This document shows, piece after piece, positions 1 to 64,000 of a DNA stretch of 64,000 nucleotides. The position numbers and the translations under genes were made by a program. Source of the stretch: Thermoproteota archaeon (GTDB lineage: Archaea > Korarchaeota > Korarchaeia > Korarchaeales > JAOZGB01); the NCBI GenBank assembly GCA_037917685.1, contig JAVCBU010000012.1:160001-224000 (forward strand), read 5' to 3'. Numbering within the stretch: position 1 is the stretch's first letter; the number at the start of each line of letters is the position of its first letter. The notes beneath the pieces are model-generated. The model saw nothing but the letters and a program-made list of their open reading frames with translations. It made no database searches and was not told the DNA's origin.

Positions 1-1113
1 CGGCTCAAAGTCAACCTGTTCGAGTACAAGGTTTTCTGCCGCTGAAAAGTCGGGGATGATCCCTATTCTAATTCTTTCCTCAGGTATCAGGGATATACCC
101 CTCATAATCCTATCTCTAACAGTCCCACCAGTCATATCATACCCAAATATCCTGATACTTCCCTTAAGTGGAGCCCTCAAGCCATAAATCGCCTCAACCA
201 GTTCTTTCTGCCCGTTACCAGCTATACCTGCTACTCCTAGGATTTCACCGCATCTAAGACGGAGAGAAACGTCTTTAACAGCTGGAACCCCTTTGTCACC
301 CATAACCCAGAGGCCCTTAACTTCCAGGGCGGTCTTTCCAGGGACTACAGGCTTCTTTTCAAGTTTAAACAGGACTTCCCGGCCAACCATCATACGAGCA
401 AGCTGCGGGATTGTAGCTTCCTCCCTCCTAAGCCTACCAACGACTCTACCCTTTCTCAGAACAACTATACGGTCAGCAACAGCCATAACCTCTTGCAACT
501 TATGTGTGATAAATATTACTGCCATTCCGGCTTCAACGAATTTTCTAAGTGTTTTAAACAGGGCTTCTGATTCTTGCGGGGTTAGAACGCTTGTAGGCTC
601 GTCAAGAATTAGTATCCTAGCGTTCCTAAATAATGCCTTAACAATTTCGACCCTCTGTTTCTCTCCCGCAGACAGCTGCCATATCTTCCTGTTAGGATCG
701 ACTTGCAAGCCGAATTTTTTAGAGATTTCTTCTATCCTACGTATGGCTGTTTTAAAGTCTATGATGATTCCAAACTCGCTTAAACCTAAGATTATATTTT
801 CTACCACTGTGAAATCGTCTATAAGCATAAAATGTTGGTGTACCATCCCTATGCCATTAAGGATGGCATCCCTTGGGGATCTAAATGATACATGCTTCCC
901 GGAAATTATTATTTCCCCTGAGTCAGGCTTGTATAATCCATATAGGATATTCATAAGGGTTGTTTTCCCGGCACCATTTTCCCCGAGGAGAGCTAAAACT
1001 TCGCCTGGAAAGACCTCTATAGACACATTGTCATTGGCGAGGACCCCGGGAAACCTTTTTACAATGTTTCTCATTACAACAACAGGTTCATCTTTAGCCT
1101 TACTACTCGGCAA
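1..1113 (-). CDS. ABC transporter ATP-binding protein, sugar/nucleoside (YufO/NupA/MglA-like); runs off window edge
   Basis: Not in ORF track. Manual translation from TTG at 1113 (GGTG RBS upstream): MPSSKAKDEPVVVMRNIVKRFPGVLANDNVSIEVFPGEVLALLGENGAGKTTLMNILYG with Walker A GENGAGKT; lies directly downstream of a BMP binding-protein gene. Confidence 0.9.
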   Translation of the reverse strand, partial: MPSSKAKDEPVVVMRNIVKRFPGVLANDNVSIEVFPGEVLALLGENGAGKTTLMNILYGLYKPDSGEIIISGKHVSFRSPRDAILNGIGMVHQHFMLIDDFTVVENIILGLSEFGIIIDFKTAIRRIEEISKKFGLQVDPNRKIWQLSAGEKQRVEIVKALFRNARILILDEPTSVLTPQESEALFKTLRKFVEAGMAVIFITHKLQEVMAVADRIVVLRKGRVVGRLRREEATIPQLARMMVGREVLFKLEKKPVVPGKTALEVKGLWVMGDKGVPAVKDVSLRLRCGEILGVAGIAGNGQKELVEAIYGLRAPLKGSIRIFGYDMTGGTVRDRIMRGISLIPEERIRIGIIPDFSAAENLVLEQVDFEP

Positions 1114-1147
1114 GTAGACACCTAAAAAATATTGGGGGGTGTTTGGT

Positions 1148-2170
1148 TTACGGGGTGAATCCTGTGTCTATCTCTCCATTTATGATCTTCTGCATTAGAT
1201 CTGTAATTTCACTCCAGAGGTCTTCTGGTACTGTGCCCTGCCCTGGCAGTATCTCTATACCTCCATTGTTGAGGCTCAGCCAGTAGGTTTTTCCACCGTT
1301 TTTGAGTTCTCCGGATAGATAGTCGTTGTAGAATGCCTCGAAAACTTTTTCCCAGTGCCAGACTTCAAACATTACAAAGCCTTCGGGGTAGACCTCCGGG
1401 TGGTACGTGCCAGACATCATAGCCCATACTCCTTTCTCCTTGGCTGCCGCAATCGCTCCTAGCTGGCAACCATTACCCATAGGTTTGACTACATCTACAT
1501 TGTACTGCTCTATAAGACTTGTAGCGGCAAGTTTCGCCATCGGAACATTATGGAAGTCTCCAACGTAGTGGACATGGAGACACTCGTCAGGGTTAAAGCC
1601 TGCATATTCTATTCCCTTCCTCTGGCCGGTCTCGCTTCTACTCAGCTCGGCAACAGCCATACCAGCCACGAAAGCAACATGCTTAGTTTCAGACAGTTTT
1701 ATGGCTAAGTACCCAACAAGGAACCCACTCTGGTCGGTACGGACGTCAGCAACCGACACCTGAGGACCTATATACTGCGGAGCCCCTGCAATGGCTAAGA
1801 AGTACGTGTCTGGATACTCAGGGGCGATTTTAGCCATCGGCTCGCCGAACTGGAAGCCCACTCCAACAATCAGGTTGAAACCCTGCTCGGCATAACTTCT
1901 AATCTGAGATTCTATCTGCGCAGGATCGTAGACCCCTTGAACCCACGCAATATCAACCTCCGGGTGTGCACCCCGGAAAGCCTCCATACCCTGATATGCA
2001 GCCTCGTTCCAAGCTGTATCAGTTATGCTTCCGGGGAATATAAAGGCCATTTTAACCTTTTCCTCAACCGCGGGCGCGGGCTTCCTTAGGTAGAAGCCCG
2101 CAGCAAAGGCTATGATAGCAACGATGATCACAGCAACCGCTATAACAGTGGTCTTAGTTTCACCTGCCAT
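1148..2170 (-). CDS. BMP/PnrA-family ABC substrate-binding protein (nucleoside-type)
   Basis: N-terminal TM anchor; D..WNEAAYQG, GFQF and DQSGFLVGYLA motifs typical of the Bmp family. Confidence 0.85.
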   Translation of the reverse strand: MAGETKTTVIAVAVIIVAIIAFAAGFYLRKPAPAVEEKVKMAFIFPGSITDTAWNEAAYQGMEAFRGAHPEVDIAWVQGVYDPAQIESQIRSYAEQGFNLIVGVGFQFGEPMAKIAPEYPDTYFLAIAGAPQYIGPQVSVADVRTDQSGFLVGYLAIKLSETKHVAFVAGMAVAELSRSETGQRKGIEYAGFNPDECLHVHYVGDFHNVPMAKLAATSLIEQYNVDVVKPMGNGCQLGAIAAAKEKGVWAMMSGTYHPEVYPEGFVMFEVWHWEKVFEAFYNDYLSGELKNGGKTYWLSLNNGGIEILPGQGTVPEDLWSEITDLMQKIINGEIDTGFTP

Positions 2171-2246
2171 CCTACATCACAAATTTGTTTTCTGAAAAAT
2201 ATTTAAATATATTCTTTCATAGGGTTATTCTGTTTTACCATGAGGC

Positions 2247-3515
2247 CTACCCGTGTGTGTAAGTGTTCTTGCCAGTTATTAGGCTTAGATTTAATGAAAG
2301 CTTCATCAGCTGAGGACTTCTTGGAGGTTTCATCACTTTTGCATACTTTAGAAACTCTCTGATCGTATAAGACTTAAGTATCCCATAATATATTGGCTCT
2401 ACAGGTTTTACATACCCGAAAGCCTGAGCTCCAACCAGTTTCTCATCTTTAAATATTGTGATAAGCTTTTTAGAACCGGATATTTTCTTTACGATGTTTA
2501 TTTCCCCATGTAGCTCTGATGCTGTTGCACCTATAGAGACAGCTGTCACCCCAAATATGTTTACGCTTATAAGTCTTGGGATCCACCTATGTTTTCTACG
2601 CCTACCAGCCGAGTTACATCCTGCCACTATGCCCTGCATGACGGCGTTAGGCCATGTCATATTCGATATCCTCTTACCCGTTGCTGGGTCTAATGACTCC
2701 ACGCAGTCTCCACAGGCGTATATGTCTGGCATACTTGTTCGCATATAATCATCAACGATTATTCCGCCCTTACCCCCCACTTTTATCCCGGATTTGGTTG
2801 CAAGCTCTGTATTAGGTTTCATTCCTGTGGCAATTATAATCTGACTACACCTTATTTCTCTTCCAGTTGTTACTGCAATGCTGCCTTTATCAGATTGTTC
2901 TATCATTTTTACTGCTTCACCTGTGTATATTTTTACCCCGGCCTTCTCAAGCCTTTCTCTTATCGCCTTTGAGATTTCTTGGTCGAATGCTGCGGGTATT
3001 ATCCGGTCTTTTATCTCAACCATGGAGACGTCAAAGCCTCTTCTACGGAGCGCTATGGCTAGCTCGACACCGACCACCCCTGAGCCTACTATTAGAGTCT
3101 TACAAGGTCTGAGGCTTGCTATCTTGTCAGCATCGGAGATTGTTTTAACCTTGTGGAAAACTGTTGTTCTAAGACCTTGGATGGGTGGTATGCTAGGCTT
3201 GCTTCCCGTAGCTATTATGAGTCTATCATACTTTAGCTCCTCCCCGTTACTTAGGACGACAACTTTTTGCCCCGGGTATATATCTGTAACCCTTATCCCA
3301 ATTATCTTTTCAATTCCAAGCTCGCCTGCCCTAGCCCCACTTTTAGGGTACAATTTTCCTTTGGGGATCATACCTTGGATATAATGGGGGAAAGCGCAGG
3401 GTGTGTAGTATGGCTCCTGCGAGACAACTGTTACATGGGTTTCTCGGCTTGAATTTTTGGCTGAGATTGCAGCGGCGTTGCCGGCTGGGCCGTCTCCTAT
3501 AACCAGGATTTTCAT
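2247..3515 (-). CDS. FAD/NAD(P)-dependent pyridine nucleotide-disulfide oxidoreductase (AorC/NADH oxidase-like)
   Basis: Two Rossmann motifs (GDGPAG, GSGVVG), ATG motifs, TSMPDIYACGD; overlaps the AOR stop codon. Confidence 0.85.
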   Translation of the reverse strand: MKILVIGDGPAGNAAAISAKNSSRETHVTVVSQEPYYTPCAFPHYIQGMIPKGKLYPKSGARAGELGIEKIIGIRVTDIYPGQKVVVLSNGEELKYDRLIIATGSKPSIPPIQGLRTTVFHKVKTISDADKIASLRPCKTLIVGSGVVGVELAIALRRRGFDVSMVEIKDRIIPAAFDQEISKAIRERLEKAGVKIYTGEAVKMIEQSDKGSIAVTTGREIRCSQIIIATGMKPNTELATKSGIKVGGKGGIIVDDYMRTSMPDIYACGDCVESLDPATGKRISNMTWPNAVMQGIVAGCNSAGRRRKHRWIPRLISVNIFGVTAVSIGATASELHGEINIVKKISGSKKLITIFKDEKLVGAQAFGYVKPVEPIYYGILKSYTIREFLKYAKVMKPPRSPQLMKLSLNLSLITGKNTYTHG

Positions 3516-5425
3516 CTATACTTCCCCATTTTTTCAAGCTCTTCTGCTATATACTCTAGCCCTAGCTCTCTAAGCTTCTCCTTTGTCGGCACGCCTTGGC
3601 TGGTCCAGCCTCTAAGCTGGTAGTACTCGTCTAGCATCCTATCATACTTATCCCTTTCAAGTATCTGGCCCTTCGCTGGCCCCGACGGTATGGGCTCTGC
3701 GAAGAACCTCCAGGGCGGGTAGTCGTCGCTTCTCGTAACGCCAAGCCTCACGATGAAGGATCTTTCAACGTTGTAGATCCTCTCAGCTACCTTTATTATC
3801 GAGTCAACACTGTAGTTTAGGCCTGTTGCAAGGTTGAAAAGCCTCGTCATCTCTCTCGGGGACAGGCCGAACGCCGTGCCAAGCCAGGGCGTCATGTACT
3901 TACACATCCCAATGGAGTCGCACAGAGCGTACATATGCTCATACCACACCACTGCCCTAGCCTGATTCTCGTAGCTCCACGGGTCAAGTTTTATCCTCCT
4001 ACCGTATATTAGCTCCACAAACTCTTGGCCCCACTCTCCCCAGTAGGCCACAGTCGGTATCGACCTTAAATGGTCTCCCCCCCTCGTAGAGACTGCGTGG
4101 CTGAGGGCGTATCCCTTCGCCGCACGGTTCTCATGAGACGAGTAATCCAAGCGCTTCGTGTGTACCACATACTTCTCAGCCTCCCCACCCATCTTTTGGG
4201 CTACTCGCCACGGACCCTCCGCAAGGAGGTCTCCAACACCATTCCTCTGTGCAATCTTCTCTATTAGCTCTATCATCGCGTCTACGTTTCCCCATTCAAG
4301 GCTTAATCCGTCAAGCTGGTCCTTCGAAACTATGTGCCGCTGGTAGAGCTCCATCATCAAGGCTATGGTGTTTCCAAGGGTTATGGTGTCCAAGCCGTAC
4401 AGATCTGCTAGCTTCCCCATGTGTATTATGGCGTCGAGATCTGAGACCCCGCACCTAGGCCCCAAGGAGTTTATTGTCTCGTACTCCGGGCCCTCTCCGG
4501 TCTCGCCTGCAAATCTCCCGGTTTTAATCTTGTAGTAGTGGTTGCAGTGCAACGGGCAGCCATAGCAGGCTTTACTCTTAACATAGAATTCTCTGAGGTA
4601 GGTTTCGCTGCTAATCTTGTCTATCTCCGGGAAGTCGGTGGTCTGCCAGTTTCTAACAGGCATTATCCCAGCATTGTGTAGTATCACTGAAAGTATTGGG
4701 GTACCGTGGGTTGCGAAGTCCTTGTAGAGGGGGTGGCTAACGAGCATCCTATGCATCTTTACACATGCCTCCTCGAATTCCTTGGGATAAGCTATCCTAA
4801 CACCTCCTGTCCCCCTAACAGCTATGGCTTTAAGCTTCTTCGAGCCCATTACAGCCCCCATCCCCGTCCTACCGGCTGAGTTCTTCAGGCCTGTTCTTAT
4901 ACATGCGTATCTAACCATGTTTTCGCCTGCCTGGCCTATGGTTATGACCTGGGTTTCAGGGTCTGCAAGCTCCTCCCTGATGACCTGCTGGGTTTCAACG
5001 GTGTCCTTACCCCAGAGTTGTGAGGCGTCTCTTATCTCAGCCTCGCCGTCGTAGATGTAGAGGTAAACAGGCTTTTTGGACCTGCCGTAAATTATGATGT
5101 TGTCGTACCCTGCGAACTTGAGCTCTGAAGCCCACCACCCCCCGCAGTTTGAGTCCCCAAGCAGCCCCGTCAGGGGTGAGAGGGCTGTAACGTTGAACCT
5201 CCCGGACCCAGGTGAAAGTGTGCCTGTCAGCGGGCCTACGCCGAAGATTAGAGGGTTATCAGGGCTGAGAGGATCTATCCCCGGTTTAGCCTCATCGTAC
5301 AGCATCTTAACATTTATGCCCCTGCCGCCAATGAACTCCGATGCAAGATTCTCAGGCAGGGGCTCCCGGCTTACCTTCCCCCTTGAGAGGTCTACTCTAA
5401 GGATGTGTCCAGCCCAGCCATACAT
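3512..5425 (-). CDS. aor: Tungsten aldehyde:ferredoxin oxidoreductase family protein (WOR #1)
   Basis: GGRG, SPLTG, GRTGMGAVMGSKKLKAI, CYGCPLHC, GPEYET, DLYGLDT, RGGDH, YYQLRGW. Confidence 0.95.
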   Translation of the reverse strand: MYGWAGHILRVDLSRGKVSREPLPENLASEFIGGRGINVKMLYDEAKPGIDPLSPDNPLIFGVGPLTGTLSPGSGRFNVTALSPLTGLLGDSNCGGWWASELKFAGYDNIIIYGRSKKPVYLYIYDGEAEIRDASQLWGKDTVETQQVIREELADPETQVITIGQAGENMVRYACIRTGLKNSAGRTGMGAVMGSKKLKAIAVRGTGGVRIAYPKEFEEACVKMHRMLVSHPLYKDFATHGTPILSVILHNAGIMPVRNWQTTDFPEIDKISSETYLREFYVKSKACYGCPLHCNHYYKIKTGRFAGETGEGPEYETINSLGPRCGVSDLDAIIHMGKLADLYGLDTITLGNTIALMMELYQRHIVSKDQLDGLSLEWGNVDAMIELIEKIAQRNGVGDLLAEGPWRVAQKMGGEAEKYVVHTKRLDYSSHENRAAKGYALSHAVSTRGGDHLRSIPTVAYWGEWGQEFVELIYGRRIKLDPWSYENQARAVVWYEHMYALCDSIGMCKYMTPWLGTAFGLSPREMTRLFNLATGLNYSVDSIIKVAERIYNVERSFIVRLGVTRSDDYPPWRFFAEPIPSGPAKGQILERDKYDRMLDEYYQLRGWTSQGVPTKEKLRELGLEYIAEELEKMGKYR

Positions 5426-5437
5426 CCAGCCCCACCC

Positions 5438-5914
5438 TCACCATTGTTTTAGGATTTCACTCAGCCTTTCTATCGCCAGCCTCTTCCTCGCTAGCACGGC
5501 CTTCGCCGGGGTGGTGTATGAGACCGCCGCTGTGGGGCAGAGCGCTGCACACAGGGGTTCTCCACCGCACAGGTCACATATTATGGCTACACCCTCTGAG
5601 GGGTCGAAGGACGCTCCACCAACGGGGCATGCAATATTGCATACTCTACACCCTATACACAGGCCGGAGTCTACGAGGGCCGCCCCAGTATGACGGTCCC
5701 TACTTATAGCTTCTACGGGGCATGCTGCTGCGCATGGCATGTCGTCGCATTGGAGGCAAAGCATCGGAAAGTCTAGGCCAAGAGTCTCCCATTTCAATAT
5801 GTGAATCCTTGATTTTGAAGGGTTACATTCCCCTGTATGATGGAGGGAACATGCGGCCTCACAAATCCTGCATCCGGTACATTTTTCAGGCTCTACAGTA
5901 ATAACCCTATACAT
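5438..5914 (-). CDS. 4x[4Fe-4S] electron-transfer subunit (AorA/DmsB-like)
   Basis: CTGCRICEAAC, CLQCDDMPC, CIGCRVCNIACP, CDLC...CP. Confidence 0.9.
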   Translation of the reverse strand: MYRVITVEPEKCTGCRICEAACSLHHTGECNPSKSRIHILKWETLGLDFPMLCLQCDDMPCAAACPVEAISRDRHTGAALVDSGLCIGCRVCNIACPVGGASFDPSEGVAIICDLCGGEPLCAALCPTAAVSYTTPAKAVLARKRLAIERLSEILKQW

Positions 5915-5946
5915 AGCTGGTCAAGTTGAACGTTGAGGTGTGAATT

Positions 5947-6456
5947 TTATAAGTCTATCCTCGGGAGTTTCATAGCTGAATCCTCGTCTTTGACCTCTTT
6001 AAACATATTGTAGTATTCCCTATACCTTTCATAGTCTACTCTTGATTTATCCACGAACACGGGATCCCCAAATGTTATAGCCCCCGATGGACACCGCTCT
6101 GCACACACAGGTTTACCTCCGCATAGATCACACTTTACGATTATATTAAGTTCCTCATCATACCTTATAGCCTTGAATGGGCATGCTTTGATGCATAGTT
6201 TACATAGCTTACATGTATCAGGGTTATACTTCACAACACCGTTCTCAACGCTTAGAGATCCTGTTGGGCATACCTCTACGCAGGGGGCGTCTGGACAGTT
6301 CAAGCACACAACTGGCATGCTTATACCTATATGCCACTTGTTTGCAACTTTTATTCTGGCCTTCAAAGGCTGGATCACCCTGTGTTTTATGAATGAACAT
6401 ATGGTTTCACAGATTCTACACCCGACGCAGAGTTCAGGGTTTAGAATTAGAATCAT
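5947..6456 (-). CDS. 4x[4Fe-4S] electron-transfer subunit (AorA/DmsB-like)
   Basis: CVGCRICETIC, CLNCPDAPC, CKLCKLCIKACP, KCDLC. Confidence 0.9.
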   Translation of the reverse strand: MILILNPELCVGCRICETICSFIKHRVIQPLKARIKVANKWHIGISMPVVCLNCPDAPCVEVCPTGSLSVENGVVKYNPDTCKLCKLCIKACPFKAIRYDEELNIIVKCDLCGGKPVCAERCPSGAITFGDPVFVDKSRVDYERYREYYNMFKEVKDEDSAMKLPRIDL

Positions 6457-6538
6457 ACAGGCTATTATTATGGCATTGTCAAAATATAAGGTCTCTTACG
6501 GACCTCGCTGCTATGATACCACTCTAGACCATAGCAGG

Positions 6539-6871
6539 CTAGGATTCAACGTTGGGGATTATACATATGAGAATGAAGTCAACATTTCCATCGTTTCTAT
6601 ACCAGTGGGGTACATCTGGGGGGATATATAGGTAGTATCCTTCCTCAACGTGGTACTCATTGTCACCTATCCCAACTGTTGCCTTACCCTGTAGAACGTA
6701 GATTTCATGCTCCCACGGGTGACTGTGAGGATTCATCTTTGCACCCGGCTTGAATATGAACCTCCTCATGTGATAGTTAGGACCCCTAACCAGCCATTGA
6801 ATGTATATGTTCTCCGCTTGTTTAACCTCCTCCGGCTCTACCTCATCCTGTCTCCCAACTATTTCACGCAT
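6539..6871 (-). CDS. Cupin-domain protein
   Basis: HSHPWEHEIYVLQG and YIPPDVPHWYRN cupin motifs. Confidence 0.85.
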   Translation of the reverse strand: MREIVGRQDEVEPEEVKQAENIYIQWLVRGPNYHMRRFIFKPGAKMNPHSHPWEHEIYVLQGKATVGIGDNEYHVEEGYYLYIPPDVPHWYRNDGNVDFILICIIPNVES

Positions 6872-6879
6872 AGGATATT

Positions 6880-7458
6880 TTACCAGGGTGGTCTTTTTAA
6901 GTTTGACCTAACTTGCTTGTAGGGGTAGCTTACCCCGTACTTGTCCAGGCTTACAAGCTCCTCCACCCTCCTCCTCGGCGTAGGCCTTGGTGTTTCGCCG
7001 GGGAATCCCATTGTTATTATCGCGATAGGCCTATGCTTTTCAAGGGTTGTCCCCACGGCTTCTGCTACTCTTCCATCGTCGAAGGCGCCAACCCAGCATG
7101 TTCCAAGGCCGAGGCTCGTGGCAGCAAGCATGGCAAAGGTAGCCGCTATGGTGGCGTCTTGCACCGAATATAGTTTTCTTCCTCTTTCACCATATCTCCT
7201 AGTCGACCTCCATGGGCATGCGAGGAAGACCATGGATACCGGCGCCTCATATATGAACATTTGATTATACGAAGCTCTCGCCAGTTTCAGCCTCACCTCA
7301 GGATCCTTGACGACTACAACATCGTAGGCTTGGAGATCCCCGGCTGAAGGGGCAGTGTTTAACGCTTCTATAATTTGAGATATGTAGTTTTCAGGTATAG
7401 GCTTCCGGCTGTAGCTTCTAACAGATCTCCGTACAGATATAACATCCCAGAAGTCCAC
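6880..7458 (-). CDS. Nitroreductase family protein
   Basis: RRSVRSY, APSAGDLQ, GLGTCWVGAFD. Confidence 0.9.
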   Translation of the reverse strand: MDFWDVISVRRSVRSYSRKPIPENYISQIIEALNTAPSAGDLQAYDVVVVKDPEVRLKLARASYNQMFIYEAPVSMVFLACPWRSTRRYGERGRKLYSVQDATIAATFAMLAATSLGLGTCWVGAFDDGRVAEAVGTTLEKHRPIAIITMGFPGETPRPTPRRRVEELVSLDKYGVSYPYKQVRSNLKRPPW

Positions 7459-7489
7459 ATGTAGCCTTTACACTCCCGCCTTTAAAAGC

Positions 7490-8035
7490 TTATCCTCCGT
7501 ACTGTCCCTCCCACATCTCATGGAACTCCCCGTGATATAGGTCCGCCAGCTCCCTACAGTATATAAGTACTATGTTTTCATCGTTTTCCTCTCTCGCAGC
7601 CTTTGTCCAGTTGTAGCTTCCAGTTATGACGATTTCATCATCGATTATGCAGAATTTATTATGCATAAGCGACGGGTTACTGTCCAGGCGGACTTCAATC
7701 CCATTGCTTTTGAGAATCATATACCTGCTGTACTGGTTTACATTGTTCTTCTCAAGGATTATTTTCACGTTTACGCCTCTCCTCGCAACATCTATCAGTG
7801 ACTGTGCGAGCCTGCTTGAGGTGAAGGTGTACATGGCGATTTCTATGCTATTATTAGCCCTCTCAACCCAGTATGATATCACACTCTCAACATCATCGTC
7901 GGGGCTGAAATAGGCCTGAACCCAGAGTCTGTCAGAGTATATCATGACCGGGCCTGCGGCTTCAGGTCTCACCGCGAAGTAGCAGAAGGCGAAACCTACT
8001 AGGAAGCCGAGGATAAAGGCTTGACCAAGCTTCAC
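7490..8035 (-). CDS. Membrane-anchored phospholipase D-like nuclease (single HKD, Nuc-type)
   Basis: N-terminal hydrophobic helix; HNKFCIIDD...GSYNWT...NDEN. Confidence 0.85.
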   Translation of the reverse strand: MKLGQAFILGFLVGFAFCYFAVRPEAAGPVMIYSDRLWVQAYFSPDDDVESVISYWVERANNSIEIAMYTFTSSRLAQSLIDVARRGVNVKIILEKNNVNQYSRYMILKSNGIEVRLDSNPSLMHNKFCIIDDEIVITGSYNWTKAAREENDENIVLIYCRELADLYHGEFHEMWEGQYGG

Positions 8036-8156
8036 ACCCTATCAAATAGGGGGAAACTTATTAAGCATTCAGTTGCCATCGACTAAGGGTCTATCCTTCT
8101 TAAGATGCGATACGCCAGACCCGCATTACCCATTCACCGTATTCGTAGACACCGTT

Positions 8157-8972
8157 TCATCTCCCAAACCTTCGCGATCTCCTCTGGTAATCTCTTATCG
8201 CCCTCAAAAAGTCTATTTTCCTGAAGGATGGCAGGTATGCCTCGCAGAAGTAAAGCTCGCTGTATGCTATATGCCAAAGCAGGAAGTTGCTTATCCTCTC
8301 CTCCCCAGAGGTTCTTATTATAAGGTCGGGCTCAGGGACACCGTTCAAGTACAGGTATTTCTCGAATAGCTCCTCATCTATATCCGAAGGTTTGATGGCT
8401 CCCTTCTCCACCTCTAAAGCTATCTTCCGGACGGCGTCTAATATTTCATCTCTCCCCCCATATGCGAGAGCTATATTCACCGTTTTAGGCTTATTCCTCA
8501 TGGTTTCACGCTCAAGCTTCTCAGCTAAAGCCTTAACGTCATCAGGCAACAGCTCCCTCCTCCCTATAATCCTTATTCTAACACCCCTACGTTTAAACTC
8601 GCCCGTTTTTGACAGAGCATGTTTAAGTTCCTCTCTAATCCTGTTCATCACGACCTCAACCTGCTCCCTTGGCCTGTTAAAATTCTCAGTTGAAAAAGAG
8701 TATAATGTCACATGTTCCACCCCCAGCTCCTCACACCATGAGAGGATCTTCTCAACCTTCCTAGCCCCAAGATAATAGCTCTCCTCAAGCGAAAGCCCCG
8801 CAGCCGATGCAAACCTCCTATTCCCATCAAGAATAAGAGCAACATGCCTCGGTATAGGGCCAGACCTCACAATTCTAAGCAGATAACTCTCATAGAAAGG
8901 CATCTGAACCCTACTGGCAAGCCTATAAGCCACAGACAGCAAGAAACCGTAAGCCCGCCCCAGAACCCCCAT
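8157..8972 (-). CDS. uppS: cis-prenyltransferase (UppS-type polyprenyl diphosphate synthase)
   Basis: PRHVALILDGNRR, FSTENFNRP, YGGRDEI, DLIIRTSGEERISNFLLW; start uncertain (8972 ATG or 8993). Confidence 0.93.
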   Translation of the reverse strand: MGVLGRAYGFLLSVAYRLASRVQMPFYESYLLRIVRSGPIPRHVALILDGNRRFASAAGLSLEESYYLGARKVEKILSWCEELGVEHVTLYSFSTENFNRPREQVEVVMNRIREELKHALSKTGEFKRRGVRIRIIGRRELLPDDVKALAEKLERETMRNKPKTVNIALAYGGRDEILDAVRKIALEVEKGAIKPSDIDEELFEKYLYLNGVPEPDLIIRTSGEERISNFLLWHIAYSELYFCEAYLPSFRKIDFLRAIRDYQRRSRRFGR

Positions 8973-9088
8973 CCAAATAGGTAAAAAGCCCAAAAAATAT
9001 TAAGCTTTACAACCCCAACCAAACCAACATGCAAACCACAACAACCCATCCAAACCACACAAACCATCAATATCAGCATAGAAACCAC

Positions 9089-9259
9089 ATGCCAGAAAAG
9101 CTAAAACCGGACAAACACGAGGCGGACAAACACGAGGCATGGTACAACCTAGGCTACACGCTTTATAGGGCTGGATTCTACTGGAGATCAGCAAAGAATT
9201 GCTGCAACCATGATGCATGCCGGCCAGTATGTCTCCCATCCCCGCTGGTACCTGCTTAA
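9089..9259 (+). pseudogene. TPR-repeat gene remnant
   Basis: KLKPDKHEA(DKHEA)WYNLGYTLY resembles a TPR linker/helix A, then degenerates; contains a 15-bp tandem duplication. Confidence 0.4.
9108..9137. repeat. 15-bp perfect tandem duplication (cggacaaacacgagg x2)
   Basis: Read directly from the sequence. Confidence 0.9.
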
Positions 9260-9289
9260 TCCTAGCAAAACCTTATTGGTAACATAATG

Positions 9290-9427
9290 TTACTTCTCAG
9301 AACTTTGAGAAGGAACTCTGAATACATTCTCCTTTATTTGCTTCGGCTCATCTCCTTTCGCAGGTATTGCATAGCCTTCTATTGCTCTCTTACTCTCAGG
9401 CTTCACCAGTGTGGGTTCAGGCTCCAT
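9290..9427 (-). mobile_element. N-terminal remnant of a probable archaeal SWIM-finger DDE (IS6-like) transposase
   Basis: Manual translation MEPEPTLVKPESKRAIEGYAIPAKGDEPKQIKENVFRVPSQSSEK*HYVTN resembles, from recollection, the N-termini (R..GY.I..KGD.P.......F.VPSQS....Y.V) of such transposases; premature TAA; divergent from an AbrB gene. Confidence 0.45.
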
Positions 9428-9433
9428 GCTAAC

Positions 9434-9519
9434 TTACCTATATTCGGGATACAGATTCCTATTTAAAATCTTTGGTAAAATTTTACACCAAAATCTTTAT
9501 AAATAATTTTACCTATATT
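9434..9519. promoter_or_regulatory. Divergent promoter with a 12-bp palindrome and direct repeats (putative AbrB operators)
   Basis: GTAAAATTTTAC palindrome at 9475-9486; ttacctatatt at 9434 and 9509; aaaatcttt twice; TATA-like tttataaata. Confidence 0.5.
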
Positions 9520-9533
9520 TATGGCGGGCTGTA

Positions 9534-9728
9534 ATGGGAGAAATCACTGTGCTTACCAAAGCTACATCTAAAAGCAAATCCTTGAGAAGCACCATTCCCA
9601 TAGGCATTGTCAAGCAATTTAATCTTTCAGAAGGAGATAAGCTTAACTGGGAGATTAGAGCAGAGGGTGGAGAGCTTATAATTGTAGTAAGACCTCTGAG
9701 GCAAAAGAGTGGTGGTAAGCGTGAATAA
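9534..9728 (+). CDS. AbrB/MazE/SpoVT-family DNA-binding protein
   Basis: SLRSTIPIGIVKQFNLSEGDKLNWEI swapped-hairpin pattern; 64 aa. Confidence 0.8.
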   Translation: MGEITVLTKATSKSKSLRSTIPIGIVKQFNLSEGDKLNWEIRAEGGELIIVVRPLRQKSGGKRE

Positions 9729-10533
9729 AGAGCGTGTACCTCTTAGATGTGAGAATGATGATGAAAGAATATACTATGAAAGGGGAAGTATCGTCATTAT
9801 TAATGACGATTTCCTAACTACTGATTTAATACCTCCCAGCTCTATAGACTTAATTGTAACATCTCCGCCTTACAATGTGGACATTTACTATGAGTCGTTT
9901 AGAGATAACATACCTTACGGGAAGTATCTCGAGTTCACGGGGAAGTGGCTTAAGAAAGCTTTGGAACTGCTAAAGCCTGATGGTAGAATGTGTTTGAACA
10001 TACCTCTGGATAAGAGTAAAGGGCGTAGGGAGGAGGGGTTTCAAAGCGTTTACGCAGATGTCGTATTTATCGCTAAGAAGGTTGGCTGGAGGTATTTTAG
10101 CACAATAATATGGAATGAACAGAACATATCCAGAAGGACTGCATGGGGTTCCTGGCTTAGTGCAAGAGCCCCCTATGTAATTGCTCCAGTAGAGGCCATA
10201 GTAATACTGTACAAGAACAGATGGAAGAAAACAAGAACAGGCATTTCCAATATCACAAGAGATGAATTCATAGAGTGGACGAACGGTGTGTGGACTTTCC
10301 CCGGGGAGAACAGGAGGAAAGTTGGACATCCTGCACCATTTCCATTAGAGCTGCCGAAGAGGTGTATCAAGCTCTTCAGCTTCGTAGGTGACACCGTGTT
10401 AGATCCATTCTTGGGTAGCGGAACTACACTAGTAGCATGTGCATTACTAGACAGAAAAGGGGTAGGTGTTGAAATAGATAGAAAGTATTGTGAGACTGCT
10501 AAAAAAAGATTGATAAAAGAGGGGACGCCGTAG
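9721..10533 (+). CDS. Site-specific DNA amino-methyltransferase, beta class (N4-C/N6-A)
   Basis: DLIVTSPPY (motif IV) precedes HPAPFP and VLDPFLGSGTT (motif I); GTG start at 9721 preferred; C-terminus altered by a local duplication. Confidence 0.9.
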   Translation: MNKERVPLRCENDDERIYYERGSIVIINDDFLTTDLIPPSSIDLIVTSPPYNVDIYYESFRDNIPYGKYLEFTGKWLKKALELLKPDGRMCLNIPLDKSKGRREEGFQSVYADVVFIAKKVGWRYFSTIIWNEQNISRRTAWGSWLSARAPYVIAPVEAIVILYKNRWKKTRTGISNITRDEFIEWTNGVWTFPGENRRKVGHPAPFPLELPKRCIKLFSFVGDTVLDPFLGSGTTLVACALLDRKGVGVEIDRKYCETAKKRLIKEGTP

Positions 10534-10603
10534 GTGACACCGTGTTAGATCCAATCTTGGGTAGCTAAAAAATTGATAAAAGAGGGGATGATAAAAGAGG
10601 GGA
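10383..10603. repeat. Duplicated 3' end of the methyltransferase
   Basis: 37-bp cgtaggtgacaccgtgttagatcca(t/a)tcttgggtagc at 10383 and 10529; tgataaaagagggga at 10511, 10574 and 10589. Confidence 0.9.
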
Positions 10604-10790
10604 TGATATTTCAAAAGAAGCTATTTGAGGGGTAAAGATGAGACGTGGGTTTAAATGTAAAGAAGAAATCCTAACAGTTCTAAAAAGGAAATATGATGAA
10701 ATAGTTCTTTCATCCCCCCATTTGGTATTCTATTTGTCTCTTTTAAGTATGTGCGTTATGGTTAAATGTTTTGCTTGGTTTCTTTTGTTG

Positions 10791-11585
10791 TTGGGGTGGG
10801 CTAGGTCTTATACTCCGCAGGATGCTGCTGAGGCATGCGAGGTAATATCTGAGGCTTTGGATAGGAGGCTTGTGTTCTGTATTGTGGGGCTTTCGCAGGT
10901 GAGGTATGAGGGTAGGGCTGAGTCAACGCTTGACGTTGGGGATAGGATTATTATTGGAAAGCCTGACGGTTCGTTTCTTGTCCATAGGCCTATGGGGTAT
11001 TCGCCTGTTAACTGGCAGCCTCCGGGTGGCTTTTTCAAGGTTTGGGTTGAGAAGGATAGGCTTATACTCGAGGCTTTTAGGAGGAAGCCGTACGAGAGGG
11101 TTACTGTGAATTTTGAGGTTGTCTATGTGATTTTAACCATGAAGCTGGAGGATAAGGCCCGTTTCCATGTTTCCCTGGTTGAGGAGGAGATGCGGAAAGC
11201 TATTCTTAGAGCCCCAGACCTGGTTGAACCTGGTTTTAAGCCTATGGCTGAGGAGAAGCATATTGAGTCAGGCTTTATAGATGTCTATGGGTATGATAGG
11301 TCTGGTACGCCTGTTGTTGTAGAGATTAAGGCTAGAAAAGCCGGTGTTGACGCTGTGAACCAGCTTAAACGCTACATTGACGAGATTAGGTCTATGAAGG
11401 GATATGTTAGGGGTATTCTAGCTGCCCCCAGTATTACCTCTGATGCGCTATCTCTTTTAAAGAGTTATGGATTAGAATATAAGAAGCTAACACCCAAGAT
11501 GTGTACAAGGGTGCTGCAGGCTAGGCAGGCAAGGCTTGGAGAGTTCGTTGAGAGTGAAGGTGATGAAGGATTATCCGATGATTGA
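10791..11585 (+). CDS. nucS: Mismatch endonuclease NucS/EndoMS
   Basis: YEGRAESTL..GDRIII.KPDGSFLVH, PVNWQPPG, GFIDVYG.D...VVVEIK, DAVNQLKRY, C-terminal PIP-like QARLGEF; real start likely TTG near 10791, not 10638. Confidence 0.93.
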   Translation: MGWARSYTPQDAAEACEVISEALDRRLVFCIVGLSQVRYEGRAESTLDVGDRIIIGKPDGSFLVHRPMGYSPVNWQPPGGFFKVWVEKDRLILEAFRRKPYERVTVNFEVVYVILTMKLEDKARFHVSLVEEEMRKAILRAPDLVEPGFKPMAEEKHIESGFIDVYGYDRSGTPVVVEIKARKAGVDAVNQLKRYIDEIRSMKGYVRGILAAPSITSDALSLLKSYGLEYKKLTPKMCTRVLQARQARLGEFVESEGDEGLSDD

Positions 11586-13869
11586 ATATGTTAGAATCAG
11601 AAATTTTAAGTCGTTTAGGAATGCCACGGTAAGGTTTAAGCCGGGGTATACGGCTATTACTGGCCCTAACGGGTCGGGGAAATCAAATATATTTGATGCT
11701 ATCTGCTTCACCCTCGGCATAGGTACTTTGAAGATGCTTAGAGCTGGGAGGCTTACGCACTTGGTTAGGAGAGGGGCTGATAAAGCGGAGGTTGAAGTAT
11801 CGATAAACCATTCTGGGAGGGTTCTCAGAGTTTATAGGAGGATTAATCCAAAGGGGGGCAGCGTTTACAAGCTTAACGGTAGAAGGATTAGTCTGAAAGA
11901 ACTTGAAGTTGAGCTTTCCAAGATTGGGATTCGAAAGTATGGGTATAATGTTGTATCACAGGGTGATATTACACTTATCATTGAAATGACTCCCAGGGAG
12001 CGGAGGCAGATCCTTGACGAGATCAGCGGGATTGCAGAGTTTGAGCAGAGAGAGAAGGAGATAATGTCTGAGCTTCAAAGGGTTAATGAGAAGCTCCGGG
12101 AGGCCGAGGCCATCCTGGGGGAGAGGAAGAAGAGAATAGAAGATTTAAAGACGCAGGTTGAAAGGCTAAAGGAGTACGTTGAAGCTGAAAGAATGTTAAG
12201 GGCTGCAGAGGCCGCATTGATGAGGGGTGAGATAGAAAAGCTTGAGGAGAGGATTAGAAACCTCAAAGTTGAGGAGCCGGACTTTGACGACTCCGCCCTT
12301 CGAAGCGTAGAGGAGAAACTTGCAAGAGCCGAAAGCAGAGTTCGAATGTTGGAGTCAAATCCCCTGCTCCGAAAGGCTTTTGAGGTTTCAGCTTTGGCTT
12401 TAGAGATTGAGAAGAAGAGGAGGCAGCTTTCAAAACTGTTGGAGAAGATAGAGATGTACGGTGGGTACTCTAGGCTTCCAAAGAGGGTAGTAGGTTCAGA
12501 CGGGTATATAGGCGTTGTTGGAGATATACTGAAACCGAAGACTGGATACGAGATTCCTTATACTGCAAGCCTTTGGGGTAGGCTTCGGGACATAGTGATT
12601 TCAACCTATGAACAAGCCGTTAAACTTGCAAATGCACTCTCTTCGTCTGGTAAGCGTTGGAGAATAATCCCACTGGACATTTTAAACGAGAAAGGAAGGG
12701 AGGACCCTCCGGAGTGGTCGTTAGGCTGCATGGCTGACTACGTGGAGTATGATGAAAGGTTTAAGTCCCTGGTTAACTTTTTGCTCGGTGGCACAGTCCT
12801 TGTAGAGAGGATTGGAGACGTCCCAAAGAGTTATGTGGGTAGTTGGAGGTTCGTGTCATTGGATGGTGTAGTGCTGGAGAGGAGTGGGATTCTAACCTGC
12901 GGGAAGGTTGGGAGGGAGGCTTTAGACAGAGCGGAATATGCGAATTTGATAGGGAAGGTTGAGGAGTTGAAATCAGAGATCAAAGATCTCGAAGGAAAAG
13001 TGGAGGGATATGATCCGGATGCTGCGAAATCCGTCCAGGACGAGTTGTATAGGATGAAAGGGATGGTTAAACAGCTTAGGGACAGGAGGGACCGGCTTAT
13101 CAGACTTAAGCTTGAGGCTGCGGAGAGAATAAGGCGTGCTGCATCGGAGATGGGTATGCTTAAAGCTAGAGTTGAAAGTTTAAAGGAGAGGCTTGCCCAG
13201 ATGGGTGATGTCCCAGAAATAGATCCATCAGAAGCTTTTGGGCTCGCTGAAAGAATGAAGCTTAAAATTAGACTTCTTTCACCTGTAAATCATAGGGCTG
13301 AGGAGGAGTATAAGGAAGCACTTGAGGAGTACGATAAAATTAACTTGCGTGTCAAGCTGGTTAGGGAGGAGAGGAATAAAATAATGGAAGCTCTTGAGGA
13401 GGTGAGAAGGGAGAGGAGAAGGGTCCTACAGGAAACATTAGATAGGCTTTCGAGGGAGTTTAACAGGGTATTTAAGGATTTAACTGGTGGGGAGGGTTTC
13501 CTTGAAGTCGACGACATTGAAGACCCGGGGTCCGGGCTTGAGATTAAAGTTAATCTCCCAGGCAAGAGGATGGCTACTATAGACCAGCTTTCCGGGGGTG
13601 AAAAGTCAATATCAGCACTAGCATTCATAGTTGCTATTCAGAAGCTTAGGCCAGCCCCGTTTTACCTTTTTGATGAGGCAGATCTTATGCTTGACCCGAG
13701 AAATGCTAGAAAATATGTTGAAATGCTCAGGAAGATGGGGAAGGAATGCCAGGTTATAGCTATATCTCTTAAGAGGGAAACCGTGGAGCCTGCAGATCAC
13801 ATAATAGGAGTTACGATGAGAGATGGCGTCTCTAAGATAGTAGCAGTTGACATGGGTGAGGAACCATGA
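11578..13869 (+). CDS. smc: Chromosome segregation protein Smc, unusually short-armed (~763 aa)
   Basis: NFKSF, Walker A GPNGSGKS, Q-loop VSQGDI, hinge (GYIGVVGDIL...IIPLD...VSLDGVVLERSGILTCG), PVN..A, signature LSGGEKS, Walker B FYLFDEAD; ATG 11578 overlaps the nucS stop. Confidence 0.92.
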   Translation: MIEYVRIRNFKSFRNATVRFKPGYTAITGPNGSGKSNIFDAICFTLGIGTLKMLRAGRLTHLVRRGADKAEVEVSINHSGRVLRVYRRINPKGGSVYKLNGRRISLKELEVELSKIGIRKYGYNVVSQGDITLIIEMTPRERRQILDEISGIAEFEQREKEIMSELQRVNEKLREAEAILGERKKRIEDLKTQVERLKEYVEAERMLRAAEAALMRGEIEKLEERIRNLKVEEPDFDDSALRSVEEKLARAESRVRMLESNPLLRKAFEVSALALEIEKKRRQLSKLLEKIEMYGGYSRLPKRVVGSDGYIGVVGDILKPKTGYEIPYTASLWGRLRDIVISTYEQAVKLANALSSSGKRWRIIPLDILNEKGREDPPEWSLGCMADYVEYDERFKSLVNFLLGGTVLVERIGDVPKSYVGSWRFVSLDGVVLERSGILTCGKVGREALDRAEYANLIGKVEELKSEIKDLEGKVEGYDPDAAKSVQDELYRMKGMVKQLRDRRDRLIRLKLEAAERIRRAASEMGMLKARVESLKERLAQMGDVPEIDPSEAFGLAERMKLKIRLLSPVNHRAEEEYKEALEEYDKINLRVKLVREERNKIMEALEEVRRERRRVLQETLDRLSREFNRVFKDLTGGEGFLEVDDIEDPGSGLEIKVNLPGKRMATIDQLSGGEKSISALAFIVAIQKLRPAPFYLFDEADLMLDPRNARKYVEMLRKMGKECQVIAISLKRETVEPADHIIGVTMRDGVSKIVAVDMGEEP

Positions 13870-14405
13870 GCTTACAGGATAAGATCAGGTTTATCCTTGA
13901 GAGGTTTAGAGAGACGCTTGACATAGCCTGGGCAGGTAGAGAGTTATTATCCATAGCGAGAATCGTGAGAAAACATGCGGAAGAGATACTGTCCCGGAAG
14001 ACCGAGGTGAAAAGAAACAGGCAGAGAATAAGAGTCGACAGAGAGTTAAAGTATGATTTGCAACCAAAGCGTGCAAGGATACCTGCCCGGAAGCCAGGAT
14101 CTGAGCAGCTTGAGAAGAGTGTAAAATGGGTGATCGCAAGGCTCTCCATAAGAAGGGCGTTAGAGGAGAGAATATTGTTGGAGGCTAAAGATTTGTACAG
14201 GGATATAGAGAGAAGCTACAGGTTTATTATAAAACTACTGTCAAAGTTCGGGGTAAAAAGAATAGAGTTTTCAAAGATCGCGAAAACAAGAAGTGAGAGA
14301 GCAACATTACTCATATCAATACTCCACCTCCATGCAGATGGGAGAATAGACGTACACCAGGACAAGCTTTATGGTGAGATAATTCTTGAACTACGAAAAG
14401 GTTGA
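13866..14405 (+). CDS. scpA: Kleisin ScpA (minimal, 179 aa)
   Basis: LERFRETLDIAWAGRELLSIARIVRKHAEEIL matches the kleisin N-terminal helix; LLISILHLHADGRIDVHQDKLYGEIIL matches the C-terminal winged helix; lies between smc and scpB. Confidence 0.8.
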   Translation: MSLQDKIRFILERFRETLDIAWAGRELLSIARIVRKHAEEILSRKTEVKRNRQRIRVDRELKYDLQPKRARIPARKPGSEQLEKSVKWVIARLSIRRALEERILLEAKDLYRDIERSYRFIIKLLSKFGVKRIEFSKIAKTRSERATLLISILHLHADGRIDVHQDKLYGEIILELRKG

Positions 14406-14883
14406 AAGGCTCGTTGAGGCTGCATTATTCATAGCGGGGAGACCTCTTAGCAAAGAAGAAATATCAAAACTAACTGGAGTCGAAGAGACTGATGTAGAAG
14501 AAATAGTGGAGAGGCTGAATCAGAGATATAGGGAGCTTTCATTTCACATAGTTAAATCTTGGAACGGGTGGGAGATGAGGCTAAAGCCTGAGTATGAGGA
14601 GAAAGTTGGGGAGGCAGCCTTGAAGGTTGAACTAACGACAGGAGAGCTTAGAACACTGGCAGCAATTATAGAACTTCAACCAGTAACCCTCTCTTACCTC
14701 GCAAAGGTAAGAGGAAGCAGAGCATATCTTGACGTGAAGAAGCTTAAGAAAATGGGACTGGTGAGAACCCAAAAGGGTGAGGGTAGGAGCCCAATAGTTA
14801 AAACAACAAAGGTTGTAAAATCATACTTCAACATTGTGGAGCGGAAACCCAAAAAAGAGGGGGAAGCAAAACCTCCCGTATAG
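14386..14883 (+). CDS. scpB: Kite subunit ScpB
   Basis: VEAALFIAGRPLS..EI, ELRTLAAIIELQPVT...LAKVRG, GRSP...TT. Confidence 0.9.
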   Translation: MNYEKVERLVEAALFIAGRPLSKEEISKLTGVEETDVEEIVERLNQRYRELSFHIVKSWNGWEMRLKPEYEEKVGEAALKVELTTGELRTLAAIIELQPVTLSYLAKVRGSRAYLDVKKLKKMGLVRTQKGEGRSPIVKTTKVVKSYFNIVERKPKKEGEAKPPV

Positions 14884-14965
14884 CTGGAAGTAATAGGCAT
14901 CAGAGGGTTAACCGGTAATCATATTGTTATTTATAATCAATCCCATTTACTAGGAGGTTGAATTC

Positions 14966-15829
14966 ATGTTTAGTCGCTGGGATAGAAACTTGCTGGGTAT
15001 GGCTAGACGTCCAGGCGTTAAGGAACTGTGGAAAACAGCAGTGGAGAGGCAAGGTAGCATGATCCCGGCTGTCAGGGGTGAGATGCTTAGTATTTCCCCT
15101 CGTAAAGCCCTTTTCACATCAGGCTTCCCTGTTTTCGGTCAGCGACCTGAAACAGACGGTCCTCCGGGGATTGCGTGTCTCCTCAACGCCTTTGAAAGCG
15201 CCGAGCTTACCATTCTCGTTGACACTGACTTCTACAAGACGTTTAAAGACTTATTCCATGAGATGGCTAAACAGGGATTTACACCATATGTAGAAGTCGC
15301 CACCCTAAATGAGGTTGGGGAAAACTATCAGATCGCCATTTCAATAGAGAAGCCAGGCGTAAACCGTGCTGGCATATACCATAACATGTCGGGTCACAAT
15401 ATTTCCGCTCTAGTTGACCCTATAGATTATTTTCTGCTAGAGCTTAAGGAGAGGGGTACATATACGGTGGGCATCGGCGATGGAGGCAATGAAGCTGGAA
15501 TGGGCCTTATTGAAGACGTGGTTAGGAAGCACGTCCCCTATGGCAATGTTTGTAGGTGTCCTTGCCGCCGGGGAATAGCCTCTAGTGTAACGTTTGACAG
15601 GCTCATCGTCGCTGAAGTCTCGAACTGGGGAGGCTTAGTATTGTCCATGGCACTCGGAGGCAAGCCATCGAGATTATGGAGAGCATACAAGGCCTGCTTC
15701 AAGTTGATGGTCAAAAACGGGTTTGTGGATGGAATAACAGGTGAAGGGGGATACACTGAGGATTCTAACCCTATTACAAGAGCAGAAGTAATATTCTCAG
15801 TGCTATCATCAAGGGCTAATGAGACATAA
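14966..15829 (+). CDS. DUF4392 / D-glutamate cyclase-like protein
   Basis: ETDGPPG, IEKPG, GIGDGGNEAGMG, VSNWG. Confidence 0.8.
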   Translation: MFSRWDRNLLGMARRPGVKELWKTAVERQGSMIPAVRGEMLSISPRKALFTSGFPVFGQRPETDGPPGIACLLNAFESAELTILVDTDFYKTFKDLFHEMAKQGFTPYVEVATLNEVGENYQIAISIEKPGVNRAGIYHNMSGHNISALVDPIDYFLLELKERGTYTVGIGDGGNEAGMGLIEDVVRKHVPYGNVCRCPCRRGIASSVTFDRLIVAEVSNWGGLVLSMALGGKPSRLWRAYKACFKLMVKNGFVDGITGEGGYTEDSNPITRAEVIFSVLSSRANET

Positions 15830-15841
15830 AGCACTTCTTTG

Positions 15842-16786
15842 TCAGGTGATCTTCCAGCCAAATTTGTCTTTAAGCTCTTCAAACAATATGTAGATCCCCT
15901 GTGGGGGGAAAATCCCTTCCTCTGTTATCAGAACGTCTATATATCTTGCTGGTGTTACATCATGCAATGGGTTCCTAGCTTTCAGCTTCTCTGATATCTT
16001 AAGGAGCTCGGGACCCACTATCTCGGTCTCATCGCCCTCCTCGATTTCTATCATCTCGCCAAGTAGGGTTGTTGGACTCATCTTGTACGTTCCAAGGGCC
16101 ATCATAACTCTAACTCTCGCCTCATGGGCTAGAGCTGCTATCATTGAGGTTCCAACCTTGCCGACTACAGCTCCGTTAACAGTGATTGCGTCTCCTCCTA
16201 CCAAAACCTTGTCTACCTCCTCCATGAAGACTCTTGCTGCTGCATCCGTTATTATTGTTGTGTCAAAGCCCAGCTTTGCTGTTTCAACCGCCATCTGTCT
16301 ACCTTCAAGCTTCGGTCTTGCCTCTGTAATGTAGATTTTCAGTTTAAGACCTATTTCTGAGGCCTTGGAAAGTAGTGATAGAACTGTCGTGCTGTACCCG
16401 TGGGTTAGAATGGTGTCTCCCGGCTCAAGCCTTCTGACTCCTATCTCCGCTATTTTCATTTTAGCCTCTTCTATTTCCTTCCCAAAAGTGTCAGCAGCCT
16501 CAAATGTTACCCTCCTTAAATCTTCTATCTTGTTTGAATCCATCTTCTCGACTCTACCAAGCACGTATGAAACACAGTTCTGTAGGCTTGCGGAGGATTT
16601 TCTAGCCATTCTAAGCTCGGAGCAAAGCCTCCGGATCTCCTTTAAATAGTCCTCCCCACTATACTCCCTGGAGAAGATTTTAAAGACTTTTACCGCTGCT
16701 AGGGCTGTATCGTCAGCGCTCGCGATCTCCTTCCTTTCAATATCACTAATAATCCTCCTAACCTCGGAGAAGCCCATATGGTACAC
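15842..16786 (-). CDS. eIF2B alpha/beta/delta-family protein (ribose-1,5-bisphosphate isomerase-like, divergent active site)
   Basis: LTHGYS, TEARP..EG, VLVGGDAI, KVGT, NPLHDVTP...IDVLITEEG. Confidence 0.8.
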   Translation of the reverse strand: MYHMGFSEVRRIISDIERKEIASADDTALAAVKVFKIFSREYSGEDYLKEIRRLCSELRMARKSSASLQNCVSYVLGRVEKMDSNKIEDLRRVTFEAADTFGKEIEEAKMKIAEIGVRRLEPGDTILTHGYSTTVLSLLSKASEIGLKLKIYITEARPKLEGRQMAVETAKLGFDTTIITDAAARVFMEEVDKVLVGGDAITVNGAVVGKVGTSMIAALAHEARVRVMMALGTYKMSPTTLLGEMIEIEEGDETEIVGPELLKISEKLKARNPLHDVTPARYIDVLITEEGIFPPQGIYILFEELKDKFGWKIT

Positions 16787-16860
16787 CTCGGTTAAAGCAT
16801 ATCATTACATGACAAACCTTGAATAAAATGTTATAATGGACAAGAAAGGCCAAATAGGTA

Positions 16861-17394
16861 ATGGACTCAAGAAGCCGAAAGGTAATATTTCTCGCCCACT
16901 GCATACTAAACCAGAACTCTGTGGTCCTAGGCCTTGCAAGAAGGCCAGCGGCATTCAAGGAGGTAGTTACATGCTTGATGGAGAAGGACGTAGGAATAAT
17001 ACAAATGAAATGCCCCGAAACAACATATGCAGGGTTGCTGAGATTCCAGCAGTCCGTTGAACAATACTCAAATCCATTCTTTAGAGAACACTGCAGGAAA
17101 ATAGCCGTTGAAACAGTTAAGCTTGCCGAGGAATACCTGAGATGCGGATACAAGGTGCTGGGAATAGTAGGCATAAAGGGGAGCCCCTCATGCGGGGTAT
17201 CTCTAACAACATCAGCAAGCTACGGTGGGCCTCCCGAGAAAAGGAAGGAGAGGAAAATCCCGAAACCAGGAGTATTTATAGAGGAACTATCTAAACTCTT
17301 ATCCAGCAGGGAATTAGACTTGAAACTTTTAGAACTCGACCCTAAAAACCCGGCAGCGTTCATAGACACCATTGAAACATTAAAACAAGCCTAA
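16861..17394 (+). CDS. DUF523 / TudS-related (CD3072-like) Fe-S desulfidase
   Basis: HCILNQNS, CPE, GSPSCG, GVFIEEL. Confidence 0.75.
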   Translation: MDSRSRKVIFLAHCILNQNSVVLGLARRPAAFKEVVTCLMEKDVGIIQMKCPETTYAGLLRFQQSVEQYSNPFFREHCRKIAVETVKLAEEYLRCGYKVLGIVGIKGSPSCGVSLTTSASYGGPPEKRKERKIPKPGVFIEELSKLLSSRELDLKLLELDPKNPAAFIDTIETLKQA

Positions 17395-17436
17395 TGGAAT
17401 TCATGCTTAAATCTTTAAAAATCAATAGATAATAGG

Positions 17437-17934
17437 ATGGATGTCCCCGAGATAGCCTCCAAGCTAATAGAAACCGATTCTACCCCTAGCAGTGGAGAGA
17501 GAAGTATAGCATTCAAAATTAGAGAGATGCTTAAAGAACTCCCGTTAGAAGTAGAAATCCAGGAATACTCCAAAAACAATGTCAACCTTCTAGCCTATAC
17601 GAAACCAGCAGGGAAAGTTAGAATAATCCTTATGGGACATATGGACACAGTTCCAGCATTTAAAGGCTGGACCACCAGCCCCTTCAAGCCACTGTTAAAG
17701 GGGGGATATGTCTACGGCCTCGGATCGGCAGATATGAAAGGCGCACTCGCATGTATGATAAAAGCGGCGGAAAACTCGCTGGAAAAGGAGTTTAGTTTCG
17801 CTCTGGGATTCACAGCCGAGGAGGAAACCACGATGGCGGGAGCAGACATATTAGCCTCGACGCTGAGGAGAAAATTCCCTTCTTTAAAGCTTGCAGTAGT
17901 CGGCGAGTCAACCAACATGAGAATATTCAGCTAG
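17437..17934 (+). pseudogene. Truncated M20 metallopeptidase (ArgE/DapE-like), N-terminal half only
   Basis: GHMDTVP, YGLGSADMKG, AEEE, GEST motifs, then a stop at 165 aa; no C-terminal half downstream. Confidence 0.75.
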
Positions 17935-18016
17935 AGCACCCTATATCAAACTCCATGTTATAGTTTTAAGCCGAACCTCGGCAGTTGAGGTAATGGTTTA
18001 CGTGAAGGTTGAAAGT

Positions 18017-18081
18017 TGGAGGTCAGGCCTGGCCTTTACATCACTGAGCTCTGTTAACTCCGACTTCCATCATCCCTCCAC
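18017..18081 (-). ncRNA. Box C/D methylation-guide sRNA
   Basis: Minus strand UGGAGG GG AUGAUGG AAGUCGGAGUUAA CAGA GCUCA GUGAUGU AAAGGCCAGGC CUGA CCUCCA: 6-bp terminal stem, C, D', C', D boxes with 11-13 nt guides, AT-rich TATA-like element ~25 nt upstream. Confidence 0.75.
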
Positions 18082-18309
18082 AAGTAATAATTCACAATTG
18101 AATTTTAACTTATCGGGTATGAGAGAAAGGGTGGTGTACCGGGTTTGCCATCTAGATTTCAAATAGTATCCTATAATTTTCATTGTTTACTCGACGGTTC
18201 CTACTGGGATTCCCCACTGTAAAATTTCTAAGTTAAGATTAGAGTCTATTTGCGGGTGTGGATTCCTCCACCTTTTGATGGCTGATTGTGGGGCCCGACA
18301 GGTTTTAGT

Positions 18310-18729
18310 CTATTCTGTTATTCTTTTAACACCTTCTATCTTGTCATAGTCTGTGTCATAACTATATATCTCGTTTATGCCGTGTTTCCGCATTATCTCT
18401 ACGGCTAGAGCGTCGTTCACCCCTATTTCTTCTTCAGAAGCCATGGCTGTTGCTAGCCTGTATTCCCCGCTGGTTACGTCCCATACTTTCACGTTTGGGA
18501 GTGTAATTATTGACTTTACGATTTCTATGGATTGCTTGAGGGGTATCCTTGCCTCAAGTATATTTGCGACTTCGGACAGGTGGACCACTGTTGTGGCCAC
18601 CTTCTCCCCTTCCTCTATCCTGCCGATTATCTTCTTGGCGTTTTCCTTTAGGGTTTTCAGTTTGCTTGGAAGTTCCTTCTTTGGCTTTAAGTATGCATAT
18701 AGGAATACAGATGCGTCGACGAATCTCAT
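18310..18729 (-). CDS. vapC: VapC PIN-domain toxin
   Basis: FVDASVFL, HLSEV, NDAL, IYSYDTDYD. Confidence 0.9.
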   Translation of the reverse strand: MRFVDASVFLYAYLKPKKELPSKLKTLKENAKKIIGRIEEGEKVATTVVHLSEVANILEARIPLKQSIEIVKSIITLPNVKVWDVTSGEYRLATAMASEEEIGVNDALAVEIMRKHGINEIYSYDTDYDKIEGVKRITE

Positions 18730-18960
18730 TTAACCAGCCAGTAAAGCATTTTTAAGCCTGTTGTAGTCTGAGAAGGCTTCTGGAGGTATGTCAACCTCTA
18801 CTAAGTCGAAGAACGAGGTTAAATTCTTCCTCCTGACAGGTGTAATTGTAAGGATGTCACCTCTAACAATAGCTAGGACTACCCTGTCCCTTAGTTTGGA
18901 CCTAAACTCTTTGGGAAGAACTATTCTACCATTTTTATCCACATTTAGATATTTGACCAT
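18730..18960 (-). CDS. vapB: AbrB-type VapB antitoxin
   Basis: VDKNGRIVLPKEFR motif; abuts vapC; ATG 18960 preferred; four ccata repeats at 18957-18995 may be operators. Confidence 0.8.
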   Translation of the reverse strand: MVKYLNVDKNGRIVLPKEFRSKLRDRVVLAIVRGDILTITPVRRKNLTSFFDLVEVDIPPEAFSDYNRLKNALLAG

Positions 18961-19370
18961 ATCCATAATTTCCCATATTAAAATAATCCTCCATATTTTA
19001 ATATTTTCCACATCTCTATGGCTGGCGGTTATGGTTTGTTAAAATGTACCTCTCCGTTGTTGAGGTTTCCCACATGCTGAGCTTTCAGGCTTTGACATGC
19101 GGCTATCCAGCCTGTGTTTCCCGCGTATCAGGTAAATCATGCGGATGTTATAGTTAGGATTAAAGGGTGAACTGAGACATATACCAGGACTAATTAGGTT
19201 AATTGGATGAACAAACCGCTTAGATTTTAGCCGGTGCATACCTGAAATTTTGGTGTTAGAGTACGCTATGATCCGGGGGTTTCCGTCGTGTCCCCAAGTC
19301 CGGAAGATGTTAAATATTGGGTGTGGGCTTATAGGTTTAGAAAAGCTGTGGCATGTGAGGATTGGTATAA

Positions 19371-20600
19371 TTGCCTATGAAGATTAGTCAGAGTCTATGT
19401 GTGTCTTGTAAGGGTAGCAGAAAGCTTTGTGGAAGGCCTGTTTGCCCAATCCTTCTAAGGCTTAAAAGCCAGGTAGAAGTTTCAGGCAGGGTTAGCGGCC
19501 GTTTTGTTTACGGGGATTCTCCACCCTCAGCCCTTGTAGGCGAATGGGGGTATCCAAGGGTTAGGGTGGGGCCGTCCGTTGTACCCTTTATAAGCGTGGA
19601 GGCTTCTCTCTATGATAATCCTGAAAGATGGTGGGGGAACATAGGGCTTGAGGATATTATAAGGCTTAGATCTACACAGGTTTACTCATTCTTTACCACC
19701 AGGATCCGGCGGCTTGCGGCGAACAAGCTTCTGGAATCCGTGAGAGAGATTTCACTGTCTTCAAGGCCTGTCTACACGGAAGCTGAGCTTTCTAAGCCTC
19801 CGAGGGTTAGATTATGGTTTGACGGGGTGCTGGCCCCTGTCGGTCCTACGGGGTGGGCTAAGAGTCTTAGCGTTGATAATCCTCATGTTCCAAGACGTGT
19901 TGACCAGCTGGTTAGCGATGTTGATGCTAAAGCTAGGGTTGCCGCTGTTGAGCTTTACAACGCTGGGATATCCGTCTATCATATTGTTAGGCTTCTCCAG
20001 GCAGGCCTTCTCGGGGTTAGGGTTGAAAGACGGCTTGTCCCTACGAGATGGGCTATAACAGCGGTTGACAGTATGCTTGGAGACGAGCTGAAAAGGAAGG
20101 TTAGATATTACAAGGAGCTTGGAAGCCTGCTTCTATTCCATACAGATTACATTGGGAACCATTATGAGATTCTGCTTCTGCCGGGTGTGTACATGCTTGA
20201 AGTTGTTGAGGTGTGGCTTCCGAGAAGCGTGTGGGTTAAGGGTGGGAAGCCTTACATAGCTTCGAACGTGGAAACCCTGTATACAAAAGGGTTCAAGTTT
20301 ATGGATGGGGGGCATTACGCTATGAGACTGCCCATTCTCGAGTATCTACACAAGATTAGACGCCAGGCTACAGTACTCGCGGTGAGAGAGGTCAGACCCG
20401 AGTACTATGCTCCGGTTGGATGCTGGCAGATTAGAGAGAGTGTTCGAAACGCTTTAAGGGGAGAGCCTGAAAAGCCTGAAACTATAGGGGAGGCCTTAGA
20501 GCTTATGTCAGGCAGGCTTAAGGCCAGTTTAGAATTGATTGTTAAGTCTTCAAGCATAGCTATGGGATACGGGAGACAGAGAAAGCTGATAGACTACTAG
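19371..20600 (+). CDS. nreA: Nre-family DNA repair protein (DUF650/DUF651)
   Basis: CVSCKG..LCGRPVCP zinc finger, SPPS..VGEWGYP, LVPTRWAITAVD, Y.PVG.WQIRE, C-terminal PIP box RQRKLIDY. Confidence 0.92.
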   Translation: MPMKISQSLCVSCKGSRKLCGRPVCPILLRLKSQVEVSGRVSGRFVYGDSPPSALVGEWGYPRVRVGPSVVPFISVEASLYDNPERWWGNIGLEDIIRLRSTQVYSFFTTRIRRLAANKLLESVREISLSSRPVYTEAELSKPPRVRLWFDGVLAPVGPTGWAKSLSVDNPHVPRRVDQLVSDVDAKARVAAVELYNAGISVYHIVRLLQAGLLGVRVERRLVPTRWAITAVDSMLGDELKRKVRYYKELGSLLLFHTDYIGNHYEILLLPGVYMLEVVEVWLPRSVWVKGGKPYIASNVETLYTKGFKFMDGGHYAMRLPILEYLHKIRRQATVLAVREVRPEYYAPVGCWQIRESVRNALRGEPEKPETIGEALELMSGRLKASLELIVKSSSIAMGYGRQRKLIDY

Positions 20601-20627
20601 GCAACATGCAACTTTCGCCTCGATAAA

Positions 20628-20722
20628 ACTTTAAGGGGGAGGTAAATGTCCAGGGGGCACTTTTAAGGGGGAGTAAATGTTCTATTTAGAATGTAACTGT
20701 TATGATAATACCATATTATGGT
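20628..20722. promoter_or_regulatory. Direct repeats with G-strings plus a palindrome upstream of the PolB2 operon
   Basis: actttaagggggaggtaaatgt (20628-20649), acttttaagggggagtaaatgt (20659-20680), accata-t-tatggt (20710-20722). Confidence 0.55.
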
Positions 20723-20841
20723 TTCTACCTTATCTCATGTGTGAATTAGACATGTAAACTTACTTTAAGGTGGTCTCTCTACGTATGAATTATCCTGTTA
20801 AATATTTCTTGAAGTTACGTGCGGCAATTAATAGATGTTAA

Positions 20842-21465
20842 ATGTTCGTTCAGGCTCTCACCATAAGCTACACACACCTATCTACCGGCTTCGAGAGACT
20901 TGACAGGCTCCTTGGCGGTGGTTTAGACCCAGCCTTGACCGTGTTTAACGGGTGTAGGAAGACTGTTCTTAGGCTTGGGCATTACATCGCCGTGTCAGCC
21001 TTGTCCTCCCAGAGAGAGGTTTACTACGTCTGTTGTAATAATGGCTTTGACCCATATTTGATCGGGGAGATTTCAGAGTGGGCTGGGCTTGACGCTTTAG
21101 ATACACTTTCAAGAATATTTATTGCGAGGGCTTTCAACAGGTACCAGTTTAGGGACATAATTGGGAGAGAGATGGAATGCGGCCTTATCATCCTGGAATC
21201 CCCTTTTACCGTAGACAGAGAGGCATGGCGTCTAATCCCAAAGATGATTAATTCGACACCTATAGTAGTTTTAAATCATGCTGGAACCTGTATCCATGGA
21301 TATAACAACCTGCCTGGCGTGGTTGTTCAGGTTAAGGGTTTAACCAGGGATCTTTGCGAAGCCTCACTGGTGAGACACCCGTCAATGCCGGAGTCATGTA
21401 CGGTCTTTAGTTTTAGCAGCTTTATGACTTATGAAAGGCATGCCATAATCCCTGATTACTGGTGA
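20842..21465 (+). CDS. Inactivated RadA/RecA-like protein associated with PolB2
   Basis: LSTGFERLDRLLGGGL start, degenerate Walker A, NGFDPY, IFIARAFNRYQ. Confidence 0.75.
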   Translation: MFVQALTISYTHLSTGFERLDRLLGGGLDPALTVFNGCRKTVLRLGHYIAVSALSSQREVYYVCCNNGFDPYLIGEISEWAGLDALDTLSRIFIARAFNRYQFRDIIGREMECGLIILESPFTVDREAWRLIPKMINSTPIVVLNHAGTCIHGYNNLPGVVVQVKGLTRDLCEASLVRHPSMPESCTVFSFSSFMTYERHAIIPDYW

Positions 21466-21469
21466 TTTT

Positions 21470-21721
21470 ATGGGGAGAACCGTGCCCACTTTTAGGAGGA
21501 AACTTGTAGAGGAGATTGAAACATGGAGGGCTATGGCTAGGGCTTTAAAGAGTAAGGATGATACTGAGGCTTTTAACCAGATAGTGAGGAAGGCGTTGGA
21601 GCTGTCAGACTCGGCTGGGCTTTTGTGTAAGCCTAGGCCGGCCGAGGCAGCTCTTATAGCTATATGTGTGGCGCTACAAAGGGAGATTAACGATATTAAG
21701 AGAGAGATCAAGGGTGGATAG
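21470..21721 (+). CDS. Small helical PolB2-associated protein (arCOG07300-like)
   Basis: MGRTVPTFR...W....RAL...D..AF signature; immediately precedes polB2. Confidence 0.75.
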   Translation: MGRTVPTFRRKLVEEIETWRAMARALKSKDDTEAFNQIVRKALELSDSAGLLCKPRPAEAALIAICVALQREINDIKREIKGG

Positions 21722-23662
21722 ATGGTTGAGGGTTACTTACTTGATCTCTACCCGGATGGTCCATGGATGGTTTTATGGGTGAAGGTTGGAGGTGAAACGA
21801 GGGTTTTTAGGCATAGGTTTACCCTGCCATTTTACATATTACCTGGAAGGCTTGAACTTGAGGAGGCTACCAGTATAATTAGGGGTGACACGTATGTTGA
21901 AGGTGTATCTGTAGAGGAGTGGCAGGTTGGGCTTAAGGGCTGTGTTAGGGAGGTTATTAGGGTTGATGTTTCGGAGGTAAAATATGCGCGTAGGCTTATC
22001 TCTAGGTTTAGATATTTCGACCCTGAAGCTGAATACTACTATTATGATGTTCCTGTAGACGTCTATTACCTCTATGTTCACGGTGTGATGCCAGCCTCGA
22101 AAATCCTTGTGGAGGATTCGAACGGTGTAGTTAAAGCTATAAGACAGGTTGAGGATGACCGTGTGGACTATGATCCTCCCCCATTCACCATTTTACAGGC
22201 TGTAGACAGGGATATTGAGCGTTTAATAGGCGGTTTGGATCCTGACATTATCGTTGCCCCGGCATCCGTGGTTTACGGTTTGAGGGGGGTTTGTAGAGAT
22301 GAATTTAGAAGTCCTAGAGTTTTTAGAGGATATGTCCGGGTTTATGGTAGGGTGTTTGTTGATCCTGGTCTGGCTTTGCCTGTCGGATTGCATGGTTTGT
22401 ACGAGCTTTCGAGGGTATCTATGTTGCCCCTGTCCAGGGCTGCTTCATCCAAGCTAGGGGCTTTCATTAATAGTGCTGAGATGTATGAGGCTTATAAGAG
22501 GAAAATACTTGTACCAAGGCAAGCCGGTATAGGTGAGCAGTTTAGAAACGGGCTAAGCTTGATGAAATGCGACAGGGGAGGCTTACATCTCCAGTGCAAG
22601 CCTGGTGTATATTGGATGGTTGCTGAGTATGACTATGTGAGCCTGTATCCAAGTATAATGGCTAAGATGAATATTTCTCCTGAGACTGTAAACTGTGAGT
22701 GCTGCAGAAAAGACGCCCCCAGGGTTCCGGGCCTAGAATACTGGGTGTGCACTAGAAGGAGAGGGCTTGTCTCAACGGTTGTTTCCAGGCTCCTTGAAAG
22801 GAGGAGGAAGCTGAGGCTGATTTTAGACAGGGCATACTACTATAGGATGAGGGATTCTGCTTTAAAATGGATGCTATGTGCATGTTTTGGGTATTTGGGG
22901 TATAAGAAAGCTAGGTTTGGACGTGTTGAGGGACACCAGTGTATTTCCGCCTATGCTAGAGAGGTCATGCTCCGCTCAGTTGAGGTTGCAAGGAGTAAGG
23001 GGCTAAGAGTTATCTACGGAGTTGTAGACTCAGTCTTCGTGGAGGGGGGTGATGTCGAGCTGTACAAGAAATTACCGAGAGAACTAGAGTTGGCTACTGG
23101 CTTTGAGGTGAGGCTTGAAAACATTTATAGGTGGATAGTTTTCCTCGAGTCCAAAAGAACCAGAGGAATCAGCGCACTTTCGAGATACTATGGTAAAACT
23201 TTAGACGGGAGAGTTAAGGTTCGCGGAATAGAACTCAGAAGCAGGAGTACTCCTAGAATTGTCAAAAGACTACAACAGAACATTATTAAAGTTCTCAGTA
23301 GCGCTGATACACCGCGAGAGCTTTACATGAAGAGTTATGAATGCCTCAAGGTTATTGAAAAGTGGGTTAGTATTATTGAGGAGGGTAAGGTCAAAAATGA
23401 GGAGTTAGCTTTCAGAGTTAGGCTTTCCAAAGAGAGCTATGTGTCCATGCAACCCTATTATAAGGCAGCTTTAAAACTTAGGGAGGAAGGGTTTAGGGTT
23501 AGACTTGGCCAGGATGTGGAGTACATCTTTTCCCCGTCCGGCCCTATACCCTTGAAGCTGGCCGATGAAGGATGGTATGACAGGAAATACTATGCTAGGC
23601 TTGCCGCGGAGTCAGCTCAACAATTGGTTAGGCCGATCTTAATGTTAAACAGTAAGCTTTAA
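21722..23662 (+). CDS. polB2: Family B DNA polymerase, PolB2/Dpo2 group
   Basis: DRGG, motif A YDYVSLYPSIM, NISPET.NC.CC, motif B KWMLCACFGYLG, motif C variant YGVVDS; degenerate exonuclease region. Confidence 0.9.
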   Translation: MVEGYLLDLYPDGPWMVLWVKVGGETRVFRHRFTLPFYILPGRLELEEATSIIRGDTYVEGVSVEEWQVGLKGCVREVIRVDVSEVKYARRLISRFRYFDPEAEYYYYDVPVDVYYLYVHGVMPASKILVEDSNGVVKAIRQVEDDRVDYDPPPFTILQAVDRDIERLIGGLDPDIIVAPASVVYGLRGVCRDEFRSPRVFRGYVRVYGRVFVDPGLALPVGLHGLYELSRVSMLPLSRAASSKLGAFINSAEMYEAYKRKILVPRQAGIGEQFRNGLSLMKCDRGGLHLQCKPGVYWMVAEYDYVSLYPSIMAKMNISPETVNCECCRKDAPRVPGLEYWVCTRRRGLVSTVVSRLLERRRKLRLILDRAYYYRMRDSALKWMLCACFGYLGYKKARFGRVEGHQCISAYAREVMLRSVEVARSKGLRVIYGVVDSVFVEGGDVELYKKLPRELELATGFEVRLENIYRWIVFLESKRTRGISALSRYYGKTLDGRVKVRGIELRSRSTPRIVKRLQQNIIKVLSSADTPRELYMKSYECLKVIEKWVSIIEEGKVKNEELAFRVRLSKESYVSMQPYYKAALKLREEGFRVRLGQDVEYIFSPSGPIPLKLADEGWYDRKYYARLAAESAQQLVRPILMLNSKL

Positions 23663-23688
23663 TTTTAGGATGGCTTCGCTTTCTTACC

Positions 23689-24816
23689 TTGAGATGTATA
23701 CCTTTCCTTGTTATAAGAGAGGGATGGCCGGGTGGAGAGGTTGAATCAGCTGCTGCTTTTTCGCTGATAGCCGCTCATAGAAGGGGAAAATTTTTCAAGG
23801 AGAAGGTCAAGCTCATTTCTAAGCTTTATCTTACCTTGAGAGGTGTGGTTTCGGGAGAGTTGAATGCTCTATTCGATTCGTCTGGAACCTACGTCTATAA
23901 AGTCTGGGTGGGATCACCTGAGAGAGTGCTGGAGGCTGAAACAATTGTTTCAAAGCCCGACGTGGATGTTTATAGCATGAGTTCCATGTTGAGTAAAGCC
24001 CTGAGAATCGTCAAGGAAAGTATGCGGAGCATATCTTGTTTAGGGATGCTTCCAATAGGGTGCTGGAAATGGATAACTGAAGAAAGGATATTAGATGCGG
24101 ATAGCCCTCTCGGAACCCTTATACCAGAGGGGCTGCCATATGAGGCAGCACGCTCAAGCCTTGAAAAATTTTCGGAGAAGGTTAGAAAACTCGGAGAGGA
24201 GATCCCATTCTTACGTGGGGCTCTTGCAACGTTACACTCGGTTAAGGTTGCATGGAATAGTAGAATCGACAATGAACTTGAGACATTAGACTCGTTGTAC
24301 AGGAGGAAACCTGACGAAAAGGTTAGAGCAAAGATGGAGATTTTAAAAAGAGAAAAGAAGGAATCGAACCGTCTTTTCGAGGAATTATTCACAACCATCG
24401 AAAGGATGATTAAAACTCGTGAAAACCTCTTTGTTGATGTTAGACAAGGAGTGACGGACTTTACAATGGTTAGAATTCCCTTTTACATCGCAGCCTTTGA
24501 GTCAGGGGGCCGAGAAAGATTCGTAGTTATTCCGCCTTTACGGGTATACACGCGAGATGAAATTTTGGAGTTAGAGAAGAAACCTAGTGTTATGCTAACG
24601 CACAGACATGAATTTTGCAAAAGTTTAGGAGAAATCATTCACAGGGAACTTTCAGGTAGAGGTGCTCTTAGAACTTGGATAAGACTCAACATGAGTAAAA
24701 TAGAGCTCAGAAGCAGAAGAATTAAAGAAATGGTGATGGAAGGCATGGAGACCCTGCTAAGGCTTGAAATAGTTGACAAGGACATGGAGAGATCCGTTTA
24801 CTCTCTACTTAAATAA
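23689..24816 (+). CDS. Hypothetical protein with central coiled coil
   Basis: 375-aa ORF with normal codon use; helical middle flanked by alpha/beta segments (KLISKLYL; IPFYIAAFE...RFVVIPP). Confidence 0.7.
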   Translation: MRCIPFLVIREGWPGGEVESAAAFSLIAAHRRGKFFKEKVKLISKLYLTLRGVVSGELNALFDSSGTYVYKVWVGSPERVLEAETIVSKPDVDVYSMSSMLSKALRIVKESMRSISCLGMLPIGCWKWITEERILDADSPLGTLIPEGLPYEAARSSLEKFSEKVRKLGEEIPFLRGALATLHSVKVAWNSRIDNELETLDSLYRRKPDEKVRAKMEILKREKKESNRLFEELFTTIERMIKTRENLFVDVRQGVTDFTMVRIPFYIAAFESGGRERFVVIPPLRVYTRDEILELEKKPSVMLTHRHEFCKSLGEIIHRELSGRGALRTWIRLNMSKIELRSRRIKEMVMEGMETLLRLEIVDKDMERSVYSLLK

Positions 24817-25000
24817 CTTTCCCTAACCTTTACTCTCTACTAAATAAATCTTTCCTCATCAAATCTGAATCAAATCTAAGGGATGAAAACCAACTCTCCT
24901 GGGGTTTGAGAGCCTCTTAGGATAGAATATGGTCTCCGCTTGGCACATTACATTTTAAAGATTAAGGTGTTACTGATGCTAGGAAGTATTAGGGTTCAAG

Positions 25001-26209
25001 GTGAAATACTTGGCTGACCTATCCGTGGAAGTTGCAGGTATAAAGTTTAAAAATCCAATATGGACTGCAGCCGGCCCGGTTTCATGGTGTGGAGATATAC
25101 TTAGAAAGGCTGCGGAAAACGGAGCTGGAGGACTTGTGTGTAAGACGATCAGTGTGAGGCCTGCAGATGTCCCGAGGCCAAACATGGCTCTTGTTGACAG
25201 GGGCGGGTCCCCGGTATACTTCAACCTTGCTGTGGATGGCCGGGTTATAAGAGTATCTACCTCCTACGTTAGACTTATAAGAGGAATGCTTAACGCAGAA
25301 CTTTGGAGCGAACTCCCAGCTGAAAGATGGCTTGAAAAAGAGTATAACATTGCGAAGGCGACAGGTTTACCGGTAATTGCCAGCATAGGGTATACAGCCG
25401 AGGAGCTTAAGGAATTAGGACCTAAAGTACAGAGAGCTGGTGTAGACGCGATAGAATTCTCGCTTCACTATCTTGGTGTAGATTATAGACCTATGATAGA
25501 GATAGCGAAAGCCCTCAGAGAGTCTGTGGATATACCAATATTTGCCAAGGTAAGCCCGCACATCGTAAACCTACGGGAGTTTGCAGCTGAACTCGAACGG
25601 GTCGGAGTTAATGGTATAGTAGCTATAAACAGCCTTGGACCCTGTCTATCGATAGATATTGATACGGGAAAGCCGCTGCTGGGAGGAAAAGGGGGCTACG
25701 GCTGGCTTTCAGGGCCTGCAATAAAGCCTCTAGGAATAAGATGCGTTGCCGACATAGCAAGGGCTGTTAATATTCCCGTCATAGGCGTCGGAGGAGTTGC
25801 CTCTGGAAGGGATGCTATGGAATACATCATGGCCGGCGCGTCAGCCGTACAAATCTGCACACAGGGGATCATTGAGGGGCCGAAGGTCTACGGTAGAGTT
25901 GCAAATGAGCTTAAAATGTTAATGGAAGAAAAGGGTTATGAAAGTATTGAGGACTTCAGAGGCATAGCCTTGAAGTACCTGCCGGAAGAACCCGTCAAGA
26001 TGAAGAAATCACCTGTGATCGATGAAGACTCGTGTAGGGCATGTGGACTTTGTGCTGAGTCATGCATGTATGGGGCGGTAAGTCCTATTGGAGATCCGCC
26101 AAGGGCTTACCGTATAAATGAAAACTTATGTGAGAGATGTGGCTTGTGTATGACAATCTGTCCAGTTAAAGCTGTAAAGCCAGGTGAGGAAATATGGCAA
26201 AGCTCCTAG
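25001..26209 (+). CDS. Dihydroorotate/dihydropyrimidine dehydrogenase-like (PreA-type) flavoprotein with C-terminal 2x[4Fe-4S]
   Basis: KNPIWTAAGP, CKT, AKVSP, AINS, GWLSGPAIKP, IGVGGV, AGASAVQ, two CxxCxxCxxxC motifs. Confidence 0.8.
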   Translation: MKYLADLSVEVAGIKFKNPIWTAAGPVSWCGDILRKAAENGAGGLVCKTISVRPADVPRPNMALVDRGGSPVYFNLAVDGRVIRVSTSYVRLIRGMLNAELWSELPAERWLEKEYNIAKATGLPVIASIGYTAEELKELGPKVQRAGVDAIEFSLHYLGVDYRPMIEIAKALRESVDIPIFAKVSPHIVNLREFAAELERVGVNGIVAINSLGPCLSIDIDTGKPLLGGKGGYGWLSGPAIKPLGIRCVADIARAVNIPVIGVGGVASGRDAMEYIMAGASAVQICTQGIIEGPKVYGRVANELKMLMEEKGYESIEDFRGIALKYLPEEPVKMKKSPVIDEDSCRACGLCAESCMYGAVSPIGDPPRAYRINENLCERCGLCMTICPVKAVKPGEEIWQSS

Positions 26210-26685
26210 TTGTATATCCTCATAGGTGCGCCGGCTGCCGGGTATGCGAGCTGGCATGCGTTGCATGGCATAACAAGTACTTCCAGCCTTCTAAGGCAAG
26301 GATTTACATAGCTAAATACGAAAGGGAAGGAATCGATATACCGATGGTATGCCAGCAATGTGAGAATCCACCCTGCAAACAGGCTTGTCCGACTGGTGCC
26401 ATTAGGCAGGACCCGGATCTTAGAAGGGTCGTAGTAGACTACGAGACCTGTATAGGTTGCAGGAGCTGCATGCAAGCCTGCCCATTCGGGGGTGTAACGT
26501 TTGATCCTGGGATAGGAAAAGTGCTAATATGCGATCTCTGCAATGGAAATCCAAGCTGTGTAGAGATATGCCCGACAGAAGCAGTTAAATACGTCGACGA
26601 GAAGGAGATAAGTTCGGAGCAGAGAAGAGAATCTGCTATAAAACTGGCGGCTCTCCTTCAGCACACAGGCTTGAAGGGTGAGTAA
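26194..26685 (+). CDS. 4x[4Fe-4S] electron-transfer subunit (AorA-like)
   Basis: CAGCRVCELAC, CQQCENPPC, CIGCRSCMQACP, CDLC. Confidence 0.9.
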   Translation: MAKLLVVYPHRCAGCRVCELACVAWHNKYFQPSKARIYIAKYEREGIDIPMVCQQCENPPCKQACPTGAIRQDPDLRRVVVDYETCIGCRSCMQACPFGGVTFDPGIGKVLICDLCNGNPSCVEICPTEAVKYVDEKEISSEQRRESAIKLAALLQHTGLKGE

Positions 26686-26687
26686 CG

Positions 26688-26969
26688 ATGCCTATGGTTG
26701 AGGTTAGAATGTTCGGAACGCTTCGGGAGATCTCTGGTGTGAAGAGCATAAAAGTGGATGCCGAAACTGTTTGGGATGCGCTCAGAAAGGTTTCAAGGAA
26801 GTTTGGAGATGAATTTGAAAACGAACTCTTTCCGAAGGGTGAACTCACTGACTCCTATGCAGTTTTGTTGAATGGAAAAAATGTGATGTTAAATGAGGGC
26901 TTAAATATGAAAGTTAGATCAGGGGATGTTATAGCCATAATCCCGCCGGTTGGAGGTGGAAAATTATGA
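26688..26969 (+). CDS. MoaD/ThiS/SAMP ubiquitin-like sulfur carrier
   Basis: V.MFGTLRE..G, VLLNG, GDVIAIIPPVGGG(KL). Confidence 0.85.
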   Translation: MPMVEVRMFGTLREISGVKSIKVDAETVWDALRKVSRKFGDEFENELFPKGELTDSYAVLLNGKNVMLNEGLNMKVRSGDVIAIIPPVGGGKL

Positions 26970-28882
26970 AAGGAGGATATATGGGAAGCATACTTAGAAT
27001 AGACCTGACGAGGGGTAAGATACTTAGGGAGAAGCTTGACAAAACTCTCGTTAGAAACTATATAGGTGGAAGCGGCTTCGCAGTTAGGATACTCTACAAC
27101 GAGGTCGCCCCTGAGACAGACCCGTTAAGCCCCGAAAACAAGCTTTTCATAGGTACAGGCCCGTTAACTGGGACATTATGGCCTTCAAGCGGCAGGTTTA
27201 TGTTTGCGGCTAAGTCTCCTCTCACCGGAATATGGGGTGAAAGCCATGTAGGAGGCCAGTTCGGGCCGGAGATAAAATACTGTGGTTATGACGCAATAAT
27301 TATAGAGGGCAGAGCATCAAAGCCTGTTTATATCTTACTATATGATGGAAATGTAGAAATCAGGGATGCAGGCCAGGTATGGGGCTTGAACACCCATGAC
27401 ACAACAGATGCATTGAAAGATATGGTAGGAAATAAGGATGCCGCTGTCGCATGTATCGGCCCTGCAGGCGAAAAAATGGTGAGGTATGCAAATATAATTG
27501 TAAGCTATGGAGATGCAGCTGGTAGAACGGGAATGGGAGCTGTGATGGGGTCCAAGAATTTAAAAGCAATAGTTGCAAAGGGATATCACAGTGTCAATGT
27601 TAACGACCCCGAGAGATTTATAGAGTTGGCTAAAGAGGCGCATAAAAGAATTAAAGATCACCCGCAGGCTCAGCAGCTTGGAAGATACGGTACACCACTA
27701 TTAGTCTCTGTGAAGCAAGCAATCGGTGAACTGCCGACTAAGAATCACTGGACAGGAGTTTTCAGCGAGTATGAGAAGATATGTGAAGAGACTATTTATA
27801 AGAACTACTTTGTAGCTAAAAAAGGATGCTTCGGATGTACAGTCACATGCAAAAAGTTTAACGATAGAGTACCGTCAGGCCCATACAAGGGTGTTGCCAC
27901 ACAGGGGCCTGAATATGAAACAATTATGGCATTCGGCTCTAACATATTAAACTCGAACTTTCCATTTATACTTCAATGCAACTTGCTGTGCAATCAGCTG
28001 GGGCTGGATACTATCTCAACAGGCGGTGTTATAGCTTACGTCATGGAACTATATGAAAATGGAATAATTAACGCTTCAGACTTAGACGGGGTGAAGGCTG
28101 AATGGGGAAACGAGGAGGCCGTGCTAACATTGCTCGAGAAGATCGCGAAGAGGGATGGAATTGGAGATAAGCTTGCAATGGGTGTAAGATGGCTTTCAGA
28201 GGAATACTGGAAGGGAACAGAGAAGTATGCTATGCACGTAAAGGGCCTCGAAGTTTCAGGTCAAGATGGCAGAACCCATAGATCTATAGGGTTAAGCCAT
28301 GCAACAGCTGCGAGAGGGGCTGACCATTTAAGAAGTCTTGTCACGATAGACCAGCTGGGATATGAGGAGGTTGCAGCTGAAAGATTTGGAAAGGACAAAC
28401 TCCCAGATATATGCGACCCCAAATCTGAGACGTATAAAGCGTTGGCGGTTAAAGTTACCGAGGACGTGTACGCTCTTAGAGATGCTTTAATAGTCTGTTG
28501 GTATACTGTAAGCTGGCCTCCGATATTCTGGGTTGAGGATTTCGCTAAAATATTGCCTGCGGCTACCGGATTAGAAGAGTTTGGAAGCATTGAAGAGCTG
28601 ATGCTGATTGGTGAGAGACAGGTAAATATGAAAAGAGCCTTTAATGTGAGGCTTGGCGTTACAAGAGAGGATGACACGCTCCCGGAGAGATTTACCAAGG
28701 AACCGATGCCCGAGGGCCCTGGGAAGGGAGAAACAGTAAACCTTGATAAGATGCTAAATGAGTACTATGAACTCAGGGGATGGGATTTGGAAACCGGGCT
28801 AGTAAAGGGGGAAACTCTTAGGAGGCTGGGTCTAACCGACGTATTAGAAGACCTAAGGAGTAGAAGTCTTATTCCAGGGTGA
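26966..28882 (+). CDS. aor: Tungsten aldehyde:ferredoxin oxidoreductase family protein (WOR #2)
   Basis: KSPLTG, GRTGMGAVMGSKNLKAI, CFGCTVTC, GPEYET, GLDTIS, RGADH, YYELRGW. Confidence 0.95.
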   Translation: MKGGYMGSILRIDLTRGKILREKLDKTLVRNYIGGSGFAVRILYNEVAPETDPLSPENKLFIGTGPLTGTLWPSSGRFMFAAKSPLTGIWGESHVGGQFGPEIKYCGYDAIIIEGRASKPVYILLYDGNVEIRDAGQVWGLNTHDTTDALKDMVGNKDAAVACIGPAGEKMVRYANIIVSYGDAAGRTGMGAVMGSKNLKAIVAKGYHSVNVNDPERFIELAKEAHKRIKDHPQAQQLGRYGTPLLVSVKQAIGELPTKNHWTGVFSEYEKICEETIYKNYFVAKKGCFGCTVTCKKFNDRVPSGPYKGVATQGPEYETIMAFGSNILNSNFPFILQCNLLCNQLGLDTISTGGVIAYVMELYENGIINASDLDGVKAEWGNEEAVLTLLEKIAKRDGIGDKLAMGVRWLSEEYWKGTEKYAMHVKGLEVSGQDGRTHRSIGLSHATAARGADHLRSLVTIDQLGYEEVAAERFGKDKLPDICDPKSETYKALAVKVTEDVYALRDALIVCWYTVSWPPIFWVEDFAKILPAATGLEEFGSIEELMLIGERQVNMKRAFNVRLGVTREDDTLPERFTKEPMPEGPGKGETVNLDKMLNEYYELRGWDLETGLVKGETLRRLGLTDVLEDLRSRSLIPG

Positions 28883-30798
28883 TAAATGTGGAGTATTTCG
28901 GTTATGCCGGAAACATCCTATATGTAGACCTTGAAAGAGGAAAAACATTCTCGAAACCTTTAGACCTTGATTTTGCAAGGCAATATTTAGGTGGAACAGG
29001 ATTCTGCGCCAGGATGCTCTATGACATGATTAAACCAGGTATAGACCCGTTAAGCCCCGCGAACGTACTCATGTTTGCCACAGGCCCGTTAACGGGAACA
29101 CTATTCCCGCAAGCCTCAAGATACACAGTCGCAGGTAAATCACCGCTGACCGGAATTTGGGGCGAGTCACACGCCGCCGGGCACTGGGCTCCTGAGCTAA
29201 AGTTTGCCGGGTTCGATGCAATAGTAATAACTGGGAGATCTAGGAAACCTGTATATCTATATATTACTGACGACATGGCCGAACTTAGAGATGCAAGCCA
29301 CATATGGGGTAAAACCACAATAGACGCCGACCTAATTGTCAGAGAGGAAAATGGTGACATGGAGATAAAAACAGCAACAATAGGGCCTGCCGGGGAGAAC
29401 CTTGTAAGATACGCTGCCATACTAACCGACGATAGCAGAGTCGCGGCCAGAAGCGGCATGGGAGCAATAATGGGATCCAAAAAGCTTAAGCTAATAGCTA
29501 TAAGAGGTACAAAGCCCATAAAGATACGAAAACCAGATGAATACCTATCTTATGTTAAAGAGTGGCATGAAAGAATGCTCAAAAACCCATTCACCCCTTC
29601 AAGGATCAAGTACGGAACTACAAACCTTATAGAGCTGATGAACACCATAGGAAGACTTCCAACCTACAATTTTAGACAAGGGGTTTTCGAGGAGTATGAA
29701 AAGATAAGTGGGGAGACATTACGAGAGAAATATTTTGTTAGAACTAGAGCTGACTTTGCATGTCTACAGAGATGCGGAAGATACGTAAGAGTACTGTCAG
29801 GCCCATATAAGTGCTATTGTAAGGCTCCAGAGTTTGAGTGTATGTGTAGCCTTGGATCAAGATGTGGAAATTCAAATCTTGAATCGATAATATATGCACA
29901 TCACCTCTGTAACTTGTACGGAATGGATACGGTGTCGACTGGAGGCTCCATCTCCTGGGCGATGGAGTGCTACGAAGAGGGTTTGATAACTAAAGAAGAT
30001 ACCGGTGGGATAGACCTAACATGGGGAAACCATGAGGCTATTGTTCAGCTTATTGAGATGATAGCTTATAGAAAGGGATTCGGCGACGTTCTGGCTGAGG
30101 GAAGCTGGAGGGCATCAAGAATTATAGGAAGGGGTACAGAGAAATACGTTATGGCTGTTAAAAGACAGGAGATAGCTGCTCAGGATGGAAGAGCCCAGAA
30201 GTCTATGGGTCTCGCTTCGGCAACAGCCGCAAGGGGCGCCGACCATCTATATGCTTTCCCAGTGCTGGATGAGATAGGTTTCGACGTTGAAATAAGAAAG
30301 AGATATGGTGACCAGTACCTGCCAGAGATGGCGGATAGACTCAACCCCAAATATAAGGGAATCATGGTGAAGCTGAATGAGGACTACTGTGCCGTAGTGG
30401 AGTCCGTTGGAGTCTGCAAATACGGAACCTTGATACCACCAGAATTTTACTATGAGGACATAGCCAAGGCCCTAGAGCTGACTACAGGTTTCGAGTTTAC
30501 GGTTGAACAGTTGAAGCTTATCGGTGAGAGGATTGTTAATCTTCATAGAATGTTCAACGTTAGAGAGGGAATTGACAGGAGGGATGATACACTACCATGG
30601 CGTCTTACAGAGGTACCGTCGCCTAAAGGCCCGTCCAAGGGACAGGTGGTGGAGCTTGATAAAATGCTGACGGAATACTACACTCAGAGGGGATGGGATC
30701 TTAAGACAGGTTTACCAACGAGAAAGAAGCTCATGGAGCTAGGCTTAGAATTTACGATTAAAGACTTAGACTCACACCTGTCAAGGATTAAGTCCTAG
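28879..30798 (+). CDS. aor: Tungsten aldehyde:ferredoxin oxidoreductase family protein (WOR #3)
   Basis: KSPLTG, ARSGMGAIMGSKKLK, DFACLQRC (first Fe-S Cys replaced by Asp), APEFE, GMDTVS, RGADH. Confidence 0.93.
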   Translation: MINVEYFGYAGNILYVDLERGKTFSKPLDLDFARQYLGGTGFCARMLYDMIKPGIDPLSPANVLMFATGPLTGTLFPQASRYTVAGKSPLTGIWGESHAAGHWAPELKFAGFDAIVITGRSRKPVYLYITDDMAELRDASHIWGKTTIDADLIVREENGDMEIKTATIGPAGENLVRYAAILTDDSRVAARSGMGAIMGSKKLKLIAIRGTKPIKIRKPDEYLSYVKEWHERMLKNPFTPSRIKYGTTNLIELMNTIGRLPTYNFRQGVFEEYEKISGETLREKYFVRTRADFACLQRCGRYVRVLSGPYKCYCKAPEFECMCSLGSRCGNSNLESIIYAHHLCNLYGMDTVSTGGSISWAMECYEEGLITKEDTGGIDLTWGNHEAIVQLIEMIAYRKGFGDVLAEGSWRASRIIGRGTEKYVMAVKRQEIAAQDGRAQKSMGLASATAARGADHLYAFPVLDEIGFDVEIRKRYGDQYLPEMADRLNPKYKGIMVKLNEDYCAVVESVGVCKYGTLIPPEFYYEDIAKALELTTGFEFTVEQLKLIGERIVNLHRMFNVREGIDRRDDTLPWRLTEVPSPKGPSKGQVVELDKMLTEYYTQRGWDLKTGLPTRKKLMELGLEFTIKDLDSHLSRIKS

Positions 30799-31284
30799 TG
30801 CTACAGCCTCGCCCGACTTTAAGGTTTCTTTAACCTTATCAGCGATGCGTCTAGCCTTTATTCTCCCCGTCTCAGCCGGAGATACGTAAATCACCGCACC
30901 TGTAGGGCAGAACTGCGCGCAGAGAGGATAGCCCTTGCAAAGGTCGCATTTGACGGCAACCTTTCTTTCCCTGTCGAAGGATATAGCCCCGAAGGGGCAT
31001 GCCTGGATACATTTTTTGCAGCCTATACATTTAGAATCGTCGAGTTTTACAATCCCTGTCGAATGATCTCTAGATATCGCCTGAGTTGGGCATACAGCTG
31101 CACAGTATGGGTTTGAACAGTTAACACACACCACAGGGACACTTAAACCTATATGGTACCAGTTTACCACTTTTATTCTGGACTCTGAGGGTTGAATGCT
31201 CCCTGTCTTCCCAAATGAGCATACAGCTTCGCATATTCGGCAGCCCGAGCACAACTCAGGCTCGACGTACAGGATCCTGTGCAT
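30781..31284 (-). CDS. 4x[4Fe-4S] electron-transfer subunit (AorA-like)
   Basis: CSGCRICEAVC, CVNCSNPYC, CIGCKKCIQACP, KCDLC. Confidence 0.9.
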   Translation of the reverse strand: MHRILYVEPELCSGCRICEAVCSFGKTGSIQPSESRIKVVNWYHIGLSVPVVCVNCSNPYCAAVCPTQAISRDHSTGIVKLDDSKCIGCKKCIQACPFGAISFDRERKVAVKCDLCKGYPLCAQFCPTGAVIYVSPAETGRIKARRIADKVKETLKSGEAVALGLNP

Positions 31285-31343
31285 TTCATGGCTTCATTAT
31301 TTGGGTATAGTTAAAAATCTCACGATTATATTCTACTACTTGA

Positions 31344-32708
31344 ATGGATGTAGTACTGTACGATGGTGTCTCCACTGTAGGCGGATGTAAATTCATGGTC
31401 CGAACGAGACAGACATCAATATTCCTAGATTTTGGAAGAAACTATTCCAGAGAATCGTCGTACTTCCTAGAGCCGATAATGAGTGCACGAGACTACAAGA
31501 TACTGATAGATCTGGGTATAATCCCTGAGGTTGAAGGATTGTACAAGGGGGCTGAACAGAGACCGTCGGTTGACGGTATTTTTATAAGCCATGCACACTC
31601 AGATCATTACGGCTATATTAGATATATCAAAGACGATATTCCCGTATACCTTGGAGAGACCGCGTTGAATCTTATAATGGCGAGAGAGGCGGCTTCACAC
31701 CCACCTAGGGCTGAATACGCAATTTCCCGATTTACAAATGGGAAAGTTATGCCCTTAAAGAATTTTAAGGGTTTTAGAACAGGTTCCCAACTTAAAGTAG
31801 GTGACTTAACCGTAAAGCCGGTCCATGTTGACCATTCCGTTCCCGGATCCTACGGCTTTATCATCGACGACGGAGAGTCCACATTGGTTTATACAGGTGA
31901 TTTCAGGCTTCATGGGGCTGTGTCAGACTTGACGTTGGATTTTATAAGGGAAGCCGCAAGATCCAAGCCCGATCTGATGTTGGTTGAATCGACACATATC
32001 ACGGAATGTAAGCTTGGAAGTGAGCACGAGGTAAGATCGAAGCTGGGTAAAATATTTGAAAGCACTAAGGGTTTAGTTGCAGTAGGTATCGGCGAGCTTG
32101 ATTTAGATCGGTTAAAATCAATATTCAAATCTGCGTCAAAAACTGGTAGGGAACTAGTGATCCCGCTTAGAACAGCTTTTATAATCAATGTTGTATCTTC
32201 GGATCCCAAGTTGAGAATGCCACATATGGAGGATGTTAAAGTATATGTTAAGGAGAAGAGAAGGTACCGTCAGTTTGAAAAGTTTCTCCTGGGCGAACTT
32301 GAAGATAAGGGATTAGAACCTGTCTCAACAGAGTATATCAGTAAGAACCAGAAGTCAACCGTTATGGTAGCGAACTATTACCATATGGAAGAACTTGCGA
32401 GAATTAAACCTATGAGTGGTAGCGTATACATACTTTCGTCCACGGAACCATTTAATGAGGAAAGTGAAATGAGATATGAGAGACTTCAGGAATGGTTAAG
32501 GTTCCTTGGGCTTCCGATGTACCTGTTACACGCTTCAGGACATGCTGATGCTTTAGACATAAGGTACTTAGTTGAAAGCGTGAAGCCAAGAGCTGTGGTT
32601 CCGGTTCATACCGAGGATGGCGGGGTATTTCGGAAATTTGTTAATATCGAAGGGATTCAAGTTAGATGTGTGAAGGAGGGAGAAACTATCTCTACACTAA
32701 GTATGTGA
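31344..32708 (+). CDS. Metallo-beta-lactamase / beta-CASP ribonuclease (RNase J-like)
   Basis: LDFG, SHAHSDH, VDHSVPG, YTGDFRLHG, HASGHA, PVHTE. Confidence 0.85.
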   Translation: MDVVLYDGVSTVGGCKFMVRTRQTSIFLDFGRNYSRESSYFLEPIMSARDYKILIDLGIIPEVEGLYKGAEQRPSVDGIFISHAHSDHYGYIRYIKDDIPVYLGETALNLIMAREAASHPPRAEYAISRFTNGKVMPLKNFKGFRTGSQLKVGDLTVKPVHVDHSVPGSYGFIIDDGESTLVYTGDFRLHGAVSDLTLDFIREAARSKPDLMLVESTHITECKLGSEHEVRSKLGKIFESTKGLVAVGIGELDLDRLKSIFKSASKTGRELVIPLRTAFIINVVSSDPKLRMPHMEDVKVYVKEKRRYRQFEKFLLGELEDKGLEPVSTEYISKNQKSTVMVANYYHMEELARIKPMSGSVYILSSTEPFNEESEMRYERLQEWLRFLGLPMYLLHASGHADALDIRYLVESVKPRAVVPVHTEDGGVFRKFVNIEGIQVRCVKEGETISTLSM

Positions 32709-33201
32709 ATGGTACGTGTTTCTCCCCTTTAGACACCCATTTCGTCATTAAGTATGCGTCTTCTCCGTCCATGTAGTATTTCGAGATTCTCTTTGTTATT
32801 TCAAAACCCATCTTCTCGTACAGGTTGATCGCCGGCTTATTTGAAACCCGTACCTCGAGGTAAAAGCCGTCAACCTTGTCTGCAAGGTTTTTTATTACCC
32901 CTTTAATTAGGGCGGTACCGACGCCTTTCCTCCTGTATCTCTCGTCTACAGCGATGGAGACTATATGTGCCCATTTTATCTTCTTGAAAAGGCTATAAGA
33001 GACTTCTAGCCTACACATAATATACCCTATCACTTTGTCCTCGACTATGGCAACTAGAAACCCATCTGGACAATTGTTGTATAGGCTTCTAAAGAAATAT
33101 TCAGGGTAGTTCTCCGGTAAGAATACTTTGTTTATCCTCCTAACTGCGTCTAGGTCTTCTAATCTAAACTTTCTAATCGTGAATAGCTTCCCCTCCCCCA
33201 T
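32692..33201 (-). CDS. ard1: N-terminal acetyltransferase (Ard1/RimI family)
   Basis: LPENYP, HIVSIAV..RRKGVG, LEVRVSN..AI.LY, YYMDGEDA. Confidence 0.9.
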   Translation of the reverse strand: MGEGKLFTIRKFRLEDLDAVRRINKVFLPENYPEYFFRSLYNNCPDGFLVAIVEDKVIGYIMCRLEVSYSLFKKIKWAHIVSIAVDERYRRKGVGTALIKGVIKNLADKVDGFYLEVRVSNKPAINLYEKMGFEITKRISKYYMDGEDAYLMTKWVSKGEKHVPFTYLV

Positions 33202-33565
33202 CTCCTTCCTCCTTCTCTAAGGTGAGGGCTACTCCTGTAGCTATGGTTTTAGCCTCTAAAAGCCCCCCCTCTACTCTTCCAATAGGAGACATAGGAAATG
33301 ATGGGTTCATATCTGTTAGTGCTACTATTAGTGCTCTAGACATAGGAGAATATGCTACATGGCCCTCCGGAAGTTTTTTGGCCTCTTTCTCTAAGCCGAT
33401 TTCCAGGTCTACCGGAACTTGAAGGAATTTACTTGTTTTTATGGCCATAGTTTTGATGGGTGTCAGCCTAAGAAGTCTTGACACTGTTAAGGGTGATGAT
33501 GCCTTATCTAACTTTACGATTATCTTCTTCCCTGTAGCATCTACTATTTTTATCCTTCCACACAT
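33173..33565 (-). CDS. Cyclophilin-like fold protein
   Basis: SPLTV..L...P, GLEK, G.VAY.P, P..PIG.V pattern. Confidence 0.6.
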   Translation of the reverse strand: MCGRIKIVDATGKKIIVKLDKASSPLTVSRLLRLTPIKTMAIKTSKFLQVPVDLEIGLEKEAKKLPEGHVAYSPMSRALIVALTDMNPSFPMSPIGRVEGGLLEAKTIATGVALTLEKEEGDGGGEAIHD

Positions 33566-33583
33566 TGTGATCCCCTGATCCTT

Positions 33584-33808
33584 TCAGCTTATCCTACAGT
33601 ATATTTTCTGCTTTGAGTCTCCCATAACAAATTTGATCTTGCCTTCCCGCTCCATGAGTCTTAGGATGATTTTAGCAAGGCTAACCTTGATACCGTGTCT
33701 TGAAGCTATTTCTGAGGGTGTTATTACTTTAGCTTTCTCAAGATCTTTTTTAATTTTTTCAAGGAACTCTTTGTCAACTCTTGCTTCTATATAACTCCAA
33801 TCCATCAT
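33584..33808 (-). CDS. rps25e: 30S ribosomal protein S25e
   Basis: KVITPSEIASRHGIKVSLAKIILR.MEREGKI...KIY winged-helix signature; lacks the basic N-terminal tail. Confidence 0.85.
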   Translation of the reverse strand: MMDWSYIEARVDKEFLEKIKKDLEKAKVITPSEIASRHGIKVSLAKIILRLMEREGKIKFVMGDSKQKIYCRIS

Positions 33809-34743
33809 TACATCCCTAGCTGCTTCCTTAGCTCCATGAGTTGTCTCTCTATTTCTTTAAATCTTTCCTTATACTCCATCTCTATCATTTTTTTCTTTCT
33901 TTGAAGCAGCTTAATCTTTGCAGCTGCTATTATCTTATCTATATTTGAAATATCCTCCCTTATCATTGATAATATCTTGTCTTTAAGTGTATCGCAAATA
34001 TAGCCTTTCTCCTTGTCCTCGCTAACTTTAGAAGAAATGCTTAAAAGCTGGTTTTTAAGGTTGTCAAGATATGAAATCTCTGCTTCGGTCAGTTCTGGCA
34101 TCTCAAACACCCCAGGTTCAATGGATGGGGATACTAAGGGTTTTGTCTCCAGTTTCGGGGCCTCCCCAGGTTTGAACTCTTCTTCTAAGGGTTTGGAAGT
34201 CGGTATTTCAAGAGGTAGGCGTTCCTCTGGTGGTTTTTCCGGGAGGGGACGAGGCTCTTCTGGTGGTTTTTCCGGGAGGGGACGAGGCTCTTCTGGTGGT
34301 TTTTCTTCCATTGCTGGTTTTTCTGCGGCTCTCAGAGCCATTTCAAGCCTTTTCTCAAGATCTTGGACATCGGTGGTAGGGGGTTTTGTTTTTTCTTCTA
34401 TTTTTTCCCTAATCCAGAATGGGAGTTCTTCCTCCTCCTCTTTCTCAGGTTCCTCCTGGGGTGGCAATGCGGACACCTCAAAACTTTCCACTGGCTTAGG
34501 AGGTGGAGCCTCCTCTACTTTCCCGGACGGCTTAGGTAAGGCCTCTTCCAGTCCGGGGATTTCGAAAGATTCAGGTTGTTTTCTACCTTTAATAAGTACT
34601 ACTATAACTGTAGAAGCGAGGGCAATTATTATTACAGTGAGTAGAAATATTTCAGGCACATTTAATGGTGGAGGGAGTACGCTTACTAACCTATTTAGGA
34701 ATTGTAATATGTTTGATATAAACCGTGGGAGGTATCCGTACAA
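33808..34743 (-). CDS. Membrane-anchored protein with Pro/Glu-rich linker and C-terminal coiled coil
   Basis: One TM helix (IFLLTVIIIALASTVIVVLI), long P/E/K-rich region, heptad-rich C-terminus. Confidence 0.7.
   Translation of the reverse strand: MYGYLPRFISNILQFLNRLVSVLPPPLNVPEIFLLTVIIIALASTVIVVLIKGRKQPESFEIPGLEEALPKPSGKVEEAPPPKPVESFEVSALPPQEEPEKEEEEELPFWIREKIEEKTKPPTTDVQDLEKRLEMALRAAEKPAMEEKPPEEPRPLPEKPPEEPRPLPEKPPEERLPLEIPTSKPLEEEFKPGEAPKLETKPLVSPSIEPGVFEMPELTEAEISYLDNLKNQLLSISSKVSEDKEKGYICDTLKDKILSMIREDISNIDKIIAAAKIKLLQRKKKMIEMEYKERFKEIERQLMELRKQLGM
34226..34305. repeat. 33-bp in-frame tandem repeat x2.4 (encodes EKPPEEPRPLP)
   Basis: tctggtggtttttccgggaggggacgaggctct at 34226 and 34259, partial copy at 34292. 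Confidence 0.9.
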
Positions 34744-34746
34744 GTT

Positions 34747-35487
34747 TTATCCCTCAAGACTTAGATTGACTATTCGAACTAATAAAGCTATCGTAAGATC
34801 CCCGTAGAGCAAGGATAAAATTAGACCGAATGTTAGGAATACTATAAAGGGTATGCCTGGGGTAACCCATACATAGTCATTTTCAAAGTTTTCCTTTCTT
34901 TCGATGTAAGATTCGATCTTTGGGAGGAAAACAAACTTTCTAGCACCATTCAACTTTTTCTCCATAATCGCATGAAACCTTATTGTTCCGACTTTAGAGG
35001 GTTTAACAGGCCTCCCGATAAGAACAGCGATAATTTTTCTATGGAAGGGCTCGTCAAATCCATGAAATATCGGTTTTCCCTTTATAATTAAGGATGAATT
35101 GTGGATTAGGTTGAAAATTGGAAGGGAAAGAGATAAGATATTAGCGTTTATGAAAACTGTTAAAGGAAAAGAAACTAACACTGGATTCCTAGTCGGAAAG
35201 GGGGGGTATGGTAATAGTAAGGAGAGCGACAGTAGGGCTTTAATGTCTGCACCCCCATAGAGGCCTAGAAACCATAAGATTCCTGATAAAATAAGAGTAG
35301 GTAAGATAGCCATTGCGGCGAAGATGTAAGTTTCGTATTTAAACGTTTCATATGCTGTCATTAAAACTCCGCTGGAGATCATAGCTATCCAGATTCTGTT
35401 GTCAATCATTCTAGTTTTATAGTCTTGAATTGAAGCAGCGGAGAGTCCGATAAATGAGATGAGAACTTTAAATAGGCCTGTTCTCAT
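34747..35487 (-). CDS. pibD: Prepilin/prearchaellin peptidase (A24, FlaK/PibD)
   Basis: QDYKTRMI and GGADIK catalytic aspartates; C-terminal VWVTPGIPF. Confidence 0.88.
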   Translation of the reverse strand: MRTGLFKVLISFIGLSAASIQDYKTRMIDNRIWIAMISSGVLMTAYETFKYETYIFAAMAILPTLILSGILWFLGLYGGADIKALLSLSLLLPYPPFPTRNPVLVSFPLTVFINANILSLSLPIFNLIHNSSLIIKGKPIFHGFDEPFHRKIIAVLIGRPVKPSKVGTIRFHAIMEKKLNGARKFVFLPKIESYIERKENFENDYVWVTPGIPFIVFLTFGLILSLLYGDLTIALLVRIVNLSLEG

Positions 35488-36625
35488 TTATGGCACCTCT
35501 TAGTCTCATATTAATTTCACGTTGAATCCTCTCAAACTCTGCCTTGATCGTCTCTAATTCGTTCTTGACACTATCTCTCCTCTCTTCTAGGGTTCTGACT
35601 TCGTTGATAAGGTTTGAAAGCTCGGATAGTAATTTCTGCTTCCTGGAATTGAGATCTTTTACTTCTTTCGCTAATTCTTCCTTGTTTTCTCTTAATTTCT
35701 CAGTTTCTTTTTCAAGCCTTCTTTTTTCTTTTTCGTAATTTTTAATCTCCATAGATTTAGCCGTAATCATTTTCTCTTTTTCTGATAATTCTAACTCTTT
35801 AGATTTGAGTTTATCAGCTCTTTCCACTATATCTTTAACCACCCTGCTTAACTGCCCTGTTTCCCTCTCTAGTATGTCGATGAATGATTTAAGTTTGGAT
35901 ACAAGTTCATCCTGCCTTTTCACGGCTGTCAAATACCTTTCAAACCTATCTCCGATTGTTCTAAACATGTTTGAAGCAGAGCTTGAAGCTATATTTATGT
36001 CTTCTACAAGTTTTCCTATCCTCTCTGTGAGCAGGTTCAGTTCTTTTGACGTTGTAGTTTTCTCCGATTTTAGTTCATCGAGTTCTATTTTAAGTCTCTC
36101 TACTTCAGCTGCTAGTTTAGACCTCTCCTCTGAGAGCTGGGATATATTGCTTCTTAGGATTTTAAGTGTTTCCTCTGAGGACTGGATATCTGACCGCAGA
36201 GATTTAAGATTTCTTTCTAGTGTCCGCTTTTCCTTCTTGAGAGCGAGAATTGACTTGTTGTAGGTGTCAACAGTCTCGGATAGCCTTTCCTTATCCTCCT
36301 GCAATATTGAAACCTGGTTCTTGAGCTTTTCAAGCTGTACGTCGAGTTTCTTATACTCTCTCTCCAGTTCCCCTTTCTTAGTTTTAAGCTCGGATGTTTG
36401 TTTTTTAAGGGTGGAAAGCTCTTTCCTCGTTCTTTCCACTTCTTTATTAAGACTTTTTAGTTTCGCATCCGCTTCATCTATCCGACTTAGGAGTTCATCC
36501 CTTTTTCGCCTTAGCATGTCTATGTCCTCGATTATCTTCGATTTAACCAAGGAGGCTGTTTCTTTAAGCTCTTTGAGAGACTCTTCAGCCAGTCTTCTAA
36601 TATTGTTGAGGTCAGAGGATGCCAA
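35468..36625 (-). CDS. Long all-coiled-coil protein (~385 aa)
   Basis: Continuous heptads, no ATPase motifs; TTG start at 36625 with GGTGA RBS (track extension to 36853 overlaps a divergent gene). Confidence 0.75.
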   Translation of the reverse strand: MASSDLNNIRRLAEESLKELKETASLVKSKIIEDIDMLRRKRDELLSRIDEADAKLKSLNKEVERTRKELSTLKKQTSELKTKKGELEREYKKLDVQLEKLKNQVSILQEDKERLSETVDTYNKSILALKKEKRTLERNLKSLRSDIQSSEETLKILRSNISQLSEERSKLAAEVERLKIELDELKSEKTTTSKELNLLTERIGKLVEDINIASSSASNMFRTIGDRFERYLTAVKRQDELVSKLKSFIDILERETGQLSRVVKDIVERADKLKSKELELSEKEKMITAKSMEIKNYEKEKRRLEKETEKLRENKEELAKEVKDLNSRKQKLLSELSNLINEVRTLEERRDSVKNELETIKAEFERIQREINMRLRGAINENRPI

Positions 36626-36680
36626 GATAGTCTCACCGGAGTTATATTTGAAAACTTTACCCTCCCCAATTATAAATAAT

Positions 36681-37418
36681 ATGCCCTGGAAGTTAGGTAA
36701 AATTACTAGGAAAATATTAAGTTTGAGAGAGAAGGTTTCAATTGGGCTTATCGACCCGCTTAACGTTAGACTCAAACCCGTTATTAACAGCCTTATAGAG
36801 GTAACTAGGAGTGCAAGGTTAGATGACTTAAGACATGTTGGTCTAACTATCAACGGTGTCTCTGAGATTCTCCTTGAAAAGGTAAAATCTGGTGTAAGAA
36901 AGGCTAAAATTGCCCCCTACCCAGACCCTTTAAGATTTATCGGCATGATAGACATAAATGATCTAGTAGAATGTTTGAAATCGAATTGGAGACCTATCCT
37001 CTCCATCTCGGGCGTTGTTTCAGTTGACGTTCTGTACACTATGGTTATGTCCTTTTTTGACAAACCGGATAGGTTTGGCGAGAATTTGAAAACCATATTT
37101 CCAGGTGTTTTCAGAGGATACGAAGTTTACGAAAGACTTTCGGACGAGATTGAGAGGTTTAAGACTGAAACTTTAAGTAAAATCTCGGAGAAAGGCTACG
37201 CCGATCTCATGGATATTGTGGTTGTGGGGTCCTGGGAGGAAACTGTTAGAAGGGCTGCGTTAGTCAATTTTCTGCTGGACTCTGGAGATCTGCAACTTGT
37301 AAAGAGGGGGGATAAAGCCGTCCTTGTCCTTGGGAAGCGGTATAGAGATAAAAAGGACTCATGGGCTAGAGTATGGGTTGTAAGAAGGAAGCATAACAGG
37401 ATTGAAATAGTGGTATAA
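36681..37418 (+). CDS. Putative kleisin-like (ScpA/Nse4-related) protein, 245 aa
   Basis: ATG 36681; GLIDPLNVRL...DLRHVGLTINGVSEILLEK resembles the kleisin N-domain; DIVVVGSWEETVRRAALVNFLLDSGDLQL resembles the kleisin C-terminal winged helix. Confidence 0.55.
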   Translation: MPWKLGKITRKILSLREKVSIGLIDPLNVRLKPVINSLIEVTRSARLDDLRHVGLTINGVSEILLEKVKSGVRKAKIAPYPDPLRFIGMIDINDLVECLKSNWRPILSISGVVSVDVLYTMVMSFFDKPDRFGENLKTIFPGVFRGYEVYERLSDEIERFKTETLSKISEKGYADLMDIVVVGSWEETVRRAALVNFLLDSGDLQLVKRGDKAVLVLGKRYRDKKDSWARVWVVRRKHNRIEIVV

Positions 37419-37483
37419 ATAGGTTCAGTGATCATTGAACCATCAGATAAATTTAAAAAGACATGGCTGGTAAGGTTTAAAAG

Positions 37484-38101
37484 ATGGCTTCTGAAGCTCC
37501 ATTTCATGTTTTCACAATAGATGATGAGAGAATTGAGATATTAGCTAAAGAACTCTCTAACGAGACAGGGAGAAAGATATTGGTTGAGCTTTCGACAGGT
37601 TCGAAGACTGCTAGTGAACTTGCAAGAAAACTTTCCCTCCCGATGCCTACTGTCCTTTTCCACATTGAAAGGCTTGTTCAGGCAGGGCTAATAGAAGTCG
37701 AAGCTGTCAGAGCTGGAAGCAGAGGACGTGTCAAGATCTATACGTCTTCACCTAAAGCCATACTATTAATTACAAGTAGAGGAGAGCCCAGAGAGGTTTT
37801 AAAAAAAGTTTATGACCATTTTATTAGGTCATTCGATAGGCTTTTGAGAATGCCAGTGTTAGCCACCACTCTACTACTGGTGGCATTAACTTTGTTTGCA
37901 GGGTTCTCTCGTTATGCAAATTTACAGGTTTACCCGGAGAAGGTTGCAGCTCCTGAAAAATATGGTGGCGAAAGGGATTTATCTCAGGTATCAGCCCAAC
38001 AAGCTGGGTACGGTTTGTTGGAGATTGCTGGAGCATGCATAATTTCCATGCTAGCTACGCTCTTAGCTGTAAAGATAGCTGTGAGAAGGGCGAATTTCTA
38101 G
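37484..38101 (+). CDS. ArsR-family HTH regulator with two C-terminal TM helices
   Basis: LSNETGRKIL..L...KTASELARKL......V.FHIERL..AGLI; two hydrophobic helices. Confidence 0.8.
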   Translation: MASEAPFHVFTIDDERIEILAKELSNETGRKILVELSTGSKTASELARKLSLPMPTVLFHIERLVQAGLIEVEAVRAGSRGRVKIYTSSPKAILLITSRGEPREVLKKVYDHFIRSFDRLLRMPVLATTLLLVALTLFAGFSRYANLQVYPEKVAAPEKYGGERDLSQVSAQQAGYGLLEIAGACIISMLATLLAVKIAVRRANF

Positions 38102-39279
38102 TCTTCGCGTAGAATAGTTTTCGTGAATGTAGAAAGAAGGGTTGCAGACGTCAAAGAAGTAATAGTGCTATAAATAAATGCTACAGTTACGCCGTATGAG
38201 TCCCAGAGAAAGCCAAATACAATGTTAGCAATTAAAGTGAAACATCCTACAACTAGATAGTAGACTCCATAGGCGGTGGCCCTTACATGAGGCTGAGATA
38301 GATTTGAAACAAGTGCTCGCTGAACTGTTTCTAGCATCCCTAGATAGAATCCATAGATGGCTGCCACCAATATAGAGACATATACTGTAGGGCCGCACAA
38401 TCCAGCTATTAGAGAGGATGCTGAAAACAGCATATATGTCAATACTAAGGTTTTGAGCCCACCCATCTTATCTGCTAAGATGCCGGATGGTATTCCGGCT
38501 ATTGTATGAGCTATATTTAAGCCAGCGTAGAGTAAGGGTATCGCTGCGACTTCTATACCCGACAGTCTTGCCCGTAAGAGGATAAATGAGAATCCATACG
38601 AGCCAAGGGTGAAAAGTGCGACAATAACAAGGAAGATTCTATATCCTCCGTAAAGCACTTCTCTGACGTTTGATATAAGATTCTGTTTTTTAGGTGCAGC
38701 CCTTTTAACCTCTTTAACGAAGAACAGTAGTATGAGCAGGGCTGCAAGACCAGGTATAAGTGATGCTAGGAATACACCTCTAAAATATATCACTGGCAAT
38801 AGTAGGGAGGCGAGTGCGGGGCCAACTATAGCCCCCATTTGATCTAAGGTTCTGTGAATGCCAAAAGCTCTTCCAACCATTCCCTTCCTAGCCGATTCCG
38901 ACAGTAAGGCGTCTCTAGCTGAGGTTCTAATGCCTTTTCCGACTCTATCCATGGACCTTACAAGTAGAGCCTGTGTCCACGTATTCGTAAATGCAAACAA
39001 TGGTTTGGAAAAGTTTGAGACCGCATATCCAAGTATGACTATCCTTTTCCTCACACCAAGAATATCGGATATTACGCCTGAGAAAACCCTGAAAAGATAG
39101 TTAAGTAAGTCGGCTACTCCTTCTATTAATCCAACTATTACTCTGCTCCCACCTAACTGCTCAACTATGAAAACAGGCAAGAGTCCAAGGATCATTTCAG
39201 TTGAAAAATCGGTGAAGAAACTCACAAGGCCAAGTGCGATAATATTCCCAAAGCCGGGTTTCTCACCGTTCTCTTCCAC
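38098..39279 (-). CDS. MFS transporter
   Basis: VSFFTDFSTEM, DRVGKGIRTSARDAL, GIHRTLDQMGA; ~12 TM. Confidence 0.9.
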   Translation of the reverse strand: MEENGEKPGFGNIIALGLVSFFTDFSTEMILGLLPVFIVEQLGGSRVIVGLIEGVADLLNYLFRVFSGVISDILGVRKRIVILGYAVSNFSKPLFAFTNTWTQALLVRSMDRVGKGIRTSARDALLSESARKGMVGRAFGIHRTLDQMGAIVGPALASLLLPVIYFRGVFLASLIPGLAALLILLFFVKEVKRAAPKKQNLISNVREVLYGGYRIFLVIVALFTLGSYGFSFILLRARLSGIEVAAIPLLYAGLNIAHTIAGIPSGILADKMGGLKTLVLTYMLFSASSLIAGLCGPTVYVSILVAAIYGFYLGMLETVQRALVSNLSQPHVRATAYGVYYLVVGCFTLIANIVFGFLWDSYGVTVAFIYSTITSLTSATLLSTFTKTILRED

Positions 39280-39333
39280 GTTTTATGATTGATCTGAATA
39301 AAGTAATAACAGTTTTTATCAGTAATTTTCCAA

Positions 39334-40146
39334 TCATGTGAATTTGACGACAGACATGAGCTCTTTAATTCTAGCCCTTAACGTGACCTCTGTCACACCA
39401 GTAGCTACTGCAACGTCTTTCTGCCTGAGCTTCTCGCCATGCATCTGGGCTGCTATATAGAGAGATGCTGCTGCTATACCGTAAGGATTTCTACCTGGAG
39501 GTAGATGCTTCTCAGCCTTCCTAGCTATCTTAACCGCCTCGGATACAACACGATAATCTATTATAAGTTTCGAACTAACGTTGTAAACAATATTTTCAAT
39601 CCTTGGTGGAAGCGTCCTTATCCGGAGTTTCGACGCTAGAAGCCTGAAAGTCTTCCCCAGCCTTTTCGGATTTACGTCAAAGGCCTCAGCGATGCTCTCA
39701 ACCGAGATAGGGTGCCCTGAACGCCTGCATGCTGCGTAGGTGGATGCAGCAAGCACAACCCGGATATTCCTCCCAGATGTCATTTTAAGACTTACAGCTC
39801 TCCTATAAATGTGTACCGCATCCTGAATGATATGCTTAGGGAGGTTAAGCTTAGAAGCATTTCTTGATAGGATTTTAACAGCTCTTTGAAGCTTCTTTTC
39901 CGTGGAGGTTCTACTCCTGACTTGGGCCATTATCAGCCTTGAATCTCCGACCCCGGTGGAAAGGCCGAATCCGGCTTTTCCTATTGATATTGGTGGTCCT
40001 GTTCTTGCCTGTTCGAATCCGTACTCCTCAGGGGCCTGAGAAACCATGTGTTCCTGAAGTACGGTCCCACAGTTAGCACACACTAGCTCTCCAAGCTCCG
40101 GATACGCTACTAGTTTTTTACTGCCGCACTTTGGACATTTATCCAT
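39334..40146 (-). CDS. tfb: Transcription initiation factor IIB paralogue
   Basis: CPKC..CANCG zinc ribbon, two cyclin folds (GRNI..AA..Y.ACR; GRNP.GIAAASLYIA), GVTEVTLR. Confidence 0.88.
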   Translation of the reverse strand: MDKCPKCGSKKLVAYPELGELVCANCGTVLQEHMVSQAPEEYGFEQARTGPPISIGKAGFGLSTGVGDSRLIMAQVRSRTSTEKKLQRAVKILSRNASKLNLPKHIIQDAVHIYRRAVSLKMTSGRNIRVVLAASTYAACRRSGHPISVESIAEAFDVNPKRLGKTFRLLASKLRIRTLPPRIENIVYNVSSKLIIDYRVVSEAVKIARKAEKHLPPGRNPYGIAAASLYIAAQMHGEKLRQKDVAVATGVTEVTLRARIKELMSVVKFT

Positions 40147-40185
40147 CAGATTCTAGTGCCAGGTAAAGTTTAAAATAATGTATAT

Positions 40186-41436
40186 TTAAACGCCTGTTTT
40201 TTCTACGTATCTTTTGATTGCCTTCTTGAAACATTCCATGGGAGCTCTGACGAGTCCTGCGCCTATCTGACCTACACCAGGTTCCTTGTGCGCGATTCCA
40301 GTGTTAATCCTAGGAGTGATCCCTGTTTCAACAACCTTTAATAGATCTATCCCAGTCGGGGTTCCTCTAAAGTCTAACATGGGTATAGAAAAACTCGGAT
40401 TCTCTGTAACTGTGATTTCCCGCATTTCTCTCGTAGCGTTTAGAGCATCCCTTGGGCTGCCGCCTATGAACTGTACTATGGCTGGAGCCGCTGCCATGGC
40501 AAATCCACCAAGTCCAACCGTCTCTGTTATGGTGCTATCTCCGAGATCCGGGTTTGCATCTTTCTCCGAGTATCCCGGAAAGTATAAACCCTTCGGCATC
40601 GGCGCTGGAGCTGTAAACCACTCGTCGTTTAATCCACTAATCCTAATTCCAAATTCTACGCCGTTCCTCGACATCGCAGTGACGACTGTAGAATATTCTA
40701 CGCCAGCCATTTGATCAGCCATTGACTTGCACGCAGCCATCGAGAGGTTTAGAAAGAAATGCGGGTTTCCCTTTATGAAGTTTACGACGTCATTTATGAT
40801 TTTCTTTTCAAGAGTGGTACATAACAAGAGAGACGTGATTTCAGATAGGAACAAGCTTGTAGCAGCAACGTTACGGTTGTGACATTCATCACCCATATGT
40901 AATGCTTTGACTATTATCTGCTTTAGATCTACCTTCCCAATCCTTAGCGCTTCCCTTAGCGCAGGATATAGTGTCTCCTCCATCCATTTTAGCCTGTCAA
41001 TAACGTCCCCGCTGTAAGCCCCGAATCTTAAGACCTTCCCAAGGCCTTCATTCATTGTACAAAAAGCTTTATTCCCGTAAGCCTCGTTTTCTACGATGAA
41101 CACAGGCATTGAAGGTGAGGCTATCCCTGTCATCGGGCCAACCGTACTATGATGATGACATGGCTCGAACTTTATCTCTCCGGACCCGGCAAGTTTTACA
41201 GCATCCTCATAGCTCTCTGCTCTACCCTCGTAAATCAGCGCGCCAGCTATAGCACCTTTCATCGGGCCGCACATTCTATCCCAGCTTATGGGAGGCCCTG
41301 CGTGGAGTATCATATCGCTCTTCATGCCCGGAATAACTTCAGCTGCCTTCCCAACCCCGACAAGAACGGGTTTTGACTTCAGAAGTCTTTCCACTGCTGT
41401 ATCATTCGCTTCTCTAATCCTTTCCATCATACTCAT
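40186..41436 (-). CDS. DUF1116 family (YlbE/YahG, oxamate carbamoyltransferase subunit-like)
   Basis: HAGPP, PCHH..VGPM.G, NEGLGKVLRFGA, MGDECHNRN, D.GDS.ITE..G.GGF, INTGIAHK. Confidence 0.85.
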   Translation of the reverse strand: MSMMERIREANDTAVERLLKSKPVLVGVGKAAEVIPGMKSDMILHAGPPISWDRMCGPMKGAIAGALIYEGRAESYEDAVKLAGSGEIKFEPCHHHSTVGPMTGIASPSMPVFIVENEAYGNKAFCTMNEGLGKVLRFGAYSGDVIDRLKWMEETLYPALREALRIGKVDLKQIIVKALHMGDECHNRNVAATSLFLSEITSLLLCTTLEKKIINDVVNFIKGNPHFFLNLSMAACKSMADQMAGVEYSTVVTAMSRNGVEFGIRISGLNDEWFTAPAPMPKGLYFPGYSEKDANPDLGDSTITETVGLGGFAMAAAPAIVQFIGGSPRDALNATREMREITVTENPSFSIPMLDFRGTPTGIDLLKVVETGITPRINTGIAHKEPGVGQIGAGLVRAPMECFKKAIKRYVEKTGV

Positions 41437-41440
41437 CAGC

Positions 41441-42202
41441 CTACTCCTCTAGGAAGGCTACAACCCTGCAGAAGGCAGCCTCGCCTCCTCTAAATCTCCA
41501 TGGGAAGCATCCTACAGTCACCCTCCTGTTTAAAACCTTATCAATGTCTCCTCCAAGGTTTTCAACATGTATCAGGCCATGGGGAAAGAGTTTTGTGTGC
41601 ATTAGCTGATAGTCTTCAACGGGAAATATCTCGTCCAGCGGTTTACCGAGCTTTCTCTCGGCTTCAGCCGCGAGGTCTGGCCGTAGTTTCCTAATTATAG
41701 TGTTCATGGGGTGGTCAGCTGAGCCGCAGTCTACACCTATCCATCTGAGTTTCATTTTCAACGCCCACTCCGCAAATCTCCTGTCAGGGCCAGGGTGCTT
41801 GCAGAAATACGCTGTTTCATCAGCTTCTTTCTCGTACCATGCATATTTATGAAATCCGGTATGAATTATCAGAATGTCTCCCTCCCTCACTTCAACCTTC
41901 TTTGTTATGTGTTCAGGAGTGTAGATCTCGTATTCCCCTACTTCATCGCTAATGTCCACTATTGCAGCTGGGCCATAAAGTTTTTCGAGTGGTATAGATT
42001 CAACATCTCCCCCATGGGATACGAAATGTAAAGGAGCGTCTATATGGGTACCGCAGTGTAAGCTTGTTCTTATTTCCTGACCGTTAACTCTATGTTCAGC
42101 TATCCTTTTTATAAAGTATACCCGTGGTGCGGTATAAGTAGGCCACGGGGGGGTGAGAACACTCCAAGGCTGGGTGAGATCCACAAGTCTCATGGTCATC
42201 AC
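41441..42202 (-). CDS. Cyclase family metal-dependent amidohydrolase (kynurenine formamidase-like)
   Basis: HCGTHIDAPLHF, GVD.GSADHP, HVENLGG. Confidence 0.85.
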   Translation of the reverse strand: MMTMRLVDLTQPWSVLTPPWPTYTAPRVYFIKRIAEHRVNGQEIRTSLHCGTHIDAPLHFVSHGGDVESIPLEKLYGPAAIVDISDEVGEYEIYTPEHITKKVEVREGDILIIHTGFHKYAWYEKEADETAYFCKHPGPDRRFAEWALKMKLRWIGVDCGSADHPMNTIIRKLRPDLAAEAERKLGKPLDEIFPVEDYQLMHTKLFPHGLIHVENLGGDIDKVLNRRVTVGCFPWRFRGGEAAFCRVVAFLEE

Positions 42203-42288
42203 ACTCGCTATCGTAAGTTAAGCTTAAAAATTCTATCAATTCCGACGGAAACTATTTTAAGATTCAGCTGGATCTAATAGGAGGGCAT

Positions 42289-43299
42289 TTGAATAATTTG
42301 AATCTTAATTCGACAGCCAGACGAGTATTAAACTCTTTCCCCATAAAGACTGACCAGGTATTCCTTGAAGGGAGTTATGGCCTGTCAAAGCTTTACAGGG
42401 TAGGTGAACCATCGTGTGAAGGAGGAATATACATAATGGATTGCAGGGAAGGGATTGAAATATCGTGCCACCCATCAATCGTAGGTGAACGTCTTAGGGA
42501 TAAATGCCTGGTAATAGCCTCCTACTCATCCAAGTTTATAAGGGAAAAGTATGGTACACCCAGCACAGACTATATAATACTCGTAGATATTTTGAGGGGT
42601 GGCCCCGGCTATAGGCTTGCAGGCCCGCTGAGAAGCGTATTTAAAGACGTCTCTTTTAGAAGGGTGAAGATAAGACCTAGATATGTTGAACCATCTTACA
42701 TGGATCATTCAGGAGAGAAGAAGCTTATAGTCGAAGGATTAGATTTTAGGCAGATGCCTAGAGAGGGGAAGGCTTTGATTATAATGCCTGACACCGTTGC
42801 TAGTGGTAGAACTATGAAATTATGTTTGGAAGTTCTGATGGGTAGGATTGAAAACATTAGAGTTTCGAGTATAGTCATATACGGGTTTATATCTGAAAAA
42901 TTCACCCGTGAAATTCAGGATCTAGAATCCAAATATGGTGTTCCAGTAGGAGTAATAGGAATTGAGAATCTTACAGGACTTTCAAGCAATAACTATACTA
43001 TGCCTTATTATGGGTATGATCCATACTATAACTATAGTGCTGACAAAAGACTCGGCTGTCTAACAAGTATAGATATAATTAGGAGGGTTTGCAAGGAATA
43101 TGTACCATCAATGGACGAGCCGGGGGATTGGAATACAAGGCATATGGAACCCGAGATTTCAGGTCCTTCAGGAATTAAAACGCATCTGGAGTCTTCAAGG
43201 ATTGAACTTAGGAAAATCCTGAGGATAGCTGAACTGGAGCCCTACCAGAGAAGTATAGCTCTAAAAGAGCTTGAGGAGATAGAAAGACTTTTATCATGA
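42289..43299 (+). CDS. Divergent type I phosphoribosyltransferase (UPRTase-like)
   Basis: ILRGG and PRPP-loop-like IIMPDTVASGRT; upstream of dcd. Confidence 0.55.
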   Translation: MNNLNLNSTARRVLNSFPIKTDQVFLEGSYGLSKLYRVGEPSCEGGIYIMDCREGIEISCHPSIVGERLRDKCLVIASYSSKFIREKYGTPSTDYIILVDILRGGPGYRLAGPLRSVFKDVSFRRVKIRPRYVEPSYMDHSGEKKLIVEGLDFRQMPREGKALIIMPDTVASGRTMKLCLEVLMGRIENIRVSSIVIYGFISEKFTREIQDLESKYGVPVGVIGIENLTGLSSNNYTMPYYGYDPYYNYSADKRLGCLTSIDIIRRVCKEYVPSMDEPGDWNTRHMEPEISGPSGIKTHLESSRIELRKILRIAELEPYQRSIALKELEEIERLLS

Positions 43300-43348
43300 T
43301 GGCATAGCAGAAAAGTTAAAATGTTATACCGTCTAGCTGCAAGATTAC

Positions 43349-43894
43349 ATGATACTCTCAGACACTGAAATTGTTAAGGCTATAGAAAGTGGGGAAATAA
43401 GAATTATACCCTTCAAAAGGGAGATGTTAGGTCCGTGTTCTGTAGATCTTTCCTTGGATAGTGTTTTCGGCATATTTAAAACGTCTAGAACTGTTGACCC
43501 TGAAAATCACAGGAGTGTTGAGGAGAACCTTGAAATTATAAATACGGAGGACAAACCTTACATAATAAAACCCGGGGAATTTATACTCGCACGAACAAGG
43601 GAGAGGGTCGCTATATCTAAGTCTCTGGCAGCTACACTTGAAGGGAAGAGTAGCATTGCAAGACTCGGCCTCGTGGTCCACGCCGCTGGACTTGTAAATC
43701 CTGGCACAGGACTATCCGAGCCAGTACCACTAGTCTTGGAGATTTTCTGTCAGAATAGGTCTCCCGTGGTGCTTCACCCTGGAATGGGTATAATTCAGAT
43801 AATATTCCATAGATTAGGCGAGCCTGCAAGTATAGGATATGACGAGAGGCCCAGCTCCCGGTTCAGTGGAAGGAAGGGTTTAAGGCTGATCTAA
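43349..43894 (+). CDS. dcd: dCTP deaminase
   Basis: MILSD, SVDLSL, PGEFILA.T.E, EGKSSIARLGL, LEI, PGM.IIQ. Confidence 0.85.
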   Translation: MILSDTEIVKAIESGEIRIIPFKREMLGPCSVDLSLDSVFGIFKTSRTVDPENHRSVEENLEIINTEDKPYIIKPGEFILARTRERVAISKSLAATLEGKSSIARLGLVVHAAGLVNPGTGLSEPVPLVLEIFCQNRSPVVLHPGMGIIQIIFHRLGEPASIGYDERPSSRFSGRKGLRLI

Positions 43895-43895
43895 C

Positions 43896-45104
43896 TTGGA
43901 AGGAAATAAGGGGAGGAGAACTCTAATAACATTATACTTCATCTCTGCATTCTCCTCCTTCTCAAACATGCTTTATCAGTCTTACATAAACGTCTATGCC
44001 GTCTATGCCGGGTTAAAATATCAAGAGATGGGTTGGATGAGGGCTCTCAGAAACCTTGCCTCATCCTTGTTGCCTGTGTACTCTGGGAGAGAGGCTGATG
44101 TGAAAGGTAGAAAGCCTATGATAATAATCGGATACACACTCGTCGGAATGATGATTCTACTGCTCGTGCTCCACCCAACTGTTTCAACATTGATTTTAGG
44201 AACTTTGCTTATTGCTATGGGATACTCCGTAGCAGCGCCAGCATGGGCTGGTCTAATAGGCGATTATACAGTTAGAGGCAAGCGAGGAGAAGTTATAGGA
44301 AAGGTCGGAGCAGTCGGCCAAGCATCTAGCATAGCCTCAACGGTGATAGTGGCATTCCTCACCTATAGAAGTAGAGAGACCTATGGAGAGCTCTTAGCGG
44401 TACCTCTCATACTCTCCGGCTTGTTTTCGTTTGCATCAGCTTTGGTTACATTAATGGTGCAGGAAAGGATACATGATAGTGGTGTAAAAAGGTTTTCCAC
44501 GGTAGAATTAAGGAATTTGTTAGAGAATAGATATTTCAGGAGATTTGTATTACTTGGGGCTTTAAATTTCTTCACTATGTCCATCGCATGGTCGGGCTTC
44601 CCTTACGTACTTTCCGAGTTGACCTTAAATCAGGCTTGGAGAATCGCTGTTTTATGGAGCTCGTGGAGCCTAACCGGGGCCCTAACCCAGAAGTGGATTG
44701 GAAAAATAACAGACGAAAGAGGAAAAAGGCTTGTCTTACTTTCAGGCTGGGTTTTAACTTCAACACTTCCTGCCTCATATGCAGCAGCCAGAAACTGGGT
44801 GCATTTGATAGCTGTCCACCTTGCTGGTGGTGTAATATGGTCCATGGTTAACATTGCACAAATGTCTTATATTCTGGATTCAGCAACGGGAAACAGGATG
44901 GCAAGCTGCTCAGCCGTATTTAACATGGTAACAGGGCTTACAGGTTTTGTTGGCTCACTAATAGGTGGCTATATTATGAGTATGTTTCCGGGCTGCTGGA
45001 TTATGGATCCAACAAGGTTTGTTCTTATGTTATCAGCCGGCCTGAGAGTTGCCTCAGGCCTGACATATCTCAGCCTAAAAGAACCCACACAGATAGCTGT
45101 CTAG
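43896..45104 (+). CDS. MFS transporter
   Basis: G..AD..GRK and GKITDERGKR loop motifs; ~12 TM. Confidence 0.85.
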   Translation: MEGNKGRRTLITLYFISAFSSFSNMLYQSYINVYAVYAGLKYQEMGWMRALRNLASSLLPVYSGREADVKGRKPMIIIGYTLVGMMILLLVLHPTVSTLILGTLLIAMGYSVAAPAWAGLIGDYTVRGKRGEVIGKVGAVGQASSIASTVIVAFLTYRSRETYGELLAVPLILSGLFSFASALVTLMVQERIHDSGVKRFSTVELRNLLENRYFRRFVLLGALNFFTMSIAWSGFPYVLSELTLNQAWRIAVLWSSWSLTGALTQKWIGKITDERGKRLVLLSGWVLTSTLPASYAAARNWVHLIAVHLAGGVIWSMVNIAQMSYILDSATGNRMASCSAVFNMVTGLTGFVGSLIGGYIMSMFPGCWIMDPTRFVLMLSAGLRVASGLTYLSLKEPTQIAV

Positions 45105-45775
45105 GGGTTTGAATAGGCTGACGATTCTATTTTTCTAATGGCTATGGGGAGATCCCATATCCCATCTATTATAATGGTAGCTCCAGCTCTCTCCAGTTTC
45201 TCCACAATTTCATGACCGGTTTTTACAGCTATCCCGATTACTCCGGCATTCTTTGCAGACATCATATCTATCCAGTAGTCCGCGACGAAAACCGCTTCTT
45301 CGGGTTTAACGTTGAAGTCTGATAATATCCTTTTAAGTAGGCTTGTTCTTGACCATAAATGCTCTCTGTCTGGGTCTACCATCTTCCTCGTGTAAACAGC
45401 GTCGAAGTATTTAAGCAAACCATAGGCTTCTAACTCAGCTTTAACGTCTTCCGGGGTACATGTCCGGCCGGTTGCGACTACCAGTTTGAAACCCTCCTTC
45501 TTCAGTTTTTTAAGCACGGGGACGGCTCCTCTTATCACCTTATCTTCTGGGTGGACATAGTTACAGTATGATTTGCTGAATTCTTCCCAGAATCTCTCCT
45601 TTTCGTCGCCTATTAGAGAGTCCAATGTGTCAAACCTGTAATGCGTGAAGAAGGTCTCCCAGTCTACAGGTGGCCTGCCATGTCTTAATAGGAGCATGTT
45701 AAATATCTCATAGAACCTCTTTATAGTGTCGGTCAATGTCTGATCTAAGTCTAGAATTACAAGTTTTATGGGCAT
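45101..45775 (-). CDS. HAD-superfamily hydrolase (phosphatase)
   Basis: LDLDQTLTD, ATGR, VFVADYWIDM..AKNAG. Confidence 0.85.
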   Translation of the reverse strand: MPIKLVILDLDQTLTDTIKRFYEIFNMLLLRHGRPPVDWETFFTHYRFDTLDSLIGDEKERFWEEFSKSYCNYVHPEDKVIRGAVPVLKKLKKEGFKLVVATGRTCTPEDVKAELEAYGLLKYFDAVYTRKMVDPDREHLWSRTSLLKRILSDFNVKPEEAVFVADYWIDMMSAKNAGVIGIAVKTGHEIVEKLERAGATIIIDGIWDLPIAIRKIESSAYSNP

Positions 45776-45845
45776 GCATGGTATTAAGAGCTGGTTTATA
45801 ATAAGAATGGTACTTTTAAACCTGCCCAGAGACCACTTATCTTAT

Positions 45846-46361
45846 ATGAAAGTTGTCGATGAGAGAATAGTCTTAGAAGGAAAATCTTTCAGTTTTGCAG
45901 TTTATAGGGTTCAAACTCGCACAGGGAAAATATTGGAGAGGCTTGTTGTTAAACATCCAGGCTGTGTAGTTATAATACCATATGAGGACGGCTATCTATA
46001 CCTTATCCGACAATACAGGGCTGCTGCCGGCGAATCCCTTATAGAGCTCCCAGCGGGAACCATAGAACAGGGTGAGAATCCTTTAGAATGTGCTAGAAGA
46101 GAGCTCAGGGAGGAAACTGGGCTTGAAGCGTTGAGCATCAGAAAAGTATTTACTGCGTACCTAGCCCCGGGATACAGTAGTGAAAAGGCGCATTTCTTCC
46201 TTGCAACATCATTTAAAAATGTGGACCGCAGTCCGGAGGAGGATGAGGAGATAGAGGTTGTAAGGATGAAATTGGATGAGGCCTACTTAAAGGTTTTGAA
46301 TGGTGGTTTCAAGGATGCGAAAACAATGCTTGGCATATTATGGCTGAAAAGTAGAGTCTAA
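45846..46361 (+). CDS. NUDIX hydrolase (ADP-ribose pyrophosphatase-like)
   Basis: HPG, RQYR, ELPAG..E.GE....ARRELREETG, DAKT; ATG 45846 preferred. Confidence 0.9.
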   Translation: MKVVDERIVLEGKSFSFAVYRVQTRTGKILERLVVKHPGCVVIIPYEDGYLYLIRQYRAAAGESLIELPAGTIEQGENPLECARRELREETGLEALSIRKVFTAYLAPGYSSEKAHFFLATSFKNVDRSPEEDEEIEVVRMKLDEAYLKVLNGGFKDAKTMLGILWLKSRV

Positions 46362-46412
46362 AGCCCTCTCCTGATCTTGGCAGGGATAAAATAAGAGTGG
46401 GGGTTTCCCCGC

Positions 46413-48359
46413 TTACACTGTTGCTGGAAGCTTTCCTGCCTTTCCTAGTTGTTCAGCTACATCGTCTAGCTCTAGTTCTTCTAGGGTTTTCCTCTTTGGA
46501 AGGCCTGTTTTAATGTCCCAGCCTCTTTTCTCGTAGTATTCGTCTAGCATTTTGTCAAGCTGGCAGACGCGGCCTTTAGCAGGTCCGGCTGGCATAGGCT
46601 CCTTCAGGAACCTGTCTGGCAGGGTGTCGTCCTTCCTCGTCAGGCCTAGCCTAACGTTAAACGCCTTTCTAAGGTTTGCAATCCTTGCTGCAACCTTTCT
46701 CACGTATTTAACATCAGCATACTCCTGCATACCTGTTAGGGGTGGTATTATCTTCGCCACGTCTTCGAAGTAGAATATTGGGGGCCACATGGTTGAATAC
46801 TTACATATGATCATCGAGTCGACTAGGCAGTAGAAGTCTTCAAGGTCCCTGATAAGCTCACCTTTATACTGGGGTGACAGGGGGTCAACCATTATTCTGT
46901 AGTCATACTGGGGATACCTTTCCTTTGCTGTTTCCTCATACCCCTGTTCCTCGAGGCAGGACAGGGATGTTAGGTGATCTGCGCCTCTTGCAGCTGTGGC
47001 ATGGGTTAGCCCGGAAGACTGGTGGGAGCGGCCGTCCTGGCCGGACACCTCCAGCCCCTTGACATGTATGGCATATCTCCAGCTTCCCCTCCCTATTACC
47101 TCCGCAGCCCGCCTGGAACCCTCAGCAAGTATATCCCCAAAGCCCTTCCTGAAAGCAATATCCCTGACAAGCTGGACAATGGCCTCATGGTTCCCCCATG
47201 TCAGCTCTAAGCCCCCGGTATCCTCCTTTGAAAGGATACCTCTTTCATAGCACTCTATTGCAAAGGCTATTGTACAGCCTGTGGATATCGTGTCAAGGCT
47301 GTACTCGTTACAGAGCCAGTTTGCATGAATTACAGACTCTAAGTGTGGGTTTCCGCAGTTCGAGCCGAACGCCATGATCGTCTCATATTCCGGTCCTCCT
47401 GTTAGCGTCTTGTACGGCCCATATGGGACCTTTGACAGGTATTTACACTGGATTCCACAGCCCATGCACGCCGCCCTCTTAACCCTGAACTCTCTACGCA
47501 TCCTTTCACCTGATATCTTATCCGCATCCTCGTAAACACCTGTGGAGTGGTTTCTCGTTGGAAGCCGCCCTATGGCGCTTGTGATTTCTACAAGACTGGG
47601 TGTACCATACATGCCAAGGGAGCTCTCGTTTAGCTCGCCCCATTCAACAGTCATCTTGTACCATGCGTATTCCATGACCTCTTTCCACTCGTCATAGTCG
47701 TATACTTCAACGCTGCCTGTACCTCTAACAGCTATAGCTTTGAGGTTCTTCGACCCCATCACGGCTCCCATCCCTGTTCTACCAGCTGCATGGTAATAGT
47801 CAAATATTATGCACGACATTTTAACCATGTTCTCTCCGGCAGGCCCTATCGCCGCAACCTTTATTCTATCATCCCCATGCTTCTCTCTGATCATGTCAGT
47901 GGTTTCGGACACTGTTTTACCCCACAGCCTGCTAGCATCCATGAGTTCCACATGGTTATCATCGATGTATAGGTATACAGGCTTCTCAGACTTGCCTGTT
48001 ACTATGATCATGTCGTAGCCAGCATATTTAAGCTCGGGGGCGAATGCTCCTCCGGTATTGGCTGAGCCCCACACCCCTGTAAGGGGCGACCTTGCTGCAA
48101 CTTCCAGCCTACCTGTCTGAGGGAAATAGGCTCCGTTTACAGGCCCTGTGGCAATTACAAGTCTGTTCTCAGGTGAGAGGGGCTTTGTGTCAGGTCCGGT
48201 TTCATCCCATAGTATTCTGGTAGCAAATCCTATACCCCCGAGATATTTTAGTGCTAAGCCCTCCGGCAGATCTTCCTTGATAATGCTACCTGATGTTAGA
48301 TTTACTCTGAGTATTTTACCAGCATACCCCTTATACTTGAATTTAGACATGGGCCCCAC
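46413..48359 (-). CDS. aor: Tungsten aldehyde:ferredoxin oxidoreductase family protein (WOR #4)
   Basis: RSPLTG, GRTGMGAVMGSKNLKAI, CMGCGIQC, GPEYET, RGADH, WPPIF shared with WOR #2. Confidence 0.95.
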   Translation of the reverse strand: MGPMSKFKYKGYAGKILRVNLTSGSIIKEDLPEGLALKYLGGIGFATRILWDETGPDTKPLSPENRLVIATGPVNGAYFPQTGRLEVAARSPLTGVWGSANTGGAFAPELKYAGYDMIIVTGKSEKPVYLYIDDNHVELMDASRLWGKTVSETTDMIREKHGDDRIKVAAIGPAGENMVKMSCIIFDYYHAAGRTGMGAVMGSKNLKAIAVRGTGSVEVYDYDEWKEVMEYAWYKMTVEWGELNESSLGMYGTPSLVEITSAIGRLPTRNHSTGVYEDADKISGERMRREFRVKRAACMGCGIQCKYLSKVPYGPYKTLTGGPEYETIMAFGSNCGNPHLESVIHANWLCNEYSLDTISTGCTIAFAIECYERGILSKEDTGGLELTWGNHEAIVQLVRDIAFRKGFGDILAEGSRRAAEVIGRGSWRYAIHVKGLEVSGQDGRSHQSSGLTHATAARGADHLTSLSCLEEQGYEETAKERYPQYDYRIMVDPLSPQYKGELIRDLEDFYCLVDSMIICKYSTMWPPIFYFEDVAKIIPPLTGMQEYADVKYVRKVAARIANLRKAFNVRLGLTRKDDTLPDRFLKEPMPAGPAKGRVCQLDKMLDEYYEKRGWDIKTGLPKRKTLEELELDDVAEQLGKAGKLPATV

Positions 48360-48846
48360 CCACCGCGACTTTATATATTCTTATTAGAGATTCTGCTTTC
48401 TCCCTAGCCCTCAAATAGTAAGCCTGCTCCGCTGGGAGGTAGAGGATTGCTTTAACCCTGCAGTAGTTGACACATGCAGGGTCCCCCCCGCATAGGTTAC
48501 ATTTTGTCGAAGTTCCTGTGGAAGGATCTATCCTTATAGCGCCAAGCGGGCAGGCCATGACGCATAGTTTGCATCCGATACATTTATCCTTGTCTACCTC
48601 GACAGCCCATGTCTCCTCGTTTCTGTATAGTGCGCCGGTCGGGCATGACTCCACACATGGCGCGGGGTCGCATTGTTGACACACTATTGGGATGAAAACT
48701 CCATTTTTCTCGTCGGCTATTACTGTTATGTTTGACCTTGCAGGATTGAAAACTCCCTTATTTACGAAGGAGCATACCAGTTCGCAAGCTCTACAGCCCG
48801 TACATTTGGATGGATCTGCAAACAGTATTTTCACCAAATCCACCAC
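48343..48846 (-). CDS. 4x[4Fe-4S] electron-transfer subunit (AorA-like)
   Basis: CTGCRACELVC, CQQCDPAPC, CIGCKLCVMACP, KCNLC. Confidence 0.9.
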   Translation of the reverse strand: MVDLVKILFADPSKCTGCRACELVCSFVNKGVFNPARSNITVIADEKNGVFIPIVCQQCDPAPCVESCPTGALYRNEETWAVEVDKDKCIGCKLCVMACPLGAIRIDPSTGTSTKCNLCGGDPACVNYCRVKAILYLPAEQAYYLRAREKAESLIRIYKVAVGGAHV

Positions 48847-48908
48847 GCAAGAAGTTTAATATTAAGAAATAATAAAAGTGTAGCTGTGAACTATCTATCG
48901 GGGTTAAG

Positions 48909-49451
48909 ATGAAGAGGGGATCTGTAGCGCTCTCAGCTGTATTCACCGCAGCGGTATTTGCAGCCACATATGTTGTACATGTCCCAGTTCCCCAGACTCA
49001 GGGATATATTAACCTTGGGGATACAATGGTGCTCTCGGCAGGGCTCCTATTAGGCCCATACCTCGGCCTAATCGCCGGCGGGGTAGGCTCAGCACTAGCA
49101 GATATAGCCATAGCTCCTTCATGGGCTCCCTTTACCCTAGTAATAAAGGGGTTGGAAGGGTTGATCGCTGGGTACCTTTCGAGAAGAAATAAAAAACTAC
49201 GTGGACTAACCCTCTCATCCATAGTTGCATCTCTCGAAATGGTAGCTGGATATTTTATTGTTGAAGTAGCACTGTACGGTCTGGGCCCAGCCCTAGTAGA
49301 ACTTCCAGGTAACATCCTCCAAGCTGTTGTAGGATGTATCGTAGCCATACCAATAGCATATACCATCAGAATTAGATACAGCCCTATTCTACCTGTATGG
49401 GAAGCGTGTCGCGCCACCCACCATGTAATAGAATCGCGCGAGTCTCCGTAG
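48909..49451 (+). CDS. ECF transporter S component
   Basis: GYINLGD, GGVGSALAD, WAPFTLVIKG.EG. Confidence 0.88.
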   Translation: MKRGSVALSAVFTAAVFAATYVVHVPVPQTQGYINLGDTMVLSAGLLLGPYLGLIAGGVGSALADIAIAPSWAPFTLVIKGLEGLIAGYLSRRNKKLRGLTLSSIVASLEMVAGYFIVEVALYGLGPALVELPGNILQAVVGCIVAIPIAYTIRIRYSPILPVWEACRATHHVIESRESP

Positions 49452-49711
49452 AATGGTTATGAGGCATATTGCCTGCTTTGAGATTCGCCTCGGAGCGCTT
49501 CCCCGCCCAAAGCATCCTTCAAATTTAGCTTAAGATTAGACACATCTCCCACCGCGACTTCTCACGCCCCGTTTCTATCCAGGATATATAAGTGCCCGTC
49601 GAATCCATCTGTGCCTTAAACCTGTCCGCGCGCGCAGATCTCTCTCCGCGCAGATTTCTCATTGTGTTTTGTGGATAGATTTTTAAGGCGTGGTCAGCTT
49701 CATATTTTAGG

Positions 49712-50125
49712 TTGGGAGATAGAAGTAGGGATTGGATGGATCAGGCTGAAAGAGATCTGGAGCTTGCTGAGAAATGTGTTTTAGACGGTTTCTATGAGTG
49801 GGCCTGCTTTCTTTCACAGCAAGCTTCAGAGAAGGCTGTGAAAGCCGTTTTCCAGGCGTTAGGGGGCGAGGCATGGGGTCACTCAGTCACAGACCTACTG
49901 CTTGAACTACCGGAGGGGTATAGACCTAGTATGAGGCTTGTTGACCTGGCGAAAGAGATTGATAAGGCCTATATTCCAACGAGGTATCCTAACGCCCATC
50001 CATCAGGCCCCCCATATAAGTATTATACTAGAAGAGAGGCTGAGAGGCTTGTCTCAAACGCAAAGGAGATCATCGGGTACTGTAAAGGTATTCTGGAGAG
50101 AATACGGCAGGGACGAAGCTGTTAA
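49712..50125 (+). CDS. HEPN-domain protein
   Basis: W..QAERDL, YEWACF.SQQA.EKA.KA, GHS, YIPTRYP. Confidence 0.9.
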   Translation: MGDRSRDWMDQAERDLELAEKCVLDGFYEWACFLSQQASEKAVKAVFQALGGEAWGHSVTDLLLELPEGYRPSMRLVDLAKEIDKAYIPTRYPNAHPSGPPYKYYTRREAERLVSNAKEIIGYCKGILERIRQGRSC

Positions 50126-50462
50126 AAGACTAGTTAACGCATTCAAAGACATCCATCCAGACAGCCATATAAAGGCCATCATTCTCCACGGCTCAGTGGC
50201 CGAAAACAGGCATACGCCATCAAGCGATGTGGATCTTCTAGTTATCGTAGAGGAGACCTCCCAGGACATGTTCAATTACGTCAGGGAGAAAGCTGGAATC
50301 AGAAAAGTTGAGCCTCACATATACACAGCTGAACAGTTTAGGAAGGCTTTAAAAGGTACAAGGTTTAGGGAGAATCTCATAAATAAATCGATCATTATAT
50401 ATCCACCGCGTCTAGCTGGGCGGAGGACAACCCTGAAATACCTGCAAGATATTATAGAGTAG
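50049..50462 (+). CDS. Minimal nucleotidyltransferase (MNT) of a HEPN-MNT module
   Basis: ILHGSVA....SSDVDLLVI; overlaps HEPN; TTG near 50049 preferred. Confidence 0.85.
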   Translation: MSQTQRRSSGTVKVFWREYGRDEAVKRLVNAFKDIHPDSHIKAIILHGSVAENRHTPSSDVDLLVIVEETSQDMFNYVREKAGIRKVEPHIYTAEQFRKALKGTRFRENLINKSIIIYPPRLAGRRTTLKYLQDIIE

Positions 50463-50584
50463 AATAATCACCGCCACTGTAAGAGTTGCCTAACCCAAAA
50501 TTATTAATATTGGGAGCCCCGCTACCCCCTCGCGCTAACCATTTTCGACCCGTTCATAGCGAGGTTTAAACATGGAGTGTATGA

Positions 50585-50990
50585 CTATAATATAGGGTGG
50601 AGATCAGTAAGCATATAAGTAGGAGAGATGTATTCTCTGGCCTTGCCCAGGCCTATCCTGGAATTCGCCAGGTTGAAGGCTATAAGAAAGCTAAGTAGGG
50701 AAATGAGGAGAACTGTAAGATAATAGGCCATGGTGGCAGCAGCATGGAATTTTACAATCTCCAGGCCCGCCATGTAGCCCATGGAAGGATAACAGCAGCA
50801 CAGGAAGCTACACCTAACACGCAAAGCAATAAGAAACTTGGAGTGAGCCCCAGCAGCCTGAACATCCGCATAACCAAGAGTAAAGAAAAATGTTGAAAAC
50901 AGCAGTATATACGGAGAGTAGAAGCTTAGAAGGGCTAATGTGAAAATATGAGGAGCTGAAGCAAGCAGTCGAGTACTTCAGGCTTCTCCG
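50585..50990 (-). pseudogene. Degenerate membrane-protein (possibly MFS) fragments
   Basis: Short hydrophobic pieces in different frames (LLLSVYTAVFNIFL; MAYYLTVLLISLLSFLIAF) with no intact ORF. Confidence 0.3.
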
Positions 50991-51049
50991 GGGATAGTTG
51001 TTTTGTCGGCTTATGGTTTGGTCTTTAGGTTTATTTGTGTTTTGGATAG

Positions 51050-53554
51050 CTATATTCTTGCTTTTAGTTCTATTTCTTCGACGTCGACTAGGCCGTTTCC
51101 ATCTATGTCTCTCCATGAAATTATTATTATTTTCGAGGTTAGCGCTTGGGGATTTGATGCTAGGTATTTTATGGCTGCTAGGGTTCCGTATCTTGTGCAT
51201 CCTTCTATCAGGAGGATTTTTCCACCATCATCCACCAGGTTTATTATGGCCGCGTAGTCTGTGATGCCGAAGCTGCTTACTCCTGTATAGTTCCCTAATC
51301 CTTCCAGGTTTAGGCTGACTTTACCTTCTGATATTGTGAAGGATAGCCCTATCCAACTGTTATATTCATCTGCTATTCTGTTTGCTAGTGGTCCGCCCAC
51401 TATTAGAGTGTAGTAGGGATTTGTGGCGGCATTTGTGGATTTGAGGTTGAGTGAGCTGAGGAGCATTGTTGCGTATTCAGCGTCTGGCCCGTACGCGGAT
51501 ACGTATACCTGGTAGTAATGAGCTTCCTGTATTGACTCTGCTATTCTTACGGGTTTTACTTTGTATTCTATGGAGAATGATGGGTTTGAGCCTCTGATTG
51601 TTATGGATATGTGGAGAATTGTTTTCTTTTGGTTTCTGGATTTTTCGTAGATCAGTTCCACATCCCTGTAGTTTTTGATGTTGACGTCTCCCATTGGCAG
51701 TTCAAGCTCAATGTAGAGATGGGGTGGTACATCTGCTATTTTCTCATGTTCATTAAGCCTTGGTGATACGCCTAGGCCCTGCATTAGGTTGAGGCGGAGG
51801 ATTGTGTTAAAGTTGAACTCGTCAACCTCGTTCTCTGGGATATCTCTTGTATACTCCCCGATAATGTTAAGTGTAATGTCTCCTTCTATAATTAGATCCT
51901 CGACAGTCGTATATCCTGCTCTAAGCCATTTAAGAGAGGTGTATTGCTGATACTTGGGGCATGGTGTGAATGCGGGATCTCCGATCAAAATTTGCCCTAG
52001 GGAGGTTGATGCCGTGTTTGAACCTCCTGCCACGTTTTCAACCCATGTGTAGGATAGGCCTTTGGTTGCCAGCAGGAGCATGTTTTTAACCATTCTTGAC
52101 GCCTCCCCTATACTTAAGCCATTATAGGCGATCAGCGACACAAGGTTTACAAAGTGGAAGAAGGCTCCCTCGCTTTCCTGAAGCGTCGCCGCACCTACTA
52201 CAGCTACAGCTCCCGAGGAGATCATGGAGAGGGATAGGGAGTTTGATGGTGTAGCTAGGTCAGCCATGAAGTGGCATGAGGAGGAGAGTACTATTGGCGA
52301 GGTGAGTTTGGTGTTACTTACCGCTTGTGGATCTATAACTCCGGATGCTGCTGTTATCGTCCCGTAGTCTCCGTGTCCGACGAGCATTATTAGGCCTTTC
52401 CCGGGCATTTTACCTAGAATTGAAGACGCTGATTCGCCGACACTGTGGTGTGACCTGCCTCCGGTGGCATCGGCCCATATATCAGCTACTGACAATGCGT
52501 TTATATACCCGTCTGCAAGCTCGTCCAGCCCTGGAGATATGCTGTACACGCCAAGGGAATCTTTTACGATACCGTTTTCGTGGTAGGTCCAGGTTCTCCC
52601 TATGAGTGCTGACGCTGAATACGGGTTTTCGCCTATTATTCTTCCAACGGCGACATCAACATACTTGTCAGGGTCTAGAATTTCCAGCGGCTCTTGTAAT
52701 GCGTTTTCATAGAACGGATAGTCGTGCCATGCTAGATGGTATCCATTTTCGACGAGTGGGAACGTGTCCAGCCCTCCACAGATAGCAACGTATTCTGTGT
52801 CGTAGTTTAGGATTAGGTCTTCCGCAAGGCCCATAGACACTATTGGTGCGTTGTGGATTGCAGCTATAAGCGGGCTTACCAGGGAGAGACGCCCGTATGC
52901 CGAGTTTACATCGTTAAAATCTGCGACTACGAGGTAGTCTATTCCATCTACCCCTATGAAAAAGTTTAGGTAGTCGTCCTCCGGGATGTATTTGAAATGT
53001 ATTCCAGAGGGTTTTAGGTTGTAGGCATATATAGTTGCGTTCCAAGGGGAGATAAGGGTTAGTGTTTCATCCGAGTATAGTATGAGAGGCGAGTCTAGGA
53101 TTGACGCTATTGTTGAAGCTTTAGCTGCATCTTCAGACTTGGCTATTACAACTGTTTCAGGCTGGCCCCAGCCCTCCAAGGCTATTGATACAGATGCTTC
53201 TTGGGGGGTATCGTACCTTTCTTTTTGGACAGGTGCGATTTTTGAAAGTGTGTTGACAATGTTTGGAGGGCAGTTAACTGTGATTATAAGTTCGGGGTTG
53301 TAGTACTCTAAAAAGTTGCTGATGGATCGGTCGAGCCGATCTTCTCCTGTTAACAGGATAGGGGTATAGTCTTCATGAACCGAGAGGGGAGCATAAATGC
53401 TTGAATATAGAATCGCGGTTGGATCATACTGGTCCACCGCCAAGACCACTGCAACATTCCCAGCAGATGTAAAGCCTATTTTAACACTAAAACCCGATAA
53501 GCTTAGCAGGCTTACAAATGACAGCCCGATTATACTCAGATATTTGGCACGCAC
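51050..53554 (-). CDS. Secreted/surface peptidase C25 (gingipain-like) with S-layer-like C-terminal domain
   Basis: Signal peptide; DVAVGRI, catalytic-like LVGHG and SSSCH, LIGDPA; C-terminal LIVGGPLAN...EG.TRYGT.AA and a DIDGNGLVD Ca-binding loop. Confidence 0.7.
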   Translation of the reverse strand: MRAKYLSIIGLSFVSLLSLSGFSVKIGFTSAGNVAVVLAVDQYDPTAILYSSIYAPLSVHEDYTPILLTGEDRLDRSISNFLEYYNPELIITVNCPPNIVNTLSKIAPVQKERYDTPQEASVSIALEGWGQPETVVIAKSEDAAKASTIASILDSPLILYSDETLTLISPWNATIYAYNLKPSGIHFKYIPEDDYLNFFIGVDGIDYLVVADFNDVNSAYGRLSLVSPLIAAIHNAPIVSMGLAEDLILNYDTEYVAICGGLDTFPLVENGYHLAWHDYPFYENALQEPLEILDPDKYVDVAVGRIIGENPYSASALIGRTWTYHENGIVKDSLGVYSISPGLDELADGYINALSVADIWADATGGRSHHSVGESASSILGKMPGKGLIMLVGHGDYGTITAASGVIDPQAVSNTKLTSPIVLSSSCHFMADLATPSNSLSLSMISSGAVAVVGAATLQESEGAFFHFVNLVSLIAYNGLSIGEASRMVKNMLLLATKGLSYTWVENVAGGSNTASTSLGQILIGDPAFTPCPKYQQYTSLKWLRAGYTTVEDLIIEGDITLNIIGEYTRDIPENEVDEFNFNTILRLNLMQGLGVSPRLNEHEKIADVPPHLYIELELPMGDVNIKNYRDVELIYEKSRNQKKTILHISITIRGSNPSFSIEYKVKPVRIAESIQEAHYYQVYVSAYGPDAEYATMLLSSLNLKSTNAATNPYYTLIVGGPLANRIADEYNSWIGLSFTISEGKVSLNLEGLGNYTGVSSFGITDYAAIINLVDDGGKILLIEGCTRYGTLAAIKYLASNPQALTSKIIIISWRDIDGNGLVDVEEIELKARI

Positions 53555-53603
53555 ATCACTGATAGTGTAGTTAAATATTTTTATTATTTCCGTAGCCTCT
53601 TAG

Positions 53604-53837
53604 ATGAGAGGTGTAAAAATGTCCGTAAAGACATGGAAATCCGAGAGTCTTGGGATAGAGATACAGATAGATCATGATAAATGTGAAGGCTGTGAGCAGT
53701 GCGTCCAAGTCTGCCCGGTAGGGGTATTCGAGATGGTTGAAGGGAAGTCTACAGCACCAAACATCGACCAGTGTATCCAATGTTGTGCCTGTGTTAACGC
53801 GTGCCCGACGAATGCTATAACACACAGTTCGTGCTAA
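53604..53837 (+). CDS. 2x[4Fe-4S] ferredoxin
   Basis: CEGCEQCVQVCP and CIQCCACVNACP. Confidence 0.92.
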   Translation: MRGVKMSVKTWKSESLGIEIQIDHDKCEGCEQCVQVCPVGVFEMVEGKSTAPNIDQCIQCCACVNACPTNAITHSSC

Positions 53838-53968
53838 ACACCTTCTTCTCTCTTTCTTCCTATTATACTGGACTCTGGTGAAGCCACCATTTAAAACTGT
53901 TTGATAGCAGGCTAGTGCCTGGAATAATTTTAACTGTCGAGATATTGATATTTAAGGGGGTGTAACCG

Positions 53969-54676
53969 TTGACTGAGCTTCTATACGAGAGAGACTCATA
54001 TCTGCTGGAATTTGAAGCTGTAGTTATGGAGGTCTCTGGCAACGGTGTCGTCCTCGACCGGACCGCGTTTCACCCCTTGTCTGGAGGGGTTGCTAACGAT
54101 ACTGGAGTTATAAGGCATGAGAATGATGAATATCGTATTGTTAACGTGGTGAAGTCGGAAGGAAGGATAATTCATGTCGTTGAGCCTGAACCGGGCTTTA
54201 AGGCTGGGTGTAGGATTACTGGTGTAATAGACTGGGAGAGAAGATATAGGTTAATGAAGTTGCATACTGCGGATCACATATTAGCCGCTGTCCTCTACAG
54301 AGAATATTCGGCACTGGTGACCGGGGGGCACATAGATCCTGAAAAGGCTAAATCAGACTTTAGCTTGGAAAAGGGTGGTAAGGAGCTCTTTAAACAGGCG
54401 ATTGAAAAGGTCAACCAGATAATAGCGAGAAGTATCGACGTTAAGATTTACTTCCTCCCTCGAGAGGAAGCTCTAAAAATCCCCGGCATAGTTAAGCTCG
54501 CTGGAAGAATGCCTCCAGACGTTAAGATGTTAAGGATAGTGGAAATCCCGGGAGTAGACATACAAGCTGACGGCGGACCCCACGTCTCAAATACAGCTGA
54601 AATAGGTCGGATAAAACTACTTAAGGTTGAGAATAAGGGCCGAGGGAAGAAAAGGGTCTATTTCACACTTGCATAA
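53969..54676 (+). CDS. alaXM: Alanyl-tRNA editing protein AlaX-M
   Basis: LDRTAFHP.SGG, HTADH, QADGGPH, ENKGRG..R. Confidence 0.92.
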   Translation: MTELLYERDSYLLEFEAVVMEVSGNGVVLDRTAFHPLSGGVANDTGVIRHENDEYRIVNVVKSEGRIIHVVEPEPGFKAGCRITGVIDWERRYRLMKLHTADHILAAVLYREYSALVTGGHIDPEKAKSDFSLEKGGKELFKQAIEKVNQIIARSIDVKIYFLPREEALKIPGIVKLAGRMPPDVKMLRIVEIPGVDIQADGGPHVSNTAEIGRIKLLKVENKGRGKKRVYFTLA

Positions 54677-54800
54677 AGATAAGACACGGATTTGCAATAC
54701 TCATATTTCCCAGCCAACCCCTCCACACATTTTACATCATGATAGCAACTGCAAAGGATAAATTATTGACATATAGGGTTGATAGTAGGTTTTAGCGGAC

Positions 54801-55076
54801 ATGCATGAAGTAGAGACTACACATACCATTATAATTGGAGATTCTAGAAGTATGCGGGAAATAGGAGATGAAAGCATCCATCTGGTTGTTACGTCACCTC
54901 CATACCCTATGATTGAAACATGGGATGGCCTCTTCAGAAGTCTTGATAAGAAGATAGATAGGCTTTGGAGAAAAATGGGGGACAGCAATGGAGACGAGTA
55001 TGTACGCCAGATCTATGATCTCATGCATAGGAATCTTGAAATGGTTTGGAGGGAGGTTTGCAGATATGGGATGTAG
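54801..55076 (+). pseudogene. Truncated DNA amino-methyltransferase (N-terminal ~90 aa)
   Basis: IIGDSR.M..I.DESIHLVVTSPPY then ends near VWREVCR; SAM-binding motif I absent. Confidence 0.8.
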
Positions 55077-55413
55077 GCAGTGTTAGGCAGGATGCTCCTG
55101 AGATTGACGAGTACGTCTCATTTATCATGTCCCTAATCTCATCTAGGAGTCTATGGGCTTCCCTTTTATCGCTCACCTTCGTAATCGTGATGACTCCTGA
55201 GCTGCGGATTGTAACCAGCCTCGGACCCTTCATATATGTCAGGAATCCACCTTCCTTCGAGTATGAAGAGTTTGGAATCGCAGCGTGGAGGTATTGGAGG
55301 ATTTCATCAAGTCTCCGATCAGCCCTCGCAACAATTCTAATTTTAGACTCGTCGGCGAGACATGGGAGTACGCGTTCAATTTAAACCGATTTTAAAAAGT
55401 CTAATGCCGGCAT
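55021..55413 (-). pseudogene. COG4871-like (Fe-S/metal-binding regulator) pseudogene
   Basis: ATG 55413 (GGTGG RBS) MPALDFLKSV*IERVLPCLADESKIRIVA...RLVTIRSSGVITITKV.D..EA..LL.EI.D.INE; in-frame TAA at 55381-55383; C-terminal Cys domain missing. Confidence 0.65.
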
Positions 55414-55421
55414 TATACCAC

Positions 55422-56366
55422 CTATGGTATAGGTGGTTTTAGCCCTTGAGCCTGGTAGAAGGCTCTGATGATCAGTCTTAGACCGATGTAGAAGTAGACT
55501 GCCGCTAGCAGGATCTTATACCTTTTAGGTGACGTCTTGTGGGCTATTCTTGGTCCTATTTGAGCCGCCAAGACGCTTGGAACCCCTATTAGCAGGAATG
55601 CTAGAAGGTTAAACCATCCAAAGCTGTAGGGAGGATAGTCTAAGGGATGAAGTACCTGATCCATTCTCCCAAGCGCTACAAATGATAGTGAGCCTACACT
55701 TGAGCCTAGGATCATGGTGGCTATTGATATTATTGTTGACAAGTGAACTGGAATCTTCAGTACTGTGTTCAGAACTGGCATGTAGACAATTCCTCCGCCT
55801 ATACCTATGAAGTTGGCTGCTATTCCAGATATGAGGCCCATTATACCATACCTCGCTGCGCTTGGAGAGTTGAGCTTCTTAATCGGCAGAGGTTTTGCCC
55901 TCATAAATCTATAGGCGCCTATTAGACAGACAGCTCCGAATCCTCCTTTAAGGAAGATCCCTGTCTTCATTCTGAAAGCCTTAAACACCGTGTATGCTAG
56001 GAGTGAACCTGTAAGACTTCCTATGGCGACAGGTATAACGAAGTGGATGTAATGCTTTAGCGGAAACTTTAATTCTTTCTTTCTAAGCTCTCTGACATGC
56101 CTCAACAACCCGCTGATGGATGTCGGCACCACTACAGCCATATTCGTGCCGAAAGCTATCAGTGGCGCTATGGCGGCTGGAGTCCCCATAACCTTTTCAA
56201 AGAAGGATATCATCACTGGGACCATGATGAAGCATGCACCCACTCCGAAGAAGGAGCTGACAAGACCTACAGCTATACCCGCCAAAACCATGAGAATATA
56301 ATTTGACCAGTAGAGTAGTGGCGTCATCAAAGCTAGGCTTATAATCATCGAGTATGTCCCTCTCAT
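55422..56366 (-). CDS. TauE/SafE (TSUP) family membrane transporter
   Basis: G.VSSFFGVGA..IMVP and GIGGG...P repeats; multiple TM helices. Confidence 0.85.
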   Translation of the reverse strand: MRGTYSMIISLALMTPLLYWSNYILMVLAGIAVGLVSSFFGVGACFIMVPVMISFFEKVMGTPAAIAPLIAFGTNMAVVVPTSISGLLRHVRELRKKELKFPLKHYIHFVIPVAIGSLTGSLLAYTVFKAFRMKTGIFLKGGFGAVCLIGAYRFMRAKPLPIKKLNSPSAARYGIMGLISGIAANFIGIGGGIVYMPVLNTVLKIPVHLSTIISIATMILGSSVGSLSFVALGRMDQVLHPLDYPPYSFGWFNLLAFLLIGVPSVLAAQIGPRIAHKTSPKRYKILLAAVYFYIGLRLIIRAFYQAQGLKPPIP

Positions 56367-56406
56367 ATAGGTCTTATTTCAATCAGTTACCAATTTTTAT
56401 AAATAT

Positions 56407-56425
56407 AACTTACAAAATGTAAGTT
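56407..56425. promoter_or_regulatory. Perfect 8-3-8 inverted repeat operator (AACTTACA aaa TGTAAGTT)
   Basis: Lies between the TATA-like element (ttttataaata) and the Lrp start, in the divergent TauE/Lrp promoter. Confidence 0.65.
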
Positions 56426-56432
56426 TGGAAGA

Positions 56433-56986
56433 ATGCTTGATCGTGTAACGTGTGAAATTATAAGGCTACTAAGCATAGATGGTAGGGCTAAGCTCACCGA
56501 AGATTGCTAGGGAGATAGGTGTATCTCACGTTACGGTTATGAATAGGCTTAACAGCATGACCGGGAAGGGCTATGCTAAAGTCTCGATGCTTGTAGACCC
56601 TTGAAAAGATGGGAACAAGCTACAGGAGGGAAATACTCGAGCTCTTCGAGAAATGTCCCCGCGTGGTCTTTGCATCAAGCATGCTGGGGGAATATGACCT
56701 TATGGCCATGATTGCAGCCGAGGACGAGGGGATGATAGAGGTTTTCACGGGCTCATGCACAATGAGGACCCATAGGGGGATTAGGAGGAGTAGCCTAATA
56801 CTGCTTGGAAGGGAGAGGGTTGACTTCCTGCTCCGTCTAAGGATGATATCTGAGAGTAGAAGCAGGGTCACACCCTGCGGGAGGATCTGTGTCGAGTGCA
56901 AGGAGTACAGTAGGGGCTGTGTCGGGTGTCCTTCAGCCGAGGGCTACCGTGGACCCTTCAAAACGAGTAACAAGGAATACCTTTAA
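56433..56986 (+). pseudogene. Lrp/AsnC regulator with C-terminal Cys cluster, double frameshift
   Basis: MLDRVTCEIIRLLSIDGRAKLTE / IAREIGVSHVTVMNRL...VDP / EKMG...GEYDLM...CGRICVECKEYSRGCVGCP; extra bases near 56500 and 56601. Confidence 0.8.
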
Positions 56987-57012
56987 AATGAGTGACAAGA
57001 ATACTGACTTAC

Positions 57013-58824
57013 CTATGTTATTCCTAGTTCTTTCAGCTTTTCTTCTGTTGGGATTCCCTTTTCATCCCATCCTCTTAGCTCGTAATATTTTTTTAGGGCT
57101 TTCTTTAATTCTCGAGGGATCATTCCCTTGGCCCCGCCCTCTGCTAACGGTTCTTCCATAAGTCTCTGTGGAAGCGTGTCCTCACGGCCTGTAGGGCTGC
57201 ATTCTATGCTGTATAGTCTTTTCAAATTGTATGTTCTCTCGCCAGCCTTTAGAAGATCTTTGAGTTTAAGGTCTATGCCGGTGGCAAGCTGGTACATTGC
57301 TGCCACGGTTGCCGGGGGTATTGCAACAAACTTGCATAGGACTAGGCTATCTAGGAGGTCGTGCCAGTTTTGCATAGCTATTAGGGGCTCTGGCTTGTCC
57401 ATTAGGGTGTCTCTGTGGTATCTCTTGTGTATGCCTAGATCCGGAATTCTTACCCCTTGTTCTATCTGGTACATTAGTCCTCTTAGGTGGCATGCACCTC
57501 TGTGGGATGTAGCGTATTGGAGGGCCATTCCGTAGAATGCTCTTGGGTCGTGCATGGGTATTTCGAGGCCTTTGACATGTAGTGCAAGTTTTTCAGCTTC
57601 TCCTCCTAGTTCAGCGCCCATCTTTCTGACCCCTTGTGACAGGAGTTCTCCTAGTCCTTGCTTTTCACCTATCATTTTTATCAGTTTTATCGCGAGATCT
57701 GGGTTTCCCCATTCAAGCTTTATATCTGTCTTTAGGAGGCCTTTCTCGTAGCACTCTATTGCAAAGGCTATTACACCCCCGGTGGAAATTGTATCAATTC
57801 CATAACGGTTGCATAGGTCGTTCATTTTAGCTATTGCTTTCAGGTTGTCTATTAGTAGTAGGCTGCCTAGTGATGCTGCTGTCTCGTACTCTGGCCCGTG
57901 TCCCTCCATTTTGTATGGTTCTTCGTCTACCTTAACGATTCTTCCACAGCCTATTGGACATGCGTGACACGCGTACTGCCTAACCAGTATTGTTTGCACG
58001 ATTGCTTCTCCGCATATTTTTTCGAGGCCTTCCCATTCTCCCATTGTGAAGTATTTGATTGGTACATCTCCGTAGGTATGCATTGGGAGCATTATCCCGT
58101 CTGTACCGTAGGATGCTAGGATTTGGACATGTGGGTCGGACCTGATTGTAACCAGCACTCTTGATATTAGTCTTCTCAGTTTTTGAGGTTCAGCTATCCC
58201 GACTACGCCGGTCCCCTTTACTGCTACAGCCTTAAGCTTCTTAGACCCCATTACGGCTCCTAGCCCTGTTCTCCCAGCTGCTCGTCCGCCGTCGCTCATG
58301 ATATTAGCTAATTTAACTTGTTTTTCCCCGGCTCTGCCGATAGCTGATACTCTTACTTTACCGTGTTTCTCTCGGAGCTTTTCTCCTGTTATAAGCGCGT
58401 CAAGCCCCCATATGTCCCCTGCATTAATGATTTGAACGTTTGAGTCTTCGATGAGCAGGTATACCGGTTTTTCAGATGCACCTTCAAATATTATGCCATC
58501 ATACCCGGCTTTTTTGAGTTCTGTACCCCAGTATCCTCCTACATTAGCTTCCCCCCATATTCTGGTTAGGGGGGATTTGGCTGAGACCGTGTGTCTACCG
58601 CTTCCGGGAATTATGGTGCCTGTTAGTGGGCCTGTCATAAATATGAGGAGATTCTCGGGGGATAGGGGGTCTGCTTCGGGTGGTACGTGTTCGTAGATTA
58701 TTTTTGCTGCAAGCCCGCTTCCCCCTATATATTTTCGGAGGTCTTCACTGTCAAATGTGATTTCTTTTATCTCTTTGTCTGTAAGGTTTATCCAGAGGGT
58801 CTTACCAGTATAGCCGTAGGGCAT
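57013..58824 (-). CDS. aor: Tungsten aldehyde:ferredoxin oxidoreductase family protein (WOR #5)
   Basis: KSPLT, GRTGLGAVMGSKKLKAV, CHACPIGC, GPEYET, GIDTIS, HDPR, RGACH. Confidence 0.95.
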   Translation of the reverse strand: MPYGYTGKTLWINLTDKEIKEITFDSEDLRKYIGGSGLAAKIIYEHVPPEADPLSPENLLIFMTGPLTGTIIPGSGRHTVSAKSPLTRIWGEANVGGYWGTELKKAGYDGIIFEGASEKPVYLLIEDSNVQIINAGDIWGLDALITGEKLREKHGKVRVSAIGRAGEKQVKLANIMSDGGRAAGRTGLGAVMGSKKLKAVAVKGTGVVGIAEPQKLRRLISRVLVTIRSDPHVQILASYGTDGIMLPMHTYGDVPIKYFTMGEWEGLEKICGEAIVQTILVRQYACHACPIGCGRIVKVDEEPYKMEGHGPEYETAASLGSLLLIDNLKAIAKMNDLCNRYGIDTISTGGVIAFAIECYEKGLLKTDIKLEWGNPDLAIKLIKMIGEKQGLGELLSQGVRKMGAELGGEAEKLALHVKGLEIPMHDPRAFYGMALQYATSHRGACHLRGLMYQIEQGVRIPDLGIHKRYHRDTLMDKPEPLIAMQNWHDLLDSLVLCKFVAIPPATVAAMYQLATGIDLKLKDLLKAGERTYNLKRLYSIECSPTGREDTLPQRLMEEPLAEGGAKGMIPRELKKALKKYYELRGWDEKGIPTEEKLKELGIT

Positions 58825-58834
58825 TTAGAGCCAC

Positions 58835-59470
58835 CTATATTCTGTATAGCTTTTTTATTACCTCTATCTCTCCTGGAGGGATTTCTATTATACGTCCCAT
58901 CAGCTTTGCTATGAATGTCATCATTGAAACCTCTTCTAGGATTTCAACTGCTGTCACTGCCTCCATCATTTCATATCCTACTCCTATTACGCCATGATTC
59001 TGTAGAATTAGTAGTCTTGTTCCCATTATTCTCTTTCCGACTTCTTCTGCGAGTTCTCTGGTTCCGGGATATTTAAAGGGGACTACGGGTACCTTTGCCA
59101 GCATCAACGCTGCCTCAAGGGTTATTGGTCTTATTTCCACGCCGGCAATCGCTAGGCCTGTTGAGTATGGGCTGTGTGCATGAACTATAGCATTTACATC
59201 TGATCTCCGTTTGTATATTTCCGTGTGGAAGTGCCACTCCATGGACGGCTTTAGAACTCCTTCCAGAACGTTTCCCTCTAGGTCTATTTTTACCAGGTCT
59301 TCCTCGGTGAGTCTAGGCTTGTACAGCCCGCTGGGGGTTATCCAAACTTCCTCAGAGTTCGGTAGTCTGGCGCTTGCGTTTCCCCCAACCCCGGTCATTA
59401 AGCCCTTGTTGTAGAGGGCTTTCATAGCCCATATAACCTCCGACTTCACCTCTTCTTCTGTAAAAGCCAA
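58835..59470 (-). CDS. Class II aldolase/adducin family (FucA-like)
   Basis: GGNAS, ITPSG, PSMEWHFH, HAHSP, LQNHG. Confidence 0.88.
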   Translation of the reverse strand: MAFTEEEVKSEVIWAMKALYNKGLMTGVGGNASARLPNSEEVWITPSGLYKPRLTEEDLVKIDLEGNVLEGVLKPSMEWHFHTEIYKRRSDVNAIVHAHSPYSTGLAIAGVEIRPITLEAALMLAKVPVVPFKYPGTRELAEEVGKRIMGTRLLILQNHGVIGVGYEMMEAVTAVEILEEVSMMTFIAKLMGRIIEIPPGEIEVIKKLYRI

Positions 59471-59532
59471 CTTTAACCACTATAACCTACACGTTACGCT
59501 TTTATTTTAATAGTTAGGCCTAAAACCAGGCC

Positions 59533-60189
59533 TTGGGGATTTACAGATGTGTTAAATGCGGGGAGTATACAAGAAAGGCAAGACATTGTGGACAGCGGGC
59601 TATCTTACTGCTGGATAGGGGGCGAAGGATTAGGTTAAGCAAGCTTCTAAGCTTAATCCTCAGACATAACCCGGAGATGGTTAATTCTAGTATCGGTAAA
59701 GATGGCTTCTTACATTGCAATTTGGAGGAGCTTGTAAAAAGGATAAGGCGTATTAAAGGATTTGACTGGGTTAGAATCGACCATATTTACGCGGTTGTCC
59801 GAACGGATGAAAAGGGAAGATTTGAAATTGAAAATGGGAGAATAAGGGCTTTATATGGTCATAGTATCCCTGTGGAAAATGAGTATAAACGGGATAAGGT
59901 GCCGGATGTACTTTACCATGGAACAGGTAGAGCAACGGTTGATTTGATTCTAAGGGAGGGTTTGAAGCCTATAAGGAGGAACATGGTTCATTTAACAAGT
60001 AATATTAGGGATGCATATGCTGTTGGACTGAGAAAGGATAGTAAGCCCGTAATTTTGGTTATAGATGCAAAGAGAGTTGTATCAGAGGGTATAGATATAA
60101 GAAGAGCTGGTAGAAACGTGTACGTTTGCAAACAAGTTCCTCCTAGGTTTATCAGGGTTTTAGATGGGGGCAAGTCTGGTAGCGACTGA
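59533..60189 (+). CDS. kptA: RNA 2'-phosphotransferase Tpt1/KptA with N-terminal Zn-ribbon
   Basis: LSKLLSLILRH, KGRF, IRALYGHS, LYHGT, R..VHL, CVKCG...HCG. Confidence 0.92.
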   Translation: MGIYRCVKCGEYTRKARHCGQRAILLLDRGRRIRLSKLLSLILRHNPEMVNSSIGKDGFLHCNLEELVKRIRRIKGFDWVRIDHIYAVVRTDEKGRFEIENGRIRALYGHSIPVENEYKRDKVPDVLYHGTGRATVDLILREGLKPIRRNMVHLTSNIRDAYAVGLRKDSKPVILVIDAKRVVSEGIDIRRAGRNVYVCKQVPPRFIRVLDGGKSGSD

Positions 60190-60235
60190 TTGGATTATGT
60201 TTTAAAGAAAATGTTCTCTATTTTTGTGATACGGG

Positions 60236-61582
60236 TTGGCGGTTGAACTTCTCTACGATAGGGGTACGATTATCATAAGAGGAGAAGTTAGCGTACCATT
60301 TGCTGTATGGGATGACAGGTCCGTGTGCTATAGAGCTCAAGCCTTTAGGTATAGGGATATCGTAGAGTATCTTAGGAGAAGCGGGATTAGTTTTAAAGAT
60401 AGGGTTTGGAATCTCATTCCTTCCGTCAATTTCTCTTTTAAAGCTGCACTTAGAGACTACCAGGTTAATGCTTACCGTTCATGGGTTGATTCTGGGAAGA
60501 GGGGTGTGGTGGTTCTACCAACCGGGTCAGGGAAAACATTTATTGCTCTTAAGGCTATTTATGAATTGCAAGCTTCAACCTTAATTGTCGTTCCAACTCT
60601 TCCTCTCGTAGAGCAGTGGTGTAGACTGGTTAAACAACATCTAAATGTTGAGCCCGGGATTTATGGTGGAGGGAAGCATGTTTTAGGTTCAGTAACGGTT
60701 TCAACCTACGATTCCGCATATATCAGAGCCGAGGAGCTTGGCGACAAGTTTCTACTTGTTATTTTTGACGAGGCTCACCATCTCGCCGCTGAAGGATATA
60801 TCCAAATAGCTGAGATGCTTGCAGCACCCTATAGGCTTGGTTTAACCGCCACATTCGAAAGGGAGGATGGAAGACACGTATTACTTTTCAGGGTTCTTGG
60901 GGGTGTCGTTTTTAGGCTTGGCCCGGAGGATATGAAGGGCCGTCACCTTGCAGATTTTAGGGTTGTTAGGATTCCTGTTAGTCTTACGGAAGAGGAGAGG
61001 AATAGATATGATGAGCTTGTAAGAACTTATAAGAAACTTCTAAGGGACTCCGGGATAAGTATTAGGTCGATTGATGACTTTAGGAAACTTATAATGAGAA
61101 GTGGAACTTCAAAGGCGGCTAGAAAGGCCCTGCTTGCGTGGAATGAGGCTAGAAAGATAGCTATAAATTCGGAGTCTAAAATCGATGTTTTAAGTAATTT
61201 GCTGGAGGCGCATAGGGATGAGAAGGTTATTATCTTTACTGAATTTAACAGTATGGCTGAAAGAGTGAGTAGACGGTTTCTTATCCCACTTATAACACAG
61301 AAGACTGGTAAGCTGGAGCGGCAGGCTATCCTAGAAGGTTTTAGGAATGGTAGGTTTACAAAGATTGTTACGTCTAAAGTTTTAGATGAAGGTTTAGACG
61401 TGCCTGATGCGAGTATTGCTATAATTCTTGGAGGTACTGGAAGCAAAAGAGAATTTATACAGAGACTTGGAAGAATTTTAAGGAAAAAACAGGGGAAACA
61501 GGCGATTCTCTACGAGGTTGTATCAGCCGGGACGGCTGAAACAAGAATTTCATGGAGGAGGAGAAAGGCCCTAGATATCTAG
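60236..61582 (+). CDS. xpb2: XPB/Rad25-like helicase
   Basis: LRDYQ, PTGSGKT, DEAHH, GLTATFERED, LDEGLDVP, QRLGRILR. Confidence 0.92.
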   Translation: MAVELLYDRGTIIIRGEVSVPFAVWDDRSVCYRAQAFRYRDIVEYLRRSGISFKDRVWNLIPSVNFSFKAALRDYQVNAYRSWVDSGKRGVVVLPTGSGKTFIALKAIYELQASTLIVVPTLPLVEQWCRLVKQHLNVEPGIYGGGKHVLGSVTVSTYDSAYIRAEELGDKFLLVIFDEAHHLAAEGYIQIAEMLAAPYRLGLTATFEREDGRHVLLFRVLGGVVFRLGPEDMKGRHLADFRVVRIPVSLTEEERNRYDELVRTYKKLLRDSGISIRSIDDFRKLIMRSGTSKAARKALLAWNEARKIAINSESKIDVLSNLLEAHRDEKVIIFTEFNSMAERVSRRFLIPLITQKTGKLERQAILEGFRNGRFTKIVTSKVLDEGLDVPDASIAIILGGTGSKREFIQRLGRILRKKQGKQAILYEVVSAGTAETRISWRRRKALDI

Positions 61583-61593
61583 AGGTGGGGGCC

Positions 61594-63156
61594 ATGTTGC
61601 CATCTACTCTCCTTAGAGCTAGAAGGCGTGGAGGCCGGTTGTTGGTTCTATTCGCAAGAGGCAAGGGGGTGGAGGCGAATGTAGCAGCTGGGCTCATAGG
61701 TCTTTTTGAACGCAGTATTGGCAAGAGCCTGTCAGATCTAAGTAGCGAATTGGAGGACCTGGAAAAGATGTATGAGGCCGCAGGCGTCGATTACAAGTTC
61801 TGCAGAGGATTAAGCGTGCTACTTTTACGGAGATGCGGCTTACGGAGGGAGAATCCTAAGATAGAGCCTGTGAAGGCTAGGCTAACTGTTTACGATGTTA
61901 TTAACAGGTTATATGGTGGATTTCTACCATCAGAGCAATTTAGGGAAGCAGTCCTCAAAAGAGCTGCTACAATTCTCGGGGTAGACGAATTAGAGCTTGA
62001 AGAATCTATGTACTCGGACAGTGAAGATGCTATAGTTGTTGAGGAGTTTAAGCGTATTGGTACATCCGAGCTTCTCAAAGAGTACAATCTAGCACTCTTA
62101 CAAACTGCACTGTTTAAAGCAACTTCCATGACGATTGAAACCTCGGCATCAGGATGGGAGATTAAACCATTACTGAGGGATGTCAAGTTTAGGGGGCTAA
62201 TGTACATTGCTTACAAGATAAATAAATGTGTGAGGATAGTTCTTGATGGTCCTTCGTCGCTGATTAAAATGACAACACGGTATGGGACAGCCATGGCGAA
62301 GGTAATACCAAGAATAATCTCCCTTAGTGACTGGAGCATTAGGGCTACCGTTGTAAGGAAGGTTTCGGGTAGACCTAGATATTTAACTCTCTCCATTGAT
62401 GATTCTAAGAGAAAACTTTTCCCAGAATCTAAGGTTGAAATCGAATCCTTCGATAGTGTTGTCGAGAGGGACTTTTATAGAGTTGTCCAACAGGCAGGAT
62501 GGAGGGTGGAAAGAGAGCCTGAACCATTGGTTTCAGATGGAAATATTGTAATACCTGATTTCAAAGTTTCAAGAAACGGTATAGACCTGTACGTTGAGAT
62601 AGTCGGTTATTGGACTGCCGAATATCTTAAAAGGAAGATAGAAAAGTTGAAAGGTCTTAAAGACAAGATTGTTATCCTTGCCGACAAAAGATTAGCATGT
62701 TCCTCTCTCCAGAGACTTCCGATGGAAGTAGTATACTATGATGGAAAGGTGACTCCTATACAGGTTTATAAAGCCCTCTCCAAATACTCAAAAAAGCCTG
62801 TTGGCATGGTGGACATTGAAGCTATAAGCAGAGTTTTAAAGGGTGAAATTGTCGATTTAAAGAGGATTGCCAAAGAGAAGAATATAGATCTGAAATTAGT
62901 AGAGGCGAAAGTGAAGGAAAAGGGTGAATATATCGTAGTAGGGGGGATTGCTGTTCATAGGGATTTATCTTCACGGGTTTCAACTGTAATCAAGGAGAGA
63001 GGATTCTTAACATATGGCGAAGCTTACAGAACGCTGTCAAGTTTAGATATTCCTGAAGATTACCATGTGCCGGTTTTAGAGGCAGCTGGATACCGCCTAA
63101 AATGGCGTGGAATAGATATCAAGAGTGCCTTGATAGTACGGAAGGAAATGGAATAG
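61594..63156 (+). CDS. bax1: Bax1 endonuclease (DUF790)
   Basis: MLPS.LL, YNLALLQT.LF, GP.SL...T.RYG, FDS.VE, REPEP, IPDF, EIVGYWT.EYL..K; downstream of xpb. Confidence 0.9.
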   Translation: MLPSTLLRARRRGGRLLVLFARGKGVEANVAAGLIGLFERSIGKSLSDLSSELEDLEKMYEAAGVDYKFCRGLSVLLLRRCGLRRENPKIEPVKARLTVYDVINRLYGGFLPSEQFREAVLKRAATILGVDELELEESMYSDSEDAIVVEEFKRIGTSELLKEYNLALLQTALFKATSMTIETSASGWEIKPLLRDVKFRGLMYIAYKINKCVRIVLDGPSSLIKMTTRYGTAMAKVIPRIISLSDWSIRATVVRKVSGRPRYLTLSIDDSKRKLFPESKVEIESFDSVVERDFYRVVQQAGWRVEREPEPLVSDGNIVIPDFKVSRNGIDLYVEIVGYWTAEYLKRKIEKLKGLKDKIVILADKRLACSSLQRLPMEVVYYDGKVTPIQVYKALSKYSKKPVGMVDIEAISRVLKGEIVDLKRIAKEKNIDLKLVEAKVKEKGEYIVVGGIAVHRDLSSRVSTVIKERGFLTYGEAYRTLSSLDIPEDYHVPVLEAAGYRLKWRGIDIKSALIVRKEME

Positions 63157-63225
63157 TTACTATTTAAAGATGGATTCTATGCGGAAAGCTTAAAAATAGG
63201 CAATACTATCATGCATGGGGATTAT

Positions 63226-63453
63226 ATGGTTAAAGCCTACATTCTCATAAGAACCCAGATCGGTATGGTTGACGAGGTTAGAGATAAGCTAAAGAGGATA
63301 CCTGGTATAGTCTCCGTTGATGAAGTTTCAGGCCCTATAGATATAATTGCAATAGCGGAGGCGGATAGCCTAAGAAACCTGAGAAATCTAATACTCGGAG
63401 AGATCCATGCTATTGAGGGTGTAACTAGAACGGAAACAGCGCTTGTGCTATGA
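63226..63453 (+). CDS. Stand-alone Lrp/AsnC ligand-binding (RAM) domain
   Basis: KAYILI, V.GP.DII, I..IEGV.RTET. Confidence 0.85.
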   Translation: MVKAYILIRTQIGMVDEVRDKLKRIPGIVSVDEVSGPIDIIAIAEADSLRNLRNLILGEIHAIEGVTRTETALVL

Positions 63454-63784
63454 TTAGAACGGCATAACTTAGATTATCTCACTATAGTCTAATATACAAT
63501 GGAACTATTACTTGTAGTGGGTGTAGAAAACTGGGACTGGGTTTCCTGATCTTCCTGACGTGAAAGTTACCCTTACAGGGTAGAACTCTCTCAGAACTTC
63601 GACCTCTGCTTTATCTTTGTTTACAATTTTTGATAGAAGAAGCTTGATTAGCTTCTTTTTAGGGAATATTCTTGCCAGTTGCAGCTACAGACGTGTCTTA
63701 ATTTAATAAATTAACGTGTTCTGGCTAGTTTAGGAACGTGGGTTAAGTTTAAGATTTTAAGTTTTAGATGTGATTAGGATAAAA

Positions 63785-64000
63785 GATGAAGAGAATAAGG
63801 ACTATAATTATGGGTGCGGCTGGTAGAGATTTTCATAACTTTAACGTTTACTTTCGGGACAACGAACGTTTTGAAGTGATATGCTTTACACATGGGCAGC
63901 TGCCTATTGATACGAAAAGGATGTATCCACCTGTGCTTGCAGGCAAGTTGTATCCCAATGGTATTCCCATATATCCGGAGTCAATGTTACCGGAGCTGAT
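63785..64000 (+). CDS. COG2403 GTPase / cyclic 2,3-diphosphoglycerate synthetase-like protein (partial)
   Basis: Manual translation MKRIRTIIMGAAGRDFHNFNVYFRDN...YPP.LAGKLYPNGIPIYPE; runs off window. Confidence 0.8.

What the first reader, a model, noticed from the sequence alone, without database searches (positions are those of the whole stretch)
35468..37418. Second, orphan kleisin-like gene head-to-head with a headless coiled-coil gene
Seen: a 245-aa protein with IDP-type N-terminal helices and a C-terminal winged-helix-like segment, sharing a 55-bp divergent promoter with the 385-aa coiled coil. Known: TACK/Asgard archaea encode SMC5/6- or ClsN-related ATPases besides Smc. Inference: this is the kleisin of such a second SMC-like complex, or an alternative kleisin for the mini-Smc 23 kb away. 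The free coiled coil is about as long as the arm sequence missing from the mini-Smc, which may be coincidence.
Basis: inference. Interest (0 to 1): 0.7.

Follow-up and report, generated by a model that had tools for sequence, protein, structure and literature searches.

The report
Stray Nse4-like kleisin gene, archaeal
This archaeal gene encodes the linker subunit (kleisin) of a second, Smc5/6-like chromosome-maintenance complex of a kind already described in archaea; here it sits apart from its partner genes, next to an unrelated coiled-coil gene.

Summary
Both ORFs are real. A 245-aa protein is encoded at 36681-37418 (+) and a 385-aa coiled-coil protein at 35468-36625 (-). A 55-bp spacer separates them and is conserved in two relatives.

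The 245-aa protein has no Pfam or NCBIfam hit. A 19-sequence family profile matches the yeast Nse4 C-terminal domain (E 8e-7). Its predicted fold is N-terminal helices, a floppy linker and a C-terminal winged helix closest to ScpA-C (Z 9.6).

In 14 of 14 other genomes where both genes were found, the homologue lies directly downstream of a short SMC-like ATPase, usually followed by an Nse1/3-like kite. This genome holds both partners on another contig: a 633-aa ATPase and a 169-aa kite.

A complex prediction places kleisin residues 27-79 on the ATPase neck (score 0.64, best control 0.00).

The alternative, a spare kleisin for the mini-Smc, is not: that Smc has its own kleisin and ScpB.

The coiled-coil neighbour shows no similarity to SMC arms and heads a gene string with an A24 peptidase. 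Its link to the kleisin is open.

The complex type is published (van Hooff et al., bioRxiv 2025). This is a new, dispersed member.

The parts
36681..37418 (+). Gene for a 245-aa Nse4-like kleisin (P0001)
   Evidence: ORF confirmed. The family profile A2 matches Nse4 at E 8e-7. Fold evidence is, Atlas neighbours, and Ka/Ks of about 0.12.
36681..36911 (+). N-terminal helical domain, residues 1-77, with the conserved (I/L)DP(L/F) motif at residues 24-27; predicted SMC-neck-binding part
   Evidence: AF2 gives helices at 2-20, 32-42 and 47-77 with pLDDT 76-90. The predicted interface covers residues 27-79. There is a weak profile match to ScpA-N, 6ivh, at E 0.021.
36912..37130 (+). Central region, residues 78-150, with the invariant W103-x-P105 motif; low-confidence, presumed flexible linker and kite-binding stretch (inferred)
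   Evidence: pLDDT is below 50 for residues 100-150. W103 and P105 are invariant in 19 of 19 rows of A2. Kite binding was not tested.
37131..37340 (+). C-terminal winged-helix domain, residues 151-220; presumed SMC-cap-binding part
   Evidence: VIA-align rank 1 is 4i99_C (ScpA C-WHD on the Smc head), Z 9.6, rmsd 2.5 A, 67 of 70 residues aligned.
36626..36680 (.). 55-bp divergent spacer with two conserved TATA-like boxes (TTATATTT at about 36640-36647 for the + gene; ATTATAAAT at about 36668-36676, read on the - strand, for the - gene) and a GGTGA Shine-Dalgarno-like motif before the TTG start
   Evidence: Sequence and the three-way alignment. The promoter roles are inferred from position only, with no transcript data.
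35468..36625 (-). Gene for a 385-aa lineage-specific coiled-coil protein (P0002); a conserved divergent neighbour, whose functional link to the kleisin is not shown
   Evidence: ORF; heptad scan. Only generic coiled-coil family hits below cut-offs, or cut-offs reached only nominally. No relative found elsewhere. The same arrangement is present in L020 and L021.

Best explanation
The 245-aa protein is the kleisin subunit of this archaeon's second SMC complex, the Smc5/6-related one. By analogy with all kleisins, its mechanism would be as follows.
- The N-terminal helices join the head-proximal coiled coil (neck) of one copy of a short, hinge-less 633-aa SMC-like ATPase, encoded on another contig at G000:C6:78365-80266.
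- The C-terminal winged helix sits on the cap of the second ATPase head.
- The flexible middle carries a dimer of the 169-aa Nse1/3-like kite (G000:C6:273743-274252).
- Together these close an ATP-driven DNA-holding ring.

Shown here: homology to the Nse4-like kleisin family, the two-domain fold, presence of all three subunits in the genome, and operon linkage in relatives. Predicted only: the neck contact. Inferred: cap binding, kite binding, DNA entrapment and the cellular role, which is probably DNA repair or maintenance.

In this lineage the gene has left the ancestral SMC-kleisin-kite operon. It is now transcribed from a compact, conserved divergent promoter shared with a lineage-specific coiled-coil gene.
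For: 1. Family. The 4-row profile A1 finds relatives in 8 other genomes among the 61 searched (9 with G000; E 3e-11 to 2e-4). The 19-row profile A2 finds them in 21 of 61 genomes, G000 included.

2. Nse4 likeness.
- A2 against all PDB sequences: the top hits are yeast Nse4 (7ymd_A and 7tve_G at E 8e-7, 7qcd_F at 2.6e-6) and human EID3 (7e-4).
- Lower down come ScpA-N (6ivh, 0.021) and ScpA-C (5xns_C, 0.61), each at the matching end of the protein.
- Pfam Nse4_C gives sub-threshold hits in 4 of the 9 relatives scanned (E 0.036 to 7.7e-5).
- ESM Atlas with P0001 alone: nearest clusters are archaeal 233-250-aa proteins (0.95-0.97). One of them (0.95) has Nse4_C on 18% of members. A eukaryotic Nse4 cluster scores 0.88.

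3. Fold. N-terminal helices, a disordered middle and a C-terminal winged helix.
- VIA-align rank 1 of 48,161 chains is ScpA C-WHD 4i99_C (Z 9.6, rmsd 2.5 A, 67 aligned). Scc1-C chains 6qpq_D (Z 8.5) and 1w1w_E (Z 8.3) follow.
- The Foldseek top ten holds Nse4 (7tve_G, 7qcd_F), ScpA-C (4i99_C/D) and chains of cohesin and condensin entries.

4. Context in relatives.
- In 8 of 8 distant loci the homologue follows an SMC-like head ORF. In 6 of 8 a roughly 190-aa kite follows it.
- In 14 of 14 other genomes where both genes were found, the kleisin lies within 1 kb downstream on the same strand.

5. Same genome.
- The SMC-like ATPase is 38% identical (E 1e-137) to the ATPase of the clustered system in G039.
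- The kite is 37% identical (E 1e-37) to the G039 kite.
- P0001 is 25% identical (E 6e-9) to the G039 kleisin.
- In a tree of 20 kleisins, the P0001 clade groups with P0007 and the G038/G039 short-system kleisins (100/99 support).

6. Complex prediction of ATPase plus kleisin.
- Score 0.64 (runs 0.68, 0.64, 0.42); best of 3 controls 0.00.
- The mark was reached by 116 of 157 solved complexes and by 2 of 215 mismatched pairs. My own alignments were used, so these counts hold only roughly.
- The runs agree in at least 0% of contacts. Partner pLDDT is at least 62.
- The interface is kleisin 27-79 against ATPase 166-202 and 450-485, i.e. the neck.
Against: - P0001 has no Pfam or NCBIfam hit. The narrow profile A1 finds no kleisin in the PDB.
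- No Foldseek match reaches E 0.001. The VIA Z-scores are middling, and the N-terminal helices match unrelated helical bundles equally well (Z 8-9.4).
- The structure model is only moderately confident (pLDDT 67, pTM 0.40).
- The complex pass may reflect likeness to solved kleisin-neck complexes, and the three runs do not share contacts.
- The gene is not next to any SMC gene in this genome. It lies on contig C1, while the ATPase and kite lie on C6, about 195 kb apart from each other.
- The kite profile matches MAGE/Nse3 and NSE1 structures only weakly (E 0.06-0.34).
- No expression or binding data exist.
Confidence: 0.8

Rival explanations
1. The protein is a spare or alternative kleisin for the canonical mini-Smc encoded 23 kb upstream (window 11536-13869). 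It would swap with that Smc's own kleisin.
For: Both are kleisin-like, and the mini-Smc lies on the same contig. Kleisin-neck contacts are structurally similar across SMC classes, so cross-binding is not excluded.
Against: - The mini-Smc is followed, with overlapping stops and starts, by its own 179-aa kleisin (weak Rad21_Rec8 C-terminal hit) and by ScpB (E 7e-29).
- That kleisin aligns to the A2 profile only over 46 columns of the winged helix (hhalign E 0.083).
- Relatives of P0001 follow the short, hinge-less ATPase in 14 of 14 genomes.
- All three proteins of the short system are present in this genome.
Confidence: 0.06
2. After leaving the SMC operon, the kleisin has been re-used. It now works with the divergently transcribed 385-aa coiled-coil protein, with or without the SMC-like ATPase. 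It might act as an adaptor linking the complex to another structure, or in a new SMC-independent role.
For: - The head-to-head pair is kept in all three contexts available: the window, L020 and L021.
- The 55-bp spacer is far better conserved than the synonymous sites of the flanking genes.
- This genome is the only one of 15 with both genes in which the kleisin is not next to the ATPase.
Against: - The three contexts are close kin, so shared gene order may be simple inheritance.
- The coiled-coil gene overlaps the next gene, an A24 FlaK-like peptidase. It heads a tightly packed minus-strand string, which points to another function.
- The kleisin keeps both SMC-binding domains under purifying selection.
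- No test of binding between the two proteins was run.
Confidence: 0.1
3. The ORF is not a real gene. It would be an open frame produced by the low stop-codon content opposite or beside a coiled-coil gene.
For: The frame stays open for 417 nt upstream of the ATG, over the antisense strand of the coiled-coil gene.
Against: - The 245 codons lie outside the coiled-coil gene.
- Homologues of 242-256 aa exist at 54-74% identity.
- Ka/Ks is about 0.12.
- The Atlas neighbours and the family profile are specific.
Confidence: 0.01

Closest known systems
Archaeal 'SMC5/6-related' complexes of TACK and Asgard archaea: SMC, Nse4-related kleisin and Nse1/3-like kite (van Hooff, Raas, Tromer and Eme, bioRxiv 10.1101/2024.01.07.573240; I read the abstract and sections 8 and 14, plus passages found for hinge and co-localisation)
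   Same: The same three subunit types are present, alongside a canonical Smc-kleisin-ScpB set in the same genome. The kleisin family profile is closest to Nse4. The kite profile's best PDB matches, though weak, are MAGE/Nse3 and NSE1.
   Different: The paper describes each complex as one operon encoding all three subunits. Here the three genes are dispersed, with the kleisin on contig C1 and the ATPase and kite about 195 kb apart on C6. The ATPase is only 633 aa and has no Pfam hinge hit. The main text I searched has no occurrence of 'shorter' or 'helicase' and mentions 'hinge' only in general terms.
Eukaryotic Nse4 (delta-kleisin) of Smc5/6; structures 7ymd, 7tve and 7qcd
   Same: The C-terminal winged helix aligns at E 8e-7 to the family profile. 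The overall layout is the same: N-terminal helices, linker, C-terminal winged helix.
   Different: Nse4 is about 400 aa and bridges an Smc5/Smc6 heterodimer carrying Nse1-Nse3 (RING and MAGE proteins). Here the protein is 245 aa, the partner is presumably a homodimer, and the kite is a single 169-aa protein. P0001 itself does not reach any Pfam Nse4 threshold.
ScpA of prokaryotic Smc-ScpAB; structures 4i99, 5xns and 6ivh
   Same: The C-terminal domain gives the best structural match (Z 9.6). There are weak profile matches at both ends. The size is similar.
   Different: There is no Pfam ScpA hit. The window's ScpAB-type genes are elsewhere (13866-14883). Relatives of P0001 are linked to a hinge-less short ATPase and an Nse1/3-like kite, not to ScpB.
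ClsN (coalescin) and other archaea-specific SMC-related proteins (ASRP) (Yoshinaga et al. 2022, PMC9389158; passages read)
   Same: These are also a second SMC-superfamily ATPase with short arms in archaea.
   Different: According to the paper, ASRPs carry a zinc hook in the vast majority of sequences. The partner ATPase here has no CxxC motif between its heads (read). It scores 95.7 bits against an ASRP cut-off of 300. The passages I read on ClsN and ASRP do not mention a kleisin ('ScpA' occurs 0 times).

Membership tests
Kleisin superfamily (ScpA / Nse4 / Rad21 / CAP-H) | N-terminal helical domain that packs against the SMC neck coiled coil | tested here: met
   AF2 gives helices at 2-77 with pLDDT 76-90. 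In the predicted complex, residues 27-79 lie on ATPase 166-202 and 450-485. The score is 0.64 against a best control of 0.00, a mark reached by 116 of 157 solved complexes and 2 of 215 mismatched pairs. The runs share at least 0% of contacts and partner pLDDT is at least 62. This is a prediction only and may reflect likeness to solved complexes.
Kleisin superfamily (ScpA / Nse4 / Rad21 / CAP-H) | C-terminal winged-helix domain of the kind that binds the SMC head cap | tested here: met
   Model residues 152-218 align with 4i99_C (ScpA C-WHD): Z 9.6, rmsd 2.5 A, 67 of 70 residues. This is rank 1 of 48,161 chains. Scc1-C chains give Z 8.3-8.5. The profile match to Nse4-C is E 8e-7. Cap binding itself was not tested.
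Kleisin superfamily (ScpA / Nse4 / Rad21 / CAP-H) | Flexible central region that binds the kite (or hawk) subunits | not tested
   Residues 100-150 have pLDDT below 50, which is consistent with a linker. A 169-aa kite exists in the genome. No kleisin-kite prediction was run.
Kleisin superfamily (ScpA / Nse4 / Rad21 / CAP-H) | Gene linked to an SMC ATPase gene (usual in prokaryotes) | tested here: not met
   In this genome the nearest partner ATPase is on another contig. In 14 of 14 other genomes with both genes, the homologue lies within 1 kb downstream of the ATPase gene. Linkage is usual for prokaryotic kleisins but does not define the protein family.
Nse4-related archaeal kleisins (SMC5/6-related complex) | Sequence similarity to Nse4 rather than to ScpA | tested here: met
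   The A2 profile matches Nse4 at E 8e-7 and EID3 at 7e-4, against ScpA at 0.021 and 0.61. Atlas neighbours include Nse4_C-bearing clusters. No phylogeny including eukaryotic Nse4 and ScpA was made here.
Nse4-related archaeal kleisins (SMC5/6-related complex) | Pfam Nse4_C (PF08743) at its gathering score | tested here: not met
   P0001 has no hit at E up to 1. Relatives reach 14.8-23.3 bits against a cut-off of 26.
Nse4-related archaeal kleisins (SMC5/6-related complex) | Presence of a second SMC ATPase and an Nse1/3-like kite in the same genome | tested here: met
   The ATPase is at G000:C6:78365-80266 (633 aa; SMC_N E 2.7e-43; best PDB hits are Smc heads at E 2.5e-43). The kite is at G000:C6:273743-274252. 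The kite's likeness to Nse1/3 is weak (E 0.06-0.34).
ScpA (PF02616) of Smc-ScpAB | Pfam or NCBIfam ScpA model hit, and position in an smc-scpA-scpB operon | tested here: not met
   P0001 has no hit. The smc-kleisin-scpB operon of the window is at 11536-14883.
ClsN / ASRP partner system | Partner ATPase with a zinc hook and an ASRP model score | tested here: not met
   The 633-aa ATPase has no CxxC motif between its heads (sequence). Its ASRP score is 95.7 bits against a cut-off of 300.

The most novel reading that the evidence does not exclude
In this lineage the Smc5/6-like kleisin has been uncoupled from its ATPase and kite genes. It sits under a strongly conserved 55-bp bidirectional promoter shared with a lineage-specific 385-aa coiled-coil protein. 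That protein could be a new accessory subunit. For example, it might extend, tether or regulate the short, hinge-less SMC-like complex, in a role comparable to the lineage-specific extras of eukaryotic Smc5/6.
Probability: 0.1. Interest if true: 0.55.

Novelty: new member of a known kind. Interest (0 to 1): 0.3.

Why it matters
The finding adds a very divergent, Pfam-invisible branch to the archaeal Nse4-like kleisins. It shows that this genome has a complete second SMC complex of the type thought to be ancestral to eukaryotic Smc5/6, even though no operon reveals it. Surveys that rely on operon context or on Pfam would score this genome as lacking the kleisin.

The dispersed layout and the conserved divergent promoter give a small, testable case of how an SMC operon breaks up. 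The short, hinge-less partner ATPase is a natural minimal SMC. The kind of complex itself is already published, so the gain is incremental.

Tried and rejected
- Narrow profile A1 (4 close homologues) against the PDB: only chance-level hits such as FliG at E 0.24.
- First AF2 model with 4 rows: too poor to use (pLDDT 55).
- The search for related loci in genome contigs: 334 pattern matches, none confirmed.
- The search for homologous proteins with the coiled coil: nothing at E 1e-5 among 7,999 scored candidates, and not even the protein itself was returned. The word search is therefore uninformative for this repetitive query.
- ESM Atlas for the coiled coil: best score 0.85 with no family, which is chance level.
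- Coiled coil as a relic of SMC arms. Blastp and phmmer against 3,241 ORFs of at least 80 aa from the genome found only the protein itself at E 0.01. NCBIfam hits to SMC, Rad50 and many other coiled-coil models are all far below their cut-offs. Idea rejected.
- Orthologues of the coiled coil in 60 relatives: only weak hits (E 6e-10 or worse, 25-33% identity over parts) in 8 genomes, none beside a kleisin that I examined.
- A link between the downstream ArsR-type gene and the wHTH fused to the long kleisin of G038: only generic similarity (34% over 58 aa).
- The sigma-70 promoter scan is not applicable to an archaeon and was not used.
- Earlier-findings look-ups by place and by sequence returned nothing.
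Full report
**Observation**

The window holds a 245-aa ORF at 36681-37418 (+) and a 385-aa ORF at 35468-36625 (-), separated by 55 bp.

Both reading frames stay open well into the partner gene (36264..37418 and 35468..36853). This is a side effect of the low stop-codon content opposite a Glu/Lys/Leu-rich gene.

The starts used here are backed by homologues. P0005 and P0006 begin at the same Met as P0001. The coiled-coil start position is TTG, GTG and GTG in the window, L020 and L021. The public record of the protein (P0003, 231 aa) starts 14 residues later.

Both genes evolve under purifying selection. Ka/Ks is about 0.12-0.13 for the kleisin and 0.065 for the coiled coil. Synonymous sites are near saturation, so the values are rough.

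**What the 245-aa protein is**

It has no Pfam or NCBIfam hit. Only three close homologues turned up among 5.8 billion proteins, apart from its own record.

A profile of these four sequences (A1) found weak relatives in two searches:
- in 8 other genomes among the 61 searched;
- 11 proteins at E up to 0.001 in the 1.84-billion-protein representative library.

Aligned together (A2, 19 rows), the family shares three features:
- an N-terminal DP(F/L) motif;
- an invariant W-x-P in the middle;
- a C-terminal 'ET..RA.L.SFL...G' helix.

Against all PDB sequences, the A2 profile hits yeast Nse4 (E 8e-7) and human EID3 (7e-4) with its C-terminal third. Weaker hits to ScpA-N (0.021) and ScpA-C (0.61) fall at the matching ends of the protein.

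Pfam Nse4_C appears below threshold in 4 of the 9 relatives scanned.

The ESM Atlas, given P0001 alone, returns archaeal clusters at 0.95-0.97. One of them has Nse4_C on 18% of its members. A eukaryotic Nse4 cluster scores 0.88.

AlphaFold2 with A2 gives helices at 2-77, an ill-defined stretch at 100-150 and a winged helix at 151-220 (mean pLDDT 67).

Foldseek finds nothing at E 0.001. Its top ten nevertheless includes Nse4 chains 7tve_G and 7qcd_F, ScpA-C chains 4i99_C/D, and chains C of cohesin and condensin entries. That those chains C are the kleisins is my recollection, not a tool result.

VIA-align over 48,161 chains ranks ScpA-C 4i99_C first (Z 9.6, rmsd 2.5 A, 67 aligned). Scc1-C chains follow at Z 8.3-8.5. 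The N-terminal helices match unrelated helical bundles equally well, so they carry no information.

**Context in relatives**

In 8 of 8 distant loci the homologue follows the C-terminal head of an SMC-like ATPase. In 7 loci it follows directly, and in one a 125-aa ORF lies between.

What follows the kleisin differs:
- in 6 of 8 loci, a roughly 190-aa protein follows;
- in the other 2 (G038, G039), a KaiC-like ATPase follows (Pfam E 4e-52), and the kite lies 1.7 kb further on.

With the wider profile A2, 21 of 61 genomes have the kleisin. Seventeen of 61 have a close relative of the ATPase at E 1e-30.

The overlap between the two sets is as follows:
- Fifteen genomes have both genes. In 14 of them the kleisin lies within 1 kb downstream on the same strand. 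The window's genome is the single exception.
- Six genomes have the kleisin without an ATPase hit at that strict threshold. For two of them (G027, G029) the loci show an adjacent SMC-like ORF. The other four were not examined.
- Two genomes have the ATPase without a kleisin hit. They are 66% and 71% complete.

The roughly 190-aa proteins align as one family (A3). Their best PDB matches are a MAGE-domain protein (7dg2_C, 0.059) and NSE1 (0.078, 0.094, 0.34). These are weak, but they make up 4 of the 6 rows returned.

**The same genome holds the partners**

A 633-aa SMC-like ATPase lies at G000:C6:78365-80266. Its features are:
- SMC_N at E 2.7e-43 and no Pfam hinge hit;
- Smc heads as the best PDB hits;
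- no CxxC motif between the heads (read);
- an ASRP score far below the cut-off.

A 169-aa kite lies at C6:273743-274252.

These two proteins are 38% and 37% identical to the ATPase and kite of the clustered system in G039. P0001 is 25% identical to that system's kleisin.

A maximum-likelihood tree of 20 kleisins used all 19 rows of A2 plus residues 101-384 of the long G038 kleisin, with nothing left out. It places the P0001 clade with P0007 and the G038/G039 short-system kleisins at 100/99 support.

The genome has only one kleisin, one kite and one ATPase of this type. The same-genus genome G001 also has the ATPase standing alone in the same neighbourhood.

**Predicted contact**

The complex prediction used the ATPase (alignment A4) and the kleisin (alignment A2).
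- Scores were 0.68, 0.64 and 0.42 (median 0.64). The best of 3 controls scored 0.00.
- The mark was reached by 116 of 157 solved complexes and by 2 of 215 mismatched pairs. These counts hold only roughly, because my own alignments were used.
- The runs agree in at least 0% of their contacts. Partner pLDDT is at least 62.
- The interface in the best run is kleisin 27-79 against ATPase 166-202 and 450-485.

This interface is the head-proximal coiled coil, the classical kleisin-N site. Similar complexes are solved, so the pass shows likeness and does not prove binding.

**The rival partner**

The mini-Smc at 11536-13869 (777 aa; SMC_N plus hinge) is followed by its own 179-aa kleisin and by ScpB. 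That kleisin matches the A2 profile only over the winged helix (E 0.083). I therefore rate an alternative-kleisin role as unlikely, though the pair was not scored.

**The coiled-coil neighbour**

P0002 is 16% Glu, 14% Leu and 14% Lys. It has an unbroken heptad register over about residues 29-203, a break at 204-238, and a second coiled coil.

Family hits are generic coiled-coil matches. It matches no other ORF of the genome, and no clear orthologue was found in 60 relatives.

Its gene overlaps the next one, an A24 FlaK-like peptidase, and heads a compact minus-strand string.

The pair and its spacer are nevertheless conserved in L020 and L021. The spacer holds two TATA-like boxes, each placed to serve one gene. 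This reading is inferred from position, and whether it means shared regulation is open.

**Comparison with the literature**

van Hooff et al. (bioRxiv 10.1101/2024.01.07.573240; abstract, sections 8 and 14, and passages read) report that many TACK and Asgard archaea carry two complete SMC complexes. One of these is SMC5/6-related, with an Nse4-related kleisin and an Nse1/3-like kite, and each complex is encoded as an operon.

Yoshinaga and Inagaki (PMC8665677, passages) treat kleisin phylogeny.

Yoshinaga et al. 2022 (PMC9389158, passages) define ASRP/ClsN by a zinc hook, which the partner ATPase here lacks.

Earlier notes of this scan describe several such operons with hinge-less ATPases and an Lhr neighbour. 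I used them as leads only, and saw the same features in my own loci.

**Verdict**

This is a real gene and a divergent member of a published kind of complex. What is unusual is its dispersed position and its conserved pairing with a lineage-specific coiled-coil gene.

Noticed in passing
window 11536-14883 (+): A canonical second SMC set is present. It comprises a 777-aa Smc with a hinge (SMC_hinge E 4e-15), an overlapping 179-aa kleisin (weak Rad21_Rec8 C-terminal hit, E 0.0015) and ScpB (E 7e-29). NucS and a DNA methylase lie just upstream.
   Followed up: partly
G000:C6:78365-80266 (L018:6366-8267): The partner SMC-like ATPase is only 633 aa. It has no Pfam hinge hit and no CxxC zinc hook. 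The same holds for the two other short relatives scanned, and the 931-aa one also lacks a hinge hit. How such a protein dimerises away from the heads is unclear.
   Followed up: partly
L010:7157-10048, L011:10125-11999, L012:3980-6853, L013:9809-12001: An Lhr-like DEXH helicase lies within about 1-4 kb of the SMC-kleisin-kite cluster in 4 of 4 loci fetched with enough flank. Its best NCBIfam models are PRK13767 and the ligase-associated DEXH helicase, both below their cut-offs. In the window's genome a homologue lies 8 kb from the kite gene.
   Followed up: partly
L022 (G038:C41:71000-82000), 4407-8853 (-): G038 and G039 hold a second, long version of the system. It has a 931-aa SMC, a 384-aa kleisin with an N-terminal MarR/ArsR-type winged-helix fusion (Nse4_C E 7.7e-5) and a 173-aa kite. 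The window's genome has no counterpart.
   Followed up: partly
L013:7564-8370 (G039) and L007/L009: In the short system of G038 and G039, a KaiC-like ATPase gene (Pfam E 4e-52) overlaps the end of the kleisin gene, in the position where the other loci have the kite. Its 67%-identical counterpart in the window's genome is on contig C18.
   Followed up: no
window 37484-38101 (+): An ArsR-type HTH protein (HTH_20, E 8.5e-12) with a hydrophobic C-terminal part lies 66 nt downstream of the kleisin gene on the same strand. It is kept in L020. Its similarity to the wHTH of the long G038 kleisin is only generic.
   Followed up: partly
window 32692-36625 (-): A tightly packed minus-strand string follows the coiled-coil gene:
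- an A24 FlaK-like peptidase, overlapping the coiled-coil gene by 20 nt;
- a 311-aa protein with an N-terminal hydrophobic segment, Pro/Glu-rich repeats (EKPPEEPRPLP) and a C-terminal coiled coil, with no family hit;
- two small ORFs;
- a 169-aa ORF that I did not scan.
The same order is found in L020.
   Followed up: no
window 36264-36853: Both genes of the divergent pair have frames that stay open far past their starts, over the partner's coding strand. The result is a 384-aa and a 461-aa ORF in mechanical ORF lists, and a likely source of mis-called starts. The public record P0003 is 14 aa shorter than its homologues.
   Followed up: yes
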